Source: Escherichia phage vB_EcoM_WL-3
Strand: one strand, 5' to 3'
Length of the DNA: 64,000 nucleotides
Sequence record: MT968995.1
Shown: piece after piece, positions 1 through 64,000 of the stretch
Layout of the letters: each line of letters opens with the position of its first letter
Position numbering within the stretch: position 1 is the stretch's first letter
Notes under the pieces: model-generated
Database searches by the model: none
Seen by the model: the letters and a program-made list of their open reading frames with translations, nothing else
What the model was told of the DNA's origin: nothing
Translations under genes and position numbers: made by a program

Positions 1-699
1 CTGTCTGGTATTCTGGCTACCGAAATCATGCTGGAAATCAACCGTGAAGTTGTTGATTGGATTAACTACTCAGCTCAGGTTGGTAAATCTGGTATGACCC
101 TGACTCCAGGTTCTAAAGCTGGTGTATTTGACTTCCAGGATCCGATTGATATTCGTGGTGCTCGCTGGGCGGGTGAATCCTTTAAAGCTCTGTTGTTCCA
201 GATTGACAAAGAAGCAGTTGAAATTGCTCGTCAGACCGGTCGTGGTGAAGGTAACTTCATTATCGCTTCCCGTAACGTAGTTAACGTTCTGGCTTCAGTT
301 GATACTGGCATTTCTTATGCTGCACAGGGTCTGGCTACCGGCTTTAACACTGATACTACCAAGTCAGTATTTGCTGGTGTTCTGGGTGGTAAATACCGTG
401 TATATATCGACCAGTATGCTAAACAGGATTATTTCACTGTAGGTTATAAAGGTCCGAACGAAATGGATGCTGGTATTTACTATGCTCCATATGTAGCTCT
501 GACTCCGCTGCGTGGTTCCGATCCGAAGAACTTCCAACCAGTAATGGGATTCAAAACTCGTTACGGTATCGGTATCAACCCATTTGCAGAATCCGCTGCT
601 CAGGCTCCGGCTTCTCGCATCCAGAGCGGTATGCCTTCTATTCTGAATAGCCTTGGTAAAAACGCTTACTTCCGCCGTGTATATGTTAAAGGTATCTAA
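1..699 (+). CDS. 23: Major capsid protein gp23, C-terminal part (5' end lies outside the window)
   Basis: Open frame runs from position 1 to stop at 699; sits immediately upstream of gene 24 as in T4; sequence recognised as gp23 C-terminus. Confidence 0.9.
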   Translation: MSGILATEIMLEINREVVDWINYSAQVGKSGMTLTPGSKAGVFDFQDPIDIRGARWAGESFKALLFQIDKEAVEIARQTGRGEGNFIIASRNVVNVLASVDTGISYAAQGLATGFNTDTTKSVFAGVLGGKYRVYIDQYAKQDYFTVGYKGPNEMDAGIYYAPYVALTPLRGSDPKNFQPVMGFKTRYGIGINPFAESAAQAPASRIQSGMPSILNSLGKNAYFRRVYVKGI

Positions 700-714
700 T
701 CTTTGACGATTTAA

Positions 715-743
715 GGGACCTTCGGGTCCCTTTAGTTGTTTTT
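715..743 (+). terminator. Rho-independent terminator after gene 23
   Basis: GC hairpin gggacc-ttcg-ggtccc followed by a T-rich run. Confidence 0.6.
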
Positions 744-747
744 ATGG

Positions 748-755
748 TATAAATA
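748..755 (+). promoter_or_regulatory. T4-type late promoter (TATAAATA) for gene 24
   Basis: Exact TATAAATA about 28 nt upstream of the gene 24 ATG, with AAGGAAAG RBS at 771-778. Confidence 0.6.
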
Positions 756-782
756 AATCATATAAACCAAAAGGAAAGCGCA

Positions 783-2066
783 ATGGCTAAAATCAACGAA
801 CTTCTGCGCGAATCAACCACAACGAATAGCAACTCAATCGGTCGCCCAAATCTCGTTGCTTTGACTCGCGCTACCACTAAATTAATATATTCTGACATTG
901 TAGCAACGCAAAGAACTAATCAACCTGTTGCTGCTTTTTATGGTATCAAATACCTTAATCCAGATAACGAATTTACTTTTAAAACTGGTGCTACTTACGC
1001 TGGCGAAGCTGGATATGTAGACCGAGAACAAATCACAGAATTAACAGAAGAGTCTAAATTAACTCTCAATAAAGGCGATTTATTCAAATATAATAATATC
1101 GTTTATAAAGTATTAGAAGATACACCATTTGCTACCATTGAAGAAAGCGATTTAGAATTAGCTCTTCAGATTGCAATTGTTCTTTTAAAGGTTCGTCTAT
1201 TTTCTGATGCAGCATCAACAAGCAAATTTGAAAGTTCTGATAGCGAAATTGCGGATGCTAGATTCCAGATTAATAAATGGCAAACCGCAGTTAAATCTCG
1301 TAAACTTAAAACTGGCATCACAGTTGAATTAGCACAAGATTTAGAAGCAAATGGATTCGATGCTCCTAATTTCTTGGAAGATTTGCTTGCAACTGAAATG
1401 GCGGATGAAATCAATAAAGATATTCTACAGTCTTTGATTACAGTATCAAAACGCTATAAAGTTACAGGAATTACTGATACCGGATTCATTGATTTGAGTT
1501 ATGCATCTGCACCTGAAGCTGGTCGTTCATTATACCGAATGGTATGTGAAATGGTTTCGCATATCCAAAAAGAATCAACTTATACTGCAACGTTCTGTGT
1601 TGCTTCAGCTCGTGCCGCTGCGATTCTTGCTGCATCAGGTTGGTTAAAACATAAACCAGAAGATGACAAATATCTTTCACAAAATGCCTACGGGTTCTTA
1701 GCTAATGGTTTACCGCTTTATTGCGATACTAACAGCCCATTAGATTATGTAATCGTTGGTGTAGTAGAAAATATCGGTGAAAAAGAAATTGTCGGATCAA
1801 TTTTCTATGCTCCGTATACAGAAGGTCTTGACTTAGATGACCCTGAACATGTAGGTGCATTTAAAGTTGTAGTTGATCCAGAAAGTTTGCAGCCATCTAT
1901 CGGTTTATTGGTTAGATATGCTTTATCTGCAAATCCTTACACTGTAGCAAAAGATGAAAAAGAAGCAAGAATAATTGATGGTGGAGACATGGATAAAATG
2001 GCGGGTCGTTCAGATTTGTCTGTTTTATTAGGTGTTAAGCTACCAAAAATTATCGTTGATGAATAA
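783..2066 (+). CDS. 24: Head vertex protein gp24
   Basis: 427-aa ORF directly after gene 23; size and position match T4 gp24. Confidence 0.9.
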   Translation: MAKINELLRESTTTNSNSIGRPNLVALTRATTKLIYSDIVATQRTNQPVAAFYGIKYLNPDNEFTFKTGATYAGEAGYVDREQITELTEESKLTLNKGDLFKYNNIVYKVLEDTPFATIEESDLELALQIAIVLLKVRLFSDAASTSKFESSDSEIADARFQINKWQTAVKSRKLKTGITVELAQDLEANGFDAPNFLEDLLATEMADEINKDILQSLITVSKRYKVTGITDTGFIDLSYASAPEAGRSLYRMVCEMVSHIQKESTYTATFCVASARAAAILAASGWLKHKPEDDKYLSQNAYGFLANGLPLYCDTNSPLDYVIVGVVENIGEKEIVGSIFYAPYTEGLDLDDPEHVGAFKVVVDPESLQPSIGLLVRYALSANPYTVAKDEKEARIIDGGDMDKMAGRSDLSVLLGVKLPKIIVDE

Positions 2067-2073
2067 AAACAAA

Positions 2074-2096
2074 GGGACCGAAAGGTCCCTTTTTAT
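2074..2096. terminator. Bidirectional hairpin terminator between convergent genes 24 and rnlB
   Basis: gggacc-gaaa-ggtccc hairpin flanked by an A-run and a T-run. Confidence 0.55.
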
Positions 2097-3101
2097 TTAA
2101 CTTACCAATTCAATCCAAGCCGGACGAAGTACATCTTGTACCATTTTAACTAATTCCTTTTTAACCAAAGAAGGATTATCTGCTTGAGTTAGAGTAATAC
2201 CTTCACGAGAAGTTTCTTCCAAAATATCTTGAACAGTTAGTCCCATCACCTTTCCAAAATCCTTCGGACCAATTTCACCAATTTTAGAAATAACGTTATT
2301 TACTCGGTTCAGTGTAACGTAGCAAGCTAAAATTCCCACCAATTTGTTATCAGCTTCTGATAGTTCAACTTTAGCTTTAATAGGCTTATCAGACTTTTTC
2401 TTTTCACTAAATTTGGAATTCTTGCATTTGATGGCTACACGATTTCCATTATGAAGCCAAGAAGGATAACAAGGTTTCAATACATATCCTTCAGCGGTAA
2501 ATACTTCGCCTTTGGCTTCAGCTTTCCAAACACATTTGTTAGCGTCAACTAATCCAGCATGGTCTACTGTAAAATTATAATCTTGGACGACAGAATCTAA
2601 ATCATTTGGCAATTTAATAAGTTCTTCAAATTTACCACGACCTAAAAGTGGAGCCATTTTAAATTTAAATGTATTACAAAATGATTCCATCATATAATCA
2701 TCGACATAAGTCACATCACCACTTTCTGTAGTGACAATAATGTCAAATACATAAAAATCTTTATCGCCATAATCGACATTCTTCTGAATGCCAGGTCCAG
2801 CGAATTCGCCAAAGACTTGATAAGATACAACCGCCGAAGTTTCCATAATATCTTGTACTGCTTTAATAGAATCTTCGTAATTCTTTAGAATAATTTCATG
2901 CCCAAAGAAATCTTCAGCAGGAAGAATCGGTCCAGTACGTTTAGCGCAAGTTACTTTATCACGCTCAATAATCAATGAGAAATTTGTGCCGTGAATCTTT
3001 TCACGAGCTACCCACTCCCCACCAGTCAATCCCAAGCTATAAAGTTTTTCAATGAATTTAGAATTGTAATGATTTTCAAGACTGCTATACTTTTTAAACA
3101 T
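2097..3101 (-). CDS. rnlB: RNA ligase 2 (Rnl2)
   Basis: 334-aa ORF; N-terminal KIHGTN ligase motif I (lysine nucleotidyltransferase); size matches T4 Rnl2. Confidence 0.9.
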
Positions 3102-3110
3102 AATTAATCC

Positions 3111-3389
3111 TCAAAATGTAATTTCTAACCAATCACCATCACGCTGATCACTATTGACTTTAAAGCTAAATCCTTCTTTTCTCAGCCAATCACCAATTTC
3201 TTCAGTAATCAATTTATCGCGAGCAGTGCAATAATAACTAAAATATGTTTTACCTTGTTCAGCTGCTTTATTAGCAAGTTCCGAAAAATCTTTAATAAAA
3301 CACTCTAGTTTAAACTGTTTACTTTTAAGTGCTTTTTCACGTAATTGATTAGCAAAAGATTCATTTTCATAAAGATCATACTGTTCCAT
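3111..3389 (-). CDS. 24.2: Small early protein (24.2 position)
   Basis: 92-aa ORF in the T4 24.2 position. Confidence 0.6.
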   Translation of the reverse strand: MEQYDLYENESFANQLREKALKSKQFKLECFIKDFSELANKAAEQGKTYFSYYCTARDKLITEEIGDWLRKEGFSFKVNSDQRDGDWLEITF

Positions 3390-3591
3390 TTTTCACCTTT
3401 TTATTAATATGTCTTTTTCTATAGACAACTTTTTCTCGAGTCTCAAATTTATTTTTAGCAGTCATAGCTCGAGCCCATAATACAGCCACTTCTTTCGCCT
3501 GTAAGTTCAATTCACGAGCAATTTCAATGAATGACTTTCCAGACTCATGGAGTGTAAACACCACAACCTCAGTTCTCATAATCAATCTCAT
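3376..3591 (-). CDS. 24.3: Small HTH-containing protein (24.3 position)
   Basis: 71-aa ORF; helix-turn-helix-like segment SFIEIARELNLQAKEVAVLWARA. Confidence 0.55.
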   Translation of the reverse strand: MRLIMRTEVVVFTLHESGKSFIEIARELNLQAKEVAVLWARAMTAKNKFETREKVVYRKRHINKKVKNGTV

Positions 3592-3660
3592 GTTATCGAG
3601 TTGGTGCCATTATATACATCGTTTTCTGATTGTGTTTTATTTGCTTTCAAAATGAAGAAA

Positions 3661-3674
3661 GGGGCCGAAGCCCC
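3661..3674 (-). terminator. Hairpin terminator downstream of hoc
   Basis: ggggc-cgaa-gcccc hairpin followed on the - strand by a T-rich run. Confidence 0.45.
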
Positions 3675-3680
3675 TTATGA

Positions 3681-4811
3681 TTATGGATAGGTATAGATGA
3701 TACCAGTTTCTAAAGCAGTTTTATGAATGATGTATCCATTGCGCGATTCTTGAACATCAACTTCTGGATAGTCTTTCATCATCTTCTGAAGAGTGTAACG
3801 ATGCAAGTAGTACTTACTATCTGGGTCGTCAGTTTTCCAATCTTTACCTTCTTCAGTCATTTTTTGGATTTCATCCATAACCCACCAACCGCACCAGATG
3901 TAAGCTGAAGTACGATGTGGAAGAGGATGAACATAAGGCAATTCACCTTCTGGTTCCGGAGCAACTTTATCAGTCACTTGAACTTGACCTGTTGTTTTAA
4001 CTGTTTTGCTATCATAGTCAGTTGCTGTAACGACAGCAGTAACTTCAATAGTTTGACTTCCAACAGATGAGGTATCGACAGTATATACGTTAGTTGACCC
4101 TTCTACAGGAGAAGAATCTTTCTTCCACGAGTAAGTAATTTGTGCTGCGTCAGGTGCGCCAGTAACATTAGCAGTAAATGTAGCCGAAGCATCTTGCTGA
4201 ACGTTAATAGAAGGAGGAGTCAATGCAATCTGTGGATTCATTGTCTTCTTATTAACCGTCAATGATACTTCATTAGAAGTAACTTCCTTTGCATCATAAT
4301 CTGTCGCTGTTACTTGGGCTACGCATTTAATTCCTTTTACTCCACTTGTAGTTGGAGTATAGCTAAATGTAGCGGAAGTTGCTTCACTAACAGGAGAATC
4401 ATCTACATGCCACTGATACGTAGCAGATGCGCCTGATGGTTGAGAAGCTAAAGCAGCAGTAAATTCAACAGGAGTTCCAATCACTCCAGCAGCAGGACTA
4501 TCAGGAGTTACAGCTAAGGTAGTTGTCTGTGTCTTATTTTGAACTGTGATAGTTGTAGAAGCTTCTGCTGTTTCAGCCTCAGCTTCTGGAACTGTGTTTG
4601 TTGCAACTACTTTAATAGTCTTTTGACCGGCAGGTCCTTTTAGTACATAACTAAAAGTTGCTTCAGTTCCATCTTGTGGAACATCGTCTACAGTCCAAGC
4701 ATAGGTAATAGTTCCACCTCCAGTTTGACCACTGGGTGTAGCAGTAAACTGCTGAGTCTGATCGATAACTCCAGTAGGTGTTTTAGGAGTTATATCAACT
4801 GTAAAAGCCAT
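3681..4811 (-). CDS. hoc: Hoc, highly immunogenic outer capsid protein (tandem Ig-like domains)
   Basis: 376-aa ORF; repeated Ig-like segments (TYxW...DSPV motifs); T4 position and size. Confidence 0.9.
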   Translation of the reverse strand: MAFTVDITPKTPTGVIDQTQQFTATPSGQTGGGTITYAWTVDDVPQDGTEATFSYVLKGPAGQKTIKVVATNTVPEAEAETAEASTTITVQNKTQTTTLAVTPDSPAAGVIGTPVEFTAALASQPSGASATYQWHVDDSPVSEATSATFSYTPTTSGVKGIKCVAQVTATDYDAKEVTSNEVSLTVNKKTMNPQIALTPPSINVQQDASATFTANVTGAPDAAQITYSWKKDSSPVEGSTNVYTVDTSSVGSQTIEVTAVVTATDYDSKTVKTTGQVQVTDKVAPEPEGELPYVHPLPHRTSAYIWCGWWVMDEIQKMTEEGKDWKTDDPDSKYYLHRYTLQKMMKDYPEVDVQESRNGYIIHKTALETGIIYTYP

Positions 4812-4820
4812 AAGTTATCC

Positions 4821-5501
4821 TTATTTTAATGTTACGAAAGAAGAATTACGTGTTTCACGAATTAGAACTGATCCGTCACGGTTAATGTAGTAAATTAAGC
4901 TAAATAAAGTTTGGTGTGCCGACGCGTGTTCAAAACTAGTTGGGTGAGATTTCCAATCCGGAGTTTCAGCAATCCATTGATAAATCCACCAAGGAACAGT
5001 ACAGAATCCTGGATTTTTTCCAATCAACTGAAGATTCGGGCTAAAGTTTTCCGGAAGAGTAAATACAGACGGCTTTTCAGATTCAATAATCTCAGCTACA
5101 GCCTGCTCAAATTTTTCTTCAACAAAAGGAGTATCTTCAATCAAAACATCGATATTTTCAGGAATTTTATCCGTTTCTACCACTTCAATTTTAATGTCAG
5201 ATTTAACCGGAGAATCAATCAGAAGTGCTGCTTCTGGATTGACCTCTTCATCGTCATATTTTAATCCCTCTGCAGCATCAGCAGCATTGATTAAGTCCTT
5301 AATAGATAACCCATCAGTCTCTGGCATAGGTTCACTAGCGAGCTTCTGGAGGGCTTCTTCAATATCAATAACGATATTATCAAAAGATTTATTCTTTTTG
5401 ACCTTTATACCAAACTGTTCAGCATATTCAGCTAATTTAGCCTTAGCTTCTTTATTATCATCAAGAGCCTTCAGCTCTGCAATATAATCTTTATCTATCA
5501 T
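4821..5501 (-). CDS. inh: Inh, inhibitor of prohead protease
   Basis: 226-aa acidic ORF between hoc and uvsW; T4 size and position. Confidence 0.8.
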   Translation of the reverse strand: MIDKDYIAELKALDDNKEAKAKLAEYAEQFGIKVKKNKSFDNIVIDIEEALQKLASEPMPETDGLSIKDLINAADAAEGLKYDDEEVNPEAALLIDSPVKSDIKIEVVETDKIPENIDVLIEDTPFVEEKFEQAVAEIIESEKPSVFTLPENFSPNLQLIGKNPGFCTVPWWIYQWIAETPDWKSHPTSFEHASAHQTLFSLIYYINRDGSVLIRETRNSSFVTLK

Positions 5502-5534
5502 AATATTTCCTCAGTATAAATATAGATATATTTA

Positions 5535-5542
5535 TTACATGG
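5535..5542 (+). promoter_or_regulatory. Late promoter (TATAAATA) for uvsW
   Basis: Exact TATAAATA 10 nt upstream of the uvsW ATG. Confidence 0.55.
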
Positions 5543-5551
5543 TATTTAGAC

Positions 5552-7063
5552 ATGACTGACATTAAAGTACATTTTTATGATTTTAGTCACGTGAGAATTG
5601 ATTGTGAAGAAAGTACATTTCATGAACTCCGTGATTTCTTTAGCTTTGAAGCTGATGGGTATCGTTTTAATCCGAAATACAAATATGGTCACTGGGATGG
5701 ACGAATCCGTCTTTTAGATTATAATCGCCTTCTTCCGTTCGGCTTAGTCGGGCAAATTAAAAAGTTCTGTGATAACTTTGGCTATAAAGCCTGGATTGAC
5801 CCACAAATTAACGAAAAAGAAGAATTATCAAGAAAAGATTTTGATGAATGGCTTTCTAAATTAGAAATCTATTCAGGAAATAAAAGAATTGAACCGCACT
5901 GGTATCAAAAAGATGCAGTGTTCGAAGGATTAGTTAATCGTCGTAGAATTCTTAATCTTCCAACATCCGCAGGTAAATCTTTAATTCAAGCTTTGCTTGC
6001 ACGTTATTATTTGGAAAATTATGAAGGTAAAATTCTTATCATTGTTCCAACAACTGCTCTGACAACTCAGATGGCTGATGACTTTGTTGACTATCGTTTA
6101 TTCAGTCATGCAATGATAAAGAAAATTGGTGGTGGAGCATCAAAAGATGATAAATATAAAAATGATGCACCAGTCGTTGTTGGTACATGGCAAACTGTAG
6201 TAAAACAACCAAAAGAATGGTTCTCACAGTTTGGAATGATGATGAATGATGAATGCCATCTTGCCACAGGAAAAAGTATTTCATCTATCATATCAGGTTT
6301 AAATAACTGCATGTTCAAATTTGGTCTATCAGGTTCATTACGTGATGGCAAAGCTAATATCATGCAGTATGTTGGAATGTTTGGTGAAATATTTAAGCCA
6401 GTAACGACTTCTAAATTAATGGAAGATGGACAAGTAACTGAGTTAAAAATTAATAGTATTTTTCTTCGCTATCCTGATGAGTTCACTACTAAATTAAAGG
6501 GAAAAACTTACCAAGAAGAAATAAAAATTATTACTGGGCTCAGTAAAAGAAATAAATGGATCGCTAAATTAGCTATTAAGCTTGCGCAAAAAGATGAAAA
6601 CGCTTTTGTCATGTTTAAGCATGTATCACATGGTAAAGCTATTTTCGATTTAATTAAAAATGAATACGATAAAGTTTATTACGTATCAGGAGAAGTTGAT
6701 ACTGAAACGCGCAATGTAATGAAAACCTTAGCTGAAAACGGTAAAGGAATAATTATAGTAGCTAGTTATGGTGTATTTTCTACTGGTATTTCAGTTAAAA
6801 ATCTGCATCACGTTGTTTTAGCGCACGGCGTTAAATCTAAAATTATTGTATTGCAAACAATAGGTCGTGTATTACGTAAGCATGGTTCTAAAACAATCGC
6901 AACGGTCTGGGACCTCATTGATGATTGCGGTGTTAAGCCAAAATCTGCTAATACGAAAAAGAAATACGTTCATTTGAACTATCTTTTAAAACACGGCATT
7001 GATCGTATTCAGCGCTACGCAGATGAAAAATTTAATTACGTAATGAAAACAGTTAATTTATAA
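5552..7063 (+). CDS. uvsW: UvsW DNA/RNA helicase (SF2)
   Basis: 503-aa ORF; Walker A-like LPTSAGKS and DEAD-box-like MMNDECH motifs; T4 position. Confidence 0.9.
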   Translation: MTDIKVHFYDFSHVRIDCEESTFHELRDFFSFEADGYRFNPKYKYGHWDGRIRLLDYNRLLPFGLVGQIKKFCDNFGYKAWIDPQINEKEELSRKDFDEWLSKLEIYSGNKRIEPHWYQKDAVFEGLVNRRRILNLPTSAGKSLIQALLARYYLENYEGKILIIVPTTALTTQMADDFVDYRLFSHAMIKKIGGGASKDDKYKNDAPVVVGTWQTVVKQPKEWFSQFGMMMNDECHLATGKSISSIISGLNNCMFKFGLSGSLRDGKANIMQYVGMFGEIFKPVTTSKLMEDGQVTELKINSIFLRYPDEFTTKLKGKTYQEEIKIITGLSKRNKWIAKLAIKLAQKDENAFVMFKHVSHGKAIFDLIKNEYDKVYYVSGEVDTETRNVMKTLAENGKGIIIVASYGVFSTGISVKNLHHVVLAHGVKSKIIVLQTIGRVLRKHGSKTIATVWDLIDDCGVKPKSANTKKKYVHLNYLLKHGIDRIQRYADEKFNYVMKTVNL

Positions 7064-7078
7064 GGGCTTCGGCCCTTT
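7064..7078 (+). terminator. Hairpin after uvsW (weak terminator / intercistronic structure)
   Basis: gggc-ttcg-gccc hairpin immediately 3' of the uvsW stop; short T-run. Confidence 0.4.
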
Positions 7079-7088
7079 GGAGAAAAAG

Positions 7089-7319
7089 ATGTTACTAGAA
7101 TTTAAACAATTTCTTTATGAAGCTTCTATTGATGAATTCATGGGTAAAATTGCCTCTTGCCAAACATTAGAAGGTCTAGAAGAACTTGAAGCTTATTATA
7201 AGAAAAGAGTTAAAGAAACTGAATTAAAAGATACTGATGACATCTCAGTTAGAGATGCTTTGGCAGGAAAAAGAGCTGAATTAGAAGATTCAGACGATGA
7301 AGTAGAAGAAAGCTTTTAA
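7089..7319 (+). CDS. uvsW.1: UvsW.1 small acidic protein
   Basis: 76 aa from ATG 7089 with GGAG RBS; the ORF-track start at 7077 is a TTG. Confidence 0.75.
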   Translation: MLLEFKQFLYEASIDEFMGKIASCQTLEGLEELEAYYKKRVKETELKDTDDISVRDALAGKRAELEDSDDEVEESF

Positions 7320-7374
7320 ATTAAAAAAGGCCCAACCAAAAAGGAAGGGCCAAAACTATAGACTAAAGGTCACA

Positions 7375-7542
7375 CTATAGCAAAAGTTGTGTTTCATTTA
7401 ATTGTTCTTCCGAACTTTCTGAAACTGGTAGTTCTTTAATGTAATTATAGCAAGGCCCAGGATGTACAGGACCTTTGTCTGTTTCAACAACCAATGCAGA
7501 ATCGATTGGAGTTTTACAGACAACACAAATCTTATCTGACAT
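7375..7542 (-). CDS. uvsY.-2: Small Cys-containing protein (uvsY.-2 position)
   Basis: 55-aa ORF below the ORF-track threshold, translated by hand: MSDKICVVCKTPIDSALVVETDKGPVHPGPCYNYIKELPVSESSEEQLNETQLLL. Confidence 0.55.
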   Translation of the reverse strand: MSDKICVVCKTPIDSALVVETDKGPVHPGPCYNYIKELPVSESSEEQLNETQLLL

Positions 7543-7570
7543 GATTGTCTCCTCTAAATTATATATCTAT

Positions 7571-7795
7571 TTATATAACTCTCATATGCATATCAATGCC
7601 CATATCTTTAGAATAAAAATATTCATCAAGATATCCGGCAAATTTTCCTTTAATGTAAAGTACATCTTCACCGCATGGGTGGTCAGCCAGGATACGAATA
7701 TCCTGACGCTTGAGATTATACTTTTTCATTAAGAATTGAATTTCCGTTTCGAATTCTTCTTCATAATTAAAAGCATCATCAATGCTATATTTCAT
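7571..7795 (-). CDS. uvsY.-1: Small protein (uvsY.-1 position)
   Basis: 74-aa ORF abutting the uvsY stop. Confidence 0.6.
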   Translation of the reverse strand: MKYSIDDAFNYEEEFETEIQFLMKKYNLKRQDIRILADHPCGEDVLYIKGKFAGYLDEYFYSKDMGIDMHMRVI

Positions 7796-8208
7796 TATTT
7801 TCCAGCCTCAAATGCTCGCATGTCTTGAATATGCTTAATAGCAAATCCACGTGATTTAATAGCATCAAGAGCTCCGCTACAGAAATCTAATAAAATTCCC
7901 CAATATTGCAATGAAGTATCAACTTTTAAAACGTCCTTATCAGCTGATAGAACTGTCTTCATTTCTGATTTTTCATAACGATCCATACTAAATTCATCAC
8001 CATCTCCTCGTCCCGAGTAGTAGTCTAATTTAGCTTTAAGAGCAACTTTTTTCTGTGCTTCAATTCTAAGCATTTCCTTTTTAATACTTGAATGCTTATT
8101 AAGCCATTTACTATATAACATCACATTATTAGCTGCTTCATACTGTAATTTAGTCGAATCTATAAACACATCTTTCTTCAATTCTTCTTGAAGATCTTCT
8201 AATTTCAT
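7795..8208 (-). CDS. uvsY: UvsY recombination mediator
   Basis: 137-aa ORF; T4 size and position. Confidence 0.9.
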   Translation of the reverse strand: MKLEDLQEELKKDVFIDSTKLQYEAANNVMLYSKWLNKHSSIKKEMLRIEAQKKVALKAKLDYYSGRGDGDEFSMDRYEKSEMKTVLSADKDVLKVDTSLQYWGILLDFCSGALDAIKSRGFAIKHIQDMRAFEAGK

Positions 8209-8248
8209 ATTGTTCTCTATTCAATTGTTATTGGATGGACTTAGATTC

Positions 8249-8274
8249 ATTATACCACGTTTACACGTGAAGCA
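8249..8274 (-). promoter_or_regulatory. MotA-dependent middle promoter for uvsY
   Basis: On the - strand: MotA box TGCTTCA, 13-nt spacer, TATAAT; lies between the gene 25 stop and the uvsY start. Confidence 0.55.
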
Positions 8275-8673
8275 TTATACTCTATTACTAGAAGCCAGTT
8301 GCAGTTTTATCTGCTCAATATCATCAGGGTTATCGATGACCGAAAAGCGTATTTCTACTATAAGAGTATAATCATCATAAACTGGTATTACATTAACTGC
8401 TAATTTATCAATACGTGGCTCGTAGTTTCTTACTGCGCTTTCAATGTTACGCTCAACGGTATCAGCAGTAAGAGGAGTCATATTCTCAAAAAGTTGATCA
8501 GATAAATCGCATCCAAATTCTGGGTCAAATGGTCTTGACCCTTTTCTGGTTGTAATAATTCCCAAAAGGCTATTTTTAATTGACCTTAATCCAAGAGATC
8601 TAGAAACATCTTTGTCCCAATCCATTTTCATTTCTGGGTCAATGTCAGAATAAAGCTTATTAATATTTGCCAT
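8275..8673 (-). CDS. 25: Baseplate wedge protein gp25
   Basis: 132-aa ORF; T4 size and position. Confidence 0.9.
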   Translation of the reverse strand: MANINKLYSDIDPEMKMDWDKDVSRSLGLRSIKNSLLGIITTRKGSRPFDPEFGCDLSDQLFENMTPLTADTVERNIESAVRNYEPRIDKLAVNVIPVYDDYTLIVEIRFSVIDNPDDIEQIKLQLASSNRV

Positions 8674-9299
8674 TACAATAGCTCAAAGAATTCTTTGAGT
8701 CCTCTTATTACATGAGCGTGAGATTTTCCACACTCTGGACATTTAATTGGAACAGCCAAATAAACAGTAGGCTTTAAAAGCATATCTTTTATAGCTACAA
8801 TATCTGACTCTGTGATGATAGAATATAAATCTTCCAACTCTTTTTCATTTAAGTCTTCAATTGGAATGCTTTCACCGTTAGCATGAATCGTTTCTATACA
8901 TGATACTATCATGTGGGCTATATTTTTATCATCAAAAATTTTAGGGTAATGGAACTTAATTTTAATGTCACCCAGTGTATACCAGAGGTCTTCTGGTGCA
9001 TCTATTTGTGTATGTAATAGATTTATATGGGTTGGTATTTCAGTTCCACAGGTGCACTTCCAGGAGTTTTCGTGATTAACTTCTCCAAGAGAATGTGCCC
9101 ATAAATGAATCAGCAGTAGTTCTGATTCTTGGCGGTTTAAATCTTTTGCATTTGTACAGTCTTTAATTAGCTTTTTAACGATCTCTTCTACTGAACCGTT
9201 CTTTTTAGCAGTAATAAGTTCTAGATATTCTTTAAGAGTAAATGCACGACAGTTGATTATTTTAGAACCAACTCTCACATCAAATTTGTATTCATACAT
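8673..9299 (-). CDS. 26: Baseplate hub protein gp26
   Basis: 208-aa ORF; T4 size and position. Confidence 0.85.
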
Positions 9300-9320
9300 A
9301 TTTAGCTCCTTTATTTATCA

Positions 9321-9332
9321 TATTTATAAATA
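9321..9332. promoter_or_regulatory. Divergent overlapping late promoters for genes 26 (-) and 51 (+)
   Basis: tatttataaata contains TATAAATA on both strands between the divergent 26 and 51 starts. Confidence 0.5.
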
Positions 9333-9349
9333 GAATAAAAGGAGCATCT

Positions 9350-10099
9350 ATGGCAAACATTATTCGTTGTAAATTACCAGATGGTGTTCATCGTTTTAAA
9401 CCATTTACGGTAGAAGATTATCGAGATTTTTTGTTAGTTCGAAACGATATAGAACATCGGTCACCACAAGAACAAAAAGAAATAATTGCTGATTTAATTG
9501 CCGATTATTTTGGAGACTATCCGAAGACTTGGCAGCCATTTATATTTTTGCAGGTATTTGTAGGGTCAATAGGTAAAACTAAAGTACCGGTCACATTTGT
9601 ATGTCCAAAATGTAAAAAAGAAAAGACAGTTCCATTTGAAATATATCAAAAAGAATTAAAGGAACCTGTTTTTGATGTAGCTAATGTTAAAATTAAATTA
9701 AAGTTTCCTTCTGAGTTTTATGAAAATAAAGCAAAGATGATTACTGAAAATATTCATTCTGTTCAAGTAGATGAAACATGGTATGATTGGAAGGAAATTA
9801 GTGAATCAAGTCAAATAGAACTTGTTGACGCCATCGAGATAGAAACATTAGAAAAAATTCTCGATGCAATGAATCCTATTAATTTAACGCTACACATGTC
9901 ATGCTGTGATAAGTATGTAAAAAAATACACTGATATAGTAGATGTGTTTAAGCTATTAGTTAACCCAGATGAGATATTTACTTTTTATCAAATTAATCAC
10001 ACACTCGTAAAAAGTAATTATAGTTTAAATTCAATAATGAAAATGATTCCTGCCGAGCGCGGATTCGTATTAAAACTGATTGAGAAGGATAAACAATAA
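9350..10099 (+). CDS. 51: Baseplate hub assembly protein gp51
   Basis: 249-aa ORF; T4 size and position. Confidence 0.85.
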
Positions 10100-11274
10100 T
10101 GAGTATGTTGCAACGCCCAGGATATCCAAATCTCAGCGTTAAATTGTTTGATAGCTACGACGCTTGGAGAAATAATAGATTTGTTGAATTAGCTGCTACT
10201 ATTACCACATTAACTATGCGGGATTCTCTTTATGGCCGAAATGAAGGAATGCTGCAGTTTTATGATTCTAAAAATATCCATACAAAAATGGATGGAAATG
10301 AAATAATTCAGATTTCTGTAGCTAATGCAAACGATATTAATAATGTTAAAACAAGAATTTATGGATGTAAGCATTTTTCAGTGTCAGTAGATTCAAAAGG
10401 TGATAACATCATTGCTATTGAATTGGGAACTATTCATTCTATAGAAAATCTTAAATTTGGCAGACCGTTTTTCCCTGATGCAGGTGAATCTATAAAAGAA
10501 ATGCTTGGTGTCATTTATCAAGATCGCACACTATTAACTCCAGCGATAAATGCTATAAATGCTTATGTTCCTGATATTCCATGGACTAGTACATTTGAAA
10601 ACTATTTGTCATATGTCAGAGAAGTTGCTCTAGCTGTAGGAAGTGACAAATTTGTGTTTGTGTGGCAAGACATCATGGGAGTTAACATGATGGACTATGA
10701 TATGATGATAAATCAAGAACCGTATCCAATGATTGTCGGTGAGCCATCTTTAATAGGTCAATTCATCCAAGAATTAAAATATCCATTAGCATATGATTTC
10801 GTTTGGTTGACTAAATCGAATCCTCACAAACGTGACCCAATGAAAAACGCTACTATCTATGCTCATTCATTTTTGGATTCTTCATTGCCAATGATTACTA
10901 CAGGAAAAGGAGAAAACTCTATTGTAGTGTCAAGGTCAGGTGCTTATTCTGAAATGACTTATAGGAATGGATATGAAGAAGCTATTCGTCTTCAAACTAT
11001 GGCGCAATACGATGGCTATGCTAAATGTTCTACTGTCGGTAATTTTAACTTGACACCTGGCGTTAAAATTATTTTTAATGATAGTAAAAACCAATTTAAA
11101 ACAGAATTTTACGTTGATGAAGTTATCCACGAATTATCCAATAATAATTCAGTAACTCATCTATATATGTTCACTAATGCAACGAAACTGGAAACAATAG
11201 ACCCAGTTAAGGTTAAAAATGAATTTAAATCTGATACTACCACTGAAGAAAGTAGTTCTTCCAATAAGCAATAA
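10099..11274 (+). CDS. 27: Baseplate hub protein gp27
   Basis: 391-aa ORF; T4 size and position. Confidence 0.9.
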
Positions 11275-11752
11275 AGAAGTTTCTATTCCTAAAATGGGTC
11301 TTAAACATTATAACATTTTAAAAGATGTTAAAGGTCCTGATGAAAATTTAAAACTTCTTATTGATTCTATTTGTCCAAATTTATCACCGGCAGAAGTTGA
11401 TTTCGTTTCTATTCATTTATTGGAATTTAATGGAAAGATTAAATCTCGTAAAGAAATAGATGGTTATACTTATGACATTAATGATGTTTATGTATGCCAA
11501 AGATTAGAATTTCAATACCAAGGAAATACATTTTATTTTAGACCGCCTGGAAAATTTGAACAATTTTTAACTGTGAGCGATATGTTATCCAAATGCTTGC
11601 TTAAGGTCAATGATGAAGTTAAAGAAATTAATTTTCTTGAGATGCCAGCATTCGTTTTAAAATGGGCAAATGATATTTTTACAACTTTAGCAATTCCTGG
11701 CCCTAATGGTCCAATAACCGGAATTGGCAATATTATTGGATTATTTGAATGA
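11219..11752 (+). CDS. 28: Baseplate hub distal protein gp28
   Basis: 177-aa ORF overlapping the 3' end of gene 27. Confidence 0.8.
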
Positions 11753-13521
11753 AAAAGCCACAAGAAATGCAAACGATGCGTAGAAAAGTTATTTCAGATA
11801 ATAAACCAACACAGGAAGCGGCTAAATCCGCTTCTAACACTTTATCTGGACTTAACGATATATCTACGAAATTGGATGATGCTCAAGCTGCTTCTGAATT
11901 AATTGCTCAAACTGTCGAAGAAAAATCGAATGAAATAATTGGAGCAATTGACAGTGTAGAAAGCGCAGTGAGTGATACTACTGCTGGTTCTGAGTTAATT
12001 GCTGAAACTGTCGAAATTGGCAATAATATTAATAAAGAAATCGGTGAATCACTCGGGAGCAAATTAGATAAATTAACAAGTTTACTAGAGCAAAAAATTC
12101 AGACAGCTGGAATTCAACAGACTGGAACTAGTTTAGCCACAGTTGAAAGCGCTATTCCTGTTAAAGTTGTTGAGGACGATACAGCTGAATCTGTGGGTCC
12201 TTTATTACCAGCTCCTGAAGCAGTTAATAATGATCCTGATGCTGATTTTTTCCCTACCCCTCAGCCAGTTGAGCCCAAACAAGAATCGCCAGAAGAAAAA
12301 CAGAAAAAAGACGCATTTAACTTAAAATTATCTCAAGCTTTAGATAAATTAACAAAGACTGTTGATTTTGGATTTAAGAAATCCATTTCAATTACTGATA
12401 AAATATCAAGCATGTTATTTAAGTATACCGTCAGTGCTGCTATTGAAGCTGCTAAAATGACTGCAATGATATTGGCTGTTGTTGTTGGAATAGATCTGCT
12501 GATGGTTCACTTTAAATATTGGTCAGATAAATTTTCGCAGGCTTGGGATTTGTTTAGTTCAAACTTTACTAAATTCTCTAGCGAAACCGGAACATGGGGT
12601 CCTTTATTACAGAGCATCTTTAGTTCTATTGATGAAATTAAAAAATTCTGGGAAGAGGGAGATTGGGGCGGTTTGACGGTAGCTATTGTAGAAGGGCTTG
12701 GAAAGGTTCTTTATAATTTAGGAGAACTTATTCAGCTTGGAATGGCTAAATTATCTGCTGCAATTCTTCGAGTCATTCCTGGCATGAAGGATACCGCTGA
12801 TGAAGTAGAAGGAAGAGCGCTAGAAAATTTCCAAAATTCTACTGGAGCATCTCTCAATAAAGAAGACCAGGAAAAAGTTGCAAATTATCAAGATAAACGA
12901 ATGAATGGAGACCTTGGTCCAATAGCAGAAGGACTAGACAAAATTGCGAACTGGAAAACTCGTGCATCTAACTGGATTCGTGGCGTTGATAATAAAGAAG
13001 CACTAACTACCGACGAAGAACGTGCAGCAGAAGAAGAAAAATTAAAGCAACTTTCACCTGAAGAAAGAAAAAATGCTTTAATGAAGGCTAATGAAGCGCG
13101 CGCGGCGATGATTCGCTTTGAAAAATATGCTGATTCGGCTGATATGAGTAAAGACTCAACAGTTAAATCAGTTGAAGCTGCCTATGAAGACCTTAAAAAA
13201 CGGATGGATGACCCAGATTTAAATAATTCACCGGCAGTTAAAAAAGAACTTGCTGCTAGATTTTCTAAAATTGATGCTACTTATCAAGAGCTTAAGAAAA
13301 ATCAGCCTAACGCCAAGCCTGAAACTTCTGCTAAATCGCCAGAAGCAAAACAAGTCCAGGTTATTGAAAAGAACAAAGCACAGCAAGCTCCTGTTCAACA
13401 AGTATCTCCTTCGATCAATAATACTAATAATGTTATTAAGAAAAATACTGTCGTTCATAATATGACACCTGTTACGAGCACGACTGCTCCTGGTGTATTT
13501 GATGCGACTGGAGTTAATTAA
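11749..13521 (+). CDS. 29: Baseplate hub / tail length determinator gp29
   Basis: 590-aa ORF; coiled-coil rich; T4 size and position. Confidence 0.9.
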   Translation: MKKPQEMQTMRRKVISDNKPTQEAAKSASNTLSGLNDISTKLDDAQAASELIAQTVEEKSNEIIGAIDSVESAVSDTTAGSELIAETVEIGNNINKEIGESLGSKLDKLTSLLEQKIQTAGIQQTGTSLATVESAIPVKVVEDDTAESVGPLLPAPEAVNNDPDADFFPTPQPVEPKQESPEEKQKKDAFNLKLSQALDKLTKTVDFGFKKSISITDKISSMLFKYTVSAAIEAAKMTAMILAVVVGIDLLMVHFKYWSDKFSQAWDLFSSNFTKFSSETGTWGPLLQSIFSSIDEIKKFWEEGDWGGLTVAIVEGLGKVLYNLGELIQLGMAKLSAAILRVIPGMKDTADEVEGRALENFQNSTGASLNKEDQEKVANYQDKRMNGDLGPIAEGLDKIANWKTRASNWIRGVDNKEALTTDEERAAEEEKLKQLSPEERKNALMKANEARAAMIRFEKYADSADMSKDSTVKSVEAAYEDLKKRMDDPDLNNSPAVKKELAARFSKIDATYQELKKNQPNAKPETSAKSPEAKQVQVIEKNKAQQAPVQQVSPSINNTNNVIKKNTVVHNMTPVTSTTAPGVFDATGVN

Positions 13522-13529
13522 GGAATAAT

Positions 13530-14624
13530 ATGGCAATTGTTAAAGAAATAACTGCTGATTTAATTAAAAAGTCCGGTGAGAAAATTTCAGCCGGACAGAG
13601 TACTAAATCAGAAGTAGCAACTAAAACATACACTGCCCAGTTTCCAACTGGGCGTGCTAGTGGTAATGACACTACAGGGGACTTCCAGGTAACAGATCTA
13701 TATAAGAATGGATTATTATTTACTGCATACAATATGTCATCTAGGGATTCTGGAAGTCTTAGATCGATGAGATCTAACTACTCTTCTTCATCTTCGAGTA
13801 TTTTACGTACAGCCAGAAACACTATCAGTAATACAGTATCAAAACTATCAAATGGATTAATATCAGATAATAATTCAGGAACAATAAGTAAAGCACCTGT
13901 TGCAAATATTCTTTTACCAAGATCTAAATCCGATGTTGATACATCATCACATAGATTTAATGATGTTCAAGAAAGTCTTATCAGCAGAGGTGGAGGTACT
14001 GCCACTGGTGTGCTAAGTAATATTGCTTCAACTGCAGTATTTGGTGCGCTAGAAAGTATAACGCAAGGTATAATGGCTGATAATAATGAACAGATTTATA
14101 CGACAGCCAGAAGTATGTATGGTGGTGCTGAAAATAGAACTAAAGTGTTTACATGGGATTTGACTCCACGTTCAACAGAAGATTTGATGGCTATTATTAA
14201 TATCTATCAATATTTTAACTATTTTTCTTATGGTGAAACGGGCAAATCTCAATATGCTGCTGAAATAAAGGGGTATTTAGATGATTGGTATCGTTCTACG
14301 TTAATTGAACCTTTATCTCCGGAAGACGCAGCTAAAAATAAAACACTATTTGAGAAAATGACATCGAGTTTAACTAACGTTCTAGTAGTTTCAAACCCGA
14401 CAATTTGGATGGTGAAAAACTTTGGTGCAACATCTAAGTTTGATGGAAAAACGGAAATATTTGGCCCATGCCAAATACAAAGCATCAGATTTGATAAAAC
14501 ACCTAATGGTAACTTTAACGGATTAGCTATTGCTCCAAACCTCCCTAGTACATTTACTCTTGAGATTACTATGAGAGAAATTATCACGTTAAACCGTGCT
14601 TCTTTATATGCGGGGACTTTTTAA
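13530..14624 (+). CDS. 48: Baseplate tail tube cap gp48
   Basis: 364-aa ORF; T4 size and position. Confidence 0.9.
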   Translation: MAIVKEITADLIKKSGEKISAGQSTKSEVATKTYTAQFPTGRASGNDTTGDFQVTDLYKNGLLFTAYNMSSRDSGSLRSMRSNYSSSSSSILRTARNTISNTVSKLSNGLISDNNSGTISKAPVANILLPRSKSDVDTSSHRFNDVQESLISRGGGTATGVLSNIASTAVFGALESITQGIMADNNEQIYTTARSMYGGAENRTKVFTWDLTPRSTEDLMAIINIYQYFNYFSYGETGKSQYAAEIKGYLDDWYRSTLIEPLSPEDAAKNKTLFEKMTSSLTNVLVVSNPTIWMVKNFGATSKFDGKTEIFGPCQIQSIRFDKTPNGNFNGLAIAPNLPSTFTLEITMREIITLNRASLYAGTF

Positions 14625-15589
14625 TGTATTCTTTAGAGGAATTTAATAATCAAGCAATAAACGCAGATTTCCAACGTAATAATATGTTTAGCTGCGTTTT
14701 TGCGACAACTCCATCAACTAAAAGCTCTTCGTTGATAAGTTCAATTAGCAACTTTTCTTATAATAACTTGGGCCTAAATTCAGATTGGTTAGGATTAACT
14801 CAAGGCGATATTAATCAGGGAATTACTACGCTAATTACTGCTGGCACACAAAAACTGATAAGAAAATCAGGGGTTAGTAAATATCTTATTGGTGCCATGA
14901 GTCAACGTACAGTTCAAAGTTTATTGGGCTCATTTACAGTTGGTACATATTTAATTGACTTCTTTAACATGGCATATAACTCATCTGGATTGATGATATA
15001 TTCTGTAAAAATGCCAGAGAATAGATTATCCTATGAAACTGACTGGAACTATAATTCTCCTAATATTCGTATAACTGGGAGAGAATTAGACCCTTTGGTT
15101 ATTTCATTTAGAATGGATTCAGAAGCATGTAATTATCGTGCAATGCAAGACTGGGTTAACGCTGTTCAAGACCCAGTAACTGGACTGCGCGCTTTGCCAC
15201 AAGATGTCGAGGCAGATATTCAGGTTAATCTTCATGCTCGTAATGGATTACCTCATACTGCTGTGATGTTCACCGGATGCATTCCAGTGTCAGTGAGCGC
15301 TCCTGAGTTATCATATGATGGAGATAACCAAATAACTACATTTGATGTTACTTTTGCGTATAGAGTTATGCAGGCTGGAGCAGTTGATAGACAAGCTGCG
15401 CTTGAGTGGCTTGAATCTGCTGCTATAAATGGCATTCAAAGCGTTCTCGGAAATAGTGGAGGTGTTACTGGACTATCTAATTCGCTTTCACGACTTAGTA
15501 GATTAGGAGGAACTGCAGGAAGCATTTCAAACATTAATACTATGACGGGAATTGTCAACTCGCAAAGTAAAATATTAGGAGCAATATAA
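14624..15589 (+). CDS. 54: Baseplate tail tube initiator gp54
   Basis: 321-aa ORF; T4 position. Confidence 0.9.
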   Translation: MYSLEEFNNQAINADFQRNNMFSCVFATTPSTKSSSLISSISNFSYNNLGLNSDWLGLTQGDINQGITTLITAGTQKLIRKSGVSKYLIGAMSQRTVQSLLGSFTVGTYLIDFFNMAYNSSGLMIYSVKMPENRLSYETDWNYNSPNIRITGRELDPLVISFRMDSEACNYRAMQDWVNAVQDPVTGLRALPQDVEADIQVNLHARNGLPHTAVMFTGCIPVSVSAPELSYDGDNQITTFDVTFAYRVMQAGAVDRQAALEWLESAAINGIQSVLGNSGGVTGLSNSLSRLSRLGGTAGSISNINTMTGIVNSQSKILGAI

Positions 15590-15593
15590 CAAT

Positions 15594-15620
15594 GGGGACC
15601 GAAAGGTCCCCATGTTTTTA
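15594..15620 (+). terminator. Rho-independent terminator after gene 54
   Basis: ggggacc-gaaa-ggtcccc hairpin followed by TTTTT. Confidence 0.6.
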
Positions 15621-15908
15621 TTTACGGAATGAAATAAAAGCAGCAACTGAAGCAACTAAACTGTCTTCAATATAAACTTCAATTTTTACCGGAGCTTCTG
15701 ATTCAAATTTACCTGTTACTACACCCTGGAAAATGCTTTCAGTCTGTTCTGGCTTTGAAAAATTTTCAGAAGGAAAAATTCCGAACTTTTTATTTGTTCC
15801 AAAAATTTTGATAAATTCATCATAAACTGCTTCATTAAAAGCGTTATCAACAGGAATAACGCCTTCAACTACAAGTTCTTGACCTAAAAAGCGTAAAGAA
15901 GATTTCAT
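15618..15908 (-). CDS. alt.-3: Small early protein (alt.-3 position)
   Basis: 96-aa ORF with GAGGA RBS, downstream of an early promoter cassette. Confidence 0.6.
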   Translation of the reverse strand: MKSSLRFLGQELVVEGVIPVDNAFNEAVYDEFIKIFGTNKKFGIFPSENFSKPEQTESIFQGVVTGKFESEAPVKIEVYIEDSLVASVAAFISFRK

Positions 15909-15916
15909 TTTGTGTT

Positions 15917-15969
15917 CCTCATGTTATGTCAGTAAGATTATTATAACACAATACGAGGGACTTGTAAAC
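15917..15969 (-). promoter_or_regulatory. T4-type early promoter cassette upstream of alt.-3
   Basis: On the - strand: GTTTAC (-35) then TTATAAT (-10); near-identical copy at 31688-31740 upstream of alc. Confidence 0.5.
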
Positions 15970-18026
15970 TACATCTTGAACTTTTTAGACATTCCGTTGA
16001 TGTTAACCAAAGAAGCTAAGATTTGAGAAACTTCGTTTTCCTCTTCTTTTGATTCTTCTACAAGGAATTGATTAAACCCAGCCATTGGACGAACTTCACC
16101 AGTTTCCATCAGATGATCGCCATCATATACCGATTCTTCTAATTGTTCAGAAGGAGGAACGATTGTACCTTCGATTAAATACTTGTTATAAGCAGTTTCT
16201 TTCATCATGTACGTGCTCACTTTATTAATCTTCAGCAAAATTCCACGTGGTAAAATAACTTCAGCTTCTGACGTAAATCCTGATAAATGACCCGGAACGA
16301 TAACTTTGATTCGCTCAGCTCCTTTAATTACCATACCCACGCTAGTTTCAGCATCTTCATTCGCATAAGCAGAATGACTGCCCATATGCATCAAATCTTC
16401 TGCGTCAATTGAACCTTCTCCTTCACCAGAAAATACTGCACTGGAATCATCTAGAGCCATATAGTTTTTACCATACTCACCGAAGATATTTGGTTTAAGC
16501 GATGTGGATACGAAGTTCTTAAAATAGAACATTTTATTTTCAATATTATGACGTAAAGTTTTAAAGGTAACTTCTTGGCCACGGTAAAGCGTAGTTCCTG
16601 GAGGAAGAACTGATCCTTTGGCAAAAGCAGAATCCATCGTCTCGATGTGTTTAATAGCTCGTTCCATATATTCTTCACGAGTAGAATCCGGTTTACCTAA
16701 AAGGAACGAGTTCATTTCAACATATGAATCTGCGCAATAATCTTCAATTACATCAGACTCAGCCCGAGTTAATCCTTTTGGGGGTACTTCAGTACTTGCA
16801 TATTCATACGCTTGAGAAGCAGACTCATTAATCAATTTATAAATGCCATTCATGACAAATTGAATAATAGCTACCTTTTCATCTGGCGTGGCTTTAGAAC
16901 CTTTAACTAAATCATTGACAATTTTCTTAATAACATCAAAGCTATTAGAAATATTAATGTCAGCAAGATCGCTTAAAATTTTATCAGTTTTATAATCAAA
17001 AAATTCTTTATTCTTTAAATATTCTTGAGAACCTTGATGTGTTATATCGCTCTGCAGTCTGATAGACGGATCACGTAAACGTGCATGGGCCAATGCAATA
17101 TGATTTCGGAAGCTTTTTAGTTCATAATCACTAGATTTAAAACGAGAAGCACTCCTCATACCACCGATAGCTCCTTTGCCGAAGTTTGAACCAATCTGAA
17201 TAACGCCAGAGTTCATTGGTCCTTCTGCTTTATATACCGGAACTTTAGATTCAAACTCTTGATATTTCTTAGCAGCGAAACTATCGCCCTGAAGTGAAGC
17301 ATCGACAGTAGAGTATTGAGCTTGTGCTGCTAATCGACGACTAATTTTAGTTTTCTGAATAACAGCTTGATCCGTGCGCTTATCATTTTCTAAAGCAATA
17401 GAAGCGGCAACAGCAACAGCTTTAGGAACAGCATTACCTGTTTTAACGTCTACATAAACATCACCAACCTTTGATTCAACTTTTGTGAATAACTCAGTTG
17501 AAATAGGAGGTACACCTGGAATGTCTTCTAAATTGGCATTTTTACGGTAAACCATAATATATGCATACTTTTTATCGTAATCCCAGATTTCCTTTAAAAG
17601 AACATATCGACCTGCTCCTTTAGTACGTACTAAACGGTCAGCAATAACTTGAATTTGTCGAGCTGCGCCATTTGTTTTACTCTTTAGTACGCGGAACAGG
17701 CATGCGTCAATTTTATACTGTTTCATTGTTTGAAGAGCAGTATCAAAAACCGCATTAATAACACCAATTGGATTTCCACCCAAGTTTTTAAGTTTAACTA
17801 ATGATAGTTTCTCATTGACACCTATCATTACGATATGCATCATTTTATCGCCTGGCTTAACGTTTTTATTTGTATCACCGCCAGAGGTGTATGTGCAAAA
17901 TCTAAATCCAGGAAGCACGCTTTCTTCACCGGCTTGAATAGCAAAAATTTGAGGTATTTTATGCTTAGGATTTAAGTTAACAACCGGCGCCGAAGCGCCG
18001 TCAAATAATTCTGTAATAAGTTCCAT
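15969..18026 (-). CDS. Alt-family ADP-ribosyltransferase paralog
   Basis: 685-aa ORF; N-terminus MELITELFD shared with Alt; C-terminal ART motifs YRGQ, FVSTSL, EAEVILP. Confidence 0.8.
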   Translation of the reverse strand: MELITELFDGASAPVVNLNPKHKIPQIFAIQAGEESVLPGFRFCTYTSGGDTNKNVKPGDKMMHIVMIGVNEKLSLVKLKNLGGNPIGVINAVFDTALQTMKQYKIDACLFRVLKSKTNGAARQIQVIADRLVRTKGAGRYVLLKEIWDYDKKYAYIMVYRKNANLEDIPGVPPISTELFTKVESKVGDVYVDVKTGNAVPKAVAVAASIALENDKRTDQAVIQKTKISRRLAAQAQYSTVDASLQGDSFAAKKYQEFESKVPVYKAEGPMNSGVIQIGSNFGKGAIGGMRSASRFKSSDYELKSFRNHIALAHARLRDPSIRLQSDITHQGSQEYLKNKEFFDYKTDKILSDLADINISNSFDVIKKIVNDLVKGSKATPDEKVAIIQFVMNGIYKLINESASQAYEYASTEVPPKGLTRAESDVIEDYCADSYVEMNSFLLGKPDSTREEYMERAIKHIETMDSAFAKGSVLPPGTTLYRGQEVTFKTLRHNIENKMFYFKNFVSTSLKPNIFGEYGKNYMALDDSSAVFSGEGEGSIDAEDLMHMGSHSAYANEDAETSVGMVIKGAERIKVIVPGHLSGFTSEAEVILPRGILLKINKVSTYMMKETAYNKYLIEGTIVPPSEQLEESVYDGDHLMETGEVRPMAGFNQFLVEESKEEENEVSQILASLVNINGMSKKFKM

Positions 18027-18029
18027 GAT

Positions 18030-20126
18030 TTATCCTTGAACGAACTTGTAAGGCATGTTTGTAATATCTATGCAAGACGCAATAATTCCGAGAGATGATT
18101 CTGCTTTCTGTTTAACATTTGATGAAACAAATGATGCAAAGTCAACTCTGTCTTCTATTTCAATATCACCTGTCATTGCAACTACTTCACCAGTTTCCAT
18201 TAAATGGTCTCCATCATAAATTACTGATTCGGTGAGTTCTTCTGTAGTCATAACTTCAGATTGAATGAGTTTTGTATTATTAGATGTTGTTCCGTCATTA
18301 TTAGAAGCATCAGTTATTTTATTAACTTTGACCATCAATCCGCGCGGTAGAATAACTTCAGCTTCTGTTGCTATTCCGAGACTTCCTGGATATACAACAT
18401 TAACTTTATGAGCTCCATCAATTGCCCATCCTATTTGAACTTTAACGTATTCAGGATTTTCTTTATACGCTCTTATTTCGTTTGGATTAATAGTTATTCC
18501 TTCTTCATTTTTATCAACTGTCAATTCATTACGAGCTTCTGGTTCTAAAAGACCAATACCAGCATGTGTAATTCCAAAACGTCCAAAAATGATAGGAGTT
18601 AAAGAAGTAGATACAAAATTTCTGAAATAGAACACTTTATTTTTAACTAGTGCTTCGTATATAGGAGCAGTCATACTTTGAGCACGATAAACTGTAATGC
18701 CTTCTGGTATACGGTCACCATTTTCAAAAGCTGAATCTAAGTTATTTATAGCAGATTCAATTTCTTTTTCACTCATTACATCATATCGTTCTGGATTGTA
18801 ACGACCCAAAAGAAGATTATTGATGTCAGTATATCCTGAACCACAATACTCTCTAATGCCGCGCTTTTGTGATGGAGTATATTTAGAACCATCACGGGCA
18901 ATAGTAATATCAATCATTGGACCTGCACCAATTCCAGAAAAACTATAAATCATTCGTTTGAGGAATTTAGTTTTTGCTGCGTTCCAGGAATTTTTAGTTA
19001 TTTCTTCCCAGACTTCATCTGGCTGTCCTTTACGGGTTTTATTATGTTTATCAAGCCAAGTATCTTTATATTCTTCAAAGAATTTATTAACAGCTGCTGC
19101 GTATTTCTCTAAACATTTTATTGAAGTAGTTGGTTCATTTTTAATCGCATTAAGAATTACATCTTTAATTTTTTCAGAAACTTCATTAACCTCACTTTTT
19201 GAAAAGAATTTATAGTCATAGTGAAGTTCATCTGCGGTTCCTTCGGCAATGATTTTTGCTGCCTTAGTTTTAGAAGCTAATGAATTAATTCCAAGCTTCA
19301 TTTCTTCTGCTTCGGGAATTAAAGGAGCTGTAGCAGGTTTATTGAAATTAGCTGCAGTAGATTCATACTTCTGGAATAATTCGCTTTCAAATCTAGAAGA
19401 TTCTAATGATTGACTTTGCGCAATTGCTCTACGGGAAATTTTAACTTTAACAATAACAGCTTGGTCAGAACGTTTATCATTTTCTTGTGCAATAGATGCT
19501 GCAATTGCCTCATTTTTAGTTACTTGAGCTCCAGTATCTTTATTGATATAAACATCGCCGACTTTCGATTCAACTTTAGTAAAGAGCTCGGTACTAATTT
19601 CCGGAACTCCTGGAATGTCTTCTAGTGATACATTTTTGCGATGTATAAGAATATATGCATACTTTTTATCGTAATCCCAGAGTTCCTTAAGAAGGACGTA
19701 TCTGCCACCTGAACGACTACGAATAAGTCTATCAGCAATAACTTGAATTTGTCGAGCTTGACCAGCAGTTTTAGACTTAAGAATACGGAGCATACAGGCA
19801 TCAATTTTATACTGACGCATCGTCTGCATTGCAACAGTAAAAACTGAATTGATATAATTAATTGGGCTTGGACCGAGACCTTTTAATTTAGCAATTGAAC
19901 CTTTAGCAGTTAATGTAAAAGGAACAATATGCATCATTTTATCGCCCATTTTTAAATCGCGATTAGTATCACCTCCAGATGTATAGGTACATAAACGAAA
20001 GCCTGGTTGTTCAATTGCGTCATCGACATGAACTGAAAAAATTTGTGGTATTTTCTTCTTTGGATTTAAGTTTGTAATCGGAAGAGTAGTATCTTCGTCA
20101 AATAATTCTGTAATGAGTTCCATCAT
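18030..20126 (-). CDS. alt: Alt, ADP-ribosyltransferase packaged in the head
   Basis: 698-aa ORF (alternative ATG at 20123); motifs YRAQ, FVSTSL, EAEVILP; T4 position next to gene 30. Confidence 0.85.
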   Translation of the reverse strand: MMELITELFDEDTTLPITNLNPKKKIPQIFSVHVDDAIEQPGFRLCTYTSGGDTNRDLKMGDKMMHIVPFTLTAKGSIAKLKGLGPSPINYINSVFTVAMQTMRQYKIDACMLRILKSKTAGQARQIQVIADRLIRSRSGGRYVLLKELWDYDKKYAYILIHRKNVSLEDIPGVPEISTELFTKVESKVGDVYINKDTGAQVTKNEAIAASIAQENDKRSDQAVIVKVKISRRAIAQSQSLESSRFESELFQKYESTAANFNKPATAPLIPEAEEMKLGINSLASKTKAAKIIAEGTADELHYDYKFFSKSEVNEVSEKIKDVILNAIKNEPTTSIKCLEKYAAAVNKFFEEYKDTWLDKHNKTRKGQPDEVWEEITKNSWNAAKTKFLKRMIYSFSGIGAGPMIDITIARDGSKYTPSQKRGIREYCGSGYTDINNLLLGRYNPERYDVMSEKEIESAINNLDSAFENGDRIPEGITVYRAQSMTAPIYEALVKNKVFYFRNFVSTSLTPIIFGRFGITHAGIGLLEPEARNELTVDKNEEGITINPNEIRAYKENPEYVKVQIGWAIDGAHKVNVVYPGSLGIATEAEVILPRGLMVKVNKITDASNNDGTTSNNTKLIQSEVMTTEELTESVIYDGDHLMETGEVVAMTGDIEIEDRVDFASFVSSNVKQKAESSLGIIASCIDITNMPYKFVQG

Positions 20127-20146
20127 ATCCTCTCTAGTGTTTATTC

Positions 20147-20154
20147 TATTTATA
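20147..20154 (-). promoter_or_regulatory. Late promoter (TATAAATA) for alt
   Basis: TATAAATA on the - strand about 20 nt upstream of the alt ATG, followed by AGAGAGGA RBS. Confidence 0.5.
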
Positions 20155-20162
20155 AAATTAAA

Positions 20163-20174
20163 GGCCCGAAGGCC
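20163..20174. terminator. Palindromic hairpin between the 62-aa ORF and alt
   Basis: ggcc-cgaa-ggcc hairpin with flanking A/T runs. Confidence 0.4.
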
Positions 20175-20175
20175 T

Positions 20176-20364
20176 TTAATAATCTAATGGTAAGAGAGTA
20201 CGGTATATTTCAAACTTTGGCCCTTTTTCATAGGCATCAAATGTTTCTGTAAATTTATTATAAGCATATGCATCTACAAATTCGAGAACGATTTGTGATA
20301 CAGAAGTAGAAACATCTCCACCTTCTTTTTGAGCCACGACAATTGTTTCTAAGTAAGCTTTCAT
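20176..20364 (-). CDS. Small acidic protein between gene 30 and alt
   Basis: 62-aa ORF with ATGA overlap with the gene 30 stop. Confidence 0.5.
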   Translation of the reverse strand: MKAYLETIVVAQKEGGDVSTSVSQIVLEFVDAYAYNKFTETFDAYEKGPKFEIYRTLLPLDY

Positions 20365-21824
20365 AGACCAGTTACCTCATGAAAATCACCAAATACATCC
20401 TCGAATGTATTAGCTTTTGTTTTATCTTCACGCAAACGAATCGCAATTGGAAGAAATAATTTAACGTAATCAGTGCGACCATCAGATTTTAACCAACCGT
20501 TGCATTCGCACTCTAGAATTTTTCCAATATAATAATTTTGGTTTTCCATAATGCGAGTACGGTCAAGTTCATGTGATTTTACACCGGCTTTATCTTTTAA
20601 GCCTGAACCTGCATTTACTTTAATTTTTCCACACTCTGATTCAAGAATAAATCCACCCGCTTTAGTAGGGTCTTTACGGTGAGGATAAATTCCTACAATT
20701 TTTAAATCAACATCAATTACTTCTTTAAATTTATAGAGATTTTTTGAACGAGCATTTTCCCACAATCCATCGGTATTTTTGAGAATAATACCTTCAAGAC
20801 CCTGGTCAATATACTTTTTATAAATTACCTTAGCTTCATCTAGGTTATTTACTACCTGGTTTTCAATTAAAATTACTTTATCATATCCTGATGTCATTTG
20901 TTCTAGTTTAGAAAAACGTACATCATATTTTAAACGAAACGCCGGAAGACCGTATATTTCTACCAACGGGACATAATCCCAGACCTGAAACTTCATGCAT
21001 TTGGCTTCTTTTTCGGAAATGGTTCCTTTTAAGGATTTATTGGCGATTCCATTAGAAGCAGTACGAGATTCCGCTACTTCGGCGAATTCTTTAGCTTTAC
21101 TAATTTCAGGATAAGCATCAAAAAGAAAATCTAGGCCTTCTGGTTCCTTTTTAACTTGCTCATGGTATACCAATTCACCATCAATTAACACACCTTCTGG
21201 ATGAATCTGGCGGGCTTCAGCAGTCATTTTGATTAACTCTTCCTTAAGAAGATCTAATCCTAGATATTCATTACCAGCTCGTGATAAAAGACGAACATCA
21301 TCTAATTCATCACCTCGGACTTCAGCAAAACACCGAGCTCCATCTGCTTTTAACTGCGCAAAAGCTGGAAACTTGATATTCTTACTAATGCCTTTTTCAT
21401 CATAAGAACTTGCTAGCATTTGAGGTTGTTCAGGAATTAAACCTGGCCAAACTTTGTTTGCAATAGATACTGAAGCACCGCATTCAAGGTCTCGCATCAT
21501 AACTCGACGCAAAACTTCAACATCATCCTTTTTACCATCAGTGATATATCCAGTTAATTCCTCAATTGCAGCATTTCCAGTCAATTTCCGAGTAGCTAAC
21601 GTGAATTCAATGAAGTCAAGCATATCGGTAATAGTCAGCATTCCAAAACTCTGGGTAGCAATACCAGGTTTAGGCCATTTCTTGATATAATACTGTAACC
21701 CACGAGAATAAGTCAGACGATATACTCGTTTAAGCAATTCATTATTTTTATTCTTTTCAAGAATTGCTTGCTTCTGTTTAGTTGATCCAATAGATGCTAT
21801 TTCATTCAGAATTTTAAGAATCAT
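20361..21824 (-). CDS. 30: ATP-dependent DNA ligase gp30
   Basis: 487-aa ORF; KADGAR adenylation motif (lysine nucleotidyltransferase motif I). Confidence 0.95.
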   Translation of the reverse strand: MILKILNEIASIGSTKQKQAILEKNKNNELLKRVYRLTYSRGLQYYIKKWPKPGIATQSFGMLTITDMLDFIEFTLATRKLTGNAAIEELTGYITDGKKDDVEVLRRVMMRDLECGASVSIANKVWPGLIPEQPQMLASSYDEKGISKNIKFPAFAQLKADGARCFAEVRGDELDDVRLLSRAGNEYLGLDLLKEELIKMTAEARQIHPEGVLIDGELVYHEQVKKEPEGLDFLFDAYPEISKAKEFAEVAESRTASNGIANKSLKGTISEKEAKCMKFQVWDYVPLVEIYGLPAFRLKYDVRFSKLEQMTSGYDKVILIENQVVNNLDEAKVIYKKYIDQGLEGIILKNTDGLWENARSKNLYKFKEVIDVDLKIVGIYPHRKDPTKAGGFILESECGKIKVNAGSGLKDKAGVKSHELDRTRIMENQNYYIGKILECECNGWLKSDGRTDYVKLFLPIAIRLREDKTKANTFEDVFGDFHEVTGL

Positions 21825-22090
21825 TGTTCATCCTTCAGAGTTTGATTTACATCTCTATTATAAATCAATTCATCATTAAGCTCAGGCAAAGACTTATGAT
21901 ATGTCGTTCTAACTTTATTTCCTTGCATCCAGTGCTTGACGTAAATGAAACCTTGCTCTACACATTTTTTAAAAATTCGTTCATCCTTTTGAGCACGGAA
22001 CTCTGGATTGCATCTAAAAAATTGATTTACGTGACCATAATCACGTGTAGTATTACCTTCATTTTCATAAATAGTATGAACAACAAACAT
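21821..22090 (-). CDS. 30.1: Small protein (30.1 position)
   Basis: 89-aa ORF. Confidence 0.55.
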   Translation of the reverse strand: MFVVHTIYENEGNTTRDYGHVNQFFRCNPEFRAQKDERIFKKCVEQGFIYVKHWMQGNKVRTTYHKSLPELNDELIYNRDVNQTLKDEQ

Positions 22091-22929
22091 TAGAATGCTC
22101 CTTGAAAAATATTATCACCACTAGTAGGTCTATTATACAAATACTCTATGCCACCAGGTTTAATATAGTTCCATGTCTGAAACGGATGTGTCTGATATGG
22201 ATGATATGGATGATTATAAGGATTTAATCCAGGCGTTCTCCAGGTAGTGTTCCAAGGAAAAGAATCGTTTTTAACCATCTTCTCAATTAAATCTTTTATA
22301 GCTTTTTCACTATCAAAACTTTCTTTATTTTCCTTCGGCGAAAAAAGCTTATTTTCTACATCATTCCATGTATAAACTCGCTGCGCAGTTTTTGGAATAT
22401 TGTCACGCTCTCCTCGAGCCATCCAATAAACTGGAACATTTAATATTTCACTCGCATGATCGCAGTGATGAGCGAGATCGTCAATATAACAAATTACGTT
22501 ATATTTCTCTTTTGCCTTTTTGAACAGCTCTTCTTTTGAAGAATCATGACCACACATCATTACTTCTGAGAAGGCACCAGGAAAAAGAGCGTTCAAATTA
22601 AATTGACGATTCAACAGAGCGTCAATAGAATCACCCAATGCTGTAACAGCTACAAAATTATAATCTTCTTTTAATTTGTTAATTACACACAGGGCATCTT
22701 TATACGGAGACAAGTAACGAATAAAATCTGAACGATTGTATTTTTCAATTAACTTGACGCCAAGTTCTTCGTCACAATTAAAGAGTTTACCTGGAGAAAT
22801 AAATTTCTCATCTTGGATCATTTTTAAAATATGTTCTAATGGAAGATTATATTTCTGAGCAAAATAAGGAAGGCCTGATTGCCAGCTTAAACATACTCCA
22901 TCAATATCAGTCAAAATAGTTGGCTTCAT
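22090..22929 (-). CDS. 30.2: HAD-superfamily phosphatase-like protein (30.2 position)
   Basis: 279-aa ORF; N-terminal LTDIDGV (HAD motif I DxDG); Pro/Tyr-rich C-terminus. Confidence 0.6.
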   Translation of the reverse strand: MKPTILTDIDGVCLSWQSGLPYFAQKYNLPLEHILKMIQDEKFISPGKLFNCDEELGVKLIEKYNRSDFIRYLSPYKDALCVINKLKEDYNFVAVTALGDSIDALLNRQFNLNALFPGAFSEVMMCGHDSSKEELFKKAKEKYNVICYIDDLAHHCDHASEILNVPVYWMARGERDNIPKTAQRVYTWNDVENKLFSPKENKESFDSEKAIKDLIEKMVKNDSFPWNTTWRTPGLNPYNHPYHPYQTHPFQTWNYIKPGGIEYLYNRPTSGDNIFQGAF

Positions 22930-23390
22930 AGAGAGTCTCTTAATAGGTTTAACACATCAATAAATTCAGCTTCGGTTAGTATTGTATCATCTTTTGTTAG
23001 ACCACTAGCCATGCTGTGCTTCAAAACTTTTCCTTTCGAGGCTTGTAATGCATTGCGAAATCCCTTGTTTTGGATCGCTGCTTCAAAATATGCATTTGTG
23101 TATAATTCTTTCCATGCTTCGGAATATCTTGAAAACGGAGTTCCAAGCCAGAACAACGTGCCACGGTCCTGAGCTCTTGCATAAGACCTTCCAGCTTGTT
23201 GGGCGGCAAGCCCGGATAACCCAAATATACGACGTTGGTGTTCAACATTTTTCACCTTACACCCTTGGAGGAATCCTTCGAGACCTCCAAATTGAATACC
23301 ATCCATAACGAAAGGCCATTGGGCGAAATTACTTAATGCACATGATGGCCATTTAAAATTGCTTCTTATCTCTAGCTCAGACATTTTCAA
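22926..23390 (-). CDS. 30.3: NADAR (YbiA/DUF1768)-like protein (30.3 position)
   Basis: 154-aa ORF; SNFAQWPF...DG and EGFLQG segments resemble the YbiA/NADAR family signature. Confidence 0.55.
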   Translation of the reverse strand: MKMSELEIRSNFKWPSCALSNFAQWPFVMDGIQFGGLEGFLQGCKVKNVEHQRRIFGLSGLAAQQAGRSYARAQDRGTLFWLGTPFSRYSEAWKELYTNAYFEAAIQNKGFRNALQASKGKVLKHSMASGLTKDDTILTEAEFIDVLNLLRDSL

Positions 23391-23583
23391 TACTTATAAT
23401 TTCAACATCAGCCCAATGACCATAGCAAGGAAGACGAAATTCAACTGGCCAGTTAGGGTCCTTTTCTAATATAATAGACTGAACTTGTGGCTCTTCATAT
23501 TCATCGGTATACGGACCTTTATACGTTACTTTATATGTGACCTTAATGTACTGAATTCCAAAAATCTTATTAATTATATTCAT
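23377..23583 (-). CDS. 30.4: Small protein (30.4 position)
   Basis: 68-aa ORF. Confidence 0.5.
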   Translation of the reverse strand: MNIINKIFGIQYIKVTYKVTYKGPYTDEYEEPQVQSIILEKDPNWPVEFRLPCYGHWADVEIISIENV

Positions 23584-23777
23584 ACTAATTCCTTTAATCC
23601 GTAAATAGGAGATAATTCATCGCCCATACGAAGGTCTTCATTTCCATCTACCCAGGAAACAATATAAGCCTCTTTTATTTGAATACCACTCCATTTAAAT
23701 GGAGGTAGAACCTTAGAAATTAATCCAGGTATACCAACTCCCTTTAATTCAACAGTTTGACCCAAAAAGAATTTCAT
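23580..23777 (-). CDS. 30.5: Small protein (30.5 position)
   Basis: 65-aa ORF. Confidence 0.5.
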   Translation of the reverse strand: MKFFLGQTVELKGVGIPGLISKVLPPFKWSGIQIKEAYIVSWVDGNEDLRMGDELSPIYGLKELV

Positions 23778-24064
23778 TAGAACCTCATCTGAAAACCATG
23801 CGATTTAACATTACCACCACCAATGTCAGAAATATTAATTTCACGCGCAATTGAAGGGTCAATGTCAATTTCACGATTGAGTTTAATGATTGCTAGAGTA
23901 TCACGTCCATTTACAGTACGGAACTCTAAAGGACATACTACATTAACGTAGTTTTTAATCGATTCACTGGTAGGCTGCAAATGAGCAGGAATGTCTTTAG
24001 GCGCCTTAGAGAAAACCACTTCACAGAAATTTTTACGGGTATCAAAATAAGTAGTCATAAACAT
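23777..24064 (-). CDS. 30.6: Small protein (30.6 position)
   Basis: 95-aa ORF preceded by the hairpin-GAGGAAAAT-ATG motif. Confidence 0.55.
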   Translation of the reverse strand: MFMTTYFDTRKNFCEVVFSKAPKDIPAHLQPTSESIKNYVNVVCPLEFRTVNGRDTLAIIKLNREIDIDPSIAREINISDIGGGNVKSHGFQMRF

Positions 24065-24105
24065 AGTATTTTCCTCAGTAAGGGGCCGAAGCCCCTCATT
24101 TTATT

Positions 24106-24483
24106 TTAAATATCAAATTCGTTAAGAACTACATCAAAGATCGCTTCAAGATGCTCAGGTTTAGCTCTGTTACTCAGAATATGACGAATCCAAGTTTTAA
24201 CCAGAAGCTTACGATTGACGCCATTCCAGCAAGGATGAGTCCCTAAATCACGTTGACGGAAATCATCATCTAATGCGATTTTAAAAGAAGAACCTTCTTT
24301 CGTGATTGAAACCGTGATGCCATTTTCAAATCGCATATAAACGTAGTTAGGAGTCATATACTGTTCAATTTCGCATACTGATCCATTTTGATGTTTCCAA
24401 AGACAGATAGTATCAATAGAACCTGCAATACCGTTAGAAACATATTTACGTTCAAAGTTGATGTAGTTCATTTTATTCTCCAA
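24106..24483 (-). CDS. 30.7: Small protein (30.7 position)
   Basis: 125-aa ORF downstream of an early promoter with stem-loop at 24495-24536. Confidence 0.55.
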   Translation of the reverse strand: MENKMNYINFERKYVSNGIAGSIDTICLWKHQNGSVCEIEQYMTPNYVYMRFENGITVSITKEGSSFKIALDDDFRQRDLGTHPCWNGVNRKLLVKTWIRHILSNRAKPEHLEAIFDVVLNEFDI

Positions 24484-24538
24484 GATGTTTAATTGCGGTA
24501 CAGGTATATAATATCATATCCTGTACCAAAGTAAACAA

Positions 24539-24871
24539 TTATTTTACTACTTTCCAGTGCTGCATGTCAAGTTTACCAACTTTTTTCATCTTCTCAATTA
24601 AGCGTTCTGCACGTTGGCGAGCTGTAACATAATACCATTCACCTAATTCATTTTGTTCAATTTTTCCAACGATTACTGTATTCAATTCATAAATCCAACC
24701 AGTAAAGAAATTATGAACTTGAATTGTAAAGGTGAAATCTGTTCCCATACCTTCTGTTGTTTCTACTTCAATAATATCACCTTCAACTGCCATTAAGAAC
24801 CACATAGTTTCGTTATATTCACCATTGAAACATTTAGCTTTAACCGCAGCGTTCAGATTAATCGTTTTCAT
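24539..24871 (-). CDS. 30.8: Small protein (30.8 position)
   Basis: 110-aa ORF; early promoter (GTTTAC at 24923-24928) upstream. Confidence 0.55.
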   Translation of the reverse strand: MKTINLNAAVKAKCFNGEYNETMWFLMAVEGDIIEVETTEGMGTDFTFTIQVHNFFTGWIYELNTVIVGKIEQNELGEWYYVTARQRAERLIEKMKKVGKLDMQHWKVVK

Positions 24872-24981
24872 TTTATTCTCCTTTGTTTGTGTAAGATAAT
24901 ACTATCACAAAGGAACCATACTGTAAACAACTTTGTGCAATCTTTGGAAAATAAAAAAGGACTCCCGAAGGAGTCCTCAAC

Positions 24982-25158
24982 TTATGCTTTCTGCTTACCA
25001 AAACGAGAAGCATCATCTCGAAGAACCGCACGTGCTCGGCGCATGATCTTCTCAACAGTTTGATTGATACGAGAGTTCGACCCACGCTTGTAACCAGCGC
25101 GTTTAGAATCACCAACTTTCTTTTCAACTGCTTTCTTTGCTTTAGCTTGTTTTGCCAT
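24982..25158 (-). CDS. 30.9: Small basic Lys/Arg-rich protein (30.9 position)
   Basis: 58 aa from ATG 25158 (MAKQAKAKKAVEKK...); the ORF-track start at 25200 has no RBS. Confidence 0.45.
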   Translation of the reverse strand: MAKQAKAKKAVEKKVGDSKRAGYKRGSNSRINQTVEKIMRRARAVLRDDASRFGKQKA

Positions 25159-25352
25159 TATAAATTCTCTTTTAAATGAAAATGCAGGACTTATTGGCAT
25201 TGCCTGCGAAAGCCCTCAAGGGGTACTTAGGTTTTGAATATTTACCGGCAGGATAACCATAAACCTCGTCAACATTCAAGAGGTACACCGTAAAACAAAG
25301 TTCGACGGCTCCTCGATTTTAGCTCACACTAAGGCAGTGAATCTCCAATAAA

Positions 25353-25601
25353 TTACTTCAGTGTTACCACAAAGTGACGAACTGCTTTTCGTGCAGCAGA
25401 AGCCAGAGGCTTAGCATATTTAAGTTCATCTTTTTCCTGGAGCTCAGCAGCTAATGCAGTTTGAGCAGGATTCAGATGTTTGAAATAACGCAGGATTTCA
25501 AGGGCTTCGGCTTCAACATCAATAGATGCGCCATAGTTTTCGTGACCATTATTCCATGCGTTTCGTTGCAGTTCAAGAGCGTGTTGTAATTGTTTAATCA
25601 T
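25353..25601 (-). CDS. rIII: rIII lysis inhibition accessory protein
   Basis: 82-aa ORF between gene 30 module and gene 31; T4 size and position. Confidence 0.8.
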   Translation of the reverse strand: MIKQLQHALELQRNAWNNGHENYGASIDVEAEALEILRYFKHLNPAQTALAAELQEKDELKYAKPLASAARKAVRHFVVTLK

Positions 25602-25748
25602 TTAAAAATTCTCGTTAGAGATTAAAACTCGGTAGTCACGTTCTTCTGAATTTCATCTTCTTTCGACAGATCTCTCAGTTGTAGACTACCACATAGAATT
25701 GTTCGGTTAACTTATTATTCCGACACCCAATTCATATTATTATTTATA

Positions 25749-26084
25749 TCACTTATAAAGACACGGAATAGCTTTATAGTGACAAGTAACGAATTTTTGT
25801 TTAATTTCTTTTGGCTGCTTAAGACCCAGAGCTACAAAAGGATGCGGAACGTTTCGAATTTGACCAACTGGAAGAGAAGTCAAATCACCAACTTCGCAGA
25901 AACCTTCAGGAACATCAGGACCAACAGAGTGAACTACGCACAGTTCAGGAACTTCGCCTTGAACACGTTTACCGATAATAAGTCCTGATTCTGTAACTTC
26001 TTCATCACCGGCTTGTGCAGGTTCAGAAACTAAAATAACGTATTCACCGACAGCACGAATTGGTAGCTGTTGTACTTCAGACAT
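25749..26084 (-). CDS. 31: gp31 co-chaperonin (GroES analogue)
   Basis: 111-aa ORF; T4 size and position. Confidence 0.9.
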
Positions 26085-26114
26085 CGTTTTTCCTTTTTGT
26101 TAACAGATGAATTA

Positions 26115-26141
26115 ATAATAACAAATAATTCTTAAAGCATT
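26115..26141 (-). promoter_or_regulatory. MotA-dependent middle promoter for gene 31
   Basis: On the - strand: MotA box AATGCTTTA, about 12-nt spacer, TATTAT. Confidence 0.4.
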
Positions 26142-26449
26142 TATTTACCAATAAATTGAAGTAAATGCTCAACTTTCATGCCATTAACGGAAATCAATTT
26201 GTCAATAGAAAAACCTCGCCATGCACCAAGCTCAACATCAAATACTGGAATCATATCAGTAGATTCTTTCCGAGTAGATTCAGTCAATTTACCGGTTTGC
26301 ATGGTTGGCATAAAGTCTGCATCACGAGTACCTTTCATAGTACGAATAGTACCATCAGACTTTTCAAAAACCACGTTTGAAATACCCATGGACAATTTAG
26401 TTTTCAAAATTTCACGAATTGCTACTTTTTGCTCAGTCGTCAGTTTCAT
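26141..26449 (-). CDS. 31.1: Small protein (31.1 position)
   Basis: 102-aa ORF. Confidence 0.55.
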   Translation of the reverse strand: MKLTTEQKVAIREILKTKLSMGISNVVFEKSDGTIRTMKGTRDADFMPTMQTGKLTESTRKESTDMIPVFDVELGAWRGFSIDKLISVNGMKVEHLLQFIGK

Positions 26450-26686
26450 TTATTTACCTATCACAGTTTTAATATGGGTTGTTCCACGTTCTTTAAGAGT
26501 GGAAAGCAATTTTTGGCATTTTTCTAAATCAGATTTCCAACTATACGGTCTATCAATACAAACCCATTCTGACTTATAATACTGCTTCCATTTAGAGAAA
26601 AAATATTTCTTATACTCTACAGCAAATGAAATGTTCTCGTTAGAATAAGAACTAATTGCTGTGAGTTGTACCAAACGAAATTTCAT
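26450..26686 (-). CDS. 31.2: Small protein (31.2 position)
   Basis: 78-aa ORF. Confidence 0.5.
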   Translation of the reverse strand: MKFRLVQLTAISSYSNENISFAVEYKKYFFSKWKQYYKSEWVCIDRPYSWKSDLEKCQKLLSTLKERGTTHIKTVIGK

Positions 26687-27267
26687 TATTCACCACAGAA
26701 TTCGTTGATATTTTCCCAATTTAACTTATTCAAGTTTTTCTTAGGAACATTAAACACTTCAATACCCGCATTTCGCAGAATATCATCCCAGCCAGGTTTA
26801 TTTTTATCGTATGTTTCGCAATAAACCAGCTTTTTAATACCAGATTGAGCTATCGCTTTTGCGCAATCTGGGCAAGGAGAAAGTGTTACATACATAGTAG
26901 CACCTTCAATTGAAGAACCGTTTCGTGCAGCAAACAAAATCGCATTTAGTTCAGCGTGAATTTCATTTTTAGACGACCATTCAGAGTGCGCGCTACGGTG
27001 TTCTTTCGCCAAGACAAAACGATCAGTTGAACCAAATGATACACATTCAGGCTTATGACCTTGAATGATAGTATGTTTAGGCTTATTCAGCAACCAACCT
27101 TGCTCAGCAGCATAATCACAGCAGTTCACACCACCTGCAGGTGAACCATTATATCCAGTAGAAATAATACGTCCATTCTTTTCAATTACTGCTCCTACTT
27201 TCCAGGAGCAACATTTTGATTCTTGTGATACTAAATATGCAATTTGAAGTACTGTACTCGCTTTCAT
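26686..27267 (-). CDS. cd: dCMP deaminase
   Basis: 193-aa ORF; zinc-binding HAELNAI and PCPDC motifs of cytidine/dCMP deaminases. Confidence 0.9.
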   Translation of the reverse strand: MKASTVLQIAYLVSQESKCCSWKVGAVIEKNGRIISTGYNGSPAGGVNCCDYAAEQGWLLNKPKHTIIQGHKPECVSFGSTDRFVLAKEHRSAHSEWSSKNEIHAELNAILFAARNGSSIEGATMYVTLSPCPDCAKAIAQSGIKKLVYCETYDKNKPGWDDILRNAGIEVFNVPKKNLNKLNWENINEFCGE

Positions 27268-27602
27268 TTCATAATCACCAGATAAGCAGATTTAGCAGTT
27301 TCAACACGATAAATTTCGTGACGAAGTTTAGTTATACTTTTAATAACAGAACTAATTATATTCTGCCCATCTTTAAAGCGGTTTTTCTTATCAATAAAAA
27401 TTGCACCAGCCATCTTTTTGTGAAGCTCAACTGGATACTTCGTCACAATAATAGCATCATACACAGAAGGATGAATACTATTCACTAGAGTATCGTTCAT
27501 TAAAGTTATTCTAATGAACTGTGCTGTTTCAGAGTCAAGCGCTCTATGATCGCCAGTATCATTTTCAAGACAATTATCAATTATATCAGTTAAATTCATC
27601 AT
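27264..27602 (-). CDS. cd.1: Small protein (cd.1 position)
   Basis: 112-aa ORF. Confidence 0.5.
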   Translation of the reverse strand: MMNLTDIIDNCLENDTGDHRALDSETAQFIRITLMNDTLVNSIHPSVYDAIIVTKYPVELHKKMAGAIFIDKKNRFKDGQNIISSVIKSITKLRHEIYRVETAKSAYLVIMK

Positions 27603-27835
27603 AGTACGCCATACACCCTTTGTGCTTCAACTAATCCATCAAAATCCAATTTGAGATGTGTTATTTGGTCACCATCACCTGGATTCACAATTACTAATAC
27701 CGAACGAGGAGTTTCGGTAATAACACGAACCGACGTTTCAGGAAATCGTTCAGAAACCTTATTTACCAATTCTTGAGCAAATAGTTTAACTTTTTCTTGG
27801 AATTCTTTAACAGTAATTGGTTTTTCGCTTAGCAT
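27599..27835 (-). CDS. cd.2: Small protein (cd.2 position)
   Basis: 78-aa ORF. Confidence 0.5.
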   Translation of the reverse strand: MLSEKPITVKEFQEKVKLFAQELVNKVSERFPETSVRVITETPRSVLVIVNPGDGDQITHLKLDFDGLVEAQRVYGVL

Positions 27836-28356
27836 GTTGATCCTAGCTCCTTACTTTCAACATTTTTAACTAATTTGACAGAAACTAATTCAGCATCTTG
27901 GGTAATCATTACCGGACCTTCTTCATGCTCTTCAAGATATTCTAGAGCTTTCTTTTTAGCTTCTTCCTTCGTATCAGTTTGAGCATAGATATAGAACATA
28001 CAACCAGTAATACCTACTACTTTCCACTTAATTTCTTTATCAGTTTTAATTTCAAATTTACTTACAGAATCATCTTTTTGAACTTCTTCGAAAAAAGAAT
28101 ATTCTAACATATAAGCAATTGAAAATAACGGGCTAACTTTATAGGATTCACCCATTACATCAACAGCTTTATACCAACAATCATCAATTTCACGTTTAAT
28201 GCTAATAACATTTTTCGCAGGATCTATTTTTACTTTAAATGAATTTTCCCCAATAAACTGGGCAATTCGTTTATTAGCCCCGCAAGTTTCATTAAAAATA
28301 TCTTTATACCCAGTTTTAAAGCGATAAACCTTATCTTCTTCAAACCATTCGCTCAT
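27829..28356 (-). CDS. cd.3: Protein (cd.3 position)
   Basis: 175-aa ORF; early promoter with stem-loop upstream (28377-28416). Confidence 0.55.
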   Translation of the reverse strand: MSEWFEEDKVYRFKTGYKDIFNETCGANKRIAQFIGENSFKVKIDPAKNVISIKREIDDCWYKAVDVMGESYKVSPLFSIAYMLEYSFFEEVQKDDSVSKFEIKTDKEIKWKVVGITGCMFYIYAQTDTKEEAKKKALEYLEEHEEGPVMITQDAELVSVKLVKNVESKELGSTC

Positions 28357-28417
28357 TTCAATTTCCTCGTTTGTTTTGGTAGAGCTATAATATCACAACT
28401 CTACCGTAAAGTAAACT

Positions 28418-28693
28418 TTAAATTGCTTTGAATTCTGATGTCTGTGATTCAAAGCGAATATCGCCTTTGATGACTAGCTCAGCATCAAGACCGAATACGA
28501 CAATGATATGCGCGGAACCTGGATACAACGTGATGGCAACAGAATCCACCTGGTCTGGAAGCAAAGTGTTCAATACATGAGTCACTTGAGCATGGATTCG
28601 AAGCTCAGCTGCGTTATCAAGTTTTTCAAACATATTATTAGCGATAATTTGGCTAAACACTACTTCTACGATTTTAGAGTAAGTCGGAAACAT
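28418..28693 (-). CDS. Small hypothetical protein
   Basis: 91-aa ORF. Confidence 0.45.
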   Translation of the reverse strand: MFPTYSKIVEVVFSQIIANNMFEKLDNAAELRIHAQVTHVLNTLLPDQVDSVAITLYPGSAHIIVVFGLDAELVIKGDIRFESQTSEFKAI

Positions 28694-28695
28694 AT

Positions 28696-28888
28696 TTACC
28701 TCACATAATTTTCTTCAAGCCAATCAATAACATCCAAAGCGTTATCAAAAGTTGCGCCATCTACTTTGTCTTCTGTTTCATAATCAAGAACATCTAGGCC
28801 TACTCTTCCGTCAACAATAGGCCATAGACAAAATAGATATTTCTTTTCTTTTTCAATTTTATCACAAAGACGATAAATCTTTTCTAGG

Positions 28889-28896
<8 letters not shown>
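28696..28896 (-). CDS. Small hypothetical protein
   Basis: 66-aa ORF. Confidence 0.45.
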
Positions 28897-30311
<1,415 letters not shown>

Positions 30312-30314
30312 TTA

Positions 30315-30545
30315 TTATTTCTCAACCAATGATTGAATATAATCATGTAGGTCTTTAGATGCTTTACCCCACTTATTTTGGTATTCATTTTTAAGATTAG
30401 CACGTGATTGAGCTAATAAAACATCATTAGTTGGAGGTAAAGATTCTAACCGCTGAATCTGGCGTCCGTAAATCATTGCAGCTATCTCGGATTCATAAAT
30501 CAATCCTTTGAGATGTTCAAATTGATGCCATGAAATCATTTGCAT
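30315..30545 (-). CDS. Small protein
   Basis: 76-aa ORF. Confidence 0.45.
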   Translation of the reverse strand: MQMISWHQFEHLKGLIYESEIAAMIYGRQIQRLESLPPTNDVLLAQSRANLKNEYQNKWGKASKDLHDYIQSLVEK

Positions 30546-30835
30546 TTATCCTCTTTTAACTCTTGACGATAATAACATATCATAGTTTTCTGATCATGTA
30601 CATATCGTTTTACATCATTGAGCCAAATACGAAATTCCTGGGAATCTTCGAATGGCATACCGACCCAAGCTTTACCATCAATAACTTTAACTTGCCAAAA
30701 TAGTTTAGCTTCATCGTATGACTTTATCTGTACAGGCCAATTAGGATGAACTGTTTCTTTCTTTACTTCTAGAGGCTTTGTCGAACAACCAGCTAGAAGA
30801 CCGATAGATAATATTACTGCTGATAGTCTAATCAT
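30536..30835 (-). CDS. Outer-membrane lipoprotein, probable o-spanin (Rz1 equivalent)
   Basis: 99-aa ORF; signal peptide with lipobox LLAGC; directly downstream of and overlapping the i-spanin candidate. Confidence 0.6.
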   Translation of the reverse strand: MIRLSAVILSIGLLAGCSTKPLEVKKETVHPNWPVQIKSYDEAKLFWQVKVIDGKAWVGMPFEDSQEFRIWLNDVKRYVHDQKTMICYYRQELKEDKCK

Positions 30836-31185
30836 TTAGAAAGGTCCTGGATGTCTTCTGCGAACTTGTTGAAGGAGTTGTTGATTTGTTTTTCAACCAA
30901 TCCTGGCTTACGAGCCACCACATCCGCCTTCTTTGCATCTTTGCGCAGTTTTTCATTTTCACGCTCAATAGCAGCAATCGCCTCACGATTTTTATTATTC
31001 ATCGCATCAATATAATTATACTGAATTCGCAAATTATTTAATGCTAAGGCGTTTTCATTGGCCGTTTTTGTAATTTCTACAACAGACGTTTCTAATCTTT
31101 CAATTTTATTTTTTAAAATTAAAGAAGTTCCGCCTAATGCAATTACAATTAATAGCAAACCTGCTGTCGTATTACTTAATTGCAT
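30832..31185 (-). CDS. Membrane-anchored coiled-coil protein, probable i-spanin (Rz equivalent)
   Basis: 117-aa ORF; N-terminal transmembrane segment LLLIVIALGGTSLIL then coiled-coil region. Confidence 0.6.
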   Translation of the reverse strand: MQLSNTTAGLLLIVIALGGTSLILKNKIERLETSVVEITKTANENALALNNLRIQYNYIDAMNNKNREAIAAIERENEKLRKDAKKADVVARKPGLVEKQINNSFNKFAEDIQDLSK

Positions 31186-31679
31186 AAAGTTTTAATAACC
31201 TCTATAATATCGTCTTGAGAAAGACCGTTAATTAAAATATGATGTTCAGCCGGAGATTTAGAAATTTTAAAGCATGCCTCAACATCTTCTGCCATATCCG
31301 ATGCGCTACGATTTGGATTACTAATTCCAAGACGATGTTTTCCCGTTAAAGGATTAACGATGATATAGCATTTACAGTTGTTAATATGAACATTAGGTTG
31401 AGTCTGATTAATGAACACATCGCAATCATATTTCGCAAGCTGATTTTCTAAAAAGACTTTCATCTCCTCAACCGCATCAGGAAGCATATCACGGGCTTGC
31501 TCAAGACGACGATTTCGATATTCTTTAATGGTCGTTTTCCGCTTGACTTGCTTAGCTAAATCTTTCTTAAGATCGGTGATATATCCAACTCGACGATTTC
31601 CTTTAAATACAGAAATCCCATCTGTAGTATCACCGTATGCTTCAACGACCATTTCAGTAGTAATAAGCTGCAAATCCAT
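31176..31679 (-). CDS. alc: Alc, inhibitor of host transcription
   Basis: 167 aa from the second ATG; T4 size and position. Confidence 0.8.
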   Translation of the reverse strand: MDLQLITTEMVVEAYGDTTDGISVFKGNRRVGYITDLKKDLAKQVKRKTTIKEYRNRRLEQARDMLPDAVEEMKVFLENQLAKYDCDVFINQTQPNVHINNCKCYIIVNPLTGKHRLGISNPNRSASDMAEDVEACFKISKSPAEHHILINGLSQDDIIEVIKTLCN

Positions 31680-31687
31680 CATAAAGT

Positions 31688-31740
31688 CCTCATGTTATGT
31701 CAGTAAGACTACTATAACACAACACGAGGGACTTGTAAAC
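31688..31740 (-). promoter_or_regulatory. Early promoter cassette upstream of alc (paralogous to 15917-15969)
   Basis: About 53 bp roughly 90% identical to the cassette upstream of alt.-3; GTTTAC and TATAGTAGT elements. Confidence 0.5.
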
Positions 31741-31743
31741 AGC

Positions 31744-33331
<1,588 letters not shown>

Positions 33332-33358
33332 AATAAAATGGGCCTTGCGGCCCACTCC

Positions 33359-34537
33359 TTAAAAGTATTTTTTAAAACTCATCATAACTTTATCATCAAC
33401 ATCATTATCAATCTGTGCAACAAGATAAGATGACAGTTCTACTTCTTGTGGCGCTGATTGAACATTATCAGAATTAAGATATTCACGAATCCAAGGATAT
33501 GGATGTTTAACCGGAGCATCGGTAATTGGGCATGGAAGACCACACTGTTTCATACGAGATACAGTTAAGTAATCAATAAAGCTCCACATGCTATTTGTAT
33601 TTAATCCAGGAACATCGCCATCTTTAAATAAATGAACTGCCCAATCTTTTTCTTGGCGGTTAACTTCCATGAAAATATCAACTGCTTCTTGTTCACACTC
33701 TTGAGCAATTTTAACCCATTGATCGCCATCAGTACCAGATTGAAGTTGACGAATAATATATTGTGTACCTTTAAGATGAAGCTGCTCATCACGTGCAATA
33801 AATTTCATAATCTTCGCATTACCTTCCATGATTTCCATGTTCTTATGGAAGTTGAAAGTACATGCAAAGGATACATAAAAACGAATAGCTTCCAGAGCAT
33901 TGATAACGTGCAGACAGAGATAAAGCGACTTCATTAGCTCACGCTTCCAATATGTCTCATGCTCAATAGCATCTTCAATAACGTCTTCGTCTGCATTAAT
34001 TTCTTTTTGGTATTCGATATCAGCTTTAGCGTTTTCCCAATAACGAGTTTTAATCAGAACATCATCATAATAACGTCCAATGGATTCAGCACGTTTCATA
34101 ATAGCTTCATCTAATACAATTTCATCAAATACCTTCGATGGATCAGTATAAAGATTTCGCATGATATGAGTATATGAACGACTGTGAATAGTTTCACTAA
34201 AAGTCCATGTAGCAACCCATGTATCAAGGCTTGGGTCTGAAATTAATGACATAAGTACAGCAGATGGCGCGCGACCCTGAATGCTATCTAAAAGTGATTG
34301 ATACTTCAAGTTGTTAGTAAAAATATTTTGCTGATACTGAGGAAGCTTATTAAACTGTGCAGCATCCATCATCAAGTTTACTTCTTCAGGACGCCAGAAA
34401 AATGATAATTGCTTTTCGGTTAAATCTTCAAAAACTTTATGACGTTGAATATCATAACGCGCAATACCAAGACCTGAACCAAAAAACATAGGTTCTTTTA
34501 AAACGTCAACTGGATTTGTATTAAAAACTGTGCTCAT
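33359..34537 (-). CDS. nrdB: Ribonucleotide reductase small subunit NrdB (uninterrupted, no intron)
   Basis: Continuous 392-aa ORF containing the diiron-ligand EExxH-type segments. Confidence 0.9.
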   Translation of the reverse strand: MSTVFNTNPVDVLKEPMFFGSGLGIARYDIQRHKVFEDLTEKQLSFFWRPEEVNLMMDAAQFNKLPQYQQNIFTNNLKYQSLLDSIQGRAPSAVLMSLISDPSLDTWVATWTFSETIHSRSYTHIMRNLYTDPSKVFDEIVLDEAIMKRAESIGRYYDDVLIKTRYWENAKADIEYQKEINADEDVIEDAIEHETYWKRELMKSLYLCLHVINALEAIRFYVSFACTFNFHKNMEIMEGNAKIMKFIARDEQLHLKGTQYIIRQLQSGTDGDQWVKIAQECEQEAVDIFMEVNRQEKDWAVHLFKDGDVPGLNTNSMWSFIDYLTVSRMKQCGLPCPITDAPVKHPYPWIREYLNSDNVQSAPQEVELSSYLVAQIDNDVDDKVMMSFKKYF

Positions 34538-34588
34538 AAATTTTCCGCTTAGTTAATAGTTGGTGACTCGTCCGTGAGTCAAATTATA

Positions 34589-36853
34589 TCATAATTTACA
34601 GGATGAACAATCTTCAGCTTTTGGAGTTTCTATTTCATAATCATCAGTACCAGAACCATCGCGGGTATTATGATAATAGAAATTTTTTCCGCCAAAATAC
34701 CAAAAATACAAAAGGTCATCAATCATTATTGACATTGGAACCTTTCCTTTAGGGAAGATTTGGGGGTCATAGTATGTATTCGCTGAAGCTGATTGACATA
34801 CCCATTTCAGCATAATAGCTACTTGCGTAAGATAAGGTTTATTACCTTTCTTAGCTAATTTCCATGTATAATCATAGAGGTCTATGTTATGCTCAATATT
34901 GGGCACGACTTGATTAAAGGAACCCTCTTTTGATTCTTTAACACTTACCGGTCCACGTGGAGGCTCGATACCGTTTGTACTGTTAGAAACTTGGGAAGAT
35001 GACTCACATGGCATAAGTGCTGATAATGTGCTATTACGGATGCCAAAGAGCTTAAGGTCTTCCCGCAGCGACGACCAGTCACAAACGTATTTTGGAGCTG
35101 CGATTTGGTCAATCTTTTTATTGTACCAGTCGATAGGTAATTCGCCTCGAGACCAACGAGTGTCTGAATAATATTCGCAAGGTCCTTTTTCTTTGGCGAG
35201 CTTAATGGATGCTTTAATGAGTCCATACTGTAATCTCTCAAATAGTTCATGTGTTAAATCGTTAGCATCTTCATAAGAAGCAAAGTTACTTGCCAGCCAA
35301 GCTGCATAGTTAGTAACACCTACACCAAGGTTACGACGCCTTTTAGCTTTTTCTGCTTCAGGAACTGGATATCCTTGGTAATCCAAAAGATTATCAAGAG
35401 CACGAACTTGGACTTCTGCCAATTCATTAATTTTATCTTGGTCTTGCCAATCGAAGTTATCCAACACAAATGCAGATAACGTGCACAATCCAATTTCAGC
35501 ATCAGGGCTATTCACATCATTTGTTGGAATAGCAATTTCACAGCACAAGTTACTCTGACGAATAGGTGCCTTTTCACGAATAAACGGAGTATAGTTATTC
35601 GTATTATCAATGAACTGCACATAAATCCTTGCTGTTCCTGAACGTTCAGTCATGAGCAATTCAAATAGTTCACGGGCTTTAATACGCTTTTTGCGAATAT
35701 TAGGGTCTTTTTCTGCTGCTTCGTATAATTCACGGAAACGGTCTTGGTCTTTAAAATAAGAATAATAAAGCTCGCCACCCATTTCATGCGGACTGAACAA
35801 AGTAATGTAATCGTTCTTTCCGAATCGTTCCATCATCAAATCATTCAGCTGAACACCATAATCCATATGACGGATACGGTTTTCTTCTACACCTTTGTTA
35901 TTTTTCAAAACGAGAAGATTTTCAACTTCCAAATGCCAAATAGGATAATAAGCAGTAGCAGCGCCGCCACGAATTCCACCCTGTGAACATGATTTAACAG
36001 CAGTCTGAAAATGTTTCCAAAAAGGAATAACGCCAGTATGACGTACTTCACCTGTGCCAATCTTAGAACCTTCAGCACGAATCATACCAACGTTAATGCC
36101 AATTCCAGCTCGTTTAGAAATATACTCAACAATTGAAGCAGAAGCCTTATTAATAGACTTTAATGAATCACCTGCCTCAATAACAACACATGAACTAAAC
36201 TGTCGAGTTGGAGTACGACAACCAGCCATAATAGGAGTTGGCAGTGAAATCTGTCGAGTGGATACTGCTTCATAAAAACGGATAACGTGTTTTAATCTAT
36301 CAACAGGTTCATCTTGATGCAATGCCATTCCAATAGTCATAAATGCAAACTGTGGAGTTTCATAAATTTGACCAGTGGTTTTATCTTTAACAAGATATTT
36401 TTCTTTTAATTGCATCGCCCCGGAATAAGTAAATTCCATATCCCGCTCGTGCTTAATTTTTGATTCTAAAAATGTAATTTCTTCTGCAGAATATTTTGAC
36501 AACAATTCAGGGTCGTATTTACCTTCATTTACACAGTAAGAAATATGGTCAATAAATGAACGCGGTTCATATTGCCCATAAACATGCTTACGAAGAGCGA
36601 ACATTAAACAGCGTGCAGCTACGTATTGATAATCAGGCTCTTCAACTGAAATAGAATTCGCAGCAGCCTTAATTACAATGGTTTGAATGTCATCAGTTGT
36701 CATTCCATCACGGAGATATGATTTAATATTTTCATATAATTCATAAGGATCTACTGATGTTCCTTCAGCTGCCCAAGATAAAACTTTAATAATTTTTTGT
36801 GGGTCAAAGCTCTGAGAAACACCACTACTTTTGATAACATTAATTAATTGCAT
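34589..36853 (-). CDS. nrdA: Ribonucleotide reductase large subunit NrdA
   Basis: 754-aa ORF with class Ia RNR active-site cysteines. Confidence 0.95.
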   Translation of the reverse strand: MQLINVIKSSGVSQSFDPQKIIKVLSWAAEGTSVDPYELYENIKSYLRDGMTTDDIQTIVIKAAANSISVEEPDYQYVAARCLMFALRKHVYGQYEPRSFIDHISYCVNEGKYDPELLSKYSAEEITFLESKIKHERDMEFTYSGAMQLKEKYLVKDKTTGQIYETPQFAFMTIGMALHQDEPVDRLKHVIRFYEAVSTRQISLPTPIMAGCRTPTRQFSSCVVIEAGDSLKSINKASASIVEYISKRAGIGINVGMIRAEGSKIGTGEVRHTGVIPFWKHFQTAVKSCSQGGIRGGAATAYYPIWHLEVENLLVLKNNKGVEENRIRHMDYGVQLNDLMMERFGKNDYITLFSPHEMGGELYYSYFKDQDRFRELYEAAEKDPNIRKKRIKARELFELLMTERSGTARIYVQFIDNTNNYTPFIREKAPIRQSNLCCEIAIPTNDVNSPDAEIGLCTLSAFVLDNFDWQDQDKINELAEVQVRALDNLLDYQGYPVPEAEKAKRRRNLGVGVTNYAAWLASNFASYEDANDLTHELFERLQYGLIKASIKLAKEKGPCEYYSDTRWSRGELPIDWYNKKIDQIAAPKYVCDWSSLREDLKLFGIRNSTLSALMPCESSSQVSNSTNGIEPPRGPVSVKESKEGSFNQVVPNIEHNIDLYDYTWKLAKKGNKPYLTQVAIMLKWVCQSASANTYYDPQIFPKGKVPMSIMIDDLLYFWYFGGKNFYYHNTRDGSGTDDYEIETPKAEDCSSCKL

Positions 36854-37170
36854 AAGTCCTCAACTTGAAAATCGTCTTTAAACAATCGGTTAACTATATG
36901 AGCTATTATATCACCATGACACGGCTTTGGTTTACATGTGCATCCTAGCCTCATTCCACGTAAAGGCTCTAAATGTGCTTTAGTTATTTCTCCGGATTTA
37001 ATTCGACGTATAAAATCTTTTTTGAATAATTCAATGGCAACCTCCCGGCTGCCAGCATCTTTACCGACGTAATTTCCCCAAAATGTACCACGGTGAATAT
37101 TAACATCAAAGTCGGATTTATATTTATTCACTACCTGGCATAGACGGCCCGCGCGGTGATAATTCGTCAT
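36844..37170 (-). CDS. nrdA.1: Small Cys-containing protein (nrdA.1 position)
   Basis: 108-aa ORF. Confidence 0.5.
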
Positions 37171-37387
37171 ATTGTTTTTCCGTTAAAACAGTAATATCAT
37201 AGTAACAATCTGAAGAAGTTTTAACTGTAGAAATTTTATTATCAAAATACTCACGAGTCATTTTATGAGTATAATATTTTTTGCCATAAATGATAATAGG
37301 CTGATTTGGTCCTGGAACTTCTAACTCACTTGGATTAGGAAGTGTAAAAAGAACTGCACCAGAAGTATCTTTAAATCGTAAAATCAT
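37124..37387 (-). CDS. nrdA.2: Small protein (nrdA.2 position)
   Basis: 87-aa ORF. Confidence 0.5.
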
Positions 37388-37410
37388 ATATCCTCACAGT
37401 TAATAATTAA

Positions 37411-37722
37411 TTACACCGCCATTTTTCCTTTAATAGGAGGGTGTGATTCGTAACCTTTAAGAACGAAATCTTTAGGCCTGAGTTTAAGAACATATTCCAA
37501 TTGTTCTTTAGTAGAAAGATAGCGGAATTTATAAGGCAATCCGCCTATTACCAGTTCACAAAGCTCTTTAGGTTCACGACGTAAAATTTCTTTACATTGT
37601 TCCACGTGGTTCATATAGATATGAGTATTACCGCCAGAAAATATCAAATCTCCAGGAATAAGATTACACATCTTAGCTACAATATGAACCAACGCAGCAT
37701 ATGATGCAATATTAAATGGAAG
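37411..37722 (-). CDS. td: Thymidylate synthase exon 2 (codons 184-286 plus stop)
   Basis: Exon begins CTTCCATTT directly after intron-terminal ATG; encodes the TS C-terminal part. Confidence 0.9.
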   Translation of the reverse strand, partial: LPFNIASYAALVHIVAKMCNLIPGDLIFSGGNTHIYMNHVEQCKEILRREPKELCELVIGGLPYKFRYLSTKEQLEYVLKLRPKDFVLKGYESHPPIKGKMAV

Positions 37723-38738
37723 CATTATGTTCAGATAAGGTCGTTAATCTTATCCCGGAATTATATCCAGCTGCATGTCACCATACAGATCAGACTATAT
37801 CTCCATCTTGATGAAGCAAGATGTCTATCGTTTCGAGTCACTTGACCCTACTCCCCAAAGGGATAGTCGTTAGGCATTTATGTAGAACCAATTCCATTTA
37901 TCAGATTTTACACGATAAGTAACTAATCCAGACGAAATTTTAAAATGTCTAGCTGCATCTGCTGCGCATTCAAAAATAATCCCGTCGCATGAAATCTTTT
38001 TAATATTACTAGGCTTTTTGCCTTTCATCTTTTCTGATATTTTAGATTTAGTTTTGTCCGAATGCTTATGATTAAAGAATGAATTATTTTCACCTGAACG
38101 ATTTCTGCATTTACTACAAGTATAAGCAGAAGTTTGTATACGAACACCGCACTTACAAAATTTGTGTTTTTCTGGATTCCATCGTCCGTTTTTACTTCCG
38201 GGTTTACCGTAAAGAGCTTTCCGAGCATCAAGGCCAAGCTTAAGCATCTTAGCTTTAACAGTTTCAGAGCGTTTCTTAATAATTTCTTCTTTTAATGGAT
38301 GTACAGAATATGTATCACCAAACGTTGCATCAGCAATATTATATCCATTAATTTTAGAATTAAGCTCTTTAATCCAAAAATTTTCTCGTTCAATAATCAA
38401 ATCTTTCTCATATGGAATTTCTTCCAAAATAGAGCATTCAAATACATTACCGTGTTTGTTAAAAGACCTTTGAAGTTTTATAGAAGAATGGCATCCTTTT
38501 TCTAAGTCTTTAAAATGCCTCTTCCATCTCTTTTCAAAATCTTTAGCACTTCCTACATATACTTTATTGTTTAAAGTATTTTTAATCTGATAAATTCCAC
38601 TTTTCATAAATACCTCTTTAAATATAGAAGTATTTATTAAAGGGTAGTCCTACAATTTAGCACGGGATTGTCTACTAGAGAGGTTCCCCGTTTAGATAGA
38701 TTACAAGTATAAGTCACCTTATACTCAGGCCTCAATTA
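37723..38738 (-). mobile_element. Group I self-splicing intron in td (1016 nt) carrying the I-TevI ORF
   Basis: Exon 1 ends in T (…TTGGGT); intron starts TAATTGAGGCCTGAGTATAAGG and ends ATG (terminal G); length 1016 nt; excision joins a 286-codon TS frame. Confidence 0.9.
37870..38607 (-). CDS. I-TevI: I-TevI GIY-YIG homing endonuclease (intron-encoded)
   Basis: 245-aa ORF inside the intron; N-terminal GIYQI...VYVGSA GIY-YIG motif; C-terminal zinc finger CKCG...CSKC. Confidence 0.9.
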   Translation of the reverse strand: MKSGIYQIKNTLNNKVYVGSAKDFEKRWKRHFKDLEKGCHSSIKLQRSFNKHGNVFECSILEEIPYEKDLIIERENFWIKELNSKINGYNIADATFGDTYSVHPLKEEIIKKRSETVKAKMLKLGLDARKALYGKPGSKNGRWNPEKHKFCKCGVRIQTSAYTCSKCRNRSGENNSFFNHKHSDKTKSKISEKMKGKKPSNIKKISCDGIIFECAADAARHFKISSGLVTYRVKSDKWNWFYINA

Positions 38739-39287
38739 ACCCAAGAACACGTCAACACTTCTTTGATACCACTGTAAATCCAAATATCCATTACGCACAT
38801 TAAACTGATAGAACATATGACAAGGTGGTAATGCCATATATTTAAGTTCAGCTGGATTCCACGCAGAAACAATTTGACGCCTATCATTCGGTAGTTTTTT
38901 AATACGATCAATAACTTCTACAATTTGGTCTACACCGCCAAAATCACGCCATTGTTTTCCGTAAATTGGACCAAGTTCACCACTATGATATCCTAAATCT
39001 TTTGCTTGGTTTTCGTAATTTTCATCCCAGACTGTTTTGCCTTGAATTAATGAATCGTGTTGAATTAATCGTAAATCATTGACATTTGTGCTTCCTGATA
39101 AAAACCAAAGGAGCTCAGCAATGCAAGCTTTCCAGGCGAGCTTCTTAGTCGTTACTGCAGGAAAACCTTTAGTTAAATCCCAGCGTAATTTAGTACCGAA
39201 CAAAGCAATTGTTCCTGTGCCTGTTCGGTCATCGGTTTCATAGCCATTTTCAAAAATGTCTTTAATTAAATCTTGGTATTGTTTCAT
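38739..39287 (-). CDS. td: Thymidylate synthase exon 1 (codons 1-183)
   Basis: N-terminal TS sequence; the ORF stop TAA is the first three intron nucleotides. Confidence 0.9.
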
Positions 39288-39332
39288 TTAGTACCTTATA
39301 TAAATTATAATACATTTTATGAAGCTAAATAA

Positions 39333-39692
39333 TCAATACGGTTTAGCATCAAATTTTCTTTCGATTTCAGGAGTGAAATATAATTCTTTACCACGTTTGG
39401 AAAAACGACCAATAATATGATAATTATTCTCATCAAACGTGATATTGCCAATATCCATAGCTTTCAACCAAATATCGATATTTCTATCCAGCTTTATATC
39501 AAAATTCCAATACGGAGAACTATTACCGAAAATACTGCAAGCGGATTCAGTGAAACAACTGCTATAAATTTTGTCTTTGGGAACTACTAATTGATAGACG
39601 CCTTTAATAAACTGAGGACCCTGCCATTTTGGTTGTTTCGCGTCTTTTTCTAATAGAATAGGGTAATAATTAAAGTTCATATTTTCCGCCAC
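39333..39692 (-). CDS. Hypothetical protein inserted between frd and td
   Basis: 119-aa ORF filling a roughly 410-bp spacer; no recognisable domain. Confidence 0.5.
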   Translation of the reverse strand: MAENMNFNYYPILLEKDAKQPKWQGPQFIKGVYQLVVPKDKIYSSCFTESACSIFGNSSPYWNFDIKLDRNIDIWLKAMDIGNITFDENNYHIIGRFSKRGKELYFTPEIERKFDAKPY

Positions 39693-39700
39693 GCGTTATT

Positions 39701-40285
<585 letters not shown>

Positions 40286-40528
40286 TCAAAACCCCCTTTC
40301 AATAAACCATTCAGCGGCTTTATTAGCATCAAAGAATAATTCTTCATATGTCTTTTCTTTGTTTTCAAAAACTGTCACACAAACACGTTGACATTCTCCA
40401 CAGTATTCTTCTGACATACTCAAAGCGTCAGAAAACATTTCATTAAATTCATTTAAATCAGGATTATGCAATGCGTTAAAAATTGCATAATCGAATTCAT
40501 CATTCATAAATTCAAATACAAAAATCAT
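40286..40528 (-). CDS. frd.1: Small acidic protein (frd.1 position)
   Basis: 80-aa ORF. Confidence 0.5.
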   Translation of the reverse strand: MIFVFEFMNDEFDYAIFNALHNPDLNEFNEMFSDALSMSEEYCGECQRVCVTVFENKEKTYEELFFDANKAAEWFIERGF

Positions 40529-40872
40529 ATTATCTCATAATATAAAGGATCAGGAACATATCCACTGGCTTTAATCATTTTAATTAACGTTAACATTCCT
40601 TTATTAACTGCTCGTGAAATTTCATCAAAAACTTCATCACTAAAAAGTTCTAACACGCCCTTCTGAACTTTTAATTTACACCCAACAATTTCGTCATCGC
40701 CTATAGTAAATTCGTTTCCGCCAATTCCACCGAAAAACTTAATTGCACCAGTCAACTGTCTTCCACGAGAATATGGGTCGTGTGATAAAGTAATATGAGT
40801 CACCCCAGGTACAGTTTTAAATTGGCAACGGATGTTTACTTGGGCAATTCCAGTTACGTGAATGTCAGACAT
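40525..40872 (-). CDS. frd.2: Small protein (frd.2 position)
   Basis: 115-aa ORF. Confidence 0.5.
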   Translation of the reverse strand: MSDIHVTGIAQVNIRCQFKTVPGVTHITLSHDPYSRGRQLTGAIKFFGGIGGNEFTIGDDEIVGCKLKVQKGVLELFSDEVFDEISRAVNKGMLTLIKMIKASGYVPDPLYYEII

Positions 40873-40882
40873 AATATTTTCC

Positions 40883-41125
40883 TCAAACAGACTTTTTCAC
40901 AATTTTCCAATCAGCTTTAAACTGATCGACGTCAGAATGATAAATCCAGAACCCTGCGCTTTCTCCATCCTCATAAAGAGGGCATCCATCGCATTCATCT
41001 TCCCATCCCATGCCACGTAAAAGATGTTCAGCTTTTTCAACAAGTTCAGAATCTTTACCAATGATATTAAAATACCATTTACCTCTAACTTCTGAATCTT
41101 TGATGCTTTGGCGTTGTAATCTCAT
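40883..41125 (-). CDS. frd.3: Small protein (frd.3 position)
   Basis: 80-aa ORF; early promoter with stem-loop upstream (41136-41180). Confidence 0.5.
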   Translation of the reverse strand: MRLQRQSIKDSEVRGKWYFNIIGKDSELVEKAEHLLRGMGWEDECDGCPLYEDGESAGFWIYHSDVDQFKADWKIVKKSV

Positions 41126-41179
41126 TTTATTCTCCTTAGTTGATAGGGTAATAGTATCACACTACTACCCTACTGTAAA

Positions 41180-41560
41180 CTACTTTTTGAAAGTTTTTCG
41201 CAAAAGTTCAATGATTTCATCTACATTGTTTTCGTCTACAATGCAATGAATTTTTGTTACGCCAGAAATCTTGTCTTCGACTTCATCTTCTTCAGAAGTC
41301 GGTTCTTTATACTCGCGGAAACAATGAAATTCGTCTTCACAAATTTCTAAAAGTCTATCTTTGAGGTAAAAATGTTTTCCATTTGCGCATTCAATGTGTT
41401 TTACTGCTTTATATCCATTAGCGACAGAAACTTCTTTAACTTCAAACCATCCGCCATTATCTCGAATAGCTTTAACTATTGATGAATTAGAACGTGGGCT
41501 ATAATTAATAAATGTATCAATAAGTCTTGGAACAAGTTCATACTTTCTACCAGTATACAT
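41180..41560 (-). CDS. Hypothetical Cys/His-containing protein
   Basis: 126-aa ORF preceded by hairpin-GAGGAAAA-ATG. Confidence 0.5.
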   Translation of the reverse strand: MYTGRKYELVPRLIDTFINYSPRSNSSIVKAIRDNGGWFEVKEVSVANGYKAVKHIECANGKHFYLKDRLLEICEDEFHCFREYKEPTSEEDEVEDKISGVTKIHCIVDENNVDEIIELLRKTFKK

Positions 41561-41604
41561 TGTGTTTTCCTCATTTTAACGGGGCTGTAATAGCCCCTTG
41601 ATAA

Positions 41605-41835
41605 TTATTGTTCAATCAGTCCCATATAAAATTCTGCATCTTCAGAATCCATGCCATCACAATATTCATTAGCCATAAAGCGGGTGAGGTCTTCAAGAGG
41701 ACCTTCAATGACAATAGAAAAATTGCAATAATTGGGATCATCATGAATACTTGTGATACTAAGTTCAGGATAACGATTACGAATAATTTCTTCAATATAT
41801 TCAAAATCAACGATGTCAATATCAACTTTAGCCAT
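41605..41835 (-). CDS. Small strongly acidic hypothetical protein
   Basis: 76 aa from ATG 41835 with AAAGAGGAAA RBS; the ORF-track start at 41856 would translate the RBS. Confidence 0.5.
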
Positions 41836-41869
41836 ATTATTTTCCTCTTTAATCATCAGCAGTATTGCC

Positions 41870-41958
41870 GATAGTTGTATAGTACTATAGAAGAACAGAG
41901 GTGTAAACAGTTTTGTGAAAAAATTTTTGAAATAAAAAAGGGGACCTCTAGGGTCCCC
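41870..41958 (-). promoter_or_regulatory. Early promoter plus terminator hairpin cassette (PeSL-like)
   Basis: On the - strand: hairpin ggggaccctagaggtcccc, T-run, GTTTAC, TACTATAC; homologous to 58279-58368 and 62140-62190. Confidence 0.5.
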
Positions 41959-41980
41959 AATTAATTAGTAATATAATCTA

Positions 41981-42889
41981 TTAAAGGTCATTCAAAAGGT
42001 CATCCAGGTCCGTGTCATCAGCACTAGATGAACTGCCAGAGCTTGAGCTCATAAAATCATCTTCAGTTTTTGTTTTAAAGTCATCAACATTAAATGCATC
42101 CAAATCATCAGCAACTTTATCGGCTTTCTTAGCGGCAGTTGCTGCGGCACCACCCATAGCAGCAGTTCCCATAACTTGACTGAATTTAGTGCTCAGTTCT
42201 TCAAACGATTTGAATTTATCTTTAGAAGTCATTTCAGAAAGGTCAACCATTTGTTCGAACAGTTCTTTCTGGAAAGATTCATCATCAATGTTTGGAATCG
42301 CAGATTGATTCAGGAATTTAGATTCGTCGTAGTTACTAAAACCAGAAACTTGTTTAACTTTCAGTACAAAGTTAGCACCTTCCCACGGACAAGTTACATC
42401 AACCGGAGTTTCACCCATTTCAACATCAACGGCAATCATTGCATTGATTTTATCCCAGATTTTCTTACCGAAACGGTATTTAAATACTTTACCTTCATTT
42501 TCTGGAGCAGCTGGGTCTTTTACTACAAGAATGTTAGCCCAGTAAGAAGTTTTACGTTTAACAAGACCGTACTCTTTATTGTCAGTGTTGTACAAATCAT
42601 TTTTACTGATGTATTGACATACTGGACAAGAATCGTAATCACCGTGGGTAGATGAACAGTTTTCAATATACCATTTACCATTTTTCTTGAAACCGTGATT
42701 TACAAGAATTGCGAATGGTGCTTGTTCATCATTTTTAGACGGAAGAAAACGAATTACTGCTTGACCGTTACCCGCATTATCGAGTTTCAGTTTCCACTCG
42801 CCTTTATCTTCAGAAGAAAAACCACCTTTATTTCCAGCCAGTTTAGCCATTTGTGCAGCGAGTTCAGCAGTAGATTTACGTTTAAACAT
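41981..42889 (-). CDS. 32: gp32 single-stranded DNA-binding protein
   Basis: 302-aa ORF; zinc-binding Cys/His cluster; acidic C-terminal tail; T4 position. Confidence 0.95.
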
Positions 42890-42960
42890 TTTTATTTCCT
42901 TTTTAATTTAATTAACAGTTGGTGCTATGACGATGTATGACCTCATAGCTGGTCAGTGAG
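42890..42960 (-). promoter_or_regulatory. Gene 32 translational operator (A/U-rich leader plus upstream pseudoknot-forming element)
   Basis: On the - strand: TGACCAGCTATGAGGTCATACATCGTCATAGCAC then TTAATTAAATTAAAAAGGAAATAAAA-ATG; late promoter TATAAATA at 42973-42980. Confidence 0.6.
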
Positions 42961-42988
42961 ATAATTATAATCTATTTATAATAAGCAA

Positions 42989-43642
42989 TTAATACTTGCA
43001 TGATTTCACAGTTTCAATGAAAACACTTTTAGCTTTCTGTGAATCAATATTTAAAATTTTTCTATAAGCTTTTAACTTTATAGAATAATTATTCCAGACT
43101 AAATTATCAGTCTGTTCATCATGTTTATCAATTATATTTAAAAACGAATCAAGCAAGATAAACGTCTCAAACGAAATTATATTCGATTGAAGCAGTTTAA
43201 AAATATAACTTGATTGAACTTTTGGATTATATTCAAAGATTTCTTTAAAAGCAGAAACTTCAACTTTTTTACTAAAATAATAAATGTTGCGAATATCTTC
43301 TTCAAACTTAAATTTAATTTGCTTTAAGCGTCCGATATATTCACGATAAAACACAAGTGCATCAGCGTCAGAGATGTCACCAATCCAAGCATCCTGGTTA
43401 GCAACAAGATTGCTTATAAAGATTAAAGCAAGTTCCTTTAATTTATATTTTTCTGATAACTTCTGGAAAAAATACTTATCCCTTCGCTTTTGATAAGCGG
43501 CATCAGACACCCGCATGCACCAATTATACTTAATTACATCATACTTTCCATTCATATGTTGTTTTATCATTAAGTATAATTTATAAACTGATTTACCATC
43601 AATGTATCTTTCACCACCAGCAGGCATGCGGAGTTTAATCAT
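42989..43642 (-). CDS. 59: gp59 helicase loader
   Basis: 217-aa ORF; T4 size and position. Confidence 0.9.
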   Translation of the reverse strand: MIKLRMPAGGERYIDGKSVYKLYLMIKQHMNGKYDVIKYNWCMRVSDAAYQKRRDKYFFQKLSEKYKLKELALIFISNLVANQDAWIGDISDADALVFYREYIGRLKQIKFKFEEDIRNIYYFSKKVEVSAFKEIFEYNPKVQSSYIFKLLQSNIISFETFILLDSFLNIIDKHDEQTDNLVWNNYSIKLKAYRKILNIDSQKAKSVFIETVKSCKY

Positions 43643-43977
43643 AGTAGAAAATCTAATGTATTAGTTTTTTCACAACGAACAACAGAAGGACGTAAAAGAT
43701 TTTCGTCAATAGCTTCTGACTGAATTTTTTCAATTATACCCGAAGGAATAAATTTAGCAAATTGAGTTTCAGGAATAGAATTTTCTTCCAAGAATGCTGT
43801 TGTAGCTTCAAGATAACTCATTCCAAATTCTTCTACCATTTTTTCAATAATAAATCCATTTTCTTGGCGGTCAAGAAGCTTTGCAATTTCATCCTTTTCT
43901 TTCTTAATTGAAAGTTCTTTTTCTGAAAGACCGGTCTCATCGACCGGACGAATATCATTTAGAGAAAACTGTGTCAT
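43639..43977 (-). CDS. 33: gp33 late transcription co-activator
   Basis: 112 aa from ATG 43977; T4 size and position. Confidence 0.85.
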   Translation of the reverse strand: MTQFSLNDIRPVDETGLSEKELSIKKEKDEIAKLLDRQENGFIIEKMVEEFGMSYLEATTAFLEENSIPETQFAKFIPSGIIEKIQSEAIDENLLRPSVVRCEKTNTLDFLL

Positions 43978-44224
43978 AAAGTTCAACTACCTCTTCAGTT
44001 TCAGCTTCAAACACATCACGGTTATCTTTATGATACAAAGCTAACAAACGATTAAACATCTTACCATCAACGCCAAGTTCATCTTTGGCGCGAATTCGAA
44101 TATCTTTAATCAATTCATTATAACCAGAAATTTTCAGTTTATGATCAGATGCTTCTTTGATAAATTTAGCCAAGTCTTCGCCATGGATAGCTTCATCAAA
44201 TTCGACCATTTCTTTTTTAGCCAT
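43955..44224 (-). CDS. dsbA: DsbA double-stranded DNA-binding protein
   Basis: 89-aa ORF; T4 size and position. Confidence 0.85.
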   Translation of the reverse strand: MAKKEMVEFDEAIHGEDLAKFIKEASDHKLKISGYNELIKDIRIRAKDELGVDGKMFNRLLALYHKDNRDVFEAETEEVVELYDTVFSK

Positions 44225-44232
44225 TATTCACC

Positions 44233-45150
44233 TCAAAATTCATTAATGCTATTAGTTAATTTAGAAAGACCCGCTTTTACAAAATATGAATAAATTTTGC
44301 CACGCGGTGGTAATTTATATGAATTATAGTAATTCACAATGTTTGAAGCAATATTATCAGGAATATAATCAAAATCAATTAGAACTAAATTTTCTTTATA
44401 TCGATTATATTCAGATTCAGTGAGAAGCACCTTAGCTTGCTCACGGTCATTAGCAATAGCTTCAACAACAGATGTTTTCATTGAAGGAGTTCGTTCACCT
44501 TCAACTCTGGTAAACCAAAAGTCAGATCGTACTTTAACTGAAGCAACGTTATCCTTTTTATCACCTTTAAGGATTTTAGTCATACAGTCAATTTCAGCAG
44601 AACCGCTTTTAATTTTAACCCATTTCTTGTGCATCGGTGACCACTGCTTAACATTTGGGTATTTGTGAAGTTGAGTAAAGTCACCATCCGATGAAATGAT
44701 TAAAATCTTGTGTCCTTCTAAAGAGAACTTTTTAACAAGAACAGCAATGTGGTCATCTGCTTCATACTTGTCAATATCCATAACAATGTATGGCATATAA
44801 GCTTTCAATTCATCTATAACTTTATGACTGGATTCAAAATAACCTTCCCAGTCCCAAGTAGATTCTTCTCGTGCTTTTCCACGGTTTTTCTTATAATAAT
44901 AAGCAAAATCACGACGCCAGTATCCAGATTTCGCGTTATCGATACACAGTACAATTTTAGTGTATCCAAGAGTTTTCGCTTTTTTGACATTAAACTTAAT
45001 TGAGTTCAATATCAAATGACGAACCATTGATAAATTAATTTTTTCTTTATCTGGGAAGTTTACCAAAGCAGTTGAAAGCGCAATTTGACTAAAGTCAATT
45101 AAGCAGATTCCTTCTTTGTAATCTTCATCCAGCATCATTTCTAAATCCAT
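44233..45150 (-). CDS. rnh: RNase H (5'-3' exonuclease, FEN-1 family)
   Basis: 305 aa from ATG 45150; the ORF-track start at 45165 is a TTG. Confidence 0.9.
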   Translation of the reverse strand: MDLEMMLDEDYKEGICLIDFSQIALSTALVNFPDKEKINLSMVRHLILNSIKFNVKKAKTLGYTKIVLCIDNAKSGYWRRDFAYYYKKNRGKAREESTWDWEGYFESSHKVIDELKAYMPYIVMDIDKYEADDHIAVLVKKFSLEGHKILIISSDGDFTQLHKYPNVKQWSPMHKKWVKIKSGSAEIDCMTKILKGDKKDNVASVKVRSDFWFTRVEGERTPSMKTSVVEAIANDREQAKVLLTESEYNRYKENLVLIDFDYIPDNIASNIVNYYNSYKLPPRGKIYSYFVKAGLSKLTNSINEF

Positions 45151-45212
45151 ATGAACCTCGTTCAATTAGTGAGATTTCTATTATATACCATCCGAATCTT
45201 AAAGTAAACAAG

Positions 45213-45220
45213 TATAAATA
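45213..45220 (+). promoter_or_regulatory. Late promoter (TATAAATA) for gene 34
   Basis: Exact TATAAATA 35 nt upstream of the gene 34 ATG. Confidence 0.6.
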
Positions 45221-45254
45221 CTTATTATTGAAAACACAATAGGAGCCCGGGAGA

Positions 45255-48200
45255 ATGGCCGAGATTAAAAGAAAGTTCAGAGCAGAAGACGGTCTGGACG
45301 CAGGTGGCGATAAAATAATCAACGTAGCTTTAGCTGATCGTACCGTAGGAACTGACGGTGTTAACGTTGATTACTTAATTCAAGAAAACACAGTTCAACA
45401 ATATGATCCAACTCGTGGATATTTAAAAGATTTTGTAATCATTTATAATAATCGTTTTTGGGCAGCAACGGATAATATTCCAAAACCTGCTGGAAGTTTT
45501 AATAGAATTCGTTGGAAAGCATTACGTACTGATGCCGTATATACAACCGTATCATCTGGACCATATCAATTAAAATCCGGAGAAGCAATTTCAGTAGATA
45601 CATCAGTTGGTAATGACATTGAGTTTAATTTACCACCTTCTCCGCTTGATGGAGAAACCGTAATAATTCAAGATATTGGTGGAAAACCTGGTATAAATCA
45701 GGTTAAAATAAATTCTTCAAATCAGAGTATTGTTAATTTTAGAGGTGAACAAGTACGTTCAGTTCTAATGACTCATCCAAAGTCACAGATGATATTCATT
45801 TTTAATAATCGTTTGTGGCAAATGTATGCTGCTGATTATAGCAGAGAAGCTGCGATTGTTACTCCATCAACTGCATATCAAGCACAATCTAATGATTTTA
45901 TCGTGCGTAGATTTACTTCCGCTGCGCCGATTAATATTAAACTTCCGAGATTTGCTAATCATGGCGATATTATTAATTCGTGCGTAGATTTACTTCCGCT
46001 GCGCCGATTAATATTAAACTTCCGAGATTTGCTAATCATGGCGATATTATTAATTTCGTTGATTTAGATAAATTAAATCCACTTTATCATACAATTGTCA
46101 CAACATATGATGAAACAACTTCAGTACAAGAAGTTGGAACTCATTCTATTGAAGGCCGTACATCAATTGACGGTTTCTTGATGTTTGATGATAATGAAAA
46201 ATTATGGAGACTGTTTGACGGGGATAGTAAAGCACGTTTACGCATTATAACAACTAATTCTAATATTCGTCCAAATGAAGAAGTTATGGTATTTGGCGCG
46301 AATAACGGAACAGCCCAAACAATTGAACTTCAACTTCCAACCGATATTTCCATTGGTGATACTGTTAAAATTTCCATGAATTACATGAGAAAAGGACAAA
46401 CAGTTAAAATCAAAGCTGCCGGTGAAGATAAAATTGCTTCTTCAGTTCAATTGCTGCAATTCCCAAAACGCTCAGAATATCCACCACCTGAAGCTGAATG
46501 GGTGACTGTCCAAGAATTAGTTTTCAATGGTGAAACTAATTATGTTCCGGTTTTACAACTTGCTTATATAGAAGATTCTGACGGAAAATACTGGGTTGTA
46601 CAACAAAACGTTCCAACGGTTGAAAGAGTCGATTCTTTAAATAATTCTACTAGAGCAAGATTAGGCGTAATAGCTTTAGCTACACAAGCTCAAGCTAACG
46701 TCGATTTAGAAAATTCTCCGCAAAAAGAATTAGCAATTACACCAGAAACATTAGCTAACCGTACTGCTACAGAAACTCGTAGAGGTATCGCAAGAATAGC
46801 AACTACTGCTCAAGTGAATCAGAACACCACATTCTCTTTTGCTGATGACCTTATCATCACTCCTAAAAAGCTGAATGAAAGAACTGCTACAGAAACTCGT
46901 AGAGGTGTAGCTGAAATTGCTACGCAGCAGGAAACTAATACAGGTACTGATGATACTACAATCATCACTCCTAAAAAGCTTCAAGCTCGACAAGGTTCTG
47001 AATCATTATCTGGTATTGTAACCTTTGTATCTACTGCGGGAGCTACTCCAGCTTCTAGTCGCGAATTAAATGGTACAAATGTTTATAATAAAAACACTAA
47101 TAATTTAGTTGTTTCGCCTAAAGCTTTGGATCAGTATAAAGCTACTCCAACACAACAAGGTGCAGTAATTTTAGCAGTTGAAAGTGAAGTAATTGCTGGA
47201 CAAAGCCAAGAAGGATGGGCAAATGCGGTTGTAACGCCAGAAACGTTACATAAAAAGACATCAACTGATGGAAGAATTGGTTTAATTGAGATTGCTACGC
47301 AAAGTGAAGTTAATACAGGAACTGATTATACTCGCGCAGTCACTCCTAAAACTTTAAATGACCGTAAAGCAACTGAAAGTTTAACTGGTATAGCTGAAAT
47401 TGCTACGCAAGTTGAATTCGACGCAGGCGTCGACGATACTCGTATCTCTACACCATTAAAAATTAAAACCAGATTTAATAGTACTGATCGTACTTCTGTT
47501 GTTGCTCTGTCTGGATTAGTTGAATCAGGAACTCTCTGGGACCATTATACCCTTAATATTCTTGAAGCAAATGAGACACAACGTGGTACACTTCGTGTAG
47601 CTACACAAGTTGAAGCTGCTGCAGGAACATTGGATAATGTTCTAATAACTCCTAAAAAGCTTTTAGGTACTAAATCTACTGAAGCGCAGGAAGGTGTTAT
47701 TAAAGTTGCAACTCGGTCTGAAACTGTAGCTGGAACGTCAGCAAATACTGCTGTATCTCCAAAAAATTTAAAATGGATTGTGCAGAGTGAACCTACTTGG
47801 GCAGCTACTACTGCGATAAGAGGTTTTGTTAAAACCTCATCCGGTTCAATTACATTCGTTGGTAATGATACAGCTGGTTCTACGCAGGACTTAGAACTAT
47901 ATGAGAAAAATAACTATGCAGTATCACCATATGAATTAAACCGCGTATTAGCAAATTATTTGCCGTTAAAAGCAAAAGCTGTAGATAGTAATTTATTAGA
48001 TGGTTTAGATTCACTCCAGTTCATTCGTAGGGATATTGCGCAGACGGTTAATGGTTCACTAACCTTAACACAACAAACGAATCTGAGTGCCCCTCTTGTA
48101 TCATCTAGTACTGCTACGTTTGGTGGATCAGTTTCGGCAAATAGTACATTAACTATTTCTAATACTGGAACGGCAACTCGTCTTATTTTTGAAAAAGGGC

Positions 48201-49204
48201 CTCAAACTGGGACGAACCCAGCTCAAACGATGACAGTCAGAGTGTGGGGAAATCAATTCAGCAGTGAATCGGACACAACACGTTCTACTGTATTTGAAGT
48301 TAGTGATGAAACGTCTAGTCACTTTTATTCTCAGCGCAATAAAGCTGGTAATATAACATTTAATATCAATGGTACAGTAACACCGATAAATGTGAATGCT
48401 TCAGGAACATTGAATGCGAATGGCGTTGCAACATTCGGTAGTTCAGTTACTGCTAATGGCGAATTTATCAGTAAATCGTCGAATGCTTTTAGAGCAATAA
48501 ATGGTGATTATGGATTCTTTATTCGTAATGATGGTGCTAACACCTATTTTATGCTTACTGCATCTGGTGATCAGACCGGTGGATTTAATGGATTACGTCC
48601 TTTATCTATTAATAATGCATCTGGTCAAGTAACGATTGGTGAAAGCTTAATCATTGCCAAAGGTGCTACTATAAGTTCAGGTGGTTTAACTGTTAACTCG
48701 AGAATTCGTTCTCAGGGTACTAAAACCTCTGATTTATATACCCGTGCGCCAACATCTGATACTGTAGGATTCTGGTCAATCGATATTAATGATTCAGCCA
48801 CTTATAACCAGTTCCCGGGTTATTTTAAAATGGTTGAAAAAACTAATGAAGTGACTGGACTTCCATACTTAGAACGTGGCGAAGAAGTTAAATCTCCCGG
48901 TACATTGACTCAGTTTGGTAACACACTTGATTCGCTTTACCAAGATTGGATTACTTATCCAACTACCCCAGAAGCGCGCACCACTCGCTGGACACGCACA
49001 TGGCAGAAAACCAAAAACTCTTGGTCAAGTTTTGTTCAGGTATTTGATGGGGGTAACCCTCCTCAACCTTCGGATATAGGAGCGATCCCATCTGATAACG
49101 GAATAATAGGTAATCTTACTATTCGTGATTTCTTGCGAATTGGTAATGTTCGCATTATTCCTGACCCAGTGAATAAAACTGTTAAATTTGAGTGGATTGA
49201 ATAA
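45255..49204 (+). pseudogene. 34: Gene 34 long tail fibre proximal subunit, interrupted by a frameshifting 77-bp tandem duplication
   Basis: Two ORFs (45255-46067 and 45980-49204) share RFTSAAPINIKLPRFANHGDIIN; deleting one 77-bp copy gives a single 3873-nt ORF. Confidence 0.85.
45899..46055 (+). repeat. Perfect tandem direct repeat, 2 copies of 77 bp
   Basis: Sequence at 45901-45977 is identical to 45978-46054; period 77 is not a multiple of 3. Confidence 0.95.
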
Positions 49205-49212
49205 GAGGTATT

Positions 49213-50328
49213 ATGGAAAAATTTATGGCAGAGTTTGGACAAGGATACGTCCAAACGCCATTTTTATCGGAAAGTAATTCAGTAAGATATAAAATAAGTA
49301 TAGCGGGTTCTTGCCCGCTTTCTACAGCAGGACCGTATGTTAAATTTCAGGATAATCCTGTCGGAAATCAAACATTTAGCGCAGGTCTTCATTTAAGAGT
49401 TTTTGACCCTTCAACAGGAGCATTAGTTGATAGTAAGTCATATGCTTTTTCTACTTCAAATAATACTACATCAGCTGCTTTTGTTAGTTTCATGAATTCT
49501 TTGTCAAACAATAGACTTGTTGCTATATTAACTAGCGGAAAGGTTAATTTTCCTCCTGAAGTGGTATCTTGGTTAAGGGGAGCAGGAACTTCAGTTTTTC
49601 CATCAGATTCAGTATTGTCAAGATTTGACGTATCATATGCTGCTTTTTATACTTCTTCTAAAAGAGCTATTGCATTAGAGCATGTTAAACTAAGTAATAG
49701 AAAAAGCACAGATGATTATCAAACTATTTTAGATGTTGTATTTGATAGTTTAGAAGACGTCGGAGCGACAGGATTTCCAAAAAGAACTTATGAAAGTGTC
49801 GAGCAATTCATGTCAGCAGTTGGTGGAACTAATAACGAAATTGCGCGATTGCCAACTTCAGCTGCTATAAGTAAACTTTCTGACTATAATTTAATTCCTG
49901 GTGATGTTCTTTATCTTAAAGCACAGTTATATGCTGATGCTGATTTACTTGATCTTGGAACTACAAACATATCCATTCGTTTTTATGATGCATCAAATGG
50001 ATATATTTCCTCGACCCAAGCTGAGTTTACTGGGCAAGCTGGGTCTTGGGAATTAAAAGAAGACTATGTAGTTGTTCCAGAAAACGCCGTAGGATTTACG
50101 ATATATGCACAAAGAACTGCTCAAGCAGGTCAAGGCGGCATGAGAAATTTAAGTTTTTCTGAAGTATCAAGAAATGGCGGCATTTCAAAACCTGCCGAAT
50201 TTGGCGTCAACGGTATTCGCGTTAATTATGTCTGTGAATCGGCTTCACCTCCAGATATAATGGTACTTCCTACACAAGCCTCTTCTAAAACTGGCAAAGT
50301 GTTTGGACAGGAATTTAGAGAAGTTTAA
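49213..50328 (+). CDS. 35: gp35 long tail fibre hinge connector
   Basis: 371-aa ORF; T4 position. Confidence 0.85.
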   Translation: MEKFMAEFGQGYVQTPFLSESNSVRYKISIAGSCPLSTAGPYVKFQDNPVGNQTFSAGLHLRVFDPSTGALVDSKSYAFSTSNNTTSAAFVSFMNSLSNNRLVAILTSGKVNFPPEVVSWLRGAGTSVFPSDSVLSRFDVSYAAFYTSSKRAIALEHVKLSNRKSTDDYQTILDVVFDSLEDVGATGFPKRTYESVEQFMSAVGGTNNEIARLPTSAAISKLSDYNLIPGDVLYLKAQLYADADLLDLGTTNISIRFYDASNGYISSTQAEFTGQAGSWELKEDYVVVPENAVGFTIYAQRTAQAGQGGMRNLSFSEVSRNGGISKPAEFGVNGIRVNYVCESASPPDIMVLPTQASSKTGKVFGQEFREV

Positions 50329-50333
50329 ACTGA

Positions 50334-50360
50334 GGGAGCCTTCGGGTTCCCTTTTTCTTT
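50334..50360 (+). terminator. Terminator after gene 35
   Basis: gggagcc-ttcg-ggttccc hairpin followed by a T-run. Confidence 0.55.
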
Positions 50361-50367
50361 ATAAATA
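50360..50367 (+). promoter_or_regulatory. Late promoter (TATAAATA) for gene 36
   Basis: Exact TATAAATA 24 nt upstream of the gene 36 ATG. Confidence 0.55.
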
Positions 50368-50390
50368 ATATTAAAATAAAGGGGCATATA

Positions 50391-51041
50391 ATGGCTGATT
50401 TAAAAGTAGGTTCAACTGTGGGTGGATCTGTCATTTGGCATCAAGGAAATTTTCCATTGAATTCAGCCGGTGACGATGTACTCTACAAATCATTTAAAAT
50501 ATATTCAGAATATAATAAACCGCAGGCAGCTGATAACGATTTCGTTTCTAAAGCTAATGGTGGTACTTACGCCGGTCCAATTACTATTAATTACGGGGTA
50601 AATAGTTATCTTCAATTAAGTAATAATGAAACCCCTATCCGAATTCGTTCTGGTGGCGGCACTGGTAATACTCTTGTAGTTGGTGGCTCTTCTGGCGGTA
50701 TTAGTTTTAGACCAGCAGGTAGTGAAATCACTACTGGACAAATTACTATTACGCCAGAAGGTTTGACAACATTTACCAGGGCTGTAACGGCTCCATCTGT
50801 AACTGTTACATCTACTCCTTCCGCAGCATCTGATGTTACTCGTAAAGATTATGTTGATGGAGCAATAAATACTGTTACAACAAATGCAAACTCTAGGGTA
50901 TTACGCTCTGGAGACACTATGACAGGAAATTTAACTGCGCCAAACCTTTTTTCACAGAATCCTGCATCTCAACCTTCACACGTTCCACGATTTGACCAAA
51001 TCGTAATTAAGGATTCTGTTCAAGATTTCGGCTATTATTAA
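50391..51041 (+). CDS. 36: gp36 long tail fibre distal connector
   Basis: 216-aa ORF; T4 position. Confidence 0.85.
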
Positions 51042-51049
51042 GAGGACTT

Positions 51050-53998
51050 ATGGCTACTTTAAAACAAATACAATTTAAAAGAAGCAAAACTGCAGGTCAA
51101 CGTCCTGCTGCTTCAGTATTAGCCGAAGGTGAATTGGCTATAAACTTAAAAGATAAAACAATTTTCACAAAAGATGACTCAGGTAGTGTTATAGAATTAG
51201 GTTTAAAATATGGAGGAACTATAAATGGGTCTTTAGAGGTTACAGAAAATATAACTGGAACTTTAATTGGAAATTCTAGCACAGCTACTAAATTGCAAAC
51301 ACCTAGGAAAATTAATGGTATATCTTTTGATGGGTCAAAGGACATTACCTTAACTCCATCTGACATAAATGTCAATAGCACAACATTTATAAAAAATAAT
51401 GGCGAATTACCTACTGATGCTAATTTAGATACGTATGGGCCCATTGAAGAATATCTTGGTGTTTGGTCGAAATCTACTTCAACAAATGCGCAACCAGCAA
51501 ATAAATTCCCAGAAGAAAATGCCGTAGGTGTACTAGAAGTGTTTGTGGCCGGCCAATTTGCTGGCACTCAGCGTTATACTGTAAGATCTGGTAACGTCTA
51601 TATTCGTTCCTTATCTGCTAAATGGAATGGCGTCGATGGTCCATGGGGTGTGTGGCGTAATGTTCAAGCGTCAACTCGTCCACTTTCACAAACGATTGAC
51701 CTTGATAGCTTGGGAGAATTAGAACATTGTGGCTTATGGCGAAACAGTTCAAGCGCAATCGCATCATTTGATCGCCATTATCCAGAAGAAGGATCAGCCG
51801 CACAAGGATTTTTAGAAATATTTGAAGGTGGTTTATACACGAGAACTCAGCGTTATACTACCCGCATGGGTATGGTTTATACTCGTTGTCTCGCTGCTGC
51901 ATGGGATGCTAGTGCACCTAAGTGGGAGGAATGGAAGCAGGTTGGTCATGGCACACCAGCGACTTTCTATGATGGAGATCTGAATGATTTTAAAACTCCC
52001 GGGTTATATAATATTTTAGGCACTGATGCCGTTATTAACTGTCCTACAGGTGAAGGTTTGCCGACTGTTATTGTTGGTTTGCTGGAAGTTAAACAGCGTG
52101 CTTCTGGCGGTGCTATTTTCCAACGTTTCACTACCGCAGGAACGGGTGCAACTACTCGCGATCGTATTTTTGAGCGTGCATATACTGGTGGTGCGTGGGG
52201 TGCATGGAACGAAGTATATACATCTTATTCTCTGCCAATTACTTTGGGTATGGGTGGTATTAAAGCTCAATTAGCGGAGTTAGATTGGCAAACCTTTGAT
52301 TTTGTCCCTGGTAGTATGTTTAGTGTTCCTTTGAACAAAATAAAGAATATGCCAGCAAATATGGATTGGGGCACGATTGATGGAAACCTGGTTATGTTTT
52401 CTGTCGGTCCTAGCGAACATACCGGAACGGGTCGAACTGTTCAAGTGTGGCGCGGTACTGTATCTCAGGCGAACTATCGTTATTTCGTTGTTCGTATCGC
52501 TGGTAATCCAGGAAGTAGGACTAATACTTGTCGTCGTGTTGTTCTTGAAGACGGATCACATACTTGGACTGCTCAACAAAACTTTAGGGGATTGCTGAAT
52601 ATCACTGCTGCTGTTAATCTTGGTGCTAATCAGAAAATTTCACTTGCTCCAGGAGCATATATTCAAGCCCCTGCTAGCGGTTCTGGTTCTAATACTTACG
52701 CAAATCAGAATACTACCATTGCGCCATTATATCAGGCTATTGACGATTCAAATAAAAACCAGTTTGCGCCAATTGTTAAACAGAAAAACACTGTAACAAA
52801 TATTACTATGGCTTCTGGTATGGATATTGCTAGTTCAGAATATCGTATCGTTGCTCAGGGTGATTTATCCGCTACTGGAACTACAGCCACTGAATTAGCT
52901 ACATGGCGTTTCTTGCCGTCTGGCCGATTCATGTCACAAAGCCGAGTTTATGCTGGCGCAGCATTCTTGAACACTGATGGTAACATTGCTGGTTCAATCT
53001 GGAAGAAATACAACGATGCAACCAATTTAGATGCTGCCTTGAATACTCGCCTAGGTAAAGGCGGTGATACGATGACAGGTCGGTTAACAATCAATGCACC
53101 TAATGATTCTATTGTATTATCAACGACTGCTAGTAATTCTTTGCATATTCGTGGTGACATAGACGGGACTGGTAACTGGTATATTGGTAAGGGTGGTGCT
53201 GATAATTCGCTAGCATTTTATAGCTATGCTTCTCAGGCGGCAGTACATATCACAAACAGTGGTGAGATTGCGTTAAAACCGCAAAATACCGTAATGGTTA
53301 ACGTTAACCGTGACCGTGTACACATTAACGGTTCTGGATGGATTGCTAGACAACCGGGTGATTGGGGCAACCAATGGCGAGTAGAAGCTCCATTATTCGT
53401 TGATCATGGTTATGTTTCACAGGATTGTTATTATCCTATTCTTAAAGCAAGAAGCGTTATAACCAATCAAGGATATAGCACCGCTGTTGACTTTGGTATG
53501 CGTCGTATTCCATCACAGTGGGGGCAAGCAATCATTCGTGTCGGATCCACGGAGGCTTCTCCTGATGCTGGACACCCACAAGCTGTGTTTGAATTCCATC
53601 ATGATGGATTCTTTTATACACCAGGAAATGGTAGCTTTAGCGATGTGTATATTCGTTCTGACTCCCGTCTCAAGATTAATAAAGAAGAATTAGAATATGG
53701 AGCGGTCGAAAAAGTTTGCCGACTGAAAGTTTATATTTACGATAAAGTTAAGTCTATTAAAGACCGTAGTGTTATTAAACGTGAAGTTGGTATTATTGCT
53801 CAGGACCTTGAAAAGGAATTACCGGAAGCTGTATCTAAAGTTGAAGTTGATGGATCTGATGTTCTGACAATTTCTAACTCTGCTGTGAATGCTCTTTTAA
53901 TTAAGGCTATTCAGGAAATGAGTGAAGAAATTAAAGAATTGAAAACGCCTTTCTTCACTAAAATTGCTCGCAAAATTAGTAATTATTTTAAATTCTAA
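51050..53998 (+). CDS. 37: gp37 long tail fibre distal subunit with C-terminal intramolecular-chaperone-like domain
   Basis: 982-aa ORF; last ~113 aa (from SDSRLK, nt 53657) resemble the autocleaving C-terminal chaperone domain of phage fibres. Confidence 0.85.
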
Positions 53999-54004
53999 CA
54001 ACAA

Positions 54005-54020
54005 GGGGCTTTGCCCCTTT
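54005..54020 (+). terminator. Hairpin after gene 37
   Basis: ggggc-ttt-gcccc hairpin and TTT immediately before the gene 38 RBS. Confidence 0.4.
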
Positions 54021-54030
54021 GGAGAAAATT

Positions 54031-54831
54031 ATGGCAGTAGTTGGTGTTCCCGGTTGGATTGGAAGTTCATCTGTAAATGAAACAGGACAACGATGGATGA
54101 GTCAAGCGGCTGGTCAATTAAGATTGGGTGTTCCTTGCTGGATGAGCCAATTCGCCGGACGCTCAAGAGAGATTATTCATACCGTAACAGCAAACCATAA
54201 CTTTAATGGTCAATGGTTCCGCGACCGTTGCTTTGAAGCTGGCGGTGCACCCATTGTATTCAATATTGTTGGTGATATCGTTTCTTATTCTAAAGATGTG
54301 CCACTTTTCTTTATGTATGGGGATACGCCTAATGAATATGTTGTTCTTAATATTCATGGCGGTGTTCATATGTGGGGTCGTGGTGGTAATGGTGGATACA
54401 CTCACTCAGGAGGCGACGGTAACGGTACACAAGGCGGTCATGTTATTCAAAATGATATCGGTGGACGGCTTCGTATTTGGAACTACGGTGTTATAGCTGC
54501 TGGTGGTGGTGGTGGTGGCGGTATTGCATATCGTCCACACTCAGGGGCAAACTGGCAAGATATCGGTGGCGGCGGCGGTCGACCTTTCGGTGGGGCTGGC
54601 GGTGGCGGTTATTCCGGTGGTGCTGCTTCGTATGAAGGTCCGGGTGGTGGTTATGACTATGGTAACGCACACTCCGGCGCTGGTGGTAATGCTGGTGCTG
54701 CTGGTCAGAATGCATGGTCTGACGGCGGTAAAGTTCTTAAAGTTGGTGTTGGTGGTGCGTCTGGTCATGCAGTGTTTGGGTCTTCTCCAACTTGGGGTGT
54801 TGTTGGAACAATTTACGGACCAAGAGTATAA
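54031..54831 (+). CDS. 38: gp38 receptor-recognising adhesin, T2/T6 type with glycine-rich motifs
   Basis: 266 aa from ATG 54031 (GGAG RBS); poly-Gly blocks GGGGGGG separated by variable segments; the ORF-track start at 54019 is a TTG. Confidence 0.8.
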
Positions 54832-54861
54832 TTTGAATAAATATCCTTAAAAGGAGGGTCT

Positions 54862-55518
54862 ATGGCAGCACCTAGAATATCATTTTCGCCCTCTGATATT
54901 CTGTTGGGTGTTCTAGATCGCTTGTTCAAAGATAATGCTACCGGGAAAGTTCTTGCTTCCCGGGTAGCTGTCGTAATTCTTTTGTTTATAATGGCGATTG
55001 TTTGGTATAGGGGAGATAGTTTCTTTGAGTACTATAAGCAATCAAAGTATGAAACATACAGTGAAATTATTGAAAAGGAAAGAAATGCACGCTTTGAATC
55101 TGTCGCCCTGGAACAACTCCAGATAGTTCACATATCATCTGAGGCAGACTTTAGTGCGGTGTATTCTTTCCGCCCTAAAAACTTAAACTATTTTGTTGAT
55201 ATTATAGCATATGAAGGAAAATTACCTTCAACAATAAGTGAAAAATCACTTGGAGGATATCCTGTTGATAAAACTATGGATGAATATACAGTTCATTTAA
55301 ATGGACGTCATTATTATTCCAATTCAAAATTTGCTTTTTTACCAACTAAAAAGCCTACTCCCGAAATAAATTACATGTATAGTTGTCCATATTTTAATTT
55401 GGATAATATCTATGCTGGAACAATAACCATGTACTGGTATAGAAATGATCATATAAGTAATGACCGCCTTGAATCAATATGTTCTCAGGCGGCCAGAATA
55501 TTAGGAAGGGCTAAATAA
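54862..55518 (+). CDS. t: Holin T
   Basis: 218-aa ORF; single N-terminal transmembrane segment and large periplasmic domain; T4 size and position. Confidence 0.9.
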   Translation: MAAPRISFSPSDILLGVLDRLFKDNATGKVLASRVAVVILLFIMAIVWYRGDSFFEYYKQSKYETYSEIIEKERNARFESVALEQLQIVHISSEADFSAVYSFRPKNLNYFVDIIAYEGKLPSTISEKSLGGYPVDKTMDEYTVHLNGRHYYSNSKFAFLPTKKPTPEINYMYSCPYFNLDNIYAGTITMYWYRNDHISNDRLESICSQAARILGRAK

Positions 55519-55791
55519 TTATTTGTTTGTATACATCTCTAGATATCGATATACACCCTCAAAACCCTCGTTGAATTCGTCGATGAGGGTTTTCTTATCT
55601 TCTTGTGTTAATTCAGAAACAATTTTACGGAATGAATTCTGATTTAACTTTCTACCTTCATGCGTTACTCCAATCTCATTCAGAAATGCAATAAAATTAG
55701 CACGATTCTCAACAATATCTTCTCTGGAAAATTTAATCAAAATAGACGCAACAGTAATAATTTCACGAACTGTATCAATGTTTTTATTCAT
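55519..55791 (-). CDS. asiA: AsiA anti-sigma-70 factor
   Basis: 90-aa ORF; T4 size and position. Confidence 0.9.
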   Translation of the reverse strand: MNKNIDTVREIITVASILIKFSREDIVENRANFIAFLNEIGVTHEGRKLNQNSFRKIVSELTQEDKKTLIDEFNEGFEGVYRYLEMYTNK

Positions 55792-55803
55792 TAACTACAC
55801 CAC

Positions 55804-55956
55804 TTAATTAGTTGACTTTATTATAATATCATCAGACGTTTGATTTGTAAACTGGTCTGTGTTATCTTCTTCAAAAATTTTTTCTACGAATTCCTTGAAC
55901 GACTCACGTTCCTGAACTACATTATGCTCGATTACCTTTTCAAGATTATGACTCAT
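55804..55956 (-). CDS. Small acidic protein between arn and asiA
   Basis: 50-aa ORF found by hand (MSHNLEKVIEHNVVQERESFKEF...); ATGA overlap with the arn stop. Confidence 0.4.
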   Translation of the reverse strand: MSHNLEKVIEHNVVQERESFKEFVEKIFEEDNTDQFTNQTSDDIIIKSTN

Positions 55957-56231
55957 TCGAAATAATCTTCAATTTCGTAATCATGGACGTAAATCATTAT
56001 AGTTTTTAATACATCATCAATACTTTTTCCTGGAGCTGGAATTACGTAAAAATACCCCGCCTTTGAGTTATCTTTATAAGTTCCAACCAAGAAATCATTA
56101 TTTTCAAGATGTAGTTCTTCAACTAATTCATCGACAATTGAGTGGTATAAATTTGGTAGAAACTTATATAGCTTTTCTAGAATGTCAATTTTGATTGTAT
56201 ATTGAACCACAGATTGAGAATCAATAATCAT
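55953..56231 (-). CDS. arn: Arn, anti-restriction (McrBC inhibitor) acidic protein
   Basis: 92-aa acidic ORF; T4 size and position. Confidence 0.7.
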   Translation of the reverse strand: MIIDSQSVVQYTIKIDILEKLYKFLPNLYHSIVDELVEELHLENNDFLVGTYKDNSKAGYFYVIPAPGKSIDDVLKTIMIYVHDYEIEDYFE

Positions 56232-56314
56232 AGACCTTCCCCTTATGTTTCTGTTTGCGATTAGATTCTTTAAACGCTTTCTTCTTATCTTTATGAACAG
56301 AAGCTTTATTAAAA

Positions 56315-56533
56315 TTATGTTTTGCGACTAAATTGTTCATAGTGCTGAATTACCTCTCTTAAACATTTGCATGTGAATGAAAACTTTTTAGCTACACCAC
56401 ATTCAAATATATGTTCTCTTAAATCACGTGTATCAGTATATCCCATCTCAACGATAAAATGCCGTATTAGATTTTTATCTTTATCATTGAGAGAATTAAA
56501 ATAATCAGATTTTGAATTAATTTCCCTGGCCAA
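56315..56533 (-). CDS. Small Cys-containing hypothetical protein
   Basis: 72-aa ORF. Confidence 0.45.
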   Translation of the reverse strand: MAREINSKSDYFNSLNDKDKNLIRHFIVEMGYTDTRDLREHIFECGVAKKFSFTCKCLREVIQHYEQFSRKT

Positions 56534-56813
56534 ATTGAATCACCTTCAGTTGACGTTTTAATTCTTTTATCATTTCTTCGTTCATCGCAATATAAAGATC
56601 ACGCAAAGCAGGTTTTAGCATTCCATTTACTGGAGAACTAAATGGACATACATAATCTTTTCCTACGAGCTTTTTAGTGAATTCCATATCACAGAATTTA
56701 AATCCCGGTTCATTGGTATAAATTCCCCAATTAGTTGACATCATTTTATTGGCATATTCCAGTGCCTGGATTTGATTCATAATTCCATCAATTTGAAACT
56801 TTTTAATATTCAT
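56517..56813 (-). CDS. Small hypothetical protein
   Basis: 98-aa ORF. Confidence 0.45.
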   Translation of the reverse strand: MNIKKFQIDGIMNQIQALEYANKMMSTNWGIYTNEPGFKFCDMEFTKKLVGKDYVCPFSSPVNGMLKPALRDLYIAMNEEMIKELKRQLKVIQFGQGN

Positions 56814-57274
56814 TAGTAAAGGTCCTCAGAGTAAAGTTCTTTTTCACTACCACCGCGTTCAATACGTACTTGTCCAGCGTAAGTTGCAATAATCATTGCT
56901 TCTTCACGTGTCCAATAATTACTATATTGGTCAATAAACCCTTGGTCATCATCACAAACTTGTTGAGTAACTAATTGAGGTTTAACTACATCTAAAACTT
57001 CTGCCATATCTTTAGAATAATGACGAGCACCTGGAATAATAAGAGTTCGTCCATCTTTTAATTTAAAACGGTTGGCTGCGCAAACAATCCGTCGTTGGTA
57101 CTTTTGGTTTTCATCCCAGTATGCAGACTGCCAACAGATTTCCGGAACTTCTGCAAGAATATCTTCTTCTGTGCATTTATAACCATGTGCTTTAAATTTT
57201 TGAACAAGACTTTCTGGAGTTTCACGAGATAAAGGAACATTCAGCATTTTTAAACGATTAATAAATGGATTCAT
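56813..57274 (-). CDS. Hypothetical protein
   Basis: 153-aa ORF. Confidence 0.5.
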
Positions 57275-57600
57275 TTAAACCATCCTTTAATACGCTGCCA
57301 TAAAGTTTTCTGTTGAGCTTTGTTAACACCAATTGAGCGAATAACTGGTTGAGATTCCTGTAATTCTTTATAATCAGCAAGGTAAATTTCGTAAGCTGCA
57401 TCCGTGAATGAACTTATCGCTGCCATGAAATTGTTGCGAATACCTACTGGAGCATCTTTACTTTCACGAATAATCATGTATTTACCGGTCTTAATCTTTA
57501 CGATGGTTCCAAGATAAGCCCCGTGGTACCAGATGTCCCACCCCTCTTGAGTGGGTTCTGCACAGCGACGAAGTTCATTGATAATTTCTAACTTGTTCAT
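57271..57600 (-). CDS. Hypothetical protein upstream-adjacent to motA
   Basis: 109-aa ORF. Confidence 0.5.
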
Positions 57601-57610
57601 TATTTATTCC

Positions 57611-58246
57611 TCACAGTTCAGATGCTACGGTGATTACTGCTTCAATGTTTTCTGCCGAGCGTTTAATGTCAAGATACACATTACCGTTTTTAGCGATTTT
57701 ACATGACATTCCGATATCAGTAAATTTCTGAATATGATGTTCCATCATTTTGTATCCAAAAATTCGCATATTTCCATTGTTGTTAATTTCAAAATTACGA
57801 ATTCCGTGAGTGCGTTTTTCTAAAATAGCGAGATAGTTACTACGATAAGTTTCAACCTTTTTAAGAACAAATCCATTTTCATCTAAAAGTTTTAACATGA
57901 AGTCTTTATCTTCTTCCATATCAGAAGTAATCTCGCGAGCTTTACGTGTTGCTCGTTTTTTCAGCAGTTCAGGAGCGTTTTCCTGCGCGTATAAAGTTGC
58001 CGCATTTGAAATAATATCCTGAGCTTCACCTGTAATGATTAATCCATCACCAGATTTCTCCACCAGGCCTTTTTTAATCAATACCCCAATATTACTATTA
58101 ACTACTGCATTACCTAAATCTGGATGCACCTCACGAACTTCTGCGGCTGTAATGAAATCTTTCTTAGCAATGGTAATTAAAATCGCAGCAGTTTTTTCAT
58201 TCAGAACATCGTTAGAAGCTTTGATGATGTAAGTTACTTTAGACAT
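57611..58246 (-). CDS. motA: MotA middle-transcription activator
   Basis: 211-aa ORF; T4 size and position. Confidence 0.9.
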   Translation of the reverse strand: MSKVTYIIKASNDVLNEKTAAILITIAKKDFITAAEVREVHPDLGNAVVNSNIGVLIKKGLVEKSGDGLIITGEAQDIISNAATLYAQENAPELLKKRATRKAREITSDMEEDKDFMLKLLDENGFVLKKVETYRSNYLAILEKRTHGIRNFEINNNGNMRIFGYKMMEHHIQKFTDIGMSCKIAKNGNVYLDIKRSAENIEAVITVASEL

Positions 58247-58278
58247 TTTCTAATCTCCGTAATTCTGTATCAGTAGTT

Positions 58279-58368
58279 GATAGTTGTATAGTACCACAGT
58301 ATGCTTTGGTTGTAAACCGTTTTGTGAAAAATTTTTGAAATAAAAAAGGGAGAGCCTCGGCTCTCCCT
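58279..58368 (-). promoter_or_regulatory. Terminator hairpin plus early promoter cassette upstream of motA (PeSL-like)
   Basis: On the - strand: hairpin gggagagccgaggctctccc, TTTTTT, GTTTAC, TACTATAC; homologous to 41870-41958. Confidence 0.55.
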
Positions 58369-58372
58369 AAAA

Positions 58373-58522
58373 TTACTGCATGACTGTGATAACTGTCATG
58401 ATAACACGTTGAATTCCGAACGCAAGAAGACCTCCTGCTACGGCTGGAACAACGCCTAAACCCGCCAGTAAAATGCTACCAGATACTAATGCAGCGCTTG
58501 TAATACCAATGAATGGACTCAT
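58373..58522 (-). CDS. Small hydrophobic membrane peptide
   Basis: 49-aa ORF found by hand (MSPFIGITSAALVSGSILLAGLGVVPAVAGGLLAFGIQRVIMTVITVMQ); ATGA overlap with the gene 52 stop. Confidence 0.45.
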   Translation of the reverse strand: MSPFIGITSAALVSGSILLAGLGVVPAVAGGLLAFGIQRVIMTVITVMQ

Positions 58523-59847
58523 TTAATTTCCTCTAAATCTTTAGTGTATTCTGTAACTACATCAGTAGTTTTCCAATATTCGTTTTCTTCTTTCTTAGCT
58601 TTAGCTTCTTCAGCAAGTTTCTTTGCTTCATCAGAAGTCATATGAAAAATATTCATTCCGACTAGTTTATCAACATAAGAAGAATACATCTCAATTTTAG
58701 AAAGTTCTTCGGTCAGTTCTTTACGAGTTTTACCCTGCACAACAATTTCACCTGAAATTACTTTCTTAATGAAATGCGCCTTGGCAAAGGCTAAACGAAA
58801 TGCTGATTCAGTTTCTTTGATTTTGTTATCAATTCGCTTTTGGACATAAGTTTTACGAACTTCAACGAAGTCTTTGATTAAATCAACTACGTTATCGTAA
58901 ACTTGTAACTTTCCTTTCTCGTTGATGACTGTAATATTTTGGGAACGACGCTCAATCAACCCGAAGTCTTTCATGATTTTTGCATGGCGTTCTTCTTCGT
59001 TATCACTCAAAGAGTATTCTTTGCGGAATTTAACTTTAAAGCCAAAGCCATGCTCACCACAAGCATCATCCCATGTAATGAAGCCTTTATCTTCAAGCGG
59101 GTCTAAGATTTTACTCACATAAGTTTCACGATCATACTTATACGGAATCTCAGTGATATTCATTTGAGTTCGTGAAGTAAACTTGTACGTTCCACGAATT
59201 TCATATTGACCATCAATTTCAACGACTTCACCGCGAAATTCTGGGAATTCTACCTTCGGTTTAGTTACTTTCTTTCCTTGAAGAGCTTGTAGTACAGCTT
59301 TCTTGACAGAAGAAACACTATGAGGAAGAATGTAAGTTGCATAACCAGTTGCAATACCGGAAACACCATTAAGAAGAACAGTAGGAATAATAGGCAAATA
59401 GAAAGCAGGCGGAATGTGTTCTTTATCTTGATGTACCGGAGCATATTCAGTATCTTTATATACGTTATAGAAATTTTTACTTACACGAGCAAAAATATAA
59501 CGACTTGCCGCTGCTTTTTGAACGGTACGAGAACCAAAGTTTCCTTGACCATCTAACAAAGGAAAGTTATTATTCCAAGTGTTAGCCATCAAAGCCCCCG
59601 CATCTTGCGCAGAGTTTTCACCATGATGATATCCAAGGTCAGCTACACCACCTGCAATAGAAGCAAGTTTGTGAAACTTATCTTTATTTCCTCGCGCCAA
59701 ATCAAGAGCTCGAGCGATAACAAATCGTTGAACTGGCTTAAATCCATCAATCATATTTGGAATAGCACGATTTTCAACCGTGTACATAGCATAAGCCAAT
59801 GCTTCATTATCAATGATACTTTTTAAATCGCGATTATTCAGTTGCAT
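58519..59847 (-). CDS. 52: gp52 topoisomerase II medium subunit
   Basis: 442-aa ORF; T4 size and position. Confidence 0.9.
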   Translation of the reverse strand: MQLNNRDLKSIIDNEALAYAMYTVENRAIPNMIDGFKPVQRFVIARALDLARGNKDKFHKLASIAGGVADLGYHHGENSAQDAGALMANTWNNNFPLLDGQGNFGSRTVQKAAASRYIFARVSKNFYNVYKDTEYAPVHQDKEHIPPAFYLPIIPTVLLNGVSGIATGYATYILPHSVSSVKKAVLQALQGKKVTKPKVEFPEFRGEVVEIDGQYEIRGTYKFTSRTQMNITEIPYKYDRETYVSKILDPLEDKGFITWDDACGEHGFGFKVKFRKEYSLSDNEEERHAKIMKDFGLIERRSQNITVINEKGKLQVYDNVVDLIKDFVEVRKTYVQKRIDNKIKETESAFRLAFAKAHFIKKVISGEIVVQGKTRKELTEELSKIEMYSSYVDKLVGMNIFHMTSDEAKKLAEEAKAKKEENEYWKTTDVVTEYTKDLEEIK

Positions 59848-59851
59848 AAAT

Positions 59852-59992
59852 TTACCATACTAGTGAATGTAGTGCCATAATAACATCAGAAATGAAAAGC
59901 ACGACTTGAATTAATCCGAACATTACTCCATAATATAGTGCTACCAATAAAGCAGCAAGGGCTACCGAGTAGCCCAAGATTTTCTTAATCAT
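59852..59992 (-). CDS. Small hydrophobic membrane peptide
   Basis: 46-aa ORF found by hand (MIKKILGYSVALAALLVALYYGVMFGLIQ...). Confidence 0.4.
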   Translation of the reverse strand: MIKKILGYSVALAALLVALYYGVMFGLIQVVLFISDVIMALHSLVW

Positions 59993-60140
59993 TAGATAAC
60001 AACGCAAATGTTAAATATGCACACATACCCTGAGCTAAAGCTTGCGAAAACACACTGCTAGCATCAATACAAATAGTTAAAACACATGCTACTATCCAAC
60101 AAATAAATGAAATAACTCCTAATAGTTTTGCAATATTCAT
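59985..60140 (-). CDS. ac: Small hydrophobic membrane protein, possibly Ac
   Basis: 51-aa ORF found by hand (MNIAKLLGVISFICWIVACVLTICIDASS...); size and position fit T4 ac, assignment from memory only. Confidence 0.4.
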   Translation of the reverse strand: MNIAKLLGVISFICWIVACVLTICIDASSVFSQALAQGMCAYLTFALLSND

Positions 60141-60147
60141 ATTTTCC

Positions 60148-60228
60148 TCACTGGCGTCCGAAGACGCCTTTAGTTTTAAGATTGTTACGATAGAACTGCA
60201 TCACATGTTCGTTATGGAAATTACTCAT
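60148..60228 (-). CDS. stp: Stp peptide
   Basis: 26-aa ORF translating to [26 protein letters not shown], which matches my recollection of T4 Stp; directly downstream of ndd. Confidence 0.85.
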
Positions 60229-60683
60229 TAATATGCCTGCAAAACAAATTTAAAGTTATCAGCCAACATACGGTTCATTTCTTCAAGTGTTTGATACTCA
60301 GAATGATGATTACGAGTAAACGCTAAAGCTAACTGACCTTTTCCAAATCCCGTCGTCAGAGGTTTCATCTTAGAAGCAGGTAGATAAAATACCGTGTATG
60401 GAACATTGTTATTTGCAATAGTACGCGCAAGCTGAGATCGACGTTGACGAATATGACTTAGAACTGCACTGAATCCTTGCTTAGAACGCTGATTACCTAC
60501 ATAAAATCGCGCAGATACACACGGACTATCAAATGGACCACCAAATTTGCTTACTAAAAAGTAAAATCCAGGGTTAGACAAAATGTCTTTATGTGGAGTT
60601 CCAAAAACCCATTCACCGCCCTTGATTGTACCAATAACAGTTGCGCCTGCATTATTCAAATCAGTAACAGTCATATATTTCAT
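60228..60683 (-). CDS. ndd: Ndd nucleoid disruption protein
   Basis: 151-aa ORF; T4 size and position. Confidence 0.9.
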
Positions 60684-60742
60684 GTTATTTTCCTCTAATT
60701 ATTTTCTACTCCAAGGCCGCATGAATACACACGGCCGATAAA

Positions 60743-60958
60743 TTAATCGTCGCAGTCGACGCTCAATTCCCAGAACTCTTCTACAGTATAAGTTTCAGTA
60801 TCATTTTCAATACAGAAACGTTCATTACTGTTATTTGCTAAAGTAGCGTTAACTGTCATTTTCTCGCTAGTGCTTTTAAGAGGTGAAATACGAATTAACT
60901 GATCACCATTATCTAAACAGAAAATTTCACCGACCTTTACATCTTTAAAAATTTTCAT
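60743..60958 (-). CDS. Small protein (ndd.1 position)
   Basis: 71-aa ORF. Confidence 0.5.
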   Translation of the reverse strand: MKIFKDVKVGEIFCLDNGDQLIRISPLKSTSEKMTVNATLANNSNERFCIENDTETYTVEEFWELSVDCDD

Positions 60959-60966
60959 AATTCACC

Positions 60967-61077
60967 TCAAGGAGTATAAAATCCAAACGCAGTTGTTGAC
61001 CATCCCATCCAGTATGGGAAATTTGCACCAATGTAAAACATAAGAATATAAAACCAACCACTCAGCAAATTCATCAT
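60967..61077 (-). CDS. Small aromatic/hydrophobic peptide
   Basis: 36-aa ORF found by hand; ATGA overlap with the upstream ORF stop and GAGGTGA RBS for the next gene. Confidence 0.3.
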   Translation of the reverse strand: MMNLLSGWFYILMFYIGANFPYWMGWSTTAFGFYTP

Positions 61078-61292
61078 TTTACACCATTCCAAATTGTTTC
61101 AACCACAGATTTTAAGCCATTTTGATGAATGTCCATTCCGACAACCGTCATCAAATAGATTCCAACCACAACTGAACCCAAGGCGAAAATCAGCCAGAAA
61201 ATGAATAAAGCTGGAAAAATATTATCGAAAAACCATTCAATAAATGTAAAAGCACTACGTTTACGCTTCATATTTTCCTCACATAAATCCAA
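61074..61292 (-). CDS. Small membrane protein
   Basis: 72-aa ORF with a central transmembrane segment. Confidence 0.45.
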   Translation of the reverse strand: MDLCEENMKRKRSAFTFIEWFFDNIFPALFIFWLIFALGSVVVGIYLMTVVGMDIHQNGLKSVVETIWNGVK

Positions 61293-61389
61293 AGTAAGCG
61301 TTTAATACATCAATCATTAAAACGATTGGGAATATACTCAAAACTACTAGTATTATAACTACATTCCATATAGCTTTAACAATCTTTTT
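61279..61389 (-). CDS. Small hydrophobic peptide
   Basis: 37 aa from ATG 61389 downstream of an early promoter (61405-61450) and GGAGG RBS; the 82-aa ORF-track version runs through the promoter. Confidence 0.4.
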   Translation of the reverse strand, partial: KKIVKAIWNVVIILVVLSIFPIVLMIDVLNAYFGFM

Positions 61390-61457
61390 CATTTTCTGTT
61401 CCTCCGTAGTTGATAGGGTAATAATACCACAGAGGAACAGTCTTGTAAACAACTTTT

Positions 61458-61556
61458 TTAAAAATATTCGTAATAAATGTGAATACCAATCACTACTGCC
61501 GAAACTTGCGCAACCCACCATGCACAAGCAATAAGTACAGAATTCAAAATTTTCAT
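61458..61556 (-). CDS. Small hydrophobic peptide
   Basis: 32-aa ORF found by hand; ATGA overlap with the upstream ORF. Confidence 0.3.
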   Translation of the reverse strand: MKILNSVLIACAWWVAQVSAVVIGIHIYYEYF

Positions 61557-61642
61557 AATAACCTCATCACAAAAGTAAATGTTAAACAAATTAATGGAAT
61601 ACTAATTAACCAAATAAAACACCACCACCACAATGAACTCAT
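61553..61642 (-). CDS. Small hydrophobic peptide
   Basis: 29-aa ORF found by hand (MSSLWWWCFIWLISIPLICLTFTFVMRLL); ATGA overlap with the upstream ORF. Confidence 0.3.
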   Translation of the reverse strand: MSSLWWWCFIWLISIPLICLTFTFVMRLL

Positions 61643-61911
61643 AGTTCAATCTCAGCGATTTTCATTTCATTACTATTAATAGCCGCTTTAAGACTATCTG
61701 AAAGAATTACATTCCAGTGGTCATTCATATGACCATTAACTAAGCGTGTAATTTCTTCGGGAGTTGAAAAATAAGGCGTATCAGACTCCCAGTGCGATAG
61801 TCCCAAGCGAGTATAAATCATACCTTCATCATCGCTAGAATATTCAACTGACACAAACTCATCAGTTATTTTATGTTTAGCGTAATAAAATTTAAATTTC
61901 ATTTTACTCAA
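61639..61911 (-). CDS. Small protein
   Basis: 90-aa ORF. Confidence 0.5.
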   Translation of the reverse strand: MSKMKFKFYYAKHKITDEFVSVEYSSDDEGMIYTRLGLSHWESDTPYFSTPEEITRLVNGHMNDHWNVILSDSLKAAINSNEMKIAEIEL

Positions 61912-62114
61912 TAATCCGCTAAAAGATCGACAATTGCATCACGAAGACACTTATTCGCAATACGTTTAAGAGCAATTTCAGTTTCTGGAGCATTTTGAAT
62001 AATCATTGAATTCAATTCAGCCTCAGCAAACTGAAGTTCTTTAACTAATTCAGCTTTATATTTTCCTTGCCCTTTCTTAGCTTTTGCTCGTTTTAATTCA
62101 GCTGTAGTAAACAT
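61908..62114 (-). CDS. Small Lys-rich protein
   Basis: 68 aa from the internal ATG at 62114; an early promoter cassette (62140-62190) lies inside the longer ORF-track version. Confidence 0.45.
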   Translation of the reverse strand: MFTTAELKRAKAKKGQGKYKAELVKELQFAEAELNSMIIQNAPETEIALKRIANKCLRDAIVDLLADY

Positions 62115-62194
62115 TTTATTCTCCAAATCCGTATCAGTTGATAGTTGTATAGTACCACAGTCCTTGTGGTTTGTAAACCGTTTTGTGAAATTTT

Positions 62195-62752
62195 TTAAAT
62201 GGAAAGATACCATCCGTTGTAGTTGCTTTTTCTTACAACCTTACGAAGGTCTTCTCTATCACCGATGAACTTCGGAGTGTACTGGATGACACCTGGATGA
62301 ATTTCTTTAGTGTTGAATATAATTATACAGTCAGCGACTTGATGATTCAGAATGGGCCCTAGATTTATTCCAGAACCGTATGGATACTCCCCGCTGCATC
62401 CGGTTGTTACCGAAATCCAACGTGAGTCAGTTTGATGTGTTTTGACTTCTACACGAAGCCCACAGTATTTTGGATGCGCCAATACATCCCATGCGTATGT
62501 ATACGGGTCATTAACATCCTCTTGGCCTTTGTTAACATACCCGCTCAGCCAATCTGCTACAAAAAACTCTGCATACACAGCGATACGGCATCTTTCGATA
62601 ACTTCTGCTTTATCCTGATTTGGATTTTGTTTTAGAGAGTATCTTGCTGTATCAGCAATTTTGACCTTCATTTCACTAGTCAAGTCACTGTTCGATAGGG
62701 TAAATGTCGGAATCTGAAATAGTCTCTGTAAACCTGGATTCGTTTTCTGCAT
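62195..62752 (-). CDS. denB: Endonuclease IV
   Basis: 185-aa ORF; T4 size and position adjacent to rIIB. Confidence 0.8.
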   Translation of the reverse strand: MQKTNPGLQRLFQIPTFTLSNSDLTSEMKVKIADTARYSLKQNPNQDKAEVIERCRIAVYAEFFVADWLSGYVNKGQEDVNDPYTYAWDVLAHPKYCGLRVEVKTHQTDSRWISVTTGCSGEYPYGSGINLGPILNHQVADCIIIFNTKEIHPGVIQYTPKFIGDREDLRKVVRKSNYNGWYLSI

Positions 62753-62812
62753 TAAACTTTCCTTTCACGTCGGAATTACTGATATTCATATAATAAATCA
62801 TAACTTCCCTTA

Positions 62813-62840
62813 AAACAAAAGGGCCGAAGCCCTTTATTTT
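62813..62840. terminator. Bidirectional hairpin terminator
   Basis: gggc-cgaa-gccc hairpin flanked by an A-run and a T-run. Confidence 0.5.
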
Positions 62841-63033
62841 ATTTGAACTGTGCAATTCTTTTCTCTAAACAATCTGCATAAGATTTCATTGAGATAAACT
62901 GCGAAAGTAGTAATTCTTGCTCAACTGCATTAACCGTTGAAAACTTTTCACTTTCTAAAAATTTGCTCAGTGCATTAATTTTGAGCATTAATTGATCGTA
63001 TTCTTCTTTTACTCGTGCCTGATAACCTAACAT
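62839..63033 (-). CDS. Small protein (denB.1 position)
   Basis: 64 aa from the internal ATG preceded by hairpin and GAGGAAAAT; the ORF-track version starts inside the rIIB 3' end. Confidence 0.45.
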   Translation of the reverse strand: MLGYQARVKEEYDQLMLKINALSKFLESEKFSTVNAVEQELLLSQFISMKSYADCLEKRIAQFK

Positions 63034-63061
63034 AATTTTCCTCAGTAAGGGGCCGAAGCCC

Positions 63062-64000
63062 TTATTTAAATTGTTCAGTAACGTCTTCAACTACTTCGTA
63101 TTGGCAGGTACGCATTTTAGCATCATTGTAATCAATCGGAATTGATACTACATCGCGAGGATGTACTTTAACTTTTACAACTCGACTGGTTGAACTGCCA
63201 AAGTGACGAATATAAGATTTAGAACACACATGCAGACCACGAGAACAAGTTTGTGTATCATCGTCATTCACACGAGTACGTGGCATTTTAACTACTTTAC
63301 CAGGGCTGTTATCAAAAGTATTTGAATGACAGTCAAAGTAATTGCTGCGAACTACTTTCCAAGCATAGAAGTAACCATCTTCTGTAATTTCAATATCGTT
63401 TGCTACCAAGAAATCAAAGAGTCGAGATACTGCTTTTTGGCTTGGGTTTTCCAACAGATTTTCCAAGAACGGAAAATAAAATTCAAAGTTTTCACCTTTT
63501 TCCATCGAATCGAGAATACGATCAACTAAACCAGACCGCAATTCAATATTTTGATAGAACAGGCTTCCACCTTCAATTCGAACATCACCGGAAATATATT
63601 TTTCAACAGCGCGACGAACATTAATTTTTTGTGCCGCTTCTTCCAATTTATCTGCAACAAGCAGATTAAGAATTTCCTGGAAGTTTGAATGAGTATTAGG
63701 AGTTGCGTTATAAGTTACGCCGTCAACAGTAATTGAAATGAATTTTTTAGATGCATTCCAAATAATGTCAGATTTAGCAACTGGAGCAATAGCTACATCA
63801 CTCTTAGCTTCAACTGTAATGTCACCGCTAATGGTAACTTTGGAACGCTCAGCTTCTTCAGCATTTTTCAAAACACGACGGATTGTGTCAACCGATACAC
63901 CTTGCCAATCAGCCAATTCCTGCTGAGTATAATTACCACTTGAATACAGTTTGACAATTTCAGCTTGTTCGTTTTTGGTCAGGCATTTAATGTTGTACAT
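63062..64000 (-). CDS. rIIB: rIIB membrane-associated protein (complete; ATG is at the last window bases)
   Basis: 312-aa ORF beginning MYNIKCLTKNEQ...; terminal gene of the T4 map. Confidence 0.9.
   Translation of the reverse strand: MYNIKCLTKNEQAEIVKLYSSGNYTQQELADWQGVSVDTIRRVLKNAEEAERSKVTISGDITVEAKSDVAIAPVAKSDIIWNASKKFISITVDGVTYNATPNTHSNFQEILNLLVADKLEEAAQKINVRRAVEKYISGDVRIEGGSLFYQNIELRSGLVDRILDSMEKGENFEFYFPFLENLLENPSQKAVSRLFDFLVANDIEITEDGYFYAWKVVRSNYFDCHSNTFDNSPGKVVKMPRTRVNDDDTQTCSRGLHVCSKSYIRHFGSSTSRVVKVKVHPRDVVSIPIDYNDAKMRTCQYEVVEDVTEQFK

Follow-up and report, generated by a model that had tools for sequence, protein, structure and literature searches.

A tandem pair of predicted Alt-family ADP-ribosyltransferase genes in Escherichia phage vB_EcoM_WL-3, a common arrangement among its relatives

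The Alt protein of phage T4 is known from the literature to ADP-ribosylate arginine in protein substrates, with NAD+ as the donor. T4 injects this toxin-like enzyme together with its DNA, and host proteins are modified as a result. About 40 copies of gpAlt are present per head, and gp21 trims its N-terminus (PMC9958956). Omics data for T4 class the alt gene as late (PMC9697503). The T4 proteins ModA and ModB are synthesized early within the cell; they are not packaged (PMC5512222). Like the toxins Vis, C3, iota Ia, CDTa, VIP2, and Certhrax, they share the catalytic fold and the R / S-T-S / E-x-E motifs with the proteins described here. However, ModA, ModB, and the bacterial ART toxins have neither the Tevenvirinae N-domain nor the helical middle domain, and no MELITE propeptide. 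Duplications of alt were noted by Nolan et al. 2006, including ORF187c of Aeromonas phage 44RR (PMC1524935). In JS98 (Dhakavirus), tandem full-length paralogues at the same locus are named alta and altb. In Bas37 (KarlGJung; BASEL), the genes are named "Alt" and "Alt2".

We analyzed a window of 64,000 nucleotides from vB_EcoM_WL-3 (MT968995.1), which belongs to a Tequatrovirus. The ORF list agrees with the original prediction of two intact minus-strand ORFs, at 18030-20126 (698 aa) and 15969-18026 (685 aa). The pair follows a late promoter on the leftward strand and lies between DNA ligase (gene 30)/alt.1 and alt.-3/gene 54. The genes considered are the following.

18030..20123, minus strand: alt (AltA), 697 aa from the second ATG; orthologue of T4 Alt, a different allele
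15969..18026, minus strand: alt2 (AltB), 685 aa; intact form of the gene seen in T4 as alt.-1 and alt.-2
15618..15908, minus strand: alt.-3 homologue, 96 aa, 98% identical to T4 Alt.-3; downstream neighbor, outside the ART pair

ARAGORN and Rfam found no RNA genes across the whole window. Both proteins have the expected N-terminus MELITELFD; the 698-aa ORF itself begins with MMELITE. A GAGG sequence (20132-20129) lies 2 nt from the first ATG of alt and 5 nt from the second, and T4 Alt is annotated from MELITE. Considering this spacing and this annotation, the true start of alt is probably 20123, which gives 697 aa.

That the two proteins are paralogs was borne out by BLASTP, with 41% identity over 719 columns (E = 4e-160), far beyond chance. 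The phrog_802 profile ('Alt-like RNA polymerase ADP-ribosyltransferase') matches both end to end: residues 1-696 of Alt (E = 6.6e-273) and 1-685 of Alt2 (E = 5.6e-254). Likewise, PF03496 scores 128.3 bits for Alt and 69.8 bits for Alt2, above its gathering cut-off of 23.4 bits. Precomputed annotations assign PF26846 (Tevenvirinae_ADPRT) to homologues with up to 98% identity to the window proteins. These matches support the assignment of both predicted proteins to the Alt-family ARTs of the Straboviridae.

The original prediction implied that this arrangement was new, and in this respect it did not hold. Within the genus, most phages have the pair, and earlier annotations already cover it. T2 and T6 carry it, as do about 400 phage records. 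Of 498 matching phage records, 401 contain a full-length alt2, and a protein at least 95% identical to Alt2 is encoded in 396 records. The tandem pair is confirmed as a real, ordinary, and previously annotated feature. The Bas37 'ADP-ribosyltransferase Alt2' (bas37_0032 / QXV82013.1) is 98.0% identical to the window protein. This gene and its T2 and T6 equivalents have the length, position, and 3-nt junction of the window alt2, so they are the same gene in sister phages. The window Alt is also the Bas37/T2/T6 allele, unlike that of T4. About 20% of the relatives, T4 among them, have no intact copy of alt2, which indicates that the gene is dispensable in some backgrounds. Isolates that keep a remnant only include T4, ACG-C40, IME537, CE1, slur14, Lutter, and SG1.

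The R-S-E signatures were recovered in both proteins: VYRAQ, FVSTSL, and TEAEVILP in Alt, and LYRGQ, FVSTSL, and SEAEVILP in Alt2. Both also carry the tail motif YDGDHLMETGEV. The catalytic set consists of R480, S505-T506-S507, and E587/E589 in Alt, and of R482, S507-T508-S509, and E587/E589 in Alt2. In a 24-sequence family alignment, the arginine, both serines, and both glutamates are invariant, and the threonine is nearly so. The Y-D-G-D..E.GE positions are invariant or nearly so. A loss of catalytic residues in the second protein, named beforehand as one outcome that would undo the two-enzyme reading, was not seen on alignment. E-x-E, and not Q-x-E, is the mark of arginine-specific ARTs (the C3/iota/Vis clade). 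HMMER aligned the E-A-E of these proteins with the E-Y-E of CDTa. The structural models contain an ART fold in both proteins, and the closest structural match of the modeled domains is the NAD+-arginine ART Vis. The ART domain of Alt2 was modeled confidently. The models were built from 24-sequence alignments and have a mean pLDDT of ~75 and a pTM of 0.57-0.60, values at which the relative arrangement of the domains is not reliable. A sequence search of the PDB returned no solved Alt structure and matched only distant ART toxins. Motifs and models support the prediction that both proteins belong to the R-S-E clade, as arginine-specific mono-ARTs of the C3/iota/Vis type.

Both proteins present the same four-part build: the MELITE propeptide with an alpha/beta N-domain, a helical middle domain, the R-S-ExE ART domain, and the YDGDHLMETGEV tail. 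The predicted domains are placed as follows.

19419..20123, minus strand: AltA propeptide MELITE and conserved alpha/beta domain, aa 1-235 (PF26846 on close homologues)
18879..19391, minus strand: AltA all-helical middle domain, aa ~245-415, hypervariable (model, pLDDT 80-92)
18243..18875, minus strand: AltA ART catalytic domain, aa ~417-627 (profile and structural matches)
17322..18026, minus strand: AltB propeptide MELITE and conserved alpha/beta domain, aa 1-235 (alignment and model)
16782..17294, minus strand: AltB all-helical middle domain, aa ~245-415 (model, pLDDT 85-92)
16152..16778, minus strand: AltB ART catalytic domain, aa ~417-625 (profile and structural matches)

The N-domain of AltA (model pLDDT 65-87) is ~69% identical to that of Alt2, and across aa 1-240 AltA matches T4 Alt with 100% identity. 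Its sequence and profile gave no meaningful match in the PDB or in a Pfam set without PF26846. As had been expected, the middle is the most divergent part, with 15-20% identity in alignment columns 241-440. Over the middle domain itself, AltA is 12% identical to AltB and 34% to JS98 alta; AltB is 44% identical to JS98 altb. A second variable patch between Alt and Alt2 is found within the ART domain (columns 561-600). These differences suggest that Alt and Alt2 may act on different targets.

T4 Alt (NP_049811, 682 aa) has the same locus, late promoter, RBS, MELITE, and four-part architecture as the window Alt. The two are 70% identical overall, but only 14-33% in the middle domain (32% over aa ~245-415). 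An origin of this divergent middle of T4 Alt from Alt2 was rejected, given an identity of just 5-12% there.

The I-T-E tripeptide had been read as a prohead-protease site. For T4 Alt this is supported by record X15811, where the mature peptide is annotated without the first 6 residues. The first nine residues of Alt2, including MELITE, are identical to those of Alt. By analogy, Alt2 may also be packaged and injected. A literature search on Alt2, and on Tequatrovirus virion proteomics with ARTs, found no Alt2 virion data or biochemistry. We also considered a C-terminal gp21 site at H-L-M-E in YDGDHLMETGEV and dropped it as unsupported. The two proteins contain 10 and 7 sites of the form [LI]xE, respectively, and the mature T4 Alt peptide of X15811 extends to the C-terminus.

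The junction was found as described. The stop of alt (18032-18030) is followed by a 3-nt gap and the ATG of alt2 (18026-18024), reading ...CAAGGA TAA ATC ATG.... It is identical in T2, T6, Bas37, and PP01, and also at the alt/alt.-1 junction of T4. From its geometry, translational coupling of alt2 to alt would be expected. The candidate signals around alt are the following.

20160..20177, minus strand: GC-rich hairpin AAAGGCC-TTCG-GGCCTTT followed by a T-rich run, terminator-like, read directly
20147..20154, minus strand: T4-type late promoter box TATAAATA upstream of alt, by sequence match
18033..18037, minus strand: AAGGA Shine-Dalgarno for alt2, within the last alt codons, 6 nt before the alt2 ATG

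The TATAAATA box occupies the same place in T4, T2, T6, Bas37, and PP01, and X15811 annotates a late promoter and RBS for alt. The hairpin overlaps the alt.1 stop just upstream of this promoter and is kept in T2 and T6; a consensus terminator scan did not include it among its calls. Promoter scans of the window found no early promoter belonging to alt2. Another TATAAATA box, at 18743-18750, was considered as an internal late promoter for alt2. It is missing from PP01 and T4, the number of such boxes in the window is that expected by chance, and this candidate was not supported.

Whether T4 has an intact second copy had been left open, and the comparison answers that it has none. Its alt.-1 (NP_049810) is 95% identical to residues 1-56 of the window Alt2, and its alt.-2 (NP_049809) is 98% identical to residues 62-116. 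The frame of the T4 remnant is broken after approximately codon 56 by a frameshift, whereas the window alt2 is intact. A further segment is missing.

15989..17678, minus strand: alt2 segment missing in T4, ~1.69 kb (blastn block boundaries and junction sequences)

In T4 this deletion is bounded by the short repeats CTAAAGAGT and CTAAAAAGT. In the T4 record, alt.-1 and alt.-2 are explained by an old duplication that copied the first part of alt. They are best read, from these alignments, as the wreck of a full-length alt2 and not as a partial duplication. The comparison indicates that T4 lost alt2 via a frameshift and a deletion.

The pair was also compared with that of JS98. Alta is 47% identical to the window Alt and altb 48% to Alt2; the cross pairs reach 32%. 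The ART domains follow the lineages, with 58-60% identity between orthologues and 34-38% between paralogues. Conversely, the N-domains group by genome: the two N-domains of one genome share 65-69% identity, against 42-46% for orthologues. These values indicate that the Alt and Alt2 lineages are older than the Tequatrovirus/Dhakavirus split and that their N-domains evolve in concert. Natural Alt/Alt2 chimeras present breakpoints at approximately aa 50, 100, 150-200, and 225, so that the switch from Alt to Alt2 falls inside the N-domain. Some came from metagenome contigs, and assembly artefacts were considered. A single chimeric gene, as one contiguous match, recurs in the complete genomes of the cultured phages PST (Yersinia phage), ECML-134, and SCS4, and for this reason the chimeric proteins are probably real. 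Among five phages, dN/dS is 0.02-0.07 for both genes (0.035-0.067 for alt2). Such ratios indicate that both are under purifying selection.

Transposon data for Bas37 give a hint about function. Alt2 has a saturation of 0.707 (class 'Intermediate') and a mean of 44.5 reads, Alt has 0.916 ('Non-essential') and 203.6 reads, and most neighboring non-essential genes have ~140-395 (HIDEN-SEQ preprint, 10.1101/2025.11.20.689424). Insertions in alt2 are ~4.5-fold depleted compared with alt. This suggests that disruption of Alt2 costs fitness in Bas37, although the low counts could have other causes, such as harmful truncated products. The authors of the preprint do not discuss these counts (10.1101/2025.11.20.689424). 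In the same work, evasion of Mokosh type I was restored by T4 Alt and not by Bas37 Alt (10.1101/2025.11.20.689424). Allelic differences in the Alt family therefore change function.

We consider it probable that the locus encodes two functional Alt-family arginine-specific mono-ADP-ribosyltransferases, which are produced late, packaged, and injected, and which have different substrate sets. By analogy with T4 Alt, alt and alt2 would be transcribed late as one message from the TATAAATA promoter. Ribosomes terminating 3 nt upstream, or entering via the AAGGA site, would translate alt2. By way of the shared N-terminal module, Alt and Alt2 would enter the prohead core and be cut there by the gp21 protease after I-T-E. 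Both would then be injected with the DNA and, using NAD+, would modify host proteins by ADP-ribosylation of arginines, ahead of any phage gene expression. Alt and Alt2 would owe distinct substrate sets to their diverged helical domains and to the variable insert of the ART domain.

Three other explanations were weighed against this one. The case for packaging of Alt2 draws on a single thing, the similarity of its N-terminal module. Alt2 might then be an active ART that is neither packaged in the head nor injected and that acts late in the producing cell, from within, like ModA/ModB. We find this unlikely. The match to Alt over the first nine residues includes the cleaved MELITE, and the 69% identical N-domain is kept like that of the co-resident Alt by recombination. 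This homogenization within a genome is consistent with a common phage-specific partner, for instance the prohead core. The gene also follows a late promoter, and scans of the window showed no early promoter belonging to it. A redundant duplicate in the course of being lost, still open here and without its own function, seems improbable to us in view of the low dN/dS of alt2 and of the orthologues that persist as a distinct lineage in a second genus. Intact copies in ~80% of the records, with invariant catalytic residues, and the depletion of Bas37 insertions also speak against it. Nevertheless, T4 and other isolates keep only a remnant, PST and ECML-134 carry a single chimera, and T4 grows well without alt2, as such a duplicate would predict.

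Alt2 could instead serve Alt chiefly in a structural or regulatory way, for instance in a heteromer or as an internal protein that fills the head, with its ART activity secondary or lost. The genes are tightly coupled in layout and have the N-domain and the YDGDHLMETGEV motif in common. Moreover, alt-minus T4 packages more DNA (PMC3012670), and Alt-type proteins therefore occupy head volume. Yet the full set of NAD-binding and catalytic residues is invariant in both lineages, the ART domain models confidently, and viable phages exist that have only Alt (T4) or one chimera (PST). We regard such a role as hardly probable at all.

As annotation, this adds little: the pair is already named and is present in hundreds of public genomes. 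A bolder reading, possible but held here with reservation, is that Alt2 is a second injected effector, anciently separate, with its own host targets and perhaps a role against host defenses, and that it weighs more than Alt in T-even fitness. The old, separately conserved ART lineages together with the exchanged N-domains argue for two distinct enzymes with one delivery module. The homogenized N-domain would then be a common 'ticket' into the head. If this is true, the standard picture of immediate-early host takeover is short of one enzyme, because T4 lost alt2. Public transposon data carry a hint that alt2 is the costlier of the two genes to disrupt. For the full set of injected ARTs, and for differences in defense evasion among T-even phages, T2, T6, or Bas37 would be better subjects than T4.

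Downstream of the pair, two further candidate signals were observed.

15940..15968, minus strand: sigma-70/T4-early-type promoter, TTTACA, 17-nt spacer, TG-extended TATAAT (consensus match only, 11/12)
15592..15613, both strands: bidirectional hairpin terminator in the alt.-3/gene 54 interval, 9-bp stem with 6 GC pairs

The predicted promoter sits just past the alt2 stop and presumably drives alt.-3. The hairpin is likely the 3' end of the leftward transcripts.

The original prediction placed two adjoining minus-strand genes of the Alt ADP-ribosyltransferase (ART) family in the window. Both the observation and the identification are correct, and the six-frame ORF list gives identical coordinates.

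18030..20126, minus strand, alt ORF, 698 aa from the first ATG
15969..18026, minus strand, alt2 ORF, 685 aa

The products, Alt and Alt2, are paralogs as claimed (41% identity over the whole length, E = 4e-160), and every quoted motif was found in the two proteins. The 3-nt gap and the AAGGA ribosome-binding site also stand. The junction is CAAGGA-TAA-ATC-ATG: the alt stop (18032-18030), three bases and the alt2 ATG (18026-18024), with AAGGA 6 nt upstream of this ATG. The 5' side of alt presents a GC hairpin, a T4 late-promoter box TATAAATA (20147-20154) and GAGG. The distance from this GAGG to the ATG is 2 nt for the first candidate start and 5 nt for the second. Because of this spacing, and since T4 Alt is annotated from MELITE, alt most likely starts at 20123 and encodes 697 aa. 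A second TATAAATA box lies within alt at 18743-18750 (minus strand), about 720 nt upstream of alt2. T2, T6 and Bas37 have this box as well, PP01 and T4 do not. It is probably due to chance, since such boxes are as frequent in the window as expected.

Both enzymes are intact in sequence. For PF03496, Alt scores 128 bits and Alt2 70 bits (Pfam cut-off 23.4), and each matches the Alt PHROG from end to end. An alignment of 24 members, drawn from the two lineages and including several alleles, shows no variation at the catalytic Arg, the two Ser of S-T-S, the two Glu of E-x-E and several NAD-site residues, and almost none at the Thr of S-T-S. The catalytic residues are present in Alt2. E-x-E, not Q-x-E, is the arginine-specific signature of this ART clade. 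The AlphaFold models (mean pLDDT 75, pTM 0.57-0.60) agree in layout between the two proteins, which run from an N-terminal alpha/beta domain through a linker, an all-helical domain and the ART domain to a disordered tail. For alt, pairwise dN/dS among the window, Bas37, T2, T6 and PP01 was 0.021-0.066, and for alt2 it was 0.035-0.067. In these phages, neither gene is undergoing decay.

In the Dhakavirus JS98, alta and altb occupy this locus in tandem, and the stop of one gene is immediately followed by the ATG of the next. Overall identity is 47% between JS98 alta and the window Alt, 48% between altb and Alt2, and 32% for the cross pairs. The N-domain shows a pattern opposite to that of the ART domain and the helical middle.

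Identity by domain, window and JS98
ART domain: orthologue pairs 58-60%; within-genome paralogues 34-38% (cross-lineage)
Helical middle: orthologue pairs 34-44%; within-genome paralogues 8-16% (cross-lineage)
N-domain: orthologue pairs 42-46%; within-genome paralogues 65-69%

By these values, the effector parts of Alt and Alt2 are old lineages, conserved separately, and the N-terminal module is under concerted evolution. The latter fits with recombinant chimeras and with a shared phage-specific partner. Duplications of alt in RB49, 44RR and T4 were already reported by Nolan et al. 2006 (PMC1524935).

The window Alt is the orthologue of T4 Alt, with 70% identity overall. Residues 1-240 are essentially identical (100%). 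In contrast, the helical middle (window 18879-19391; about 6200-6770 in the T4 locus) shows 14-33%, the ART domain 55-68% and the tail 78-90%. Two further alleles (P0016 and P0017) have 63-64% overall identity. The alt orthologue exists as sharply different alleles, with cassette-like replacement of the presumed target-recognition part. Alt of the BASEL phage Bas37 (KarlGJung) is 99.0% identical to the window protein, and those of T2, T6 and PP01 are 98-99% identical. For Alt2, the Bas37 protein annotated 'ADP-ribosyltransferase Alt2' has 98.0% identity, and the T2 and T6 copies 97%.

T4 alt.-1 is 95% identical to Alt2 residues 1-56, and alt.-2 is 98% identical to residues 62-116; with T4 Alt, they share only 56-62%. 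In the DNA alignment, T4 lacks window 15989-17678. The deletion junction sits in a short repeat (CTAAAGAGT / CTAAAAAGT), and the remnant is additionally frame-shifted past about codon 56. T4 therefore holds the wreck of a full-length alt2. The annotations 'old duplication of the first part of gene alt' (T4) and 'apparent insertion in alt.-2' (T6) are one fact described from the T4 side.

The ART region (4.8 kb query) matches 537 phage records, of which 314 span at least 80% of its length; the best matches are Tequatroviruses with 97-98% identity. Full-length alt2 is present in 401 of 498 matching records; by tblastn, 396 records have a product that is at least 95% identical. The whole Alt family extends to 1222 phage records, with hosts including Escherichia, Klebsiella, Acinetobacter and Aeromonas, and forms 57 clusters (50% clustering, E <= 1e-30). 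The tandem is the normal state of the genus and is already annotated, its outline known since 2006. The spans of the matches give at least five locus layouts.

Layouts of the alt locus
697-aa Alt + Alt2: window, T2, T6, Bas37
T4-type Alt + Alt2: G10400, TOPO13, PYps10T, KNP5, SH7
T4-type Alt + remnant: T4, ACG-C40, IME537, CE1
697-aa Alt + remnant: slur14, Lutter, SG1
Single chimeric gene: Yersinia phage PST (KF208315), ECML-134 (JX128259), SCS4; also metagenome contigs L006 (5001-7061) and L007 (5001-7061)

The chimeras have an Alt-identical N-terminus and continue as Alt2 from about residue 50, 100, 150-200 or 225. On the contigs they stand alone, with alt.1 on one side and alt.-3 on the other. 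They look as if the coding regions of the two N-domains had recombined unequally, an event that would remove most of alt.

T4 alt is expressed late (PMC9697503), and the T4 Alt record gives a late promoter, a ribosome-binding site and the removal of six N-terminal residues (X15811). About 40 copies are in the head core, trimmed by the prohead protease gp21 (PMC9958956). The injected protein ADP-ribosylates the RNA polymerase alpha subunit and other proteins. The T4 control sequences and N-terminus recur at the window alt, and Alt2 has the propeptide and N-domain in common with Alt. Our literature search for Alt2 found no biochemical study and no virion data. The sole experimental data found come from the HIDEN-SEQ preprint on Bas37 in E. 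coli K-12, which does not identify targets (10.1101/2025.11.20.689424). There, alt2 is 'Intermediate' (116 of 164 TA sites hit, mean 44.5 normalised reads) and alt 'Non-essential' (164 of 179, 203.6 reads); most neighbouring non-essential genes have about 140-395 reads. The same work reports that T4 Alt aids evasion of Mokosh type I and that Bas37 Alt is no substitute. From these data, alt2 seems to be expressed and to matter, and function seems to change with sequence differences inside the family. A pair of head-delivered ARTs with different substrates is the best-supported reading, with packaging resting on homology and specificity on the divergence patterns.

The gene order in the window (48, 54, alt.-3, the two ART genes, alt.1, 30 (DNA ligase)) is that of T4. 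The surroundings of alt.-3 present these features.

15940-15968, minus strand, extended -10 promoter near consensus (TTTACA, 17-nt spacer, TG-TATAAT), beginning at the alt2 stop codon and pointing to alt.-3
15618-15908, minus strand, alt.-3 homologue, 98% identical to T4 Alt.-3
15592-15613, strong bidirectional hairpin terminator between alt.-3 and gene 54

T4 mutants with a C-terminal extension of Alt.-3 evade the CmdTAC defence system, with CmdA degradation blocked (bioRxiv 10.1101/2024.02.24.581662). In the Bas37 transposon data, the orthologue bas37_0031 is depleted on the uropathogenic strain CFT073 (log2FC -2.70, adjusted p 0.02). The alt.-3 gene may be a natural anti-defence gene.

The 64 kb window contains no tRNA genes and no Rfam families at gathering score. 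Negative GC skew covers about 16-46 kb and 56-64 kb; the skew is positive, weakly to moderately so, at about 4-16 kb and 46-56 kb. This agrees with leftward versus rightward transcription blocks.

Follow-up and report, generated by a model that had tools for sequence, protein, structure and literature searches.

The window, a stretch of 64,000 nucleotides from Escherichia phage vB_EcoM_WL-3 (MT968995.1), comes from a Tequatrovirus closely related to T4, with 97-100% nucleotide identity to many T4-like phages of E. coli, Shigella and Yersinia. On its minus strand, two short intergenic regions carry nearly the same sequence, referred to here as the cassette. Copy A lies between the gene for an Alt-like protein of 685 aa and alt.-3, and the TAG stop codon of the Alt-like gene shares its G with the GTTTAC of the cassette. 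Copy B lies upstream of alc and starts 4 nt past the rnlA stop codon. The alc reading frame opens with two in-frame ATGs, at 31682 and 31679, the second of which is the start in the T4 annotation. A terminator scan found no terminator between the Alt-like gene and copy A, and none between rnlA and copy B. A sequence-only reading had named the two downstream genes alt.-3 and alc, and their products are indeed 97.9% and 97.6% identical to T4 Alt.-3 and T4 Alc, respectively. T4 itself carries the cassette at both loci, its alc copy being the same as copy B and its alt.-3 copy one base off. The positions of all these features are listed in Table 1.

Table 1. Positions in the window of the two cassette copies, their promoter elements and predicted hairpins, and the adjoining genes.
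Feature	Position	Strand	Evidence
Cassette copy A (alt.-3 copy), -35 box to Shine-Dalgarno (SD)	15916..15969	-	94% over 54 nt to copy B
-35 element GTTTACA, copy A; first base is the G of the upstream TAG	15963..15969	-	sequence, promoter scan
Extended -10 TGTTATAAT, copy A	15940..15948	-	promoter scan, 11/12 with TG
Predicted RNA hairpin, copy A, weakened	15914..15961	-	-15 to -17 kcal/mol, z -2.7 to -3.4
alt.-3 coding sequence, 96 aa	15618..15908	-	ORF list; 97.9% identical to T4 Alt.-3
Upstream gene of copy A: second full-length Alt-like ADP-ribosyltransferase paralog, 685 aa	15969..18026	-	ORF list
Cassette copy B (alc copy)	31687..31740	-	same sequence as T4 alc copy
-35 element GTTTACA, copy B; 4 nt past rnlA stop	31734..31740	-	sequence
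Extended -10 TGTTATAGT, copy B	31711..31719	-	promoter scan, 10/12 with TG
Predicted RNA hairpin, copy B	31684..31734	-	RNA folding; 22 bp, one bulge
alc coding sequence	31176..31682	-	ORF list; 97.6% identical to T4 Alc
Upstream gene of copy B: rnlA (RNA ligase 1)	31744..32868	-	ORF list; T4 annotation

The surroundings of copy A have further features of their own. Two Alt-like paralogs stand in tandem on the minus strand (15969-18026, 685 aa, and 18030-20126, 698 aa), both full-length. T4 alt.-1 and alt.-2 align, with a 9-nt overlap, to two segments of the downstream paralog (nt 1-348 and nt 2039-2126), and it follows that T4 lost about 1.69 kb of this paralog by a short-homology deletion. 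The endpoint of that deletion lies 10-20 nt upstream of copy A. On the other side of alt.-3, between this gene and the convergent gene 54, a GC-rich hairpin of 9 perfect base pairs with a T-run on each strand (15592-15613) looks like a bidirectional terminator; similar hairpins of the GGGGCCGAAGCCCC type recur at 3655, 20156, 24076, 62814 and 63043.

By direct reading and pairwise alignment, 15917-15969 and 31688-31740 run collinearly and agree at 50 of their 53 positions. When the next base, the A of GAGGA, is counted, the repeat unit becomes 54 nt at 94% identity, with a spacing of 15,771 in the repeat search. On the coding minus strand, copy A reads GTTTACAAGTCCCTCGTATTGTGTTATAATAATCTTACTGACATAACATGAGG and copy B reads GTTTACAAGTCCCTCGTGTTGTGTTATAGTAGTCTTACTGACATAACATGAGG. 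The three differences are T/C on the plus strand, with A in copy A and G in copy B on the coding strand. The near-identity announced by the sequence-only reading was therefore reproduced by the alignment it had proposed, as was its consensus string with three T/C sites, while its count of about five differences was slightly too high. The flanks of the two copies are unrelated, and identity breaks off sharply at either end. A degenerate 53-mer, searched with up to three mismatches, matched exactly two sites in the window, against none expected from 100 shuffles. When seven GTTTAC-type early-promoter candidates on the same strand were aligned on their -35 boxes, other pairs shared only 17-31 of 53 positions, so the match between copies A and B goes beyond mere promoter consensus. 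Convergence of strong T4 early promoters and ribosome-binding sites on one extended consensus, without common origin, could appeal to a T4 early-promoter consensus that reaches well past the hexamers (PMC2988021) and to a looser promoter family present in the window at 61-75% identity, but it is effectively refuted by the alignment, the 53-mer scan and the promoter-pair comparison, together with the identity of the unconstrained spacer and leader, the sharp boundaries and the existence of 53/53 identical copies in several genomes.

Both copies consist of GTTTACA, 17 nt, TGn, TATAAT or TATAGT and, last, about 25 nt of leader ending in the SD GAGGA, which is spaced 7 nt from the ATG. The promoter consensus scan scored TTTACA-17-TATAAT (15968-15940, minus strand) at 11/12 with TG in copy A and TTTACA-17-TATAGT (31739-31711, minus strand) at 10/12 with TG in copy B, which upholds the GTTTAC, TATAAT-like -10 and leader ending in GAGGA and ATG that had been read from the letters. 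Both copies score as strong sigma-70 promoters, and from these elements we infer that they are T4-type sigma-70 early promoters with an extended -10, active at these sites. Transcripts are predicted to start near A15933 in copy A, 7 nt downstream of the -10 box, and near A31704 in copy B, about 7 nt after it. The copies share with the T4 early promoters (UP/-35/TGn/-10 'uber'; PMC2988021) the GTTTACA, the 17-nt spacer, the TGn, the near-consensus -10 and the adjoining early gene. Unlike what is seen here, however, promoter function needs neither an identical spacer and leader at two loci nor complementarity between spacer and leader.

In T4, alt.-3 and alc are both early at the RNA and protein levels, the RNA of alt.-1/alt.-2, directly upstream of alt.-3, has a 'middle' onset, and the RnlA protein is late (PMC9697503 supplements). 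The shared early timing of the two genes fits the probable co-regulation suggested beforehand. A literature search found no genome-wide T4 dataset of transcription start sites, and alc is absent from the content of the DksA RNA-seq paper.

The complementarity between spacer and leader gives the alc cassette a stable predicted RNA hairpin (-24.4 to -27.3 kcal/mol, z -5.4 to -5.5), equalled in stability by none of 200 shuffles. Its 5' arm (31716-31734), which includes AAGTCCCTCG, is the promoter spacer, and the -10 box sits at the top. Its 3' arm (31684-31701) is the leader, which holds the SD GAGGA (31687-31691) and runs 3 nt past the repeat. The stem can be written as AAGUCC-C-UCGUGUUGUGUU..AGUA / UACU-GACAUAACAUGA-GGACUU. 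At its base, GGACUU pairs with AAGUCC, and the lowest three base pairs use the CUU just beyond the repeat. The AAG partner of this CUU lies inside the repeat, and its counterpart at alt.-3 is unpaired: AAGTCC matches GGACTT at alc only. The SD is fully paired in the predicted fold of the alc read-through RNA. RNA begun after the -10 box is without significant structure (-5.0 kcal/mol, z -0.4); the start is predicted at the first base of the 3' arm, and RNA initiated at the promoter would lack the 5' arm. The helix contains three G-U pairs and folds at -24.4 kcal/mol in the sense strand versus -15.4 in the antisense, about 9 kcal/mol weaker. Because these G-U pairs make the sense strand the more stable one, a function at the level of the sense RNA is favoured over a DNA or protein site.

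The hairpin of copy A, though weakened, keeps its SD (GAGGA, 15916-15920) paired. It is less stable than the T4 alt.-3 hairpin (-15 to -17 versus -23 kcal/mol) because two of the three G>A changes private to copy A break pairs, and one of these pair-breaking changes converts TATAGT to TATAAT. As the hairpin is decaying at alt.-3 in the window, gating may not be under selection there. The scan for intrinsic terminators, defined by a G+C-rich stem and a T/U run, found none at either cassette, where the tails are UAUGAUGG and ACACAAAAUG, and an identity as intrinsic terminator was rejected for both. No match at gathering score was obtained across the whole window with the Rfam 15 covariance models. 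The sole match to the hairpin was a chance one to a miRNA precursor (E 0.65), and assignment to a known RNA family was likewise rejected.

A blastn search of 50,697 phage records with the cassette matched 997 places in 499 records, all from close relatives of T4. Among these records, each complete Tequatrovirus genome carries two copies, the exceptions being incomplete records. Scans of IMG/VR and of metagenomes added further genomes, again only T4-group phages with the cassette at alc and alt.-3. The blastn search, a 16-mer scan of IMG/VR and a gapped-pattern scan of metagenome contigs all failed to reveal a third locus; the remaining 16-mer and pattern matches were unrelated chance hits, and a third or mobile copy was rejected. 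The search of related genomes that had been suggested with the first observation thus returned the same pair across the T4 group, and the pair is fixed across the whole genus rather than peculiar to this genome. The commonest alt.-3 and alc copies are 53/53 identical, as is the pair found within several genomes, and paralogs within a genome differ at 0-3 positions, about as much as orthologs across the genus. In the T4 group, alc copies vary at unpaired positions only. The alt.-3 copies form a stepwise G>A series in which pairs are eroded and the -10 box is improved, from TATAGTAG through TATAGTAA and TATAATAA to the window variant with an added CGTATT.

Outside the T4 group, the architecture at alc recurs with other sequence in Gelderlandvirus, Karamvirus, Jiaodavirus, Bragavirus, Dhakavirus and Winklervirus, where the spacer between rnlA and alc measures 57-65 bp. 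In these six genera, an anti-SD arm comes directly after GTTTACA, the loop holds the -10 box, and GGAG or GAGG is present in the 3' arm. Their stems comprise 9-13 perfect base pairs (-17.6 to -25.4 kcal/mol, z -3.6 to -6.4). When whole alc cassettes from the different genera were aligned with MAFFT, the stems fell out of register; an alignment anchored on the arms was used instead, in which the arms were found by folding each sequence and registered by hand, with the 3' arm constrained to be the SD. With the stems of seven genera registered on the -35 box and the SD, all 63 of 63 cells were paired and both-sided changes were present in 7 of 9 pairs. The covariation score was 0.825, versus 0.267 for shuffled alignments, and was reached by none of 500 shuffles, although the signal is partly built in because the arms were registered by hand and the 3' arm was constrained to the SD. 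None of the seven genera has a T-run after the alc stem, the tails being A-rich or purine-rich. Stop codons of the upstream gene lie 0-7 nt before GTTTACA in all lineages examined.

The promoter-in-hairpin design is not universal at alc. The Mosig-like lineage (NHEP11, JK45) has a spacer hairpin only, the hairpin of Providencia phage PSTCR6 surrounds the -10 box and stops short of the SD, Gaprivervirus VR7 has an extra ORF at the locus, and Acinetobacter, Aeromonas and Cronobacter phages show no such hairpin there. The extra ORF of VR7, located between rnlA and alc (1260-1493 of the VR7 segment), encodes 77 aa annotated as Alc-like. Ahead of this ORF come a terminator-like GC hairpin and another hairpin, GGUUCCAUCA...UGAUGAGGACC, in which the ORF's own SD is paired.

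At alt.-3, six other lineages have an early promoter of their own, of another type, with a small hairpin confined to the spacer. In these lineages the alt stop codon already abuts or overlaps GTTTACA, and ACATGAGGA closes the leader in four of them, ATGAGGA or GTGAGGA in the other two. The long SD-pairing hairpin therefore appears to be ancestral at alc and foreign at alt.-3, which would make alc the donor. The simplest history would be a replacement of the alt.-3 promoter by the alc version on the Tequatrovirus stem lineage. In the Tequatrovirus ancestor, the native alt.-3 promoter core would have given way to a segment comprising the alc spacer, -10 box and leader, brought in either by gene conversion or by recombination at short homologies, with one junction in GTTTACA(A) and the other in (A)CATGAGGA at the SD, both of which the two loci share. 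The comparative data thus agree with the duplication or recombination of a shared unit proposed from the window alone, and point to alt.-3 as the recipient.

Shigella phage JK45 (NC_054940), although labelled Tequatrovirus jaykay, behaves as a lineage apart from the T4 group. Its Alt.-3 is only 51.5% identical to that of the window, and JK45 lacks the T4-group cassette, having alc and alt.-3 promoters with small spacer hairpins instead. We also considered, and rejected, that the Mosig-like lineage had undergone a reciprocal exchange: the JK45 alc and alt.-3 promoters agree at 49 of 62 positions and other JK45 early-promoter pairs at 43-48 of 62, and no exchange is claimed since the former pair is no outlier among early-promoter pairs.

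The reading we consider probable is that the alc cassette is a translational gate with its promoter inside the hairpin, which hides the SD on read-through RNA and was later copied to alt.-3 in the Tequatrovirus ancestor. Since only 0-4 nt, and no terminator, separate the upstream genes from the cassettes, RNA from upstream must read into them. Such read-through RNA would contain both arms, fold, hide the SD and be translationally silent. RNA from the embedded promoter would start at the first base of the 3' arm, lack the 5' arm and remain accessible to ribosomes. Alc, and Alt.-3 in T4-group phages, would then be made essentially only from their own immediate-early transcripts, and their synthesis would end when early promoters are shut off, despite continued transcription of rnlA and of alt, a virion protein gene. 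The folding models suggest translational gating at both cassettes, and the T4 timing of alc, alt.-3, alt.-1/alt.-2 and RnlA fits it. A more ambitious version, to which we would give slightly less than an even chance, holds that the alc gate has been kept by compensatory evolution in at least seven T-even-like genera as a mirror of the late-promoter gates, and that the whole gate moved through about 8-10 bp of flanking homology to alt.-3, whose product is capable of evolving into a blocker of the CmdTAC defence system, bringing both genes into a single early-only programme.

Structurally, the cassette qualifies as one of the PeSLs (promoter-early stem-loops; Arbiol et al. 2010, PMC2839356; Comeau et al. 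2014, PMC4122927), an already described class. Like them, it is compact and intergenic, with an A/T-rich upstream region and a sigma-70-like early promoter, for which the PST/T4 pair has the consensus TTTACW-N17-TAYWAT (PMC4122927). It also has a stem-loop overlapping the spacer and -10 box, followed by the SD and start codon, and is repeated within the genome. PeSLs are, moreover, proposed recombination substrates that move regulatory modules, as would be the case here. In contrast to PeSLs in general, this sequence is present in only two copies per genome, which are 94-100% alike, a far higher likeness; the copies lie in conserved synteny and not beside ORFan indels; and their stem is without terminator features, its conserved trait being the pairing of the SD.

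This kinship raises the alternative that the stem-loop is the terminator or attenuator half of a PeSL, which would stop or dampen transcription from rnlA or alt before the embedded promoter restarts it, the SD pairing being incidental. T4-type PeSL stems overlapping the -10 box or spacer have been described, and in a reporter, a stem of RB49/phi1 brought about termination (PMC2839356); PST/T4 PeSLs have also been reported (PMC4122927), and the window's early promoters at 24536 and 28416 have hairpins that enclose the -10 box only. However, a T-run follows the stem in none of the seven genera, the terminator scan is empty at both cassettes, the T4-group stem is rich in AU and GU pairs, and the trait conserved across genera, SD pairing, is one that a terminator does not need. 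We therefore regard attenuation as unlikely.

A marginally less probable alternative is translational coupling, in which the SD stays closed on polycistronic RNA unless a ribosome on the upstream gene melts the hairpin, so that output is tied to the upstream gene rather than abolished. It would suit the stop codons found 0-7 nt before GTTTACA in all lineages examined and the lack of a terminator between the genes. The upstream stop codon lies 10-14 nt before the stem base, and a ribosome terminating there might partly open the hairpin. This distance is, however, at or beyond such a ribosome's reach, the 22-bp T4-group stem would stay largely closed, and in T4 RnlA protein is late whereas Alc is early (PMC9697503 supplements). 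Much more improbable is a role of the inverted repeat around the -10 box as a DNA site common to both genes, either a cruciform or an operator for a dimeric regulator that shuts off early promoters, which alc and alt.-3 would have in common because both answer to that regulator. The palindrome does flank the -10 box, and the shut-off of T4 early promoters is incompletely understood (PMC2988021, PMC3014915), but the arms differ between genera while their complementarity is kept, the signature of a nucleic-acid helix and not of a protein site, and the three G-U pairs make the helix strand- and RNA-specific (-24.4 kcal/mol sense versus -15.4 antisense).

The proposed gate has its closest functional relatives in T4 e, soc, 49 and I-TevI, where an SD-sequestering hairpin contains an internal promoter (PMC3014915). 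In those genes, RNA initiated upstream pairs the SD and/or the AUG, and pairing of the SD is likewise predicted at alc and alt.-3. The promoter likewise lies in the DNA of the 5' strand of the helix, and its own transcript lacks that strand and is translatable. Their internal promoter, however, is late (TATAAATA) and the silent RNA early, whereas the promoter embedded here is an early sigma-70 one, and because of this the temporal logic would be reversed, with translation early and silence later. The cassette thus looks as if it works like this family without being a strict member of it, as its promoter is not a late one. Among the sequestered sites given in the 2010 review of post-transcriptional control in T4, alc does not appear (PMC3014915), and neither alc nor alt.-3 is mentioned in the main text of the PeSL papers (PMC2839356, PMC4122927). 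No description of the alc/alt.-3 identity or of the alc hairpin was found in the searchable literature, of which older print compilations and the main T4 genome review were not part. The modest novelty here is the temporal twist of an early promoter placed in an SD-sequestering hairpin; the kinds themselves are known.

Other early promoters of the window carry related structures. The one at 61450 (minus strand), upstream of the T4 ndd.4 homolog, is built in the same way: after GTTTACA comes a spacer arm, CUGUUCCUCUGUGG, with perfect pairing to the SD-containing CUACGGAGGAACAG (15 bp, -23.2 kcal/mol, z -5.3). The ndd.4/ndd.5 locus is that of a proposed PeSL-mediated exchange between T4 and PST (PMC4122927). 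The promoters at 24536 and 28416 (both minus strand), upstream of the 30.7 and cd.3 homologs, have 11-16-bp hairpins that enclose the -10 box and not the SD, and are of the classic PeSL type; the cd.3 promoter matches T4 'Pe133295'. The early-promoter cassettes at 24880-24951, 41132-41203, 58269-58340, 61402-61473 and 62130-62201 make up a looser family, with 61-75% identity over 72 nt. The cassettes at 41132 and 61402 suggest mosaic promoter modules, because they share a nearly identical -10 box and leader yet differ in their spacers.

The pair at alc and alt.-3 is a clean, datable case in which a complete regulatory module (promoter, leader, ribosome-binding site and RNA gate) appears to have been copied between unlinked genes of a model phage, and it fits the PeSL idea of early-promoter cassettes as recombination-competent units. 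If the gate operates as proposed, it would offer a simple reason why Alc, which terminates host transcription, is made early only while its upstream neighbour is still expressed, and it would extend the T4 logic of a hairpin plus an internal promoter from late to early genes. The two copies are also direct repeats of 53-54 bp, 13-16 kb apart. The minimal homology for T4 recombination reported by Singer et al. in 1982 is said to be close to this length, and the repeats are for that reason a potential source of deletions or duplications over genes 30-31-cd-pseT-alc in engineered or evolving phages.

A repeat of another kind lies in gene 34, which encodes the proximal long-tail-fibre protein. A 77-bp tandem duplication at 45892-46045 (plus strand), with copies 95% identical, breaks the gene into two ORFs that overlap, one of 270 aa (45255-46067) and one of 1074 aa (45980-49204), where T4 has a single gene of 1289 aa. 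It could be a true frameshift mutant, an assembly artefact or an insertion. The duplication is absent from the best-matching database phages, as a 341-nt query across it maps in two pieces onto 264 nt.

What the first reader, a model, noticed from the sequence alone, without database searches (positions are those of the whole stretch)
22090..23390. NADAR-like and HAD-phosphatase-like genes in the same early region as the ADP-ribosyltransferases
The 154-aa ORF (22926-23390) has SNFAQWPF...DG and EGFLQG segments reminiscent of YbiA/NADAR proteins, a family linked to NAD/ADP-ribose chemistry. The adjacent 279-aa ORF starts with the HAD motif I (LTDIDGV). Together with the two Alt enzymes about 3 kb away and pseT, rnlA and rnlB further along, this region concentrates nucleotide, ADP-ribose and RNA-end processing activities that could tune or reverse ADP-ribosylation or counter host nucleic-acid-modifying defences.
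Basis: inference. Interest (0 to 1): 0.45.

Follow-up and report, generated by a model that had tools for sequence, protein, structure and literature searches.

The report
T4 adfN NADAR plus HAD phosphatase
These two genes are phage T4 genes 30.3 and 30.2: 30.3 is the already published AdfN enzyme, which strips ADP-ribose off phage DNA to defeat the bacterial DarTG1 defence, and 30.2 is an uncharacterised, dispensable HAD-type phosphatase that published data show is not needed for that job.

Summary
The window comes from a T4-like phage (Tequatrovirus; 99.2% identical to phage EP01 across this region). Both ORFs are real, and both family guesses hold.

**30.3 (22926-23384, minus strand, 152 aa).**
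- It starts at the ATG, not at the TTG at 23390.
- It is 96% identical to T4 gp30.3, which was renamed AdfN in 2025.
- T4 gp30.3 is an experimentally shown NADAR-family DNA ADP-ribosylglycohydrolase that reverses DarT1 guanine ADP-ribosylation.
- The window allele is full length and keeps E36, K43, H123 and the C-terminal helix.
- Its model matches only the three solved NADAR structures.

**30.2 (22090-22929, minus strand, 279 aa).**
- Pfam and NCBIfam give no hit.
- The closest known family is the 5'(3')-deoxyribonucleotidases.
- Its substrate is unknown.

**What is not supported.** The suggested link between the two genes, and with Alt, does not hold.
- In published T4 transposon data under DarTG1, 30.3 is lost (log2FC -7.25), while 30.2 (-0.12) and alt (-0.01) are unaffected.
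- Only 21 of 80 diverse viral loci with a 30.3 homolog have 30.2 nearby, and 14 of 80 have alt nearby.

**Verdict.** This is a correct rediscovery of known biology. Interest is low.

The parts
22926..23384 (-). Gene 30.3 / adfN: 152-aa phage NADAR, a DNA ADP-ribosylglycohydrolase that acts as an anti-DarTG1 factor
   Evidence: PF08010 2.6e-68. 96% identical and full length against T4 gp30.3. AF2 pLDDT 93.4. The only credible PDB fold matches are YbiA 2b3w, PnNADAR 8bau and GlNADAR 8bat. Function of the T4 ortholog: PMC11825919 and PMC11125620.
23277..23279 (-). Codon for E36 (GAA), a catalytic glutamate of AdfN
   Evidence: Read from the sequence. Invariant in 36 homologs. T4 AdfN E36A gave only partial rescue of RB69 in plaque assays, and the paper calls it catalytically inactive in its in-vitro assay.
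23256..23258 (-). Codon for K43 (AAG), an ADP-ribose-contacting lysine of AdfN
   Evidence: Read from the sequence. Invariant. K43A gives only partial rescue in T4 AdfN.
23016..23018 (-). Codon for H123, the histidine that replaces the YbiA-family Glu / DarG1 Asp in the last strand of phage NADARs
   Evidence: Invariant in the alignment. It directly follows the modelled strand 120-122. Described as the phage-NADAR signature in PMC11125620, PMC11543638 and PMC12945103.
22929..22973 (-). Last 15 codons of 30.3 (aa 138-152), encoding the C-terminal helix (aa 138-151) that is lost in the inactive RB69 allele
   Evidence: Helix 138-151 in the model. Intact against T4. Truncation of the last 15 residues reduces activity.
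22090..22929 (-). Gene 30.2: 279-aa HAD-superfamily phosphatase-like protein, substrate unknown
22345..22929 (-). HAD catalytic core with helical C1-type cap (aa 1-195). Motif I D8-I-D10-G-V, motif II T96, motif III K132, motif IV D150-D151. W16 lies at the position of the cdN Phe in the motif I alignment.
   Evidence: Family alignment. Model secondary structure. Profile alignment to cdN 2jao, E 0.019.
22090..22344 (-). Variable C-terminal tail of gp30.2 (aa 196-279). Most of it is low-confidence and probably disordered, with one modelled helix (aa 207-220). It ends in the conserved peptide GGIEYLYNRPT (aa 259-269).
   Evidence: pLDDT below 50 for residues 224-279. The tail is absent or divergent in many homologs. 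The peptide recurs 6-10 residues from the C-terminus in 17 homologs.
22926..22929 (-). ATGA overlap of the 30.3 stop with the 30.2 start, suggesting translational coupling
   Evidence: Sequence. Same arrangement in T4 and in close relatives.
23377..23384 (-). Overlap of the 30.4 stop codon with the 30.3 start codon (ATGTCTGA)
   Evidence: Sequence. ORF list. T4 annotation.

Best explanation
The region holds the T4 early genes 30.3 and 30.2. They sit in a tightly packed run of same-strand genes (30.7 to 30) with overlapping stop and start codons.

**30.3 (AdfN).**
- It is a minimal, core-only NADAR enzyme.
- When a host DarT1 toxin ADP-ribosylates guanine bases in phage DNA, AdfN hydrolyses the guanine-ADP-ribose bond and releases ADP-ribose. 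Replication can then proceed.
- It acts as an orphan, antitoxin-like eraser without binding the toxin.
- This mechanism is shown for the T4 ortholog. It is inferred for this allele from 96% identity, full length and intact catalytic residues.

**30.2.**
- It is a separate enzyme: a Mg2+-dependent HAD phosphomonoesterase.
- Inferred roles of the residues: Asp8 as nucleophile, Asp10 as general acid/base, Thr96 and Lys132 binding phosphate, Asp150/Asp151 binding Mg2+.
- A helical cap closes over a small substrate, most likely a (deoxy)nucleoside monophosphate, as in the 5'(3')-deoxyribonucleotidases.
- It is dispensable in the laboratory and is not part of the anti-DarTG1 mechanism.

Proximity to the two alt genes is inherited gene order, not a writer/eraser pairing.
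For: **Identity.**
- Tequatrovirus context.
- 96% and 97% identity to T4 gp30.3 and gp30.2.

**NADAR assignment of 30.3.**
- PF08010 at 2.6e-68.
- The family profile finds YbiA as the only PDB sequence hit, E 0.0019.
- Model pLDDT 93.4.
- The only credible fold matches are the three NADAR structures.
- E36, K43 and H123 are invariant.

**Function of the T4 ortholog.**
- T4 lacking adfN becomes DarTG1-sensitive. Ectopic AdfN rescues RB69. Purified protein removes ADP-ribose from DarT1-modified DNA. E36A and K43A gave only partial rescue in vivo.
- In vitro it hydrolyses guanine-ADPr but not thymine-ADPr.
- T4 transposon insertions in 30.3 are lost under DarTG1, log2FC -7.25.

**HAD assignment of 30.2.**
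- Conserved motifs I-IV.
- Confident model with a helical insertion between motifs I and II.
- Foldseek gives 111 hits at E <= 1e-3, and every listed match is a HAD-superfamily enzyme. Deoxyribonucleotidases have the lowest rmsd.
- The top profile-to-PDB hit is cdN 2jao, E 0.019, aligning DxDGV and W16 to Phe.
- A distant family member hits Pfam NT5C at 8.7e-5.

**Independence of the two genes.**
- 30.2 is neutral under DarTG1 (log2FC -0.12, p 0.61, 71 sites) and in M9 (-0.10), and is non-essential.
- 59 of 80 diverse 30.3 loci lack 30.2 within 4 kb.
Against: **30.3.**
- This exact allele differs from T4 at 6 of 152 residues and has not been assayed.
- Published work shows AdfN-T4 works fully only during T-even infection, for unknown reasons. 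The mechanism is therefore incomplete.

**30.2.**
- No curated profile (Pfam, NCBIfam) recognises it.
- The link to NT5C is marginal: E 0.019, and a sub-threshold bridging hit.
- No phenotype is known in any condition examined.
- The ATGA overlap and the tight adjacency in T-even phages could still reflect some shared role that pooled transposon screens miss.
Confidence: 0.85

Rival explanations
1. gp30.2 is the missing T-even-specific partner of AdfN. It would process the released ADP-ribose or otherwise enable AdfN, so that 30.3 and 30.2 form a two-gene anti-DarTG module.
For: The 30.3 stop overlaps the 30.2 start (ATGA). 30.2 lies immediately downstream in all close T4 relatives. The AdfN paper proposes that an additional T-even protein may be required. 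RB69, which ectopic AdfN rescues, has a 30.2 homolog.
Against: T4 transposon insertions in 30.2 are neutral under DarTG1 (log2FC -0.12, p 0.61, 71 sites), while 30.3 is at -7.25. In 59 of 80 diverse loci with a 30.3 homolog, no 30.2 lies within 4 kb. In a 167,034-bp contig the same length as Klebsiella phage KPV15, the 30.3 homolog sits at about 78 kb, whereas KPV15 carries 30.2 at about 136 kb. If the two are the same genome, the genes are about 58 kb apart.
Confidence: 0.07
2. The NADAR enzyme is the eraser for the phage's own Alt ADP-ribosyltransferases, so that the cluster tunes ADP-ribosylation of host proteins.
For: Two Alt paralogs lie within about 3-7 kb on the same strand. Both activities involve ADP-ribose.
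Against: All tested NADARs, including T4 gp30.3, act on guanine-ADPr in nucleic acids. Alt modifies proteins: RNA polymerase alpha per the T4 record, on arginine residues from my own knowledge. alt insertions are neutral under DarTG1. alt lies within 4 kb of 30.3 in only 14 of 80 loci.
Confidence: 0.03
3. gp30.2 is a polynucleotide-end phosphatase, a PseT-like 3'-phosphatase that works with the adjacent DNA ligase in nick or end healing.
Against: The match to Pnkp covers only the about 125-residue HAD core. The profile comparison with the window's own PseT aligns motif I only, probability 13%. gp30.2 has an about 70-residue helical cap between motifs I and II. From my own knowledge of HAD cap classes, this typifies small-molecule HAD enzymes rather than cap-less macromolecule phosphatases.
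Confidence: 0.08
4. gp30.2 is a catalytically dead HAD-fold scaffold or binding protein.
For: No phenotype in any published condition examined. It has a long tail, largely predicted disordered, with a conserved terminal peptide that suggests protein docking.
Against: All catalytic motif residues are invariant or nearly so across a family that reaches 34% identity.
Confidence: 0.04

Closest known systems
T4 AdfN (gp30.3), the phage NADAR family (Pfam PF08010 Phage_30_3)
   Same: 96% identical over all 152 residues. Same genomic position between 30.4 and 30.2. Same catalytic E36, K43 and H123, and an intact C-terminal helix.
   Different: Six substitutions relative to T4 (K11R, H49Q, T82V, E89P, N111D, M125I, written window-to-T4). 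None falls at an invariant position.
DarG1 antitoxin NADAR of DarTG1 systems (for example Geobacter lovleyi, PDB 8bat)
   Same: Same fold and same reaction, removal of ADP-ribose from guanine.
   Different: 30.3 is an orphan with no adjacent darT. It has the core domain only, without the N-terminal extension. It carries His in place of the DarG1 Asp in the last strand. It cannot replace DarG1 in uninfected cells.
E. coli YbiA (PDB 2b3w) / Pfam NADAR PF08719
   Same: Best structural match (Foldseek E 1.4e-5, TMq 0.66) and the only PDB sequence hit (E 0.0019). Shares the SNFA-WP and E-x-F-Q-x-x-K motifs.
   Different: No direct PF08719 hit. His replaces the YbiA-family Glu. YbiA does not protect against DarT1 in cells.
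5'(3')-deoxyribonucleotidases cdN/mdN (Pfam NT5C PF06941; PDB 2jao, 2i7d, 1q92, 3bwv)
   Different: No Pfam NT5C hit for gp30.2 itself. Identity is only 16-21%. gp30.2 carries an extra 85-residue tail. Its activity is untested.
T4 PseT (Pnkp) 3'-phosphatase domain
   Same: HAD core and DxDGT-type motif I. Encoded in the same window.
   Different: It lacks the cap, and only motif I aligns. It is not a close paralog.

Membership tests
NADAR superfamily (for 30.3) | YbiA fold: an alpha-helical core flanked by small beta-sheets | tested here: met
   AF2 model pLDDT 93.4. The only credible PDB matches are 2b3w, 8bau and 8bat.
NADAR superfamily (for 30.3) | Conserved catalytic Glu and Lys that contact ADP-ribose | tested here: met
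   E36 and K43 are present and invariant in 36 homologs. The residues are defined by mutagenesis in T4 AdfN.
NADAR superfamily (for 30.3) | [quoted passage not shown] | tested here: met
   H123 is invariant and directly follows modelled strand 120-122. The signature is described.
NADAR superfamily (for 30.3) | Detectable sequence relation to YbiA/DUF1768 | tested here: met
   Family profile against PDB finds YbiA at E 0.0019. Homolog P0174 carries both PF08010 and PF08719. The protein alone gives no direct PF08719 hit.
NADAR superfamily (for 30.3) | Guanine-ADP-ribose glycohydrolase activity | not testable with these tools
   Shown for the 96%-identical T4 protein in vitro and in vivo.
AdfN / Phage_30_3 (PF08010) | Full-length match, including the C-terminal helix needed for full activity | tested here: met
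   PF08010 2.6e-68 over model positions 1-138. 152 of 152 residues align to T4. Helix 138-151 in the model.
DarTG1 toxin-antitoxin system | NADAR gene encoded next to a darT ADP-ribosyltransferase toxin gene | tested here: not met
   The neighbours are 30.4 and 30.2. The nearby ART genes are Alt-type PF03496, not DarT. It is an orphan eraser.
HAD superfamily (for 30.2) | Rossmann-like HAD core fold | tested here: met
HAD superfamily (for 30.2) | Motif I DxDx(T/V), with nucleophile Asp and Asp+2 | tested here: met
   D8-I-D10-G-V. D8, D10 and G11 are invariant.
HAD superfamily (for 30.2) | Motif II Thr/Ser, motif III Lys, motif IV acidic pair | tested here: met
   T96 (T or S), K132 invariant, D150-D151 at least 90% conserved.
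HAD superfamily (for 30.2) | Mg2+-dependent phosphoryl transfer activity | not testable with these tools
   I found no biochemical data. A search for gp30.2 in the literature returned nothing.
NT5C 5'(3')-deoxyribonucleotidase family (for 30.2) | Significant match to the curated family model (PF06941) | tested here: not met
   No Pfam hit at E <= 10. Only a distant relative, P0347, reaches 8.7e-5, below the gathering score.
NT5C 5'(3')-deoxyribonucleotidase family (for 30.2) | Sequence or structure closer to NT5C than to other capped HAD enzymes | tested here: inconclusive
   Top profile hit is 2jao at E 0.019. NT5C members give the lowest rmsd and highest identity. Many other subfamily-I HADs score a similar Z.
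NT5C 5'(3')-deoxyribonucleotidase family (for 30.2) | Aromatic residue 8 positions after the nucleophile Asp | tested here: met
   The invariant W16 aligns with the Phe of cdN in DGVLADFESGL. That this Phe stacks on the base in cdN/mdN is from my own knowledge.

The most novel reading that the evidence does not exclude
gp30.2 could be a dedicated nucleotide phosphatase with a counter-defence or pool-cleaning role that standard laboratory screens miss. One example would be destroying ADP-ribosylated or otherwise modified (d)GMP, or a nucleotide-derived immune signal. Its conserved C-terminal peptide (GxGIEYLxxQ/RPT) on a largely disordered tail could dock it onto a T4 replication or dNTP-synthesis complex. 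It might even contribute to the unexplained T-even specificity of AdfN, in a way masked by redundancy in T4.
Probability: 0.08. Interest if true: 0.5.

Novelty: already known. Interest (0 to 1): 0.15.

Why it matters
That matches what was published between 2023 and 2025. It is a useful validation of the scan but adds no new biology.

Two things remain open:
- The substrate and role of gp30.2. It is a conserved HAD phosphatase found in about 1,400 sequenced T4-like phages. It has no curated family model and no known phenotype.
- The reason AdfN works only during T-even infection.

The analysis here narrows the second question. It argues that gp30.2 and Alt are not the missing factor.

Tried and rejected
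1. **Direct Pfam and NCBIfam scans for NADAR or HAD.** There was no direct hit for either protein, even at E <= 10. This is not a refutation, because family profiles and structure models recover both folds.
2. **Single-sequence search against PDB.** It gave only a weak YbiA hit for 30.3 (E 0.9) and noise for 30.2. Family profiles improved this.
3. **Hypothesis that 30.2 is AdfN's T-even-specific cofactor.**
   - I tested it against the published T4 transposon data and against synteny in 80 loci.
   - I rejected it as the main reading.
4. **Hypothesis that 30.2 is a PseT paralog.** hhalign aligned only motif I. Rejected.
5. **Literature searches for gp30.2.** There were zero papers for 'gp30.2', and a broader search returned only noise.
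6. **Promoter and terminator scan of 20000-26500.** Counts were no higher than in shuffled sequence, so it says nothing about co-transcription.
7. **Pfam scan of multidomain or distant 30.2 relatives.** It gave only sub-threshold HAD and NT5C hits and no informative fusion partner.
8. **Not done.**
   - I did not read the remaining HIDEN-SEQ condition tables (RexAB, RnlAB, DarTG2, other hosts) for 30.2.
   - I did not read the sheet header of the DarTG1 table. I identified it from the 30.3 value, the main text and the table spacing.
   - I did not examine the genomic contexts of the distant 30.2 relatives.
Full report
**What is in the sequence**

- The window is a T4-like myovirus genome segment. 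Positions 21800-23600 are 99.2% identical to Escherichia phage EP01 and at least 80% identical to hundreds of Tequatrovirus records.
- Gene order matches T4 from gene 29 through alt, 30, 30.1-30.9, rIII, 31, cd, pseT, alc and rnlA.
- The two ORFs of the finding lie on the minus strand. They correspond to T4 genes 30.3 and 30.2.
- The 154-aa ORF listed from a TTG at 23390 really starts at the ATG at 23384 (152 aa), as in T4.
  - That ATG overlaps the stop of gene 30.4.
  - The 30.3 stop overlaps the 30.2 start (ATGA at 22926-22929).
- The window proteins are 96% (146/152) and 97% (271/279) identical to T4 gp30.3 and gp30.2.
- The quoted motifs are present and are not chance.
  - ALSNF, E36, K43 and H123 are invariant in 36 diverse 30.3 homologs.
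  - D8, D10, G11 and K132 are invariant, and T96, D150 and D151 are nearly so, in 36 diverse 30.2 homologs.

**Gene 30.3**

- Pfam assigns it to PF08010 (Phage_30_3, 2.6e-68), not directly to NADAR PF08719.
- A profile of the family finds E. coli YbiA as the only significant PDB sequence hit (E 0.0019).
- A high-confidence model (pLDDT 93.4) matches only three solved structures with any credibility, and all three are NADAR enzymes:
  - YbiA 2b3w, E 1.4e-5;
  - Phytophthora NADAR with ADP-ribose, 8bau;
  - Geobacter lovleyi NADAR, 8bat, which describes as the DarG1 antitoxin.
- The function of the T4 ortholog is published.
  - Schuller et al. 2023 (PMC11543638) defined NADARs as guanine-ADP-ribose hydrolases. 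They noted that phage NADARs carry a histidine where YbiA has Glu and DarG1 has Asp.
  - PMC11125620 (2024) showed that T4 gp30.3 hydrolyses guanine-ADPr but not thymine-ADPr in vitro.
  - PMC11825919 (2025) renamed the gene adfN and showed the following:
    - It is necessary and sufficient for T-even resistance to DarTG1.
    - The E36A and K43A mutants gave only partial rescue.
    - The RB69 allele, which lacks the last 15 residues, is defective.
    - AdfN does not bind DarT1.
  - A 2025 preprint (10.1101/2025.11.20.689424) confirmed by transposon sequencing that 30.3 insertions are lost on a DarTG1 host.
- The window allele is full length. It keeps E36, K43, H123 and the C-terminal helix (aa 138-151). 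I therefore infer it is an active AdfN.

**Gene 30.2**

- Neither Pfam nor NCBIfam recognises it, even at E <= 10. PHROGs places it in phrog_420, of unknown function.
- All 100 homologs from the large protein database have cores at least 39% identical. Every source name they carry is a phage, apart from one record labelled Acinetobacter baumannii.
- The conserved part is the N-terminal 190-200 residues. The tail is variable or absent.
- The alignment shows the four HAD motifs:
  - D8-x-D10-G-V;
  - T96;
  - K132;
  - D150-D151.
- The model is confident for residues 1-195 (pLDDT above 90). It has a helical insertion of about 70 residues between motifs I and II, which is a C1-type cap. Most of the tail is low-confidence.
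- Foldseek gives 111 PDB matches at E <= 0.001, and every listed match is a HAD-superfamily enzyme. The 5'(3')-deoxyribonucleotidases (2jao, 2i7d, 4yih, 1q92, 3bwv) have the lowest rmsd and highest target TM-scores.
  - Many capped HAD enzymes score almost as well.
- The family profile's best PDB sequence hit is mouse cdN (2jao, E 0.019). The alignment pairs DvDGvlvkWqSGL with NMDGVLADFESGL. From my own knowledge, that Phe stacks on the base in cdN/mdN. In gp30.2 it is the invariant W16.
- A profile search of 1.84 billion representatives finds 1,435 relatives. One distant member reaches Pfam NT5C at 8.7e-5, just below threshold.
- Conclusion:
  - gp30.2 is a HAD phosphatase with high confidence.
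  - A nucleoside-monophosphate substrate is the best guess but is not established.
  - NT5C family membership fails the curated-model test.

**Are the two genes, or Alt, functionally linked?**

- The AdfN paper reports that AdfN works fully only during T-even infection and may need another T-even protein. The ATGA overlap made 30.2 an obvious candidate, so I tested this in two ways.
- *Published T4 transposon data.*
  - I used supplementary file 7 of the HIDEN-SEQ preprint. I identified the control-versus-DarTG1 table from the 30.3 value, the main text and the table spacing relative to the labelled S8 sheet.
  - That table gives these values:

    | Gene | log2FC | Statistics |
    |---|---|---|
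    | 30.3 | -7.25 | adj. p 0 |
    | 30.2 | -0.12 | p 0.61, 71 sites |
    | 30.1 | -0.01 | |
    | alt | -0.01 | |

  - 30.2 is also non-essential on K-12 (72 of 72 sites hit) and neutral in LB versus M9 (-0.10).
- *Synteny.*
  - Both genes are near-universal in cultured T4-like phages: 1,438 and 1,510 records, with matching host-genus distributions.
  - In 80 diverse IMG/VR loci carrying a 30.3 homolog, only 21 have a 30.2 homolog within 4 kb.
    - 13 of these are close T4 relatives with overlap or a 3-bp gap.
    - One has a 9-bp gap.
    - Six have 30.2 0.7-1.2 kb downstream.
    - One has it upstream.
  - The other 59 loci have none.
  - In a 167,034-bp contig the same length as Klebsiella phage KPV15, the 30.3 homolog sits at about 78 kb, whereas KPV15 carries 30.2 at about 136 kb.
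  - alt is within 4 kb in 14 of 80 loci and DNA ligase in 21 of 80.
- The clustering is therefore T4-lineage gene order. The genetic data argue against 30.2 or Alt taking part in the anti-DarTG1 function.
- A writer/eraser relation with Alt is also unlikely on chemical grounds. Every tested NADAR substrate is a base-linked ADP-ribose in nucleic acid. Alt modifies proteins: RNA polymerase alpha per the T4 record, on arginine residues from my own knowledge.

**Rival readings of gp30.2**

- *PseT-like end phosphatase working with the ligase.* This is disfavoured for three reasons:
  - gp30.2 has a cap.
  - hhalign against the window's own PseT aligns only motif I (probability 13%).
- *Dead scaffold.* This is disfavoured by the invariant catalytic residues.

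**Novelty and verdict**

- 30.3 is an already characterised anti-defence enzyme.
- HAD or phosphatase labels for 30.2 already appear in some GenBank records ('phosphatase', 'HAD protein', 'HAD-superfamily hydrolase').
- The proposed functional concentration with Alt, PseT and the RNA ligases is not supported.
- What remains unknown is the substrate and role of gp30.2, and the meaning of its conserved C-terminal peptide.
- Interest is low (0.15). Novelty: already known.

Noticed in passing
window 22123-22155 (aa 259-269 of gp30.2); homologs P0001-P0054: The otherwise divergent C-terminal tails of gp30.2 homologs, predicted disordered in the window protein, end in a conserved peptide, G-x-G-(I/V)-E-Y-L-x-x-(Q/R)-P-T. 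It lies 6-10 residues from the C-terminus in 17 of about 57 long-tailed homologs. It looks like a short docking motif, but the partner is unknown.
   Followed up: partly
window 15969-18026 and 18030-20126 (minus strand): There are two full-length Alt-type ADP-ribosyltransferase paralogs in tandem, 41% identical and both PF03496. T4 itself has only the remnants alt.-1 and alt.-2 at the position of the first. The second paralog is common: about 396 phage records at 95% identity or more.
   Followed up: yes
window 23377-23583 (gene 30.4, minus strand): In the published T4 transposon data under DarTG1, insertions in 30.4 are significantly depleted (log2FC -1.79, adj. p 0.014). The 30.4 stop overlaps the 30.3 start. 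This may be a polar effect on adfN rather than a function of 30.4, and the two are not distinguished.
   Followed up: no
homologs P0104-P0106, P0108, P0113, P0115, P0117, P0157: Many natural 30.3/adfN alleles in T4-like phages are truncated (86-126 aa) or fused to fragments of neighbouring genes (PF11097, PF06919, PF06019). Like the RB69 frameshift allele, this suggests frequent loss or disruption of this anti-DarTG1 gene in nature.
   Followed up: no
homolog P0015 (302 aa): This is a 30.2 core fused to a DUF3045 domain (gene 30.1 family) in place of the variable tail. It could be a natural fusion or a frameshift artefact joining the two adjacent genes.
   Followed up: no
window 23021-23248 (minus strand, 75-aa ORF inside 30.3 in another frame): This ORF corresponds to the T4 annotation 30.3', described there as an internal translation in a different frame within 30.3. 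I did not assess whether it is expressed or conserved as a coding frame.
   Followed up: no
window 24541-24570 and 24957-24978 (minus strand): A near-consensus sigma-70 promoter-like site (TTGACA-18-TAAAAT, 11/12) lies inside the 3' end of the 30.8 ORF, upstream of 30.7. A strong terminator-like hairpin (9 bp, then a T-run) lies upstream of 30.8. Overall promoter-like counts in the region are no higher than in shuffled sequence.
   Followed up: no
window 2097-3101 (minus strand): rnlB (RNA ligase 2; PF09414 plus PF18043) is present, but it lies about 20 kb from the finding on the opposite side from pseT and rnlA.
   Followed up: yes

Follow-up and report, generated by a model that had tools for sequence, protein, structure and literature searches.

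The thymidylate synthase gene td of Escherichia phage vB_EcoM_WL-3 lies within the 64,000-nucleotide stretch of its genome analyzed here (the window; record MT968995.1). It is encoded on the minus strand and is interrupted by a 1016-nt group I intron at 37723-38738. Exon 1 (38739-39287, minus strand; 549 nt, codons 1-183) was placed from the open reading frame (ORF) list, the sequence itself, the splice reconstruction, and the P1 pairs, and exon 2 (37411-37722, minus strand; 312 nt including the stop codon) from the ORF list and the splice reconstruction. Exon 1 ends in CTTGGGT, with its last base, a U, at window position 38739. On the minus strand, the first letters of the intron are TAATTGAGGCCTGAG from position 38738, and its 3′ end reads ...AACATAATG, with the final G at 37723. 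This extent, UAAUUGAGGCCUGAG to the terminal G, is supported by an ungapped alignment with the T4 intron and by homologous introns, and the complement of window position 37723 is indeed G, within ...AACAUAAUG. An earlier note on this DNA, made from the sequence alone, had given the same coordinates, length, and boundary sequences, with exon 1 ending in U and the intron in G, and all of these are read in the sequence as claimed. The intron sequence quoted there has the right letters, but td is on the minus strand and so the quotation corresponds to the reverse complement of the window. Removal of the intron restores the host reading frame: 38739-39287 joined to 37411-37722 (549 + 312 = 861 nt) is in frame and encodes a thymidylate synthase of 286 aa, in which VDVFLG from exon 1 is followed directly by LPFNIASY from exon 2. 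The spliced protein differs from T4 Td by 8 amino acids, OZ209023 serving as the T4 td reference for this splice comparison. The td gene span in NC_000866 implies an intron of 1017 nt.

The td secondary structure was written out as P1, P2, P3, P4, P5, P6, P6a, P7, P7.1, P7.2, P8, P9, P9.1, and P9.2, a model of 74 pairs in which P3 and P7 form a pseudoknot. In the window, each of these 74 pairs is a standard one. In P1, exon UUGGGU pairs with intron GCCUGA of the internal guide sequence over six pairs, with a U.G pair at the splice site formed by the last base of exon 1 and intron G9. The P1 changes found in relatives are one-sided and preserve pairing. An unconstrained minimum free energy fold of the ORF-deleted RNA recovers P2-P6a, P7.1, P7.2, P8, P9, P9.1, and P9.2. 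When eight td introns were aligned without their ORFs, pairing was found in 99.5% of cells, compared with 30-43% in a slid control in which the 3′ partners were moved by 1-3 columns, and five pairs show compensatory (both-side) changes across the eight introns. The conserved core of a group I intron, P3-P8 with the P3/P7 pseudoknot, is present.

The two halves of the ribozyme differ in how far they depart from T4. The 5′ half (38650-38738, minus strand; intron positions 1-89) holds the P1 internal guide sequence, P2, and the 5′ strands of P3, P4-P5, P6, and P6a, and is identical to T4. The 3′ half (37723-37885, minus strand; intron positions 854-1016), placed by its match to the Rfam model RF00028 and by pair counts, overlaps the last I-TevI codons and holds the 3′ strands of P6a and P6, then P7, P7.1, P7.2, the 3′ strand of P3, P8-P9.2, and the terminal G. 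Eight substitutions relative to T4 lie outside the ORF. Two of these, 918 A>U and 933 U>A (intron numbering), fall on both sides of one pair in the P8 hairpin (37804-37823, minus strand) and constitute a compensatory swap from A-U to U-A, accompanied by two loop changes at 926 and 928. A third, 954 C>U, converts a C-G pair of P9 to U.G, and a fourth, 986 G>A, converts a G.U pair of P9.2 to A-U. The substitutions at 94 and 949, like those at 926 and 928, fall in loops or joiners. As pairing is kept by the substitutions in the window, the ribozyme is under structural constraint.

A covariance-model search, on which the earlier note would have let the group I assignment stand or fall, gave a divided result. 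Rfam run on the whole window produced 0 matches at the gathering threshold and, with the td match also lost, 0 matches at a permissive E≤0.01. When RF00028 was run against a 1.3-kb region alone with permissive filters, the match spanned 37771-38001 on the minus strand with 36.3 bits (E=2.5e-7), short of the 50 bits required for gathering. In this match the 3′ core (J6/7, P7, the 3′ strand of P3, P8, and P9) is aligned correctly, while the 5′ half is forced onto the ORF. As a control, the ORF-less td introns of 215Ecol030PP (262 nt) and 101112UKE3-1 (320 nt) score 65.5 and 66.9 bits, whereas td introns with a whole or partial ORF (FN, AV109, STP4-a, and Ursula) fall below Rfam gathering in 4/4 cases. 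The window ribozyme is identical to the 215Ecol030PP mini-intron with its flanks at 275 of 286 aligned positions (96%). The miss is explained by the ~760 nt of loop sequence that the ORF places in P6a and not by a defective core. It is a limitation of the model, a false negative, and is no evidence against group I membership. Since Rfam is insensitive to ORF-bearing introns, other introns of this kind were judged by collinearity instead.

The single long ORF of the intron (37870-38607, minus strand; intron positions 132-869) lies in the P6a loop and encodes a 245-aa I-TevI. It had been described as intact, and the domain searches agree. The N-terminal catalytic domain is recognized as GIY-YIG (PF01541, E=5.2e-18) and is followed by a linker with a zinc finger (PF22635, I-TevI_ZnF, 1.4e-20), by NUMOD3 (PF07460, 4.5e-5), and by the C-terminal DNA-binding domain (PF20987, I-TevI_DNA-bd, 5.7e-32), so that four Pfam domains are present; in PHROGs, the protein matches the homing-endonuclease family phrog_314. 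Nine residues differ from T4 (C100Y, T102V, P126L, G128A, S134G, T147K, I185K, V210I, and D213E), six in the linker and three in the DNA-binding region. The zinc-finger cysteines C151, C153, C164, and C167 are unchanged. Over the whole ORF, the nucleotide differences from T4 number 20 in codons changed synonymously and 12 in codons with a replacement, and residues 1-92, which are catalytic, show seven synonymous changes and no replacement. The linker is the part of I-TevI that sets the cleavage distance.

Upstream of the ORF that encodes I-TevI, the start of the P6a loop (38608-38649, minus strand; intron positions 90-131) departs from T4 at a single base (position 94, G to A). The corresponding T4 segment contains an operator, a late promoter, and a hairpin that sequesters the ribosome-binding site (RBS; PMC2988022), and its identity to T4 suggests that 38608-38649 would play the same three roles. 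The motif of I-TevI is 5′-CNNNG-3′, with the cut made 23/25 nt upstream of the insertion site (PMC2988022). Exon alignment places this motif at 38761-38765 (minus strand), -27 to -23 from the insertion site, where the window has CAAAG and T4 has CAACG. At the cleavage site, exon 1 encodes Arg-Ser with other codons than T4 does, AGA AGT in place of CGC TCA, so that five of six bases differ. The CNNNG motif survives this recoding because its C is the first base of a Gln codon and its G the second base of the Arg codon. The td intron has both an ORF in a peripheral loop and, upstream of its insertion site, the motif at which that ORF's product would be expected to cut.

Beyond td, the window was compared with T4 by collinear BLAST read with the T4 annotation. 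It is collinear with T4 105812-168903 at ~95% identity, in keeping with the earlier view that the phage is not T4 itself. Only one of the six T4 homing-endonuclease loci in this region is present in the window (I-TevI), and the alignment gaps relative to T4 are exactly the other five: segD, segE, the nrdB intron with I-TevIII, nrdB.1 together with mobE, and segG. As had been claimed, nrdB (33359-34537, minus strand) is one uninterrupted ORF of 392 codons with neither intron nor I-TevIII, a statement that rests on the continuous 392-aa ORF and on full-length matches in relatives. An in-frame junction obtained by brute-force search for a guessed T4 nrdB splice point was spurious and was discarded. 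The claim that seg genes are missing at two junctions also holds by T4 collinearity. Between gene 23, which ends at 699, and gene 24, which starts at 783, lie 83 nt (700-782) without segD; between inh, which starts at 5501 on the minus strand, and uvsW, which starts at 5552, lie 50 nt (5502-5551) without segE, and the spacings of 84 nt and 51 nt cited for these junctions match. Two further absences go beyond those first claimed, namely nrdB.1 and mobE at the nrdA/nrdB junction (34538-34588; 51 nt) and segG at the gene 32/gene 59 junction (42890-42988; 99 nt).

Searches of the window for further endonucleases returned to td each time. Neither tblastn of T4 segD, segE, segG, mobE, I-TevIII, and nrdB.1 nor tblastn of two endonucleases of phage RPN226 found anything in the window other than the I-TevI locus, and a scan of the window for the GIY-x-YIG motif found only I-TevI. 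No second GIY-YIG or HNH homing endonuclease was found in the window, and no free-standing seg or mob endonuclease occurs there, at the T4 positions or elsewhere. The assertion that the window contains no self-splicing locus besides td is founded on its collinearity with T4 and on intact ORFs. A weak GIY-YIG match was obtained for the DenA orthologues of related contigs, but DenA is endonuclease II and not a seg-type gene. Gene 34 is frameshifted by a 77-nt stretch repeated exactly in tandem (45892-46045), which resembles an artefact of assembly; this break was considered as a possible intron and, being a duplication, was ruled out as one.

The nrdA-nrdB junction without intron and without mobE is ~98% identical in many Tequatroviruses. 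T4 has been called the oddity in this respect, no other T-even-like phage coming near its 15 endonucleases (Edgell, Gibb and Belfort, PMC2988022), and it is established that an uneven endonuclease complement is the normal condition among T-even relatives, with T4 as the outlier. The mosaic complement to which the earlier note drew attention does separate the phage from T4, but it does not mark an unusual phage. Within nrdB, the 5′ part is 84.5% identical to T4 and the 3′ part 96%. T4 carries a mobE-linked 5′ nrdB allele distinct from the endonuclease-less allele (PMC2790892), and the low identity of the 5′ part would fit this distinction.

Taken together, the phage is read here as a Tequatrovirus that carries a classical mobile td group I intron with I-TevI and from which the five other T4 insertions are absent, a reading to which a probability of about 0.93 is assigned. 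The least improbable of the alternatives, itself given little weight, is that sequence specific to the window conceals another homing endonuclease or a second intron, in which case td could no longer be called the only mobile element and the only self-splicing locus. Five insertions have no T4 counterpart (27829-28356, 29991-30311, 39333-39692, 40286-40872, and 61639-62213), as does a second alt paralogue at 18030-20126. For most of the insertion ORFs, Pfam names no family and the PHROG assigned is one of unknown function, and the insensitivity of Rfam scans to ORF-bearing introns would favor such an element escaping notice. However, no endonuclease domain was found in the window-specific ORFs with Pfam or PHROGs, and the insertion ORFs gave 0 matches to the GIY-YIG, HNH, NUMOD, and LAGLIDADG families; no T4 or RPN226 endonuclease matches them beyond noise by tblastn at E≤10. 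All five insertions are intergenic and interrupt no conserved gene, and relatives carry the same ORFs as ordinary small genes.

The reading of td as the single mobile intron of the window is further informed by its relatives. A search among ~50,000 phage records found full-length homologous introns in 196, a number far beyond chance. The best full-length relative is that of JE01 at 96.9%, with no isolate record higher, and T4, T6, RB3, and many others stand at 96.0-96.2%. The T4-type intron is near-clonal, with 176 records having a best match of at least 99% to the T4 copy, a count that may include short partial matches. Forty records at ≥99% to the window intron were considered as closer relatives and were rejected, the matches being only 33-42-nt core fragments common with other introns. 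Exact-pattern scans of IMG/VR for the P8 variant of the window, with and without a free loop, found none; the variant was located in the isolate RPN226 by BLAST and in metagenome contigs by exact-protein look-up. The window intron belongs to a different lineage from the canonical T4-type copy, one that public data already contain.

At least 24 public contigs from metagenomes or the SRA encode the exact I-TevI protein of the window. Six of them (L012-L017) were compared over 14-20 kb around the intron and are ~95% identical to the window there. The intron of L012, a 168-kb metagenome contig, shows 0/1016 differences from the window, and those of the five contigs L013-L017 show 4/1016 (99.6% identical). 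Near-identical introns in divergent backbones require recent horizontal movement. In the comparison with L012, the last difference in exon 1 lies at 38826 and the first in exon 2 at 37690, leaving a zero-difference tract at 37691-38825 (minus strand) of 1135 nt, made up of 87 nt of exon 1, the intron, and 32 nt of exon 2. The flanks in L012 are 3.0-3.4% divergent, from which ~35 differences would be expected over 1135 nt where 0 are observed. The tract includes the I-TevI cleavage site and is read as the footprint of co-conversion during homing, although general recombination is possible in principle. In L013-L017, codons of the exon flank differ right up to -10. A segG-sized ORF is present in L013-L015, and between nrdA and nrdB L014 carries a NUMOD1-containing ORF and L017 a D12 methyltransferase, so that endonuclease content among these contigs is combinatorial. 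At the level of populations, these comparisons point to horizontal spread of the intron with co-conversion of exon sequence. The pattern among intron relatives is reportedly the one that Sandegren and Sjoberg summed up in 2004 in the title 'recent transfer of old introns'.

This footprint bears directly on a second alternative, in which the intron is a decaying, immobile relic inherited vertically, with I-TevI drifting to a pseudogene. I-TevIII in T4 has drifted toward such a state, ORF-less and partly deleted td introns exist in relatives, and the 3.9% distance of the intron from the T4 copy is close to the ~5% of the genome, which taken alone resembles vertical co-divergence. Against these points, I-TevI is full length with all of its domains, its catalytic domain has accumulated seven synonymous changes and no replacement, and the changes in the ribozyme are compensatory or preserve pairing. 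Identical or 99.6% identical introns in ~5% divergent backbones, together with a sharply bounded zero-difference tract, speak for movement instead, and a relic is considered improbable, slightly more so than a hidden element. Still less probable is that the mosaic arose in assembly, from a chimeric contig or from collapsed regions, so that the missing endonucleases, or even the intron, would not belong to a single real genome, a possibility that the gene 34 duplication might encourage. Each of the five empty junctions is short, clean, and collinear, the nrdA-nrdB junction recurs at ~98% in many independent isolates, the intron and its exon flanks are exactly reproduced in the independent contig L012, and the same combination of intron present, no mobE, 392-aa nrdB, and no segG is found in isolate JE01 as well as in L012.

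For the classical mobile intron, then, a mechanism can be proposed in which the fold, ORF, frame, motif, absences, and population footprint are taken from sequence, and splicing, cleavage, and regulation from T4 biochemistry. The intron RNA is predicted to fold into the td-type group I core from P1 to P9.2, with its P3/P7 pseudoknot. Splicing would proceed by guanosine-initiated transesterification in two steps, the first at the P1 U.G pair and the second after the terminal G, and self-splicing would yield the message for the in-frame 286-aa enzyme. In a mixed infection, I-TevI would bind an intron-less td around the insertion site and cut it 23/25 nt upstream at CNNNG, and when the break is repaired with the intron-carrying genome as template, the intron would be copied along with short exon flanks. 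By analogy with T4 (PMC2988022), I-TevI would be expressed late, from the late promoter of the intron itself and upon release of the RBS hairpin, and would repress its own synthesis at the operator.

The td intron is an archetype of the mobile introns of phages, and that T-even phages vary in endonuclease content is already known; the additional findings on lineage, the P8 swap, recombination within the intron, and the co-conversion tract only confirm an established paradigm. For annotation, td should be described as a split gene whose intron encodes I-TevI and is missed by default Rfam scans. The endonuclease-poor state of the window confirms T4 as an unusual member of its group. The locus also provides a clean natural example of homing, with an identical intron and 87/32 nt of exon flank in genomes that are ~3% divergent, and it illustrates compensatory evolution and modular recombination within one group I intron, which could feed a population survey of td lineages.

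Among known systems, the closest comparison is with the T4 td intron, which we take to be of subgroup IA2. The two introns share the same gene, insertion site, and 1016-nt length without indels, the same ORF position in P6a, an identical 5′ ribozyme half, and the same 245-aa endonuclease of four domains. They are separated by 40 substitutions in an ungapped alignment (96.1% identity), among them the P8 swap with its two loop changes and those behind the nine I-TevI replacements, and by the recoding of the cleavage-site codons. The introns of JE01, of the TuIa/AV109 type, of Gelderlandvirus STP4-a, and of Citrobacter phage Ursula agree with that of the window in insertion site, architecture, and fold. 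JE01 shares many of the variable sites with the window, and STP4-a and Ursula share the U-A state of the P8 pair; overall, the window intron is ~90% identical to the TuIa type, and STP4-a and Ursula stand at ~80%. The RPN226 intron is of the TuIa/AV109 type over positions 1-883, but from 884 to 1016 it matches the window at every base, the P8 swap included, and this hybrid indicates that lineages recombine inside the intron. The guide sequence of the RPN226 intron differs from that of the window. There is an even chance that the window intron represents a second, separately circulating clonal td/I-TevI lineage that homes actively among Tequatrovirus backbones and has exchanged its 3′ module with the TuIa-type lineage. 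If the linker substitutions of I-TevI altered its cleavage distance or target preference, two I-TevI 'strains' could compete for the td site. At the other end of the range stand the natural ORF-less td mini introns of 215Ecol030PP (262 nt), 101112UKE3-1 (320 nt), and FN (446 nt), which have the same ribozyme as the window but have lost all or most of I-TevI, whereas the window intron keeps its endonuclease intact.

Across nrdB (33359-34537, minus strand), identity to T4 falls from 96% in the 3' part to 84.5% in the 5' part, and the step lies at window positions 33861-33864, the exact site of the T4 nrdB intron. Since the 5' region of intron-less nrdB is nicked by MobE (PMC2790892), this boundary fits a history in which the T4 5' nrdB allele moves together with mobE. 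The 5' allele of the window is ~98% identical to that found in many Tequatroviruses without the endonuclease. Next to nrdB, the junction with nrdA spans only 51 nt in the window, whereas two contigs that carry the window's I-TevI allele hold ORFs there: L017 has a D12-class DNA methyltransferase ORF (7060-7851), and L014 has an ORF of 243 aa (11111-11842) that matches NUMOD1 faintly. Because these contigs hold different ORFs at a position where the window has so little sequence, the nrdA/nrdB junction is a hotspot for insertions.

A second GIY-YIG-family nuclease in the window may be denA (endonuclease II; 32921-33355, minus strand), a possibility raised by the weak Pfam GIY-YIG match of its orthologues in related contigs. 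The denA product is an enzyme that degrades host DNA, not a seg-type homing endonuclease. Phage RPN226 (L011) carries both a free-standing GIY-YIG ORF and an HNH endonuclease, with the loci at 4748-5479 (minus strand) and 7014-7724 (plus strand). The GIY-YIG ORF shares 46% identity with I-TevI along its whole length and lies just past the downstream end of td, in the opposite orientation, and the HNH endonuclease splits nrdA of this phage into two ORFs.

Parts of the td intron also match sequence outside td. Intron positions 43-84 (window 38655-38696), 42 nt of the core in the P3-P6 region, match a second, unannotated locus in several T-even genomes (JB75, TH58, F2) at 100%, and positions 937-969 match nrdD regions of Vibrio phages; both presumably reflect core sequence common to other phage group I introns. 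Upstream of td, a 119-aa ORF of unknown function (phrog_1928; 39333-39692, minus strand), for which a Pfam search returned no match, separates frd from td; in T4 the two genes directly overlap each other. At this position an ORF is annotated in JE01, 215Ecol030PP, STP4-a, and Ursula, where it is labelled phrog 1928, but is missing from T4, AV109, and FN. Further small ORFs missing from T4 (27829-28356, 29991-30311, 40286-40872, and 61639-62213, all minus strand) are assigned to phrog_3710, 2364, 3183, 3566/DUF7247, 2390, and 4535, all of unknown function, and none of them resembles a nuclease.

The proximal long-tail-fibre gene 34 (45255-49204, plus strand) contains a 77-nt tandem duplication with two exact copies (45892-46045), and the resulting frameshift leaves two overlapping ORFs (45255-46067 and 45980-49204), whereas the gene is intact in related contigs (~1281-1290 aa). 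The 77-nt repeat length suggests that the assembler left a k-mer overlap untrimmed, although the duplication may be a genuine tail-fibre mutation in the phage. Distal gene 37 and gene 38 (51204-54837) gave no match in nucleotide comparison with T4, and the ORF in the gene 38 position encodes 270 aa, compared with 183 aa in T4; this may point to a T2-type adhesin arrangement. The window also carries two full-length genes in tandem for Alt-like ADP-ribosyltransferases, a second alt paralogue at 18030-20126 (698 aa) and alt at 15969-18026 (685 aa), both on the minus strand. T4, in contrast, has a single alt together with alt.-1 and alt.-2, short remnants that the T4 annotation attributes to a partial duplication of old date.

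What the first reader, a model, noticed from the sequence alone, without database searches (positions are those of the whole stretch)
41126..41965. Variable early module between frd.3 and gene 32: two unassigned ORFs including a strongly acidic 76-aa protein
Between frd.3 and gene 32 there are two ORFs (126 aa at 41180-41560; 76 aa at 41605-41835) bounded by promoter/stem-loop cassettes at 41136-41180 and 41870-41958. In T4 this neighbourhood carries a seg-type homing endonuclease next to gene 32 (from memory), so it is a known plasticity hotspot. The 76-aa product is very rich in Asp/Glu ([18 protein letters not shown]...[14 protein letters not shown]), a composition typical of DNA-mimic or host-factor-inhibitor phage proteins. 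The 126-aa product contains scattered Cys/His residues.
Basis: partly seen in the sequence, partly recalled or inferred. Interest (0 to 1): 0.5.

Follow-up and report, generated by a model that had tools for sequence, protein, structure and literature searches.

The report
Known T4 early genes frd.3 and frd.2

Summary
The ORFs, the flanking promoter/stem-loop cassettes and the acidity of the 76-aa protein are all real. The labelling is wrong.

- **Gene identities.** The 126-aa ORF (41180-41560, - strand) is Pfam FRD2, which is T4 frd.2. The 76-aa ORF (41605-41835) is Pfam Phage_FRD3, which is T4 frd.3.
- **Synteny.** The order frd.1-frd.2-frd.3-32 is the same as in T4. T4's segG lies on the other side of gene 32 and is absent from this window.
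- **Distribution.** Both genes occur in more than 700 sequenced T-even-type phages, and 129 records carry a Frd.3 that is at least 99% identical.
- **Transcription.** The pair forms a unit starting at a T4-type early promoter just after the gene 32 terminator.
- **Frd.3.** It models confidently as a small ferredoxin-like alpha/beta protein (pI 4.05, net charge -15). It resembles no characterised protein.
- **Frd.2.** It models as a FeoA/SH3-like barrel, an acidic linker and an invariant C-terminal helix, in line with a 2025 paper.
- **Dispensability.** Published T4 screens show both genes are dispensable in laboratory hosts.

An anti-host binding role for Frd.3, including DNA mimicry, is neither refuted nor supported beyond its composition. 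This is already known and of low interest.

The parts
41930..41958 (-). Intrinsic terminator of gene 32 (GGGGACC-CTAGA-GGTCCCC followed by TTTTTTATTT). It forms the stem-loop half of a PeSL-type terminator/promoter composite.
   Evidence: Terminator scan. RNA fold of -14.3 kcal/mol. Identical in T4.
41879..41908 (-). T4-type early promoter of frd.3 (GTTTACA-N17-TACTAT).
   Evidence: 12 motif sites against 0.65 expected. The hexamers are conserved in T4 while the spacer diverges. It matches the T4/PST PeSL consensus TTTACW-N17-TAYWAT (PMC4122927).
41854..41873 (-). Small hairpin in the predicted frd.3 5' leader. Significance uncertain.
   Evidence: Fold of -8.9 kcal/mol, z -4.0. T4 carries two substitutions in the 3' arm, one of which breaks a pair.
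41605..41835 (-). frd.3 CDS: 76 aa, acidic, ferredoxin-like alpha/beta protein. Shine-Dalgarno GAGG at 41847-41844.
   Evidence: Pfam Phage_FRD3, 129 bits, E 9e-38. 88% identical to T4 Frd.3. AF2 pLDDT 92.8. dN/dS 0.27-0.46.
41581..41597 (-). Intercistronic GC hairpin between frd.3 and frd.2 (GGGGCU-AUUAC-AGCCCC), with no U-tract.
   Evidence: Fold of -11.4 kcal/mol, z -2.6. Present in T4 with a different loop; absent in RB69 and Melville.
41180..41560 (-). frd.2 CDS: 126 aa, made of a FeoA/SH3-like barrel (about residues 1-85), an acidic disordered linker (about 86-99) and an invariant C-terminal segment (100-126).
41139..41180 (-). Second early-promoter cassette (GTTTACA-N17-TACTAT, 41180-41151) with an overlapping 14-bp hairpin (41173-41143) and the leader TATTACCCTATCAAC. 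It drives frd.1. The frd.2 stop codon TAG shares its G with the -35 element.
   Evidence: near-identical in T4; -17.8 kcal/mol, z -3.2. A second copy of the leader lies at 61409-61423.
40883..41125 (-). frd.1 (DUF5417). Context only.
   Evidence: Pfam DUF5417, E 4e-33. T4 annotation.
41981..42889 (-). Gene 32 (ssDNA-binding protein). Context only.
   Evidence: Translation. T4 synteny.

Best explanation
Window 41126-41965 is the conserved frd.3-frd.2 early transcription unit of a T4-like (Tequatrovirus) phage.

Shown:
- Directly after the gene 32 terminator, a T4-type early promoter (41908-41879) precedes frd.3, followed by a short GC hairpin and then frd.2.
- The 3' end of frd.2 runs into a second early-promoter/hairpin cassette that precedes frd.1.
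- Both ORFs are full-length members of Pfam Phage_FRD3 and FRD2. They are collinear with T4, under purifying selection, and present in more than 700 sequenced relatives.
- Frd.3 models with high confidence as a single ferredoxin-like beta-alpha-beta-beta-alpha-alpha domain of very high negative charge.
- Frd.2 models as a FeoA/SH3-like barrel joined by an acidic disordered linker to an invariant C-terminal helix.

Inferred, at about 35% probability: both are accessory host-takeover factors made in the first minutes of infection. They would work by stoichiometric binding rather than catalysis. Frd.3 would use its conserved acidic surface (D7, D10, E16 and the E57-Y-x-x-G-M-D-x-E65 motif) to occupy a basic surface on a host or phage protein, possibly a nucleic-acid-binding one. 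Frd.2 would use its SH3-like barrel to bind a protein or RNA partner. Their benefit would be host- or condition-specific, which would explain why they are dispensable in laboratory strains.
For: - Identity: Pfam FRD2 at 113.4 bits and Phage_FRD3 at 129.1 bits, against cut-offs of 29 and 28. PHROG 622 and 1764.
- Synteny: T4 gene order frd, frd.1, frd.2, frd.3, 32, segG, 59. Collinear blastn, window 41130-42952 to T4, 89% identity.
- Distribution: 732 phage records for Frd.3 and 758 for Frd.2.
- Selection: dN/dS 0.22-0.46.
- Promoters and terminator; PeSL consensus from PMC4122927.
- Expression in T4: frd.2 was used as an RT-qPCR control (PMC6070864). The frd.3 transcript is among the most abundant NAD-capped T4 RNAs (bioRxiv 10.1101/2024.04.04.588121).
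- Charge.
- Dispensability: frd.2 amber mutant is viable. CRISPRi-ART scores frd.3 as Not Fit. HIDEN-SEQ recovered insertions at 18/18 TA sites in frd.3 and 24/25 in frd.2.
Against: - No direct evidence exists for any binding partner.
- No frd gene is named in the main text of the HIDEN-SEQ preprint, including its anti-defence hits. In the one conditional table read, frd.3 has log2FC 0.02.
- CRISPRi-ART calls frd.2 'Fit' (score 0.83, p 0.027). This conflicts with the amber-mutant and transposon data and may be a polar or off-target effect.
- High acidity is common among small T4 early proteins. The neighbouring ORF80 also has pI 4.05.
- Nothing in the Frd.3 fold is specific to inhibitors.
Confidence: 0.85

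Rival explanations
1. One reading: a variable, unassigned module next to gene 32 whose acidic 76-aa product is a DNA mimic that inhibits a host DNA-binding protein such as a restriction or defence factor.
For: - Net charge -15, pI 4.05, 25% Asp+Glu, comparable from my own knowledge to Ocr, Arn, Ugi and AcrIIA4.
- Early expression.
- Dispensable in laboratory hosts, as anti-defence genes usually are.
- The slot next to gene 32 differs in RB69, Melville and CLB_P2.
Against: - The ORFs are neither unassigned nor variable within Tequatrovirus.
- There is no PADLOC match.
- No frd gene is named in the HIDEN-SEQ main text, including its anti-defence hits.
- A 76-aa globular ferredoxin-like domain is not elongated, so it would have to oligomerise to imitate more than a few base pairs of DNA.
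Confidence: 0.12
2. Frd.2 is an LSm/Hfq-like RNA-binding protein, in the family of GoF and MotB.1, that modulates stability or translation of early mRNAs. Frd.3 would be its acidic partner or regulator, co-expressed from the same transcript.
For: - Kim et al. 2025 predict an LSm-like N-terminal barrel for Frd.2, and GoF(D25Y) stabilises mRNA (PMC12152347).
- My model has the five-strand barrel.
- frd.3 and frd.2 are adjacent in four of five genera and almost abut in Melville and Entb_45.
Against: - hhalign of the Frd.2 profile against T4 GoF and MotB.1 is insignificant (probabilities 0.8% and 7%).
- Wild-type GoF and MotB.1 had no RNA effect in that paper.
- RB69 keeps frd.2 without frd.3 at the frd.3 slot, and CLB_P2 separates the two genes.
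Confidence: 0.15
3. Frd.2 and Frd.3 are accessory components of the phage nucleotide-synthesis/replication machinery (the dNTP synthetase complex around Td, Frd, Nrd and gp32), as their position in the td-frd-32 cluster might suggest.
For: The position between frd and 32 is conserved in several genera. Association of gp32 with the T4 dNTP-synthesising enzymes is established knowledge, cited here from memory and not tested.
Against: - Each gene has its own early promoter rather than being co-regulated with frd/td or 32.
- There is no fold similarity to nucleotide-metabolism proteins.
- There is no fitness effect in laboratory hosts.
- T4 hyperplastic regions commonly sit between core genes without any functional link (PMC4122927).
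Confidence: 0.1

Closest known systems
T4 Frd.3 (NP_049853; Pfam PF05798 Phage_FRD3; 'Uncharacterized 8.8 kDa protein in frd-Gp32 intergenic region')
   Same: - Full-length profile match and 88% identity.
- Same position immediately downstream of the gene 32 terminator, with the same promoter and Shine-Dalgarno sequence.
- 129 database phages carry a copy that is at least 99% identical.
   Different: All 10 amino-acid differences from T4 fall in residues 30-40, the beta2-beta3 hairpin. Synonymous divergence is also raised there (dS 0.62 against 0.10), which indicates a recombinational patch from another allele.
T4 Frd.2 (NP_049852; Pfam PF03197 FRD2), described as an LSm-like-fold protein by Kim et al. 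2025 (PMC12152347)
   Same: Profile match, synteny, the same predicted barrel + linker + C-terminal helix, and an identical C-terminal 28 residues.
   Different: - Only 66% identical overall, because the N-terminal barrel is a different allele.
PeSL (promoter-early stem-loop) composite motifs of T4-like phages (Arbiol et al. 2010, PMC2839356; Comeau et al. 2014, PMC4122927)
   Same: The 41958-41879 element is a stem-loop terminator followed by an early promoter. It fits the published T4/PST consensus TTTACW-N17-TAYWAT.
   Different: - The 41180-41139 cassette has its hairpin inside the promoter rather than upstream of it.
- Within Tequatrovirus this pair of cassettes brackets a conserved module, not a variable one.
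Acidic phage DNA-mimic inhibitors (T7 Ocr, T4 Arn, PBS2 Ugi, AcrIIA4)
   Same: Small size, pI about 4, early expression, non-essential.
   Different: There is no sequence or detectable fold similarity. The fold is compact and ferredoxin-like. No target is known.

Membership tests
Pfam PF05798 Phage_FRD3 (T4 Frd.3) | Full-length match to the family HMM above the gathering score | tested here: met
   129.1 bits against a cut-off of 28.1. Residues 8-83 of the 83-aa ORF match profile positions 1-75 of 75.
Pfam PF05798 Phage_FRD3 (T4 Frd.3) | Position downstream of gene 32 and upstream of frd.2, as in T4 | tested here: met
   T4 annotation. The intergenic alignment is 95% identical.
Pfam PF03197 FRD2 (T4 Frd.2) | Match to the family HMM above the gathering score | tested here: met
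   113.4 bits against a cut-off of 29. Residues 28-126 match profile positions 2-96 of 96.
Pfam PF03197 FRD2 (T4 Frd.2) | Invariant C-terminal motif GVTKIHCIVDENNVDEIIELLRKTFKK | tested here: met
   Identical to T4. 456 of 727 phage records are at least 99% identical over the 28-aa C-terminal query, which contains this motif.
LSm/Hfq-like fold family GoF / MotB.1 / Frd.2 (Kim et al. 2025) | N-terminal bent five-stranded antiparallel beta-sheet | tested here: met
   AF2 strands at 6-9, 38-47, 50-58, 63-65 and 81-83, with pLDDT mostly above 85.
LSm/Hfq-like fold family GoF / MotB.1 / Frd.2 (Kim et al. 2025) | Structural similarity to Sm/Hfq proteins specifically | tested here: not met
LSm/Hfq-like fold family GoF / MotB.1 / Frd.2 (Kim et al. 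2025) | Detectable sequence-profile relationship to GoF or MotB.1 | tested here: inconclusive
   hhalign probabilities of 0.8% (GoF) and 7.2% (MotB.1), tested against single sequences only. The paper itself reports no BLASTP-level similarity.
LSm/Hfq-like fold family GoF / MotB.1 / Frd.2 (Kim et al. 2025) | RNA binding | not testable with these tools
   Needs EMSA or CLIP.
DNA-mimic proteins (Ocr, Arn, Ugi, AcrIIA4 type) | Strong net negative charge | tested here: met
   Net charge -15 over 76 aa, pI 4.05.
DNA-mimic proteins (Ocr, Arn, Ugi, AcrIIA4 type) | Fold or sequence similarity to a known mimic | tested here: not met
DNA-mimic proteins (Ocr, Arn, Ugi, AcrIIA4 type) | Carboxylates arranged like DNA phosphates, and binding to a DNA-binding protein | not testable with these tools
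Binding needs an experiment.
seg-type GIY-YIG homing endonuclease next to gene 32 (T4 segG) | An endonuclease ORF adjacent to gene 32 | tested here: not met
   T4 segG lies between 32 and 59. The window has 35 bp there (42953-42987) and no such ORF on either side.
PeSL composite promoter-terminator motif | Stem-loop followed by an early promoter matching TTTACW-N17-TAYWAT | tested here: met
   Hairpin at 41958-41940, then TTTACA-N17-TACTAT at 41907-41879. Consensus from PMC4122927.
PeSL composite promoter-terminator motif | Association with gene-content differences between close relatives | tested here: inconclusive
   There is no content difference from T4 inside the bracketed module. Across genera the slot varies, and indels relative to T4 lie just outside it at 40294-40815 and 42953-42987.

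The most novel reading that the evidence does not exclude
Frd.3 is a previously unrecognised anti-defence or host-factor inhibitor. It would work as a compact acidic decoy for a nucleic-acid-binding surface. The exchangeable beta2-beta3 hairpin (residues 26-44), which occurs as discrete alleles among T-even phages, would set target specificity or allow escape from host recognition. Frd.2 could be a co-factor delivered from the same early transcript.
Probability: 0.2. Interest if true: 0.5.

Novelty: already known. Interest (0 to 1): 0.15.

Why it matters
As found, this is a correction. The locus is the standard frd.1-frd.2-frd.3-32 arrangement of T4, with sequences already present in hundreds of database genomes. 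Its remaining value is that frd.2 and frd.3 belong to the conserved but unexplained early genes of the best-studied lytic phage. frd.2 was the only 'Fit' gene of unknown function in one T4 screen, and the frd.3 mRNA is a prominent NAD-capped transcript. Assigning either protein a host target would add a piece to the T4 takeover programme. Nothing in this window makes that more tractable than in T4 itself.

Tried and rejected
- **Remote homology for Frd.3.** An exhaustive HMM search of 1.84 billion representative proteins gave 8 hits: short (30-75 aa) Frd.3-type proteins, plus two matches to long proteins (1068 and 2044 aa) that I assumed spurious without inspecting them. A PDB profile search gave nothing below E 0.88. 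NCBIfam and PADLOC gave nothing. BFVD returned only other 'uncharacterized 8.8 kDa' proteins.\n- **RelB-antitoxin match.** The weak Pfam hit on the 83-aa ORF (18 bits against a cut-off of 27) was rejected. It is sub-threshold and partly covers residues upstream of the real start.\n- **Paralogy.** Frd.3 shows no relationship to the neighbouring acidic ORF80, to the RB69 ORF in the same slot, or to Frd.2 (hhalign probabilities below 3%).\n- **Zinc site in Frd.2.** Rejected, because the Cys and His residues are not conserved as a motif.\n- **Positive selection on the Frd.3 hairpin.** Rejected for the comparison with T4, because dS is raised in the same patch. This points to recombination.\n- **Foreign origin by composition.** GC is 0.32-0.35 across the module, like its neighbours.\n- **Rfam.** No family matched in 36000-44500 at E <= 0.1.\n- **Charge-surface analysis.** Not possible, because model coordinates are not exposed to scripts.\n- **HIDEN-SEQ conditional tables.** I read only part of them. 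The stored file is truncated, and the frd rows of most conditions were not retrieved.

Full report
**What is at the coordinates**

The window is a T4-like phage, and all genes around the finding are on the - strand. The two ORFs exist as described: 41180-41560 (126 aa) and 41605-41835 (76 aa), the latter inside a longer 83-aa ORF that starts at 41856. The 76-aa start is the real one for three reasons. GAGG lies 8 nt upstream of it. The Pfam profile begins at that Met. T4 has ATA where the window has the upstream ATG.

**Identity**

- The 126-aa protein matches Pfam FRD2 (113 bits, E 9e-33).
- The 76-aa protein matches Pfam Phage_FRD3 (129 bits, E 9e-38).
PHROGs agree.

The RefSeq T4 record gives the order frd, frd.1 (DUF5417), frd.2, frd.3, 32, segG, 59. 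segG sits between 32 and 59 in T4, not between frd.3 and 32. The window has only 35 bp at that place (42953-42987). Window 41130-42952 is collinear with T4 at 89% identity.

**How common it is**

- The 901-bp region matches 520 phage records by megablast. The best are 98% identical.
- tblastn finds Frd.3 in 732 records, 129 of them at least 99% identical. It finds Frd.2 in 758 records. The records are phages of Escherichia, Shigella, Yersinia, Salmonella, Citrobacter and Enterobacter.
- An exhaustive HMM search of 1.84 billion representative proteins with the Frd.3 profile gave 8 hits. Six are short (30-75 aa). The five whose sequences I retrieved align with Frd.3. The other two are matches to long proteins (1068 and 2044 aa), which I assumed spurious without inspecting them.
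- BFVD structure matches show the fold also in Erwinia, Serratia and Klebsiella T4-like phages, all unannotated.
- dN/dS against four or five relatives is 0.22-0.46 for both genes. Both are therefore real coding genes under purifying selection.

**Locus comparison**

| Phage (genus) | Arrangement next to gene 32 |
|---|---|
| T4 (Tequatrovirus) | Same module as the window |
| RB69 (Mosigvirus) | Unrelated 75-aa ORF in the frd.3 slot; frd.2 kept |
| Melville (Gelderlandvirus) | Two extra ORFs between 32 and frd.3 |
| CLB_P2 (Dhakavirus) | Order 32-X-frd.2-Y-frd.3 |
| Entb_45 (Kanagawavirus) | 32-frd.3-frd.2, almost abutting |

The idea of a plastic slot next to gene 32 is therefore fair at the inter-genus scale. 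It does not hold for this window against T4. The real indels against T4 lie just outside the finding:

- 40294-40815 carries ORF80 plus most of ORF115 (DUF7247), between frd and frd.1.
- 39291-39695 carries a 119-aa ORF between td and frd.
- segG is missing.

**Regulatory anatomy**

The consensus scan finds TTTACA-N17-TACTAT on the - strand at 41907-41879 and at 41179-41151. It also finds one intrinsic terminator at 41958-41940, directly after gene 32. The extended motif GTTTAC-N17-19-TANNAT occurs 12 times in the window against 0.65 expected by shuffling, 11 times on the coding strand. These sites are therefore members of a genuine promoter class.

The motif fits the T4/PST early-promoter consensus TTTACW-N17-TAYWAT published for PeSL (promoter-early stem-loop) composites (PMC4122927). 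The terminator-plus-promoter at 41958-41879 has exactly the PeSL layout. Against T4, the terminator and both hexamers are identical while the spacer has diverged.

The second cassette is nearly identical to T4's. It contains a 14-bp hairpin overlapping the promoter (-17.8 kcal/mol, z -3.2). The frd.2 stop codon shares a base with its -35 element. A 6-bp GC hairpin without a U-tract lies between frd.3 and frd.2. It is kept in T4 and absent in RB69 and Melville.

The inferred transcription path is: P-early, then frd.3, hairpin and frd.2, then a second P-early followed by frd.1. Expression in T4 is documented. frd.2 served as an RT-qPCR reference gene (PMC6070864). frd.3 is among the most abundant NAD-capped T4 transcripts (bioRxiv 10.1101/2024.04.04.588121). 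The -10 and start region here are identical to T4's.

**Frd.3 protein**

It has 25% Asp+Glu, net charge -15 and pI 4.05, making it the most acidic of 93 minus-strand ORFs in the window. AF2 with 21 homologs gives pLDDT 92.8 and pTM 0.81. The topology is beta1(2-8)-alpha1(11-21)-beta2(26-33)-beta3(38-45)-alpha2(47-58)-alpha3(64-71), with a final one-residue bridge. This is a ferredoxin-like alpha/beta sandwich.

Residues conserved even in the most distant homologs are D7, D10, Y13, E16 and the motif E57-Y-x-x-G-M-D-x-E65. The beta2-beta3 hairpin is the variable part. All 10 differences from T4 lie in residues 30-40 (P about 8e-10). dS is also raised there (0.62 against 0.10), which points to a recombinational patch rather than point-wise positive selection.

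**Frd.2 protein**

AF2 gives pLDDT 84. The model has a barrel with two helices inserted after beta1 (residues 1-85), a disordered acidic linker (pLDDT below 50 at residues 90-97) and a C-terminal helix at 113-124.

The N-terminal domain is mosaic, only 66% identical to T4. The last 28 residues are identical in 456 of 727 records. Third-codon positions are conserved there across genera as well, probably because this DNA doubles as the upstream part of the next early promoter.

**Function**

Nothing characterised is homologous to either protein. The published T4 data are:

- The frd.2 amber phage plates normally.
- CRISPRi-ART scores frd.3 as Not Fit (-0.49, p 0.86) and frd.2 as weakly Fit (0.83, p 0.027).
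- HIDEN-SEQ recovers insertions at 18/18 TA sites in frd.3 and 24/25 in frd.2, so both are non-essential.
- No frd gene is named in the HIDEN-SEQ main text, including the anti-defence factors it reports.

My best mechanistic reading, at about 35% probability, is that both are accessory early host-takeover proteins acting by stoichiometric binding. Frd.3 would act through its conserved acidic surface and Frd.2 through its SH3-like barrel. The benefit would be host- or condition-specific. DNA mimicry by Frd.3 is one version of this (about 12%). It rests on composition alone.

**Verdict**

The sequence observations are accurate, but the annotation frame is wrong. The locus is the known, conserved T4 frd.3-frd.2 early unit flanked by known PeSL-type cassettes. 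It is already known, and interest is low (0.15). The open question of what Frd.2 and Frd.3 do is a T4 question and not a feature of this window.

Noticed in passing
window 40286-40872 (- strand): Two ORFs absent from T4 sit between frd and frd.1. One is an 80-aa acidic protein (pI 4.05, phrog_3183, no Pfam). The other is a 115-aa DUF7247 protein. Window 40294-40815 has no T4 counterpart, so this is the real gene-content difference in the neighbourhood.
   Followed up: partly
window 39291-39695 (- strand): A 119-aa ORF with a GTG start (phrog_1928, no Pfam match) is inserted between td and frd. In T4 those two genes overlap by 4 bases.
   Followed up: partly
window 42953-42987: Only 35 bp separate gene 32 from gene 59. 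T4 carries the GIY-YIG homing endonuclease segG here.
   Followed up: yes
window 41180-41265 (3' end of frd.2): The last 28 codons of frd.2 are conserved at the nucleotide level, including third positions, even against other genera. The peptide is identical in 456 of 727 phage records, although only 12 records match the whole protein at 99% or more. The stop codon overlaps the -35 of the next early promoter, which suggests a dual protein/promoter constraint or recombinational homogenisation.
   Followed up: partly
L001 (T4) 1912-1982, corresponding to window about 41126-41139: T4 has an unannotated 22-codon hydrophobic mini-ORF (MFAPYIMAAVMLVCLYLLIKAC) with its own Shine-Dalgarno sequence between frd.2 and frd.1. 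The window lacks this 88-bp segment.
   Followed up: no
window 61409-61450 (- strand): A second copy of the early-promoter cassette with the same leader TATTACCCTATCAAC as the one upstream of frd.1. The CRISPRi-ART off-target lists suggest the same leader/RBS is shared by T4 motB.2, 30.8, trna.4, sp and frd.1.
   Followed up: partly
window 41716-41748 (Frd.3 residues 30-40): All 10 amino-acid differences between this Frd.3 and T4 Frd.3 fall in an 11-residue stretch of the beta2-beta3 hairpin. Synonymous divergence is also raised there. Database identity bands are discrete (>=99%: 129 records; 80-90%: 261 records), which suggests cassette-like alleles.
   Followed up: yes
L002 (RB69) 2263-2490; L005 (CLB_P2) 1425-2728: RB69 carries an unrelated 75-aa ORF in the frd.3 slot. 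Dhakavirus CLB_P2 has the order 32-X-frd.2-Y-frd.3.
   Followed up: partly
window 36000-44500; td exons at 38736-39287 and 37411-37725, I-TevI-like ORF at 37870-38607: td is split by an insert that encodes a 245-aa I-TevI-type ORF, as in T4. Even so, Rfam reported no group I intron or any other family at E <= 0.1.
   Followed up: no
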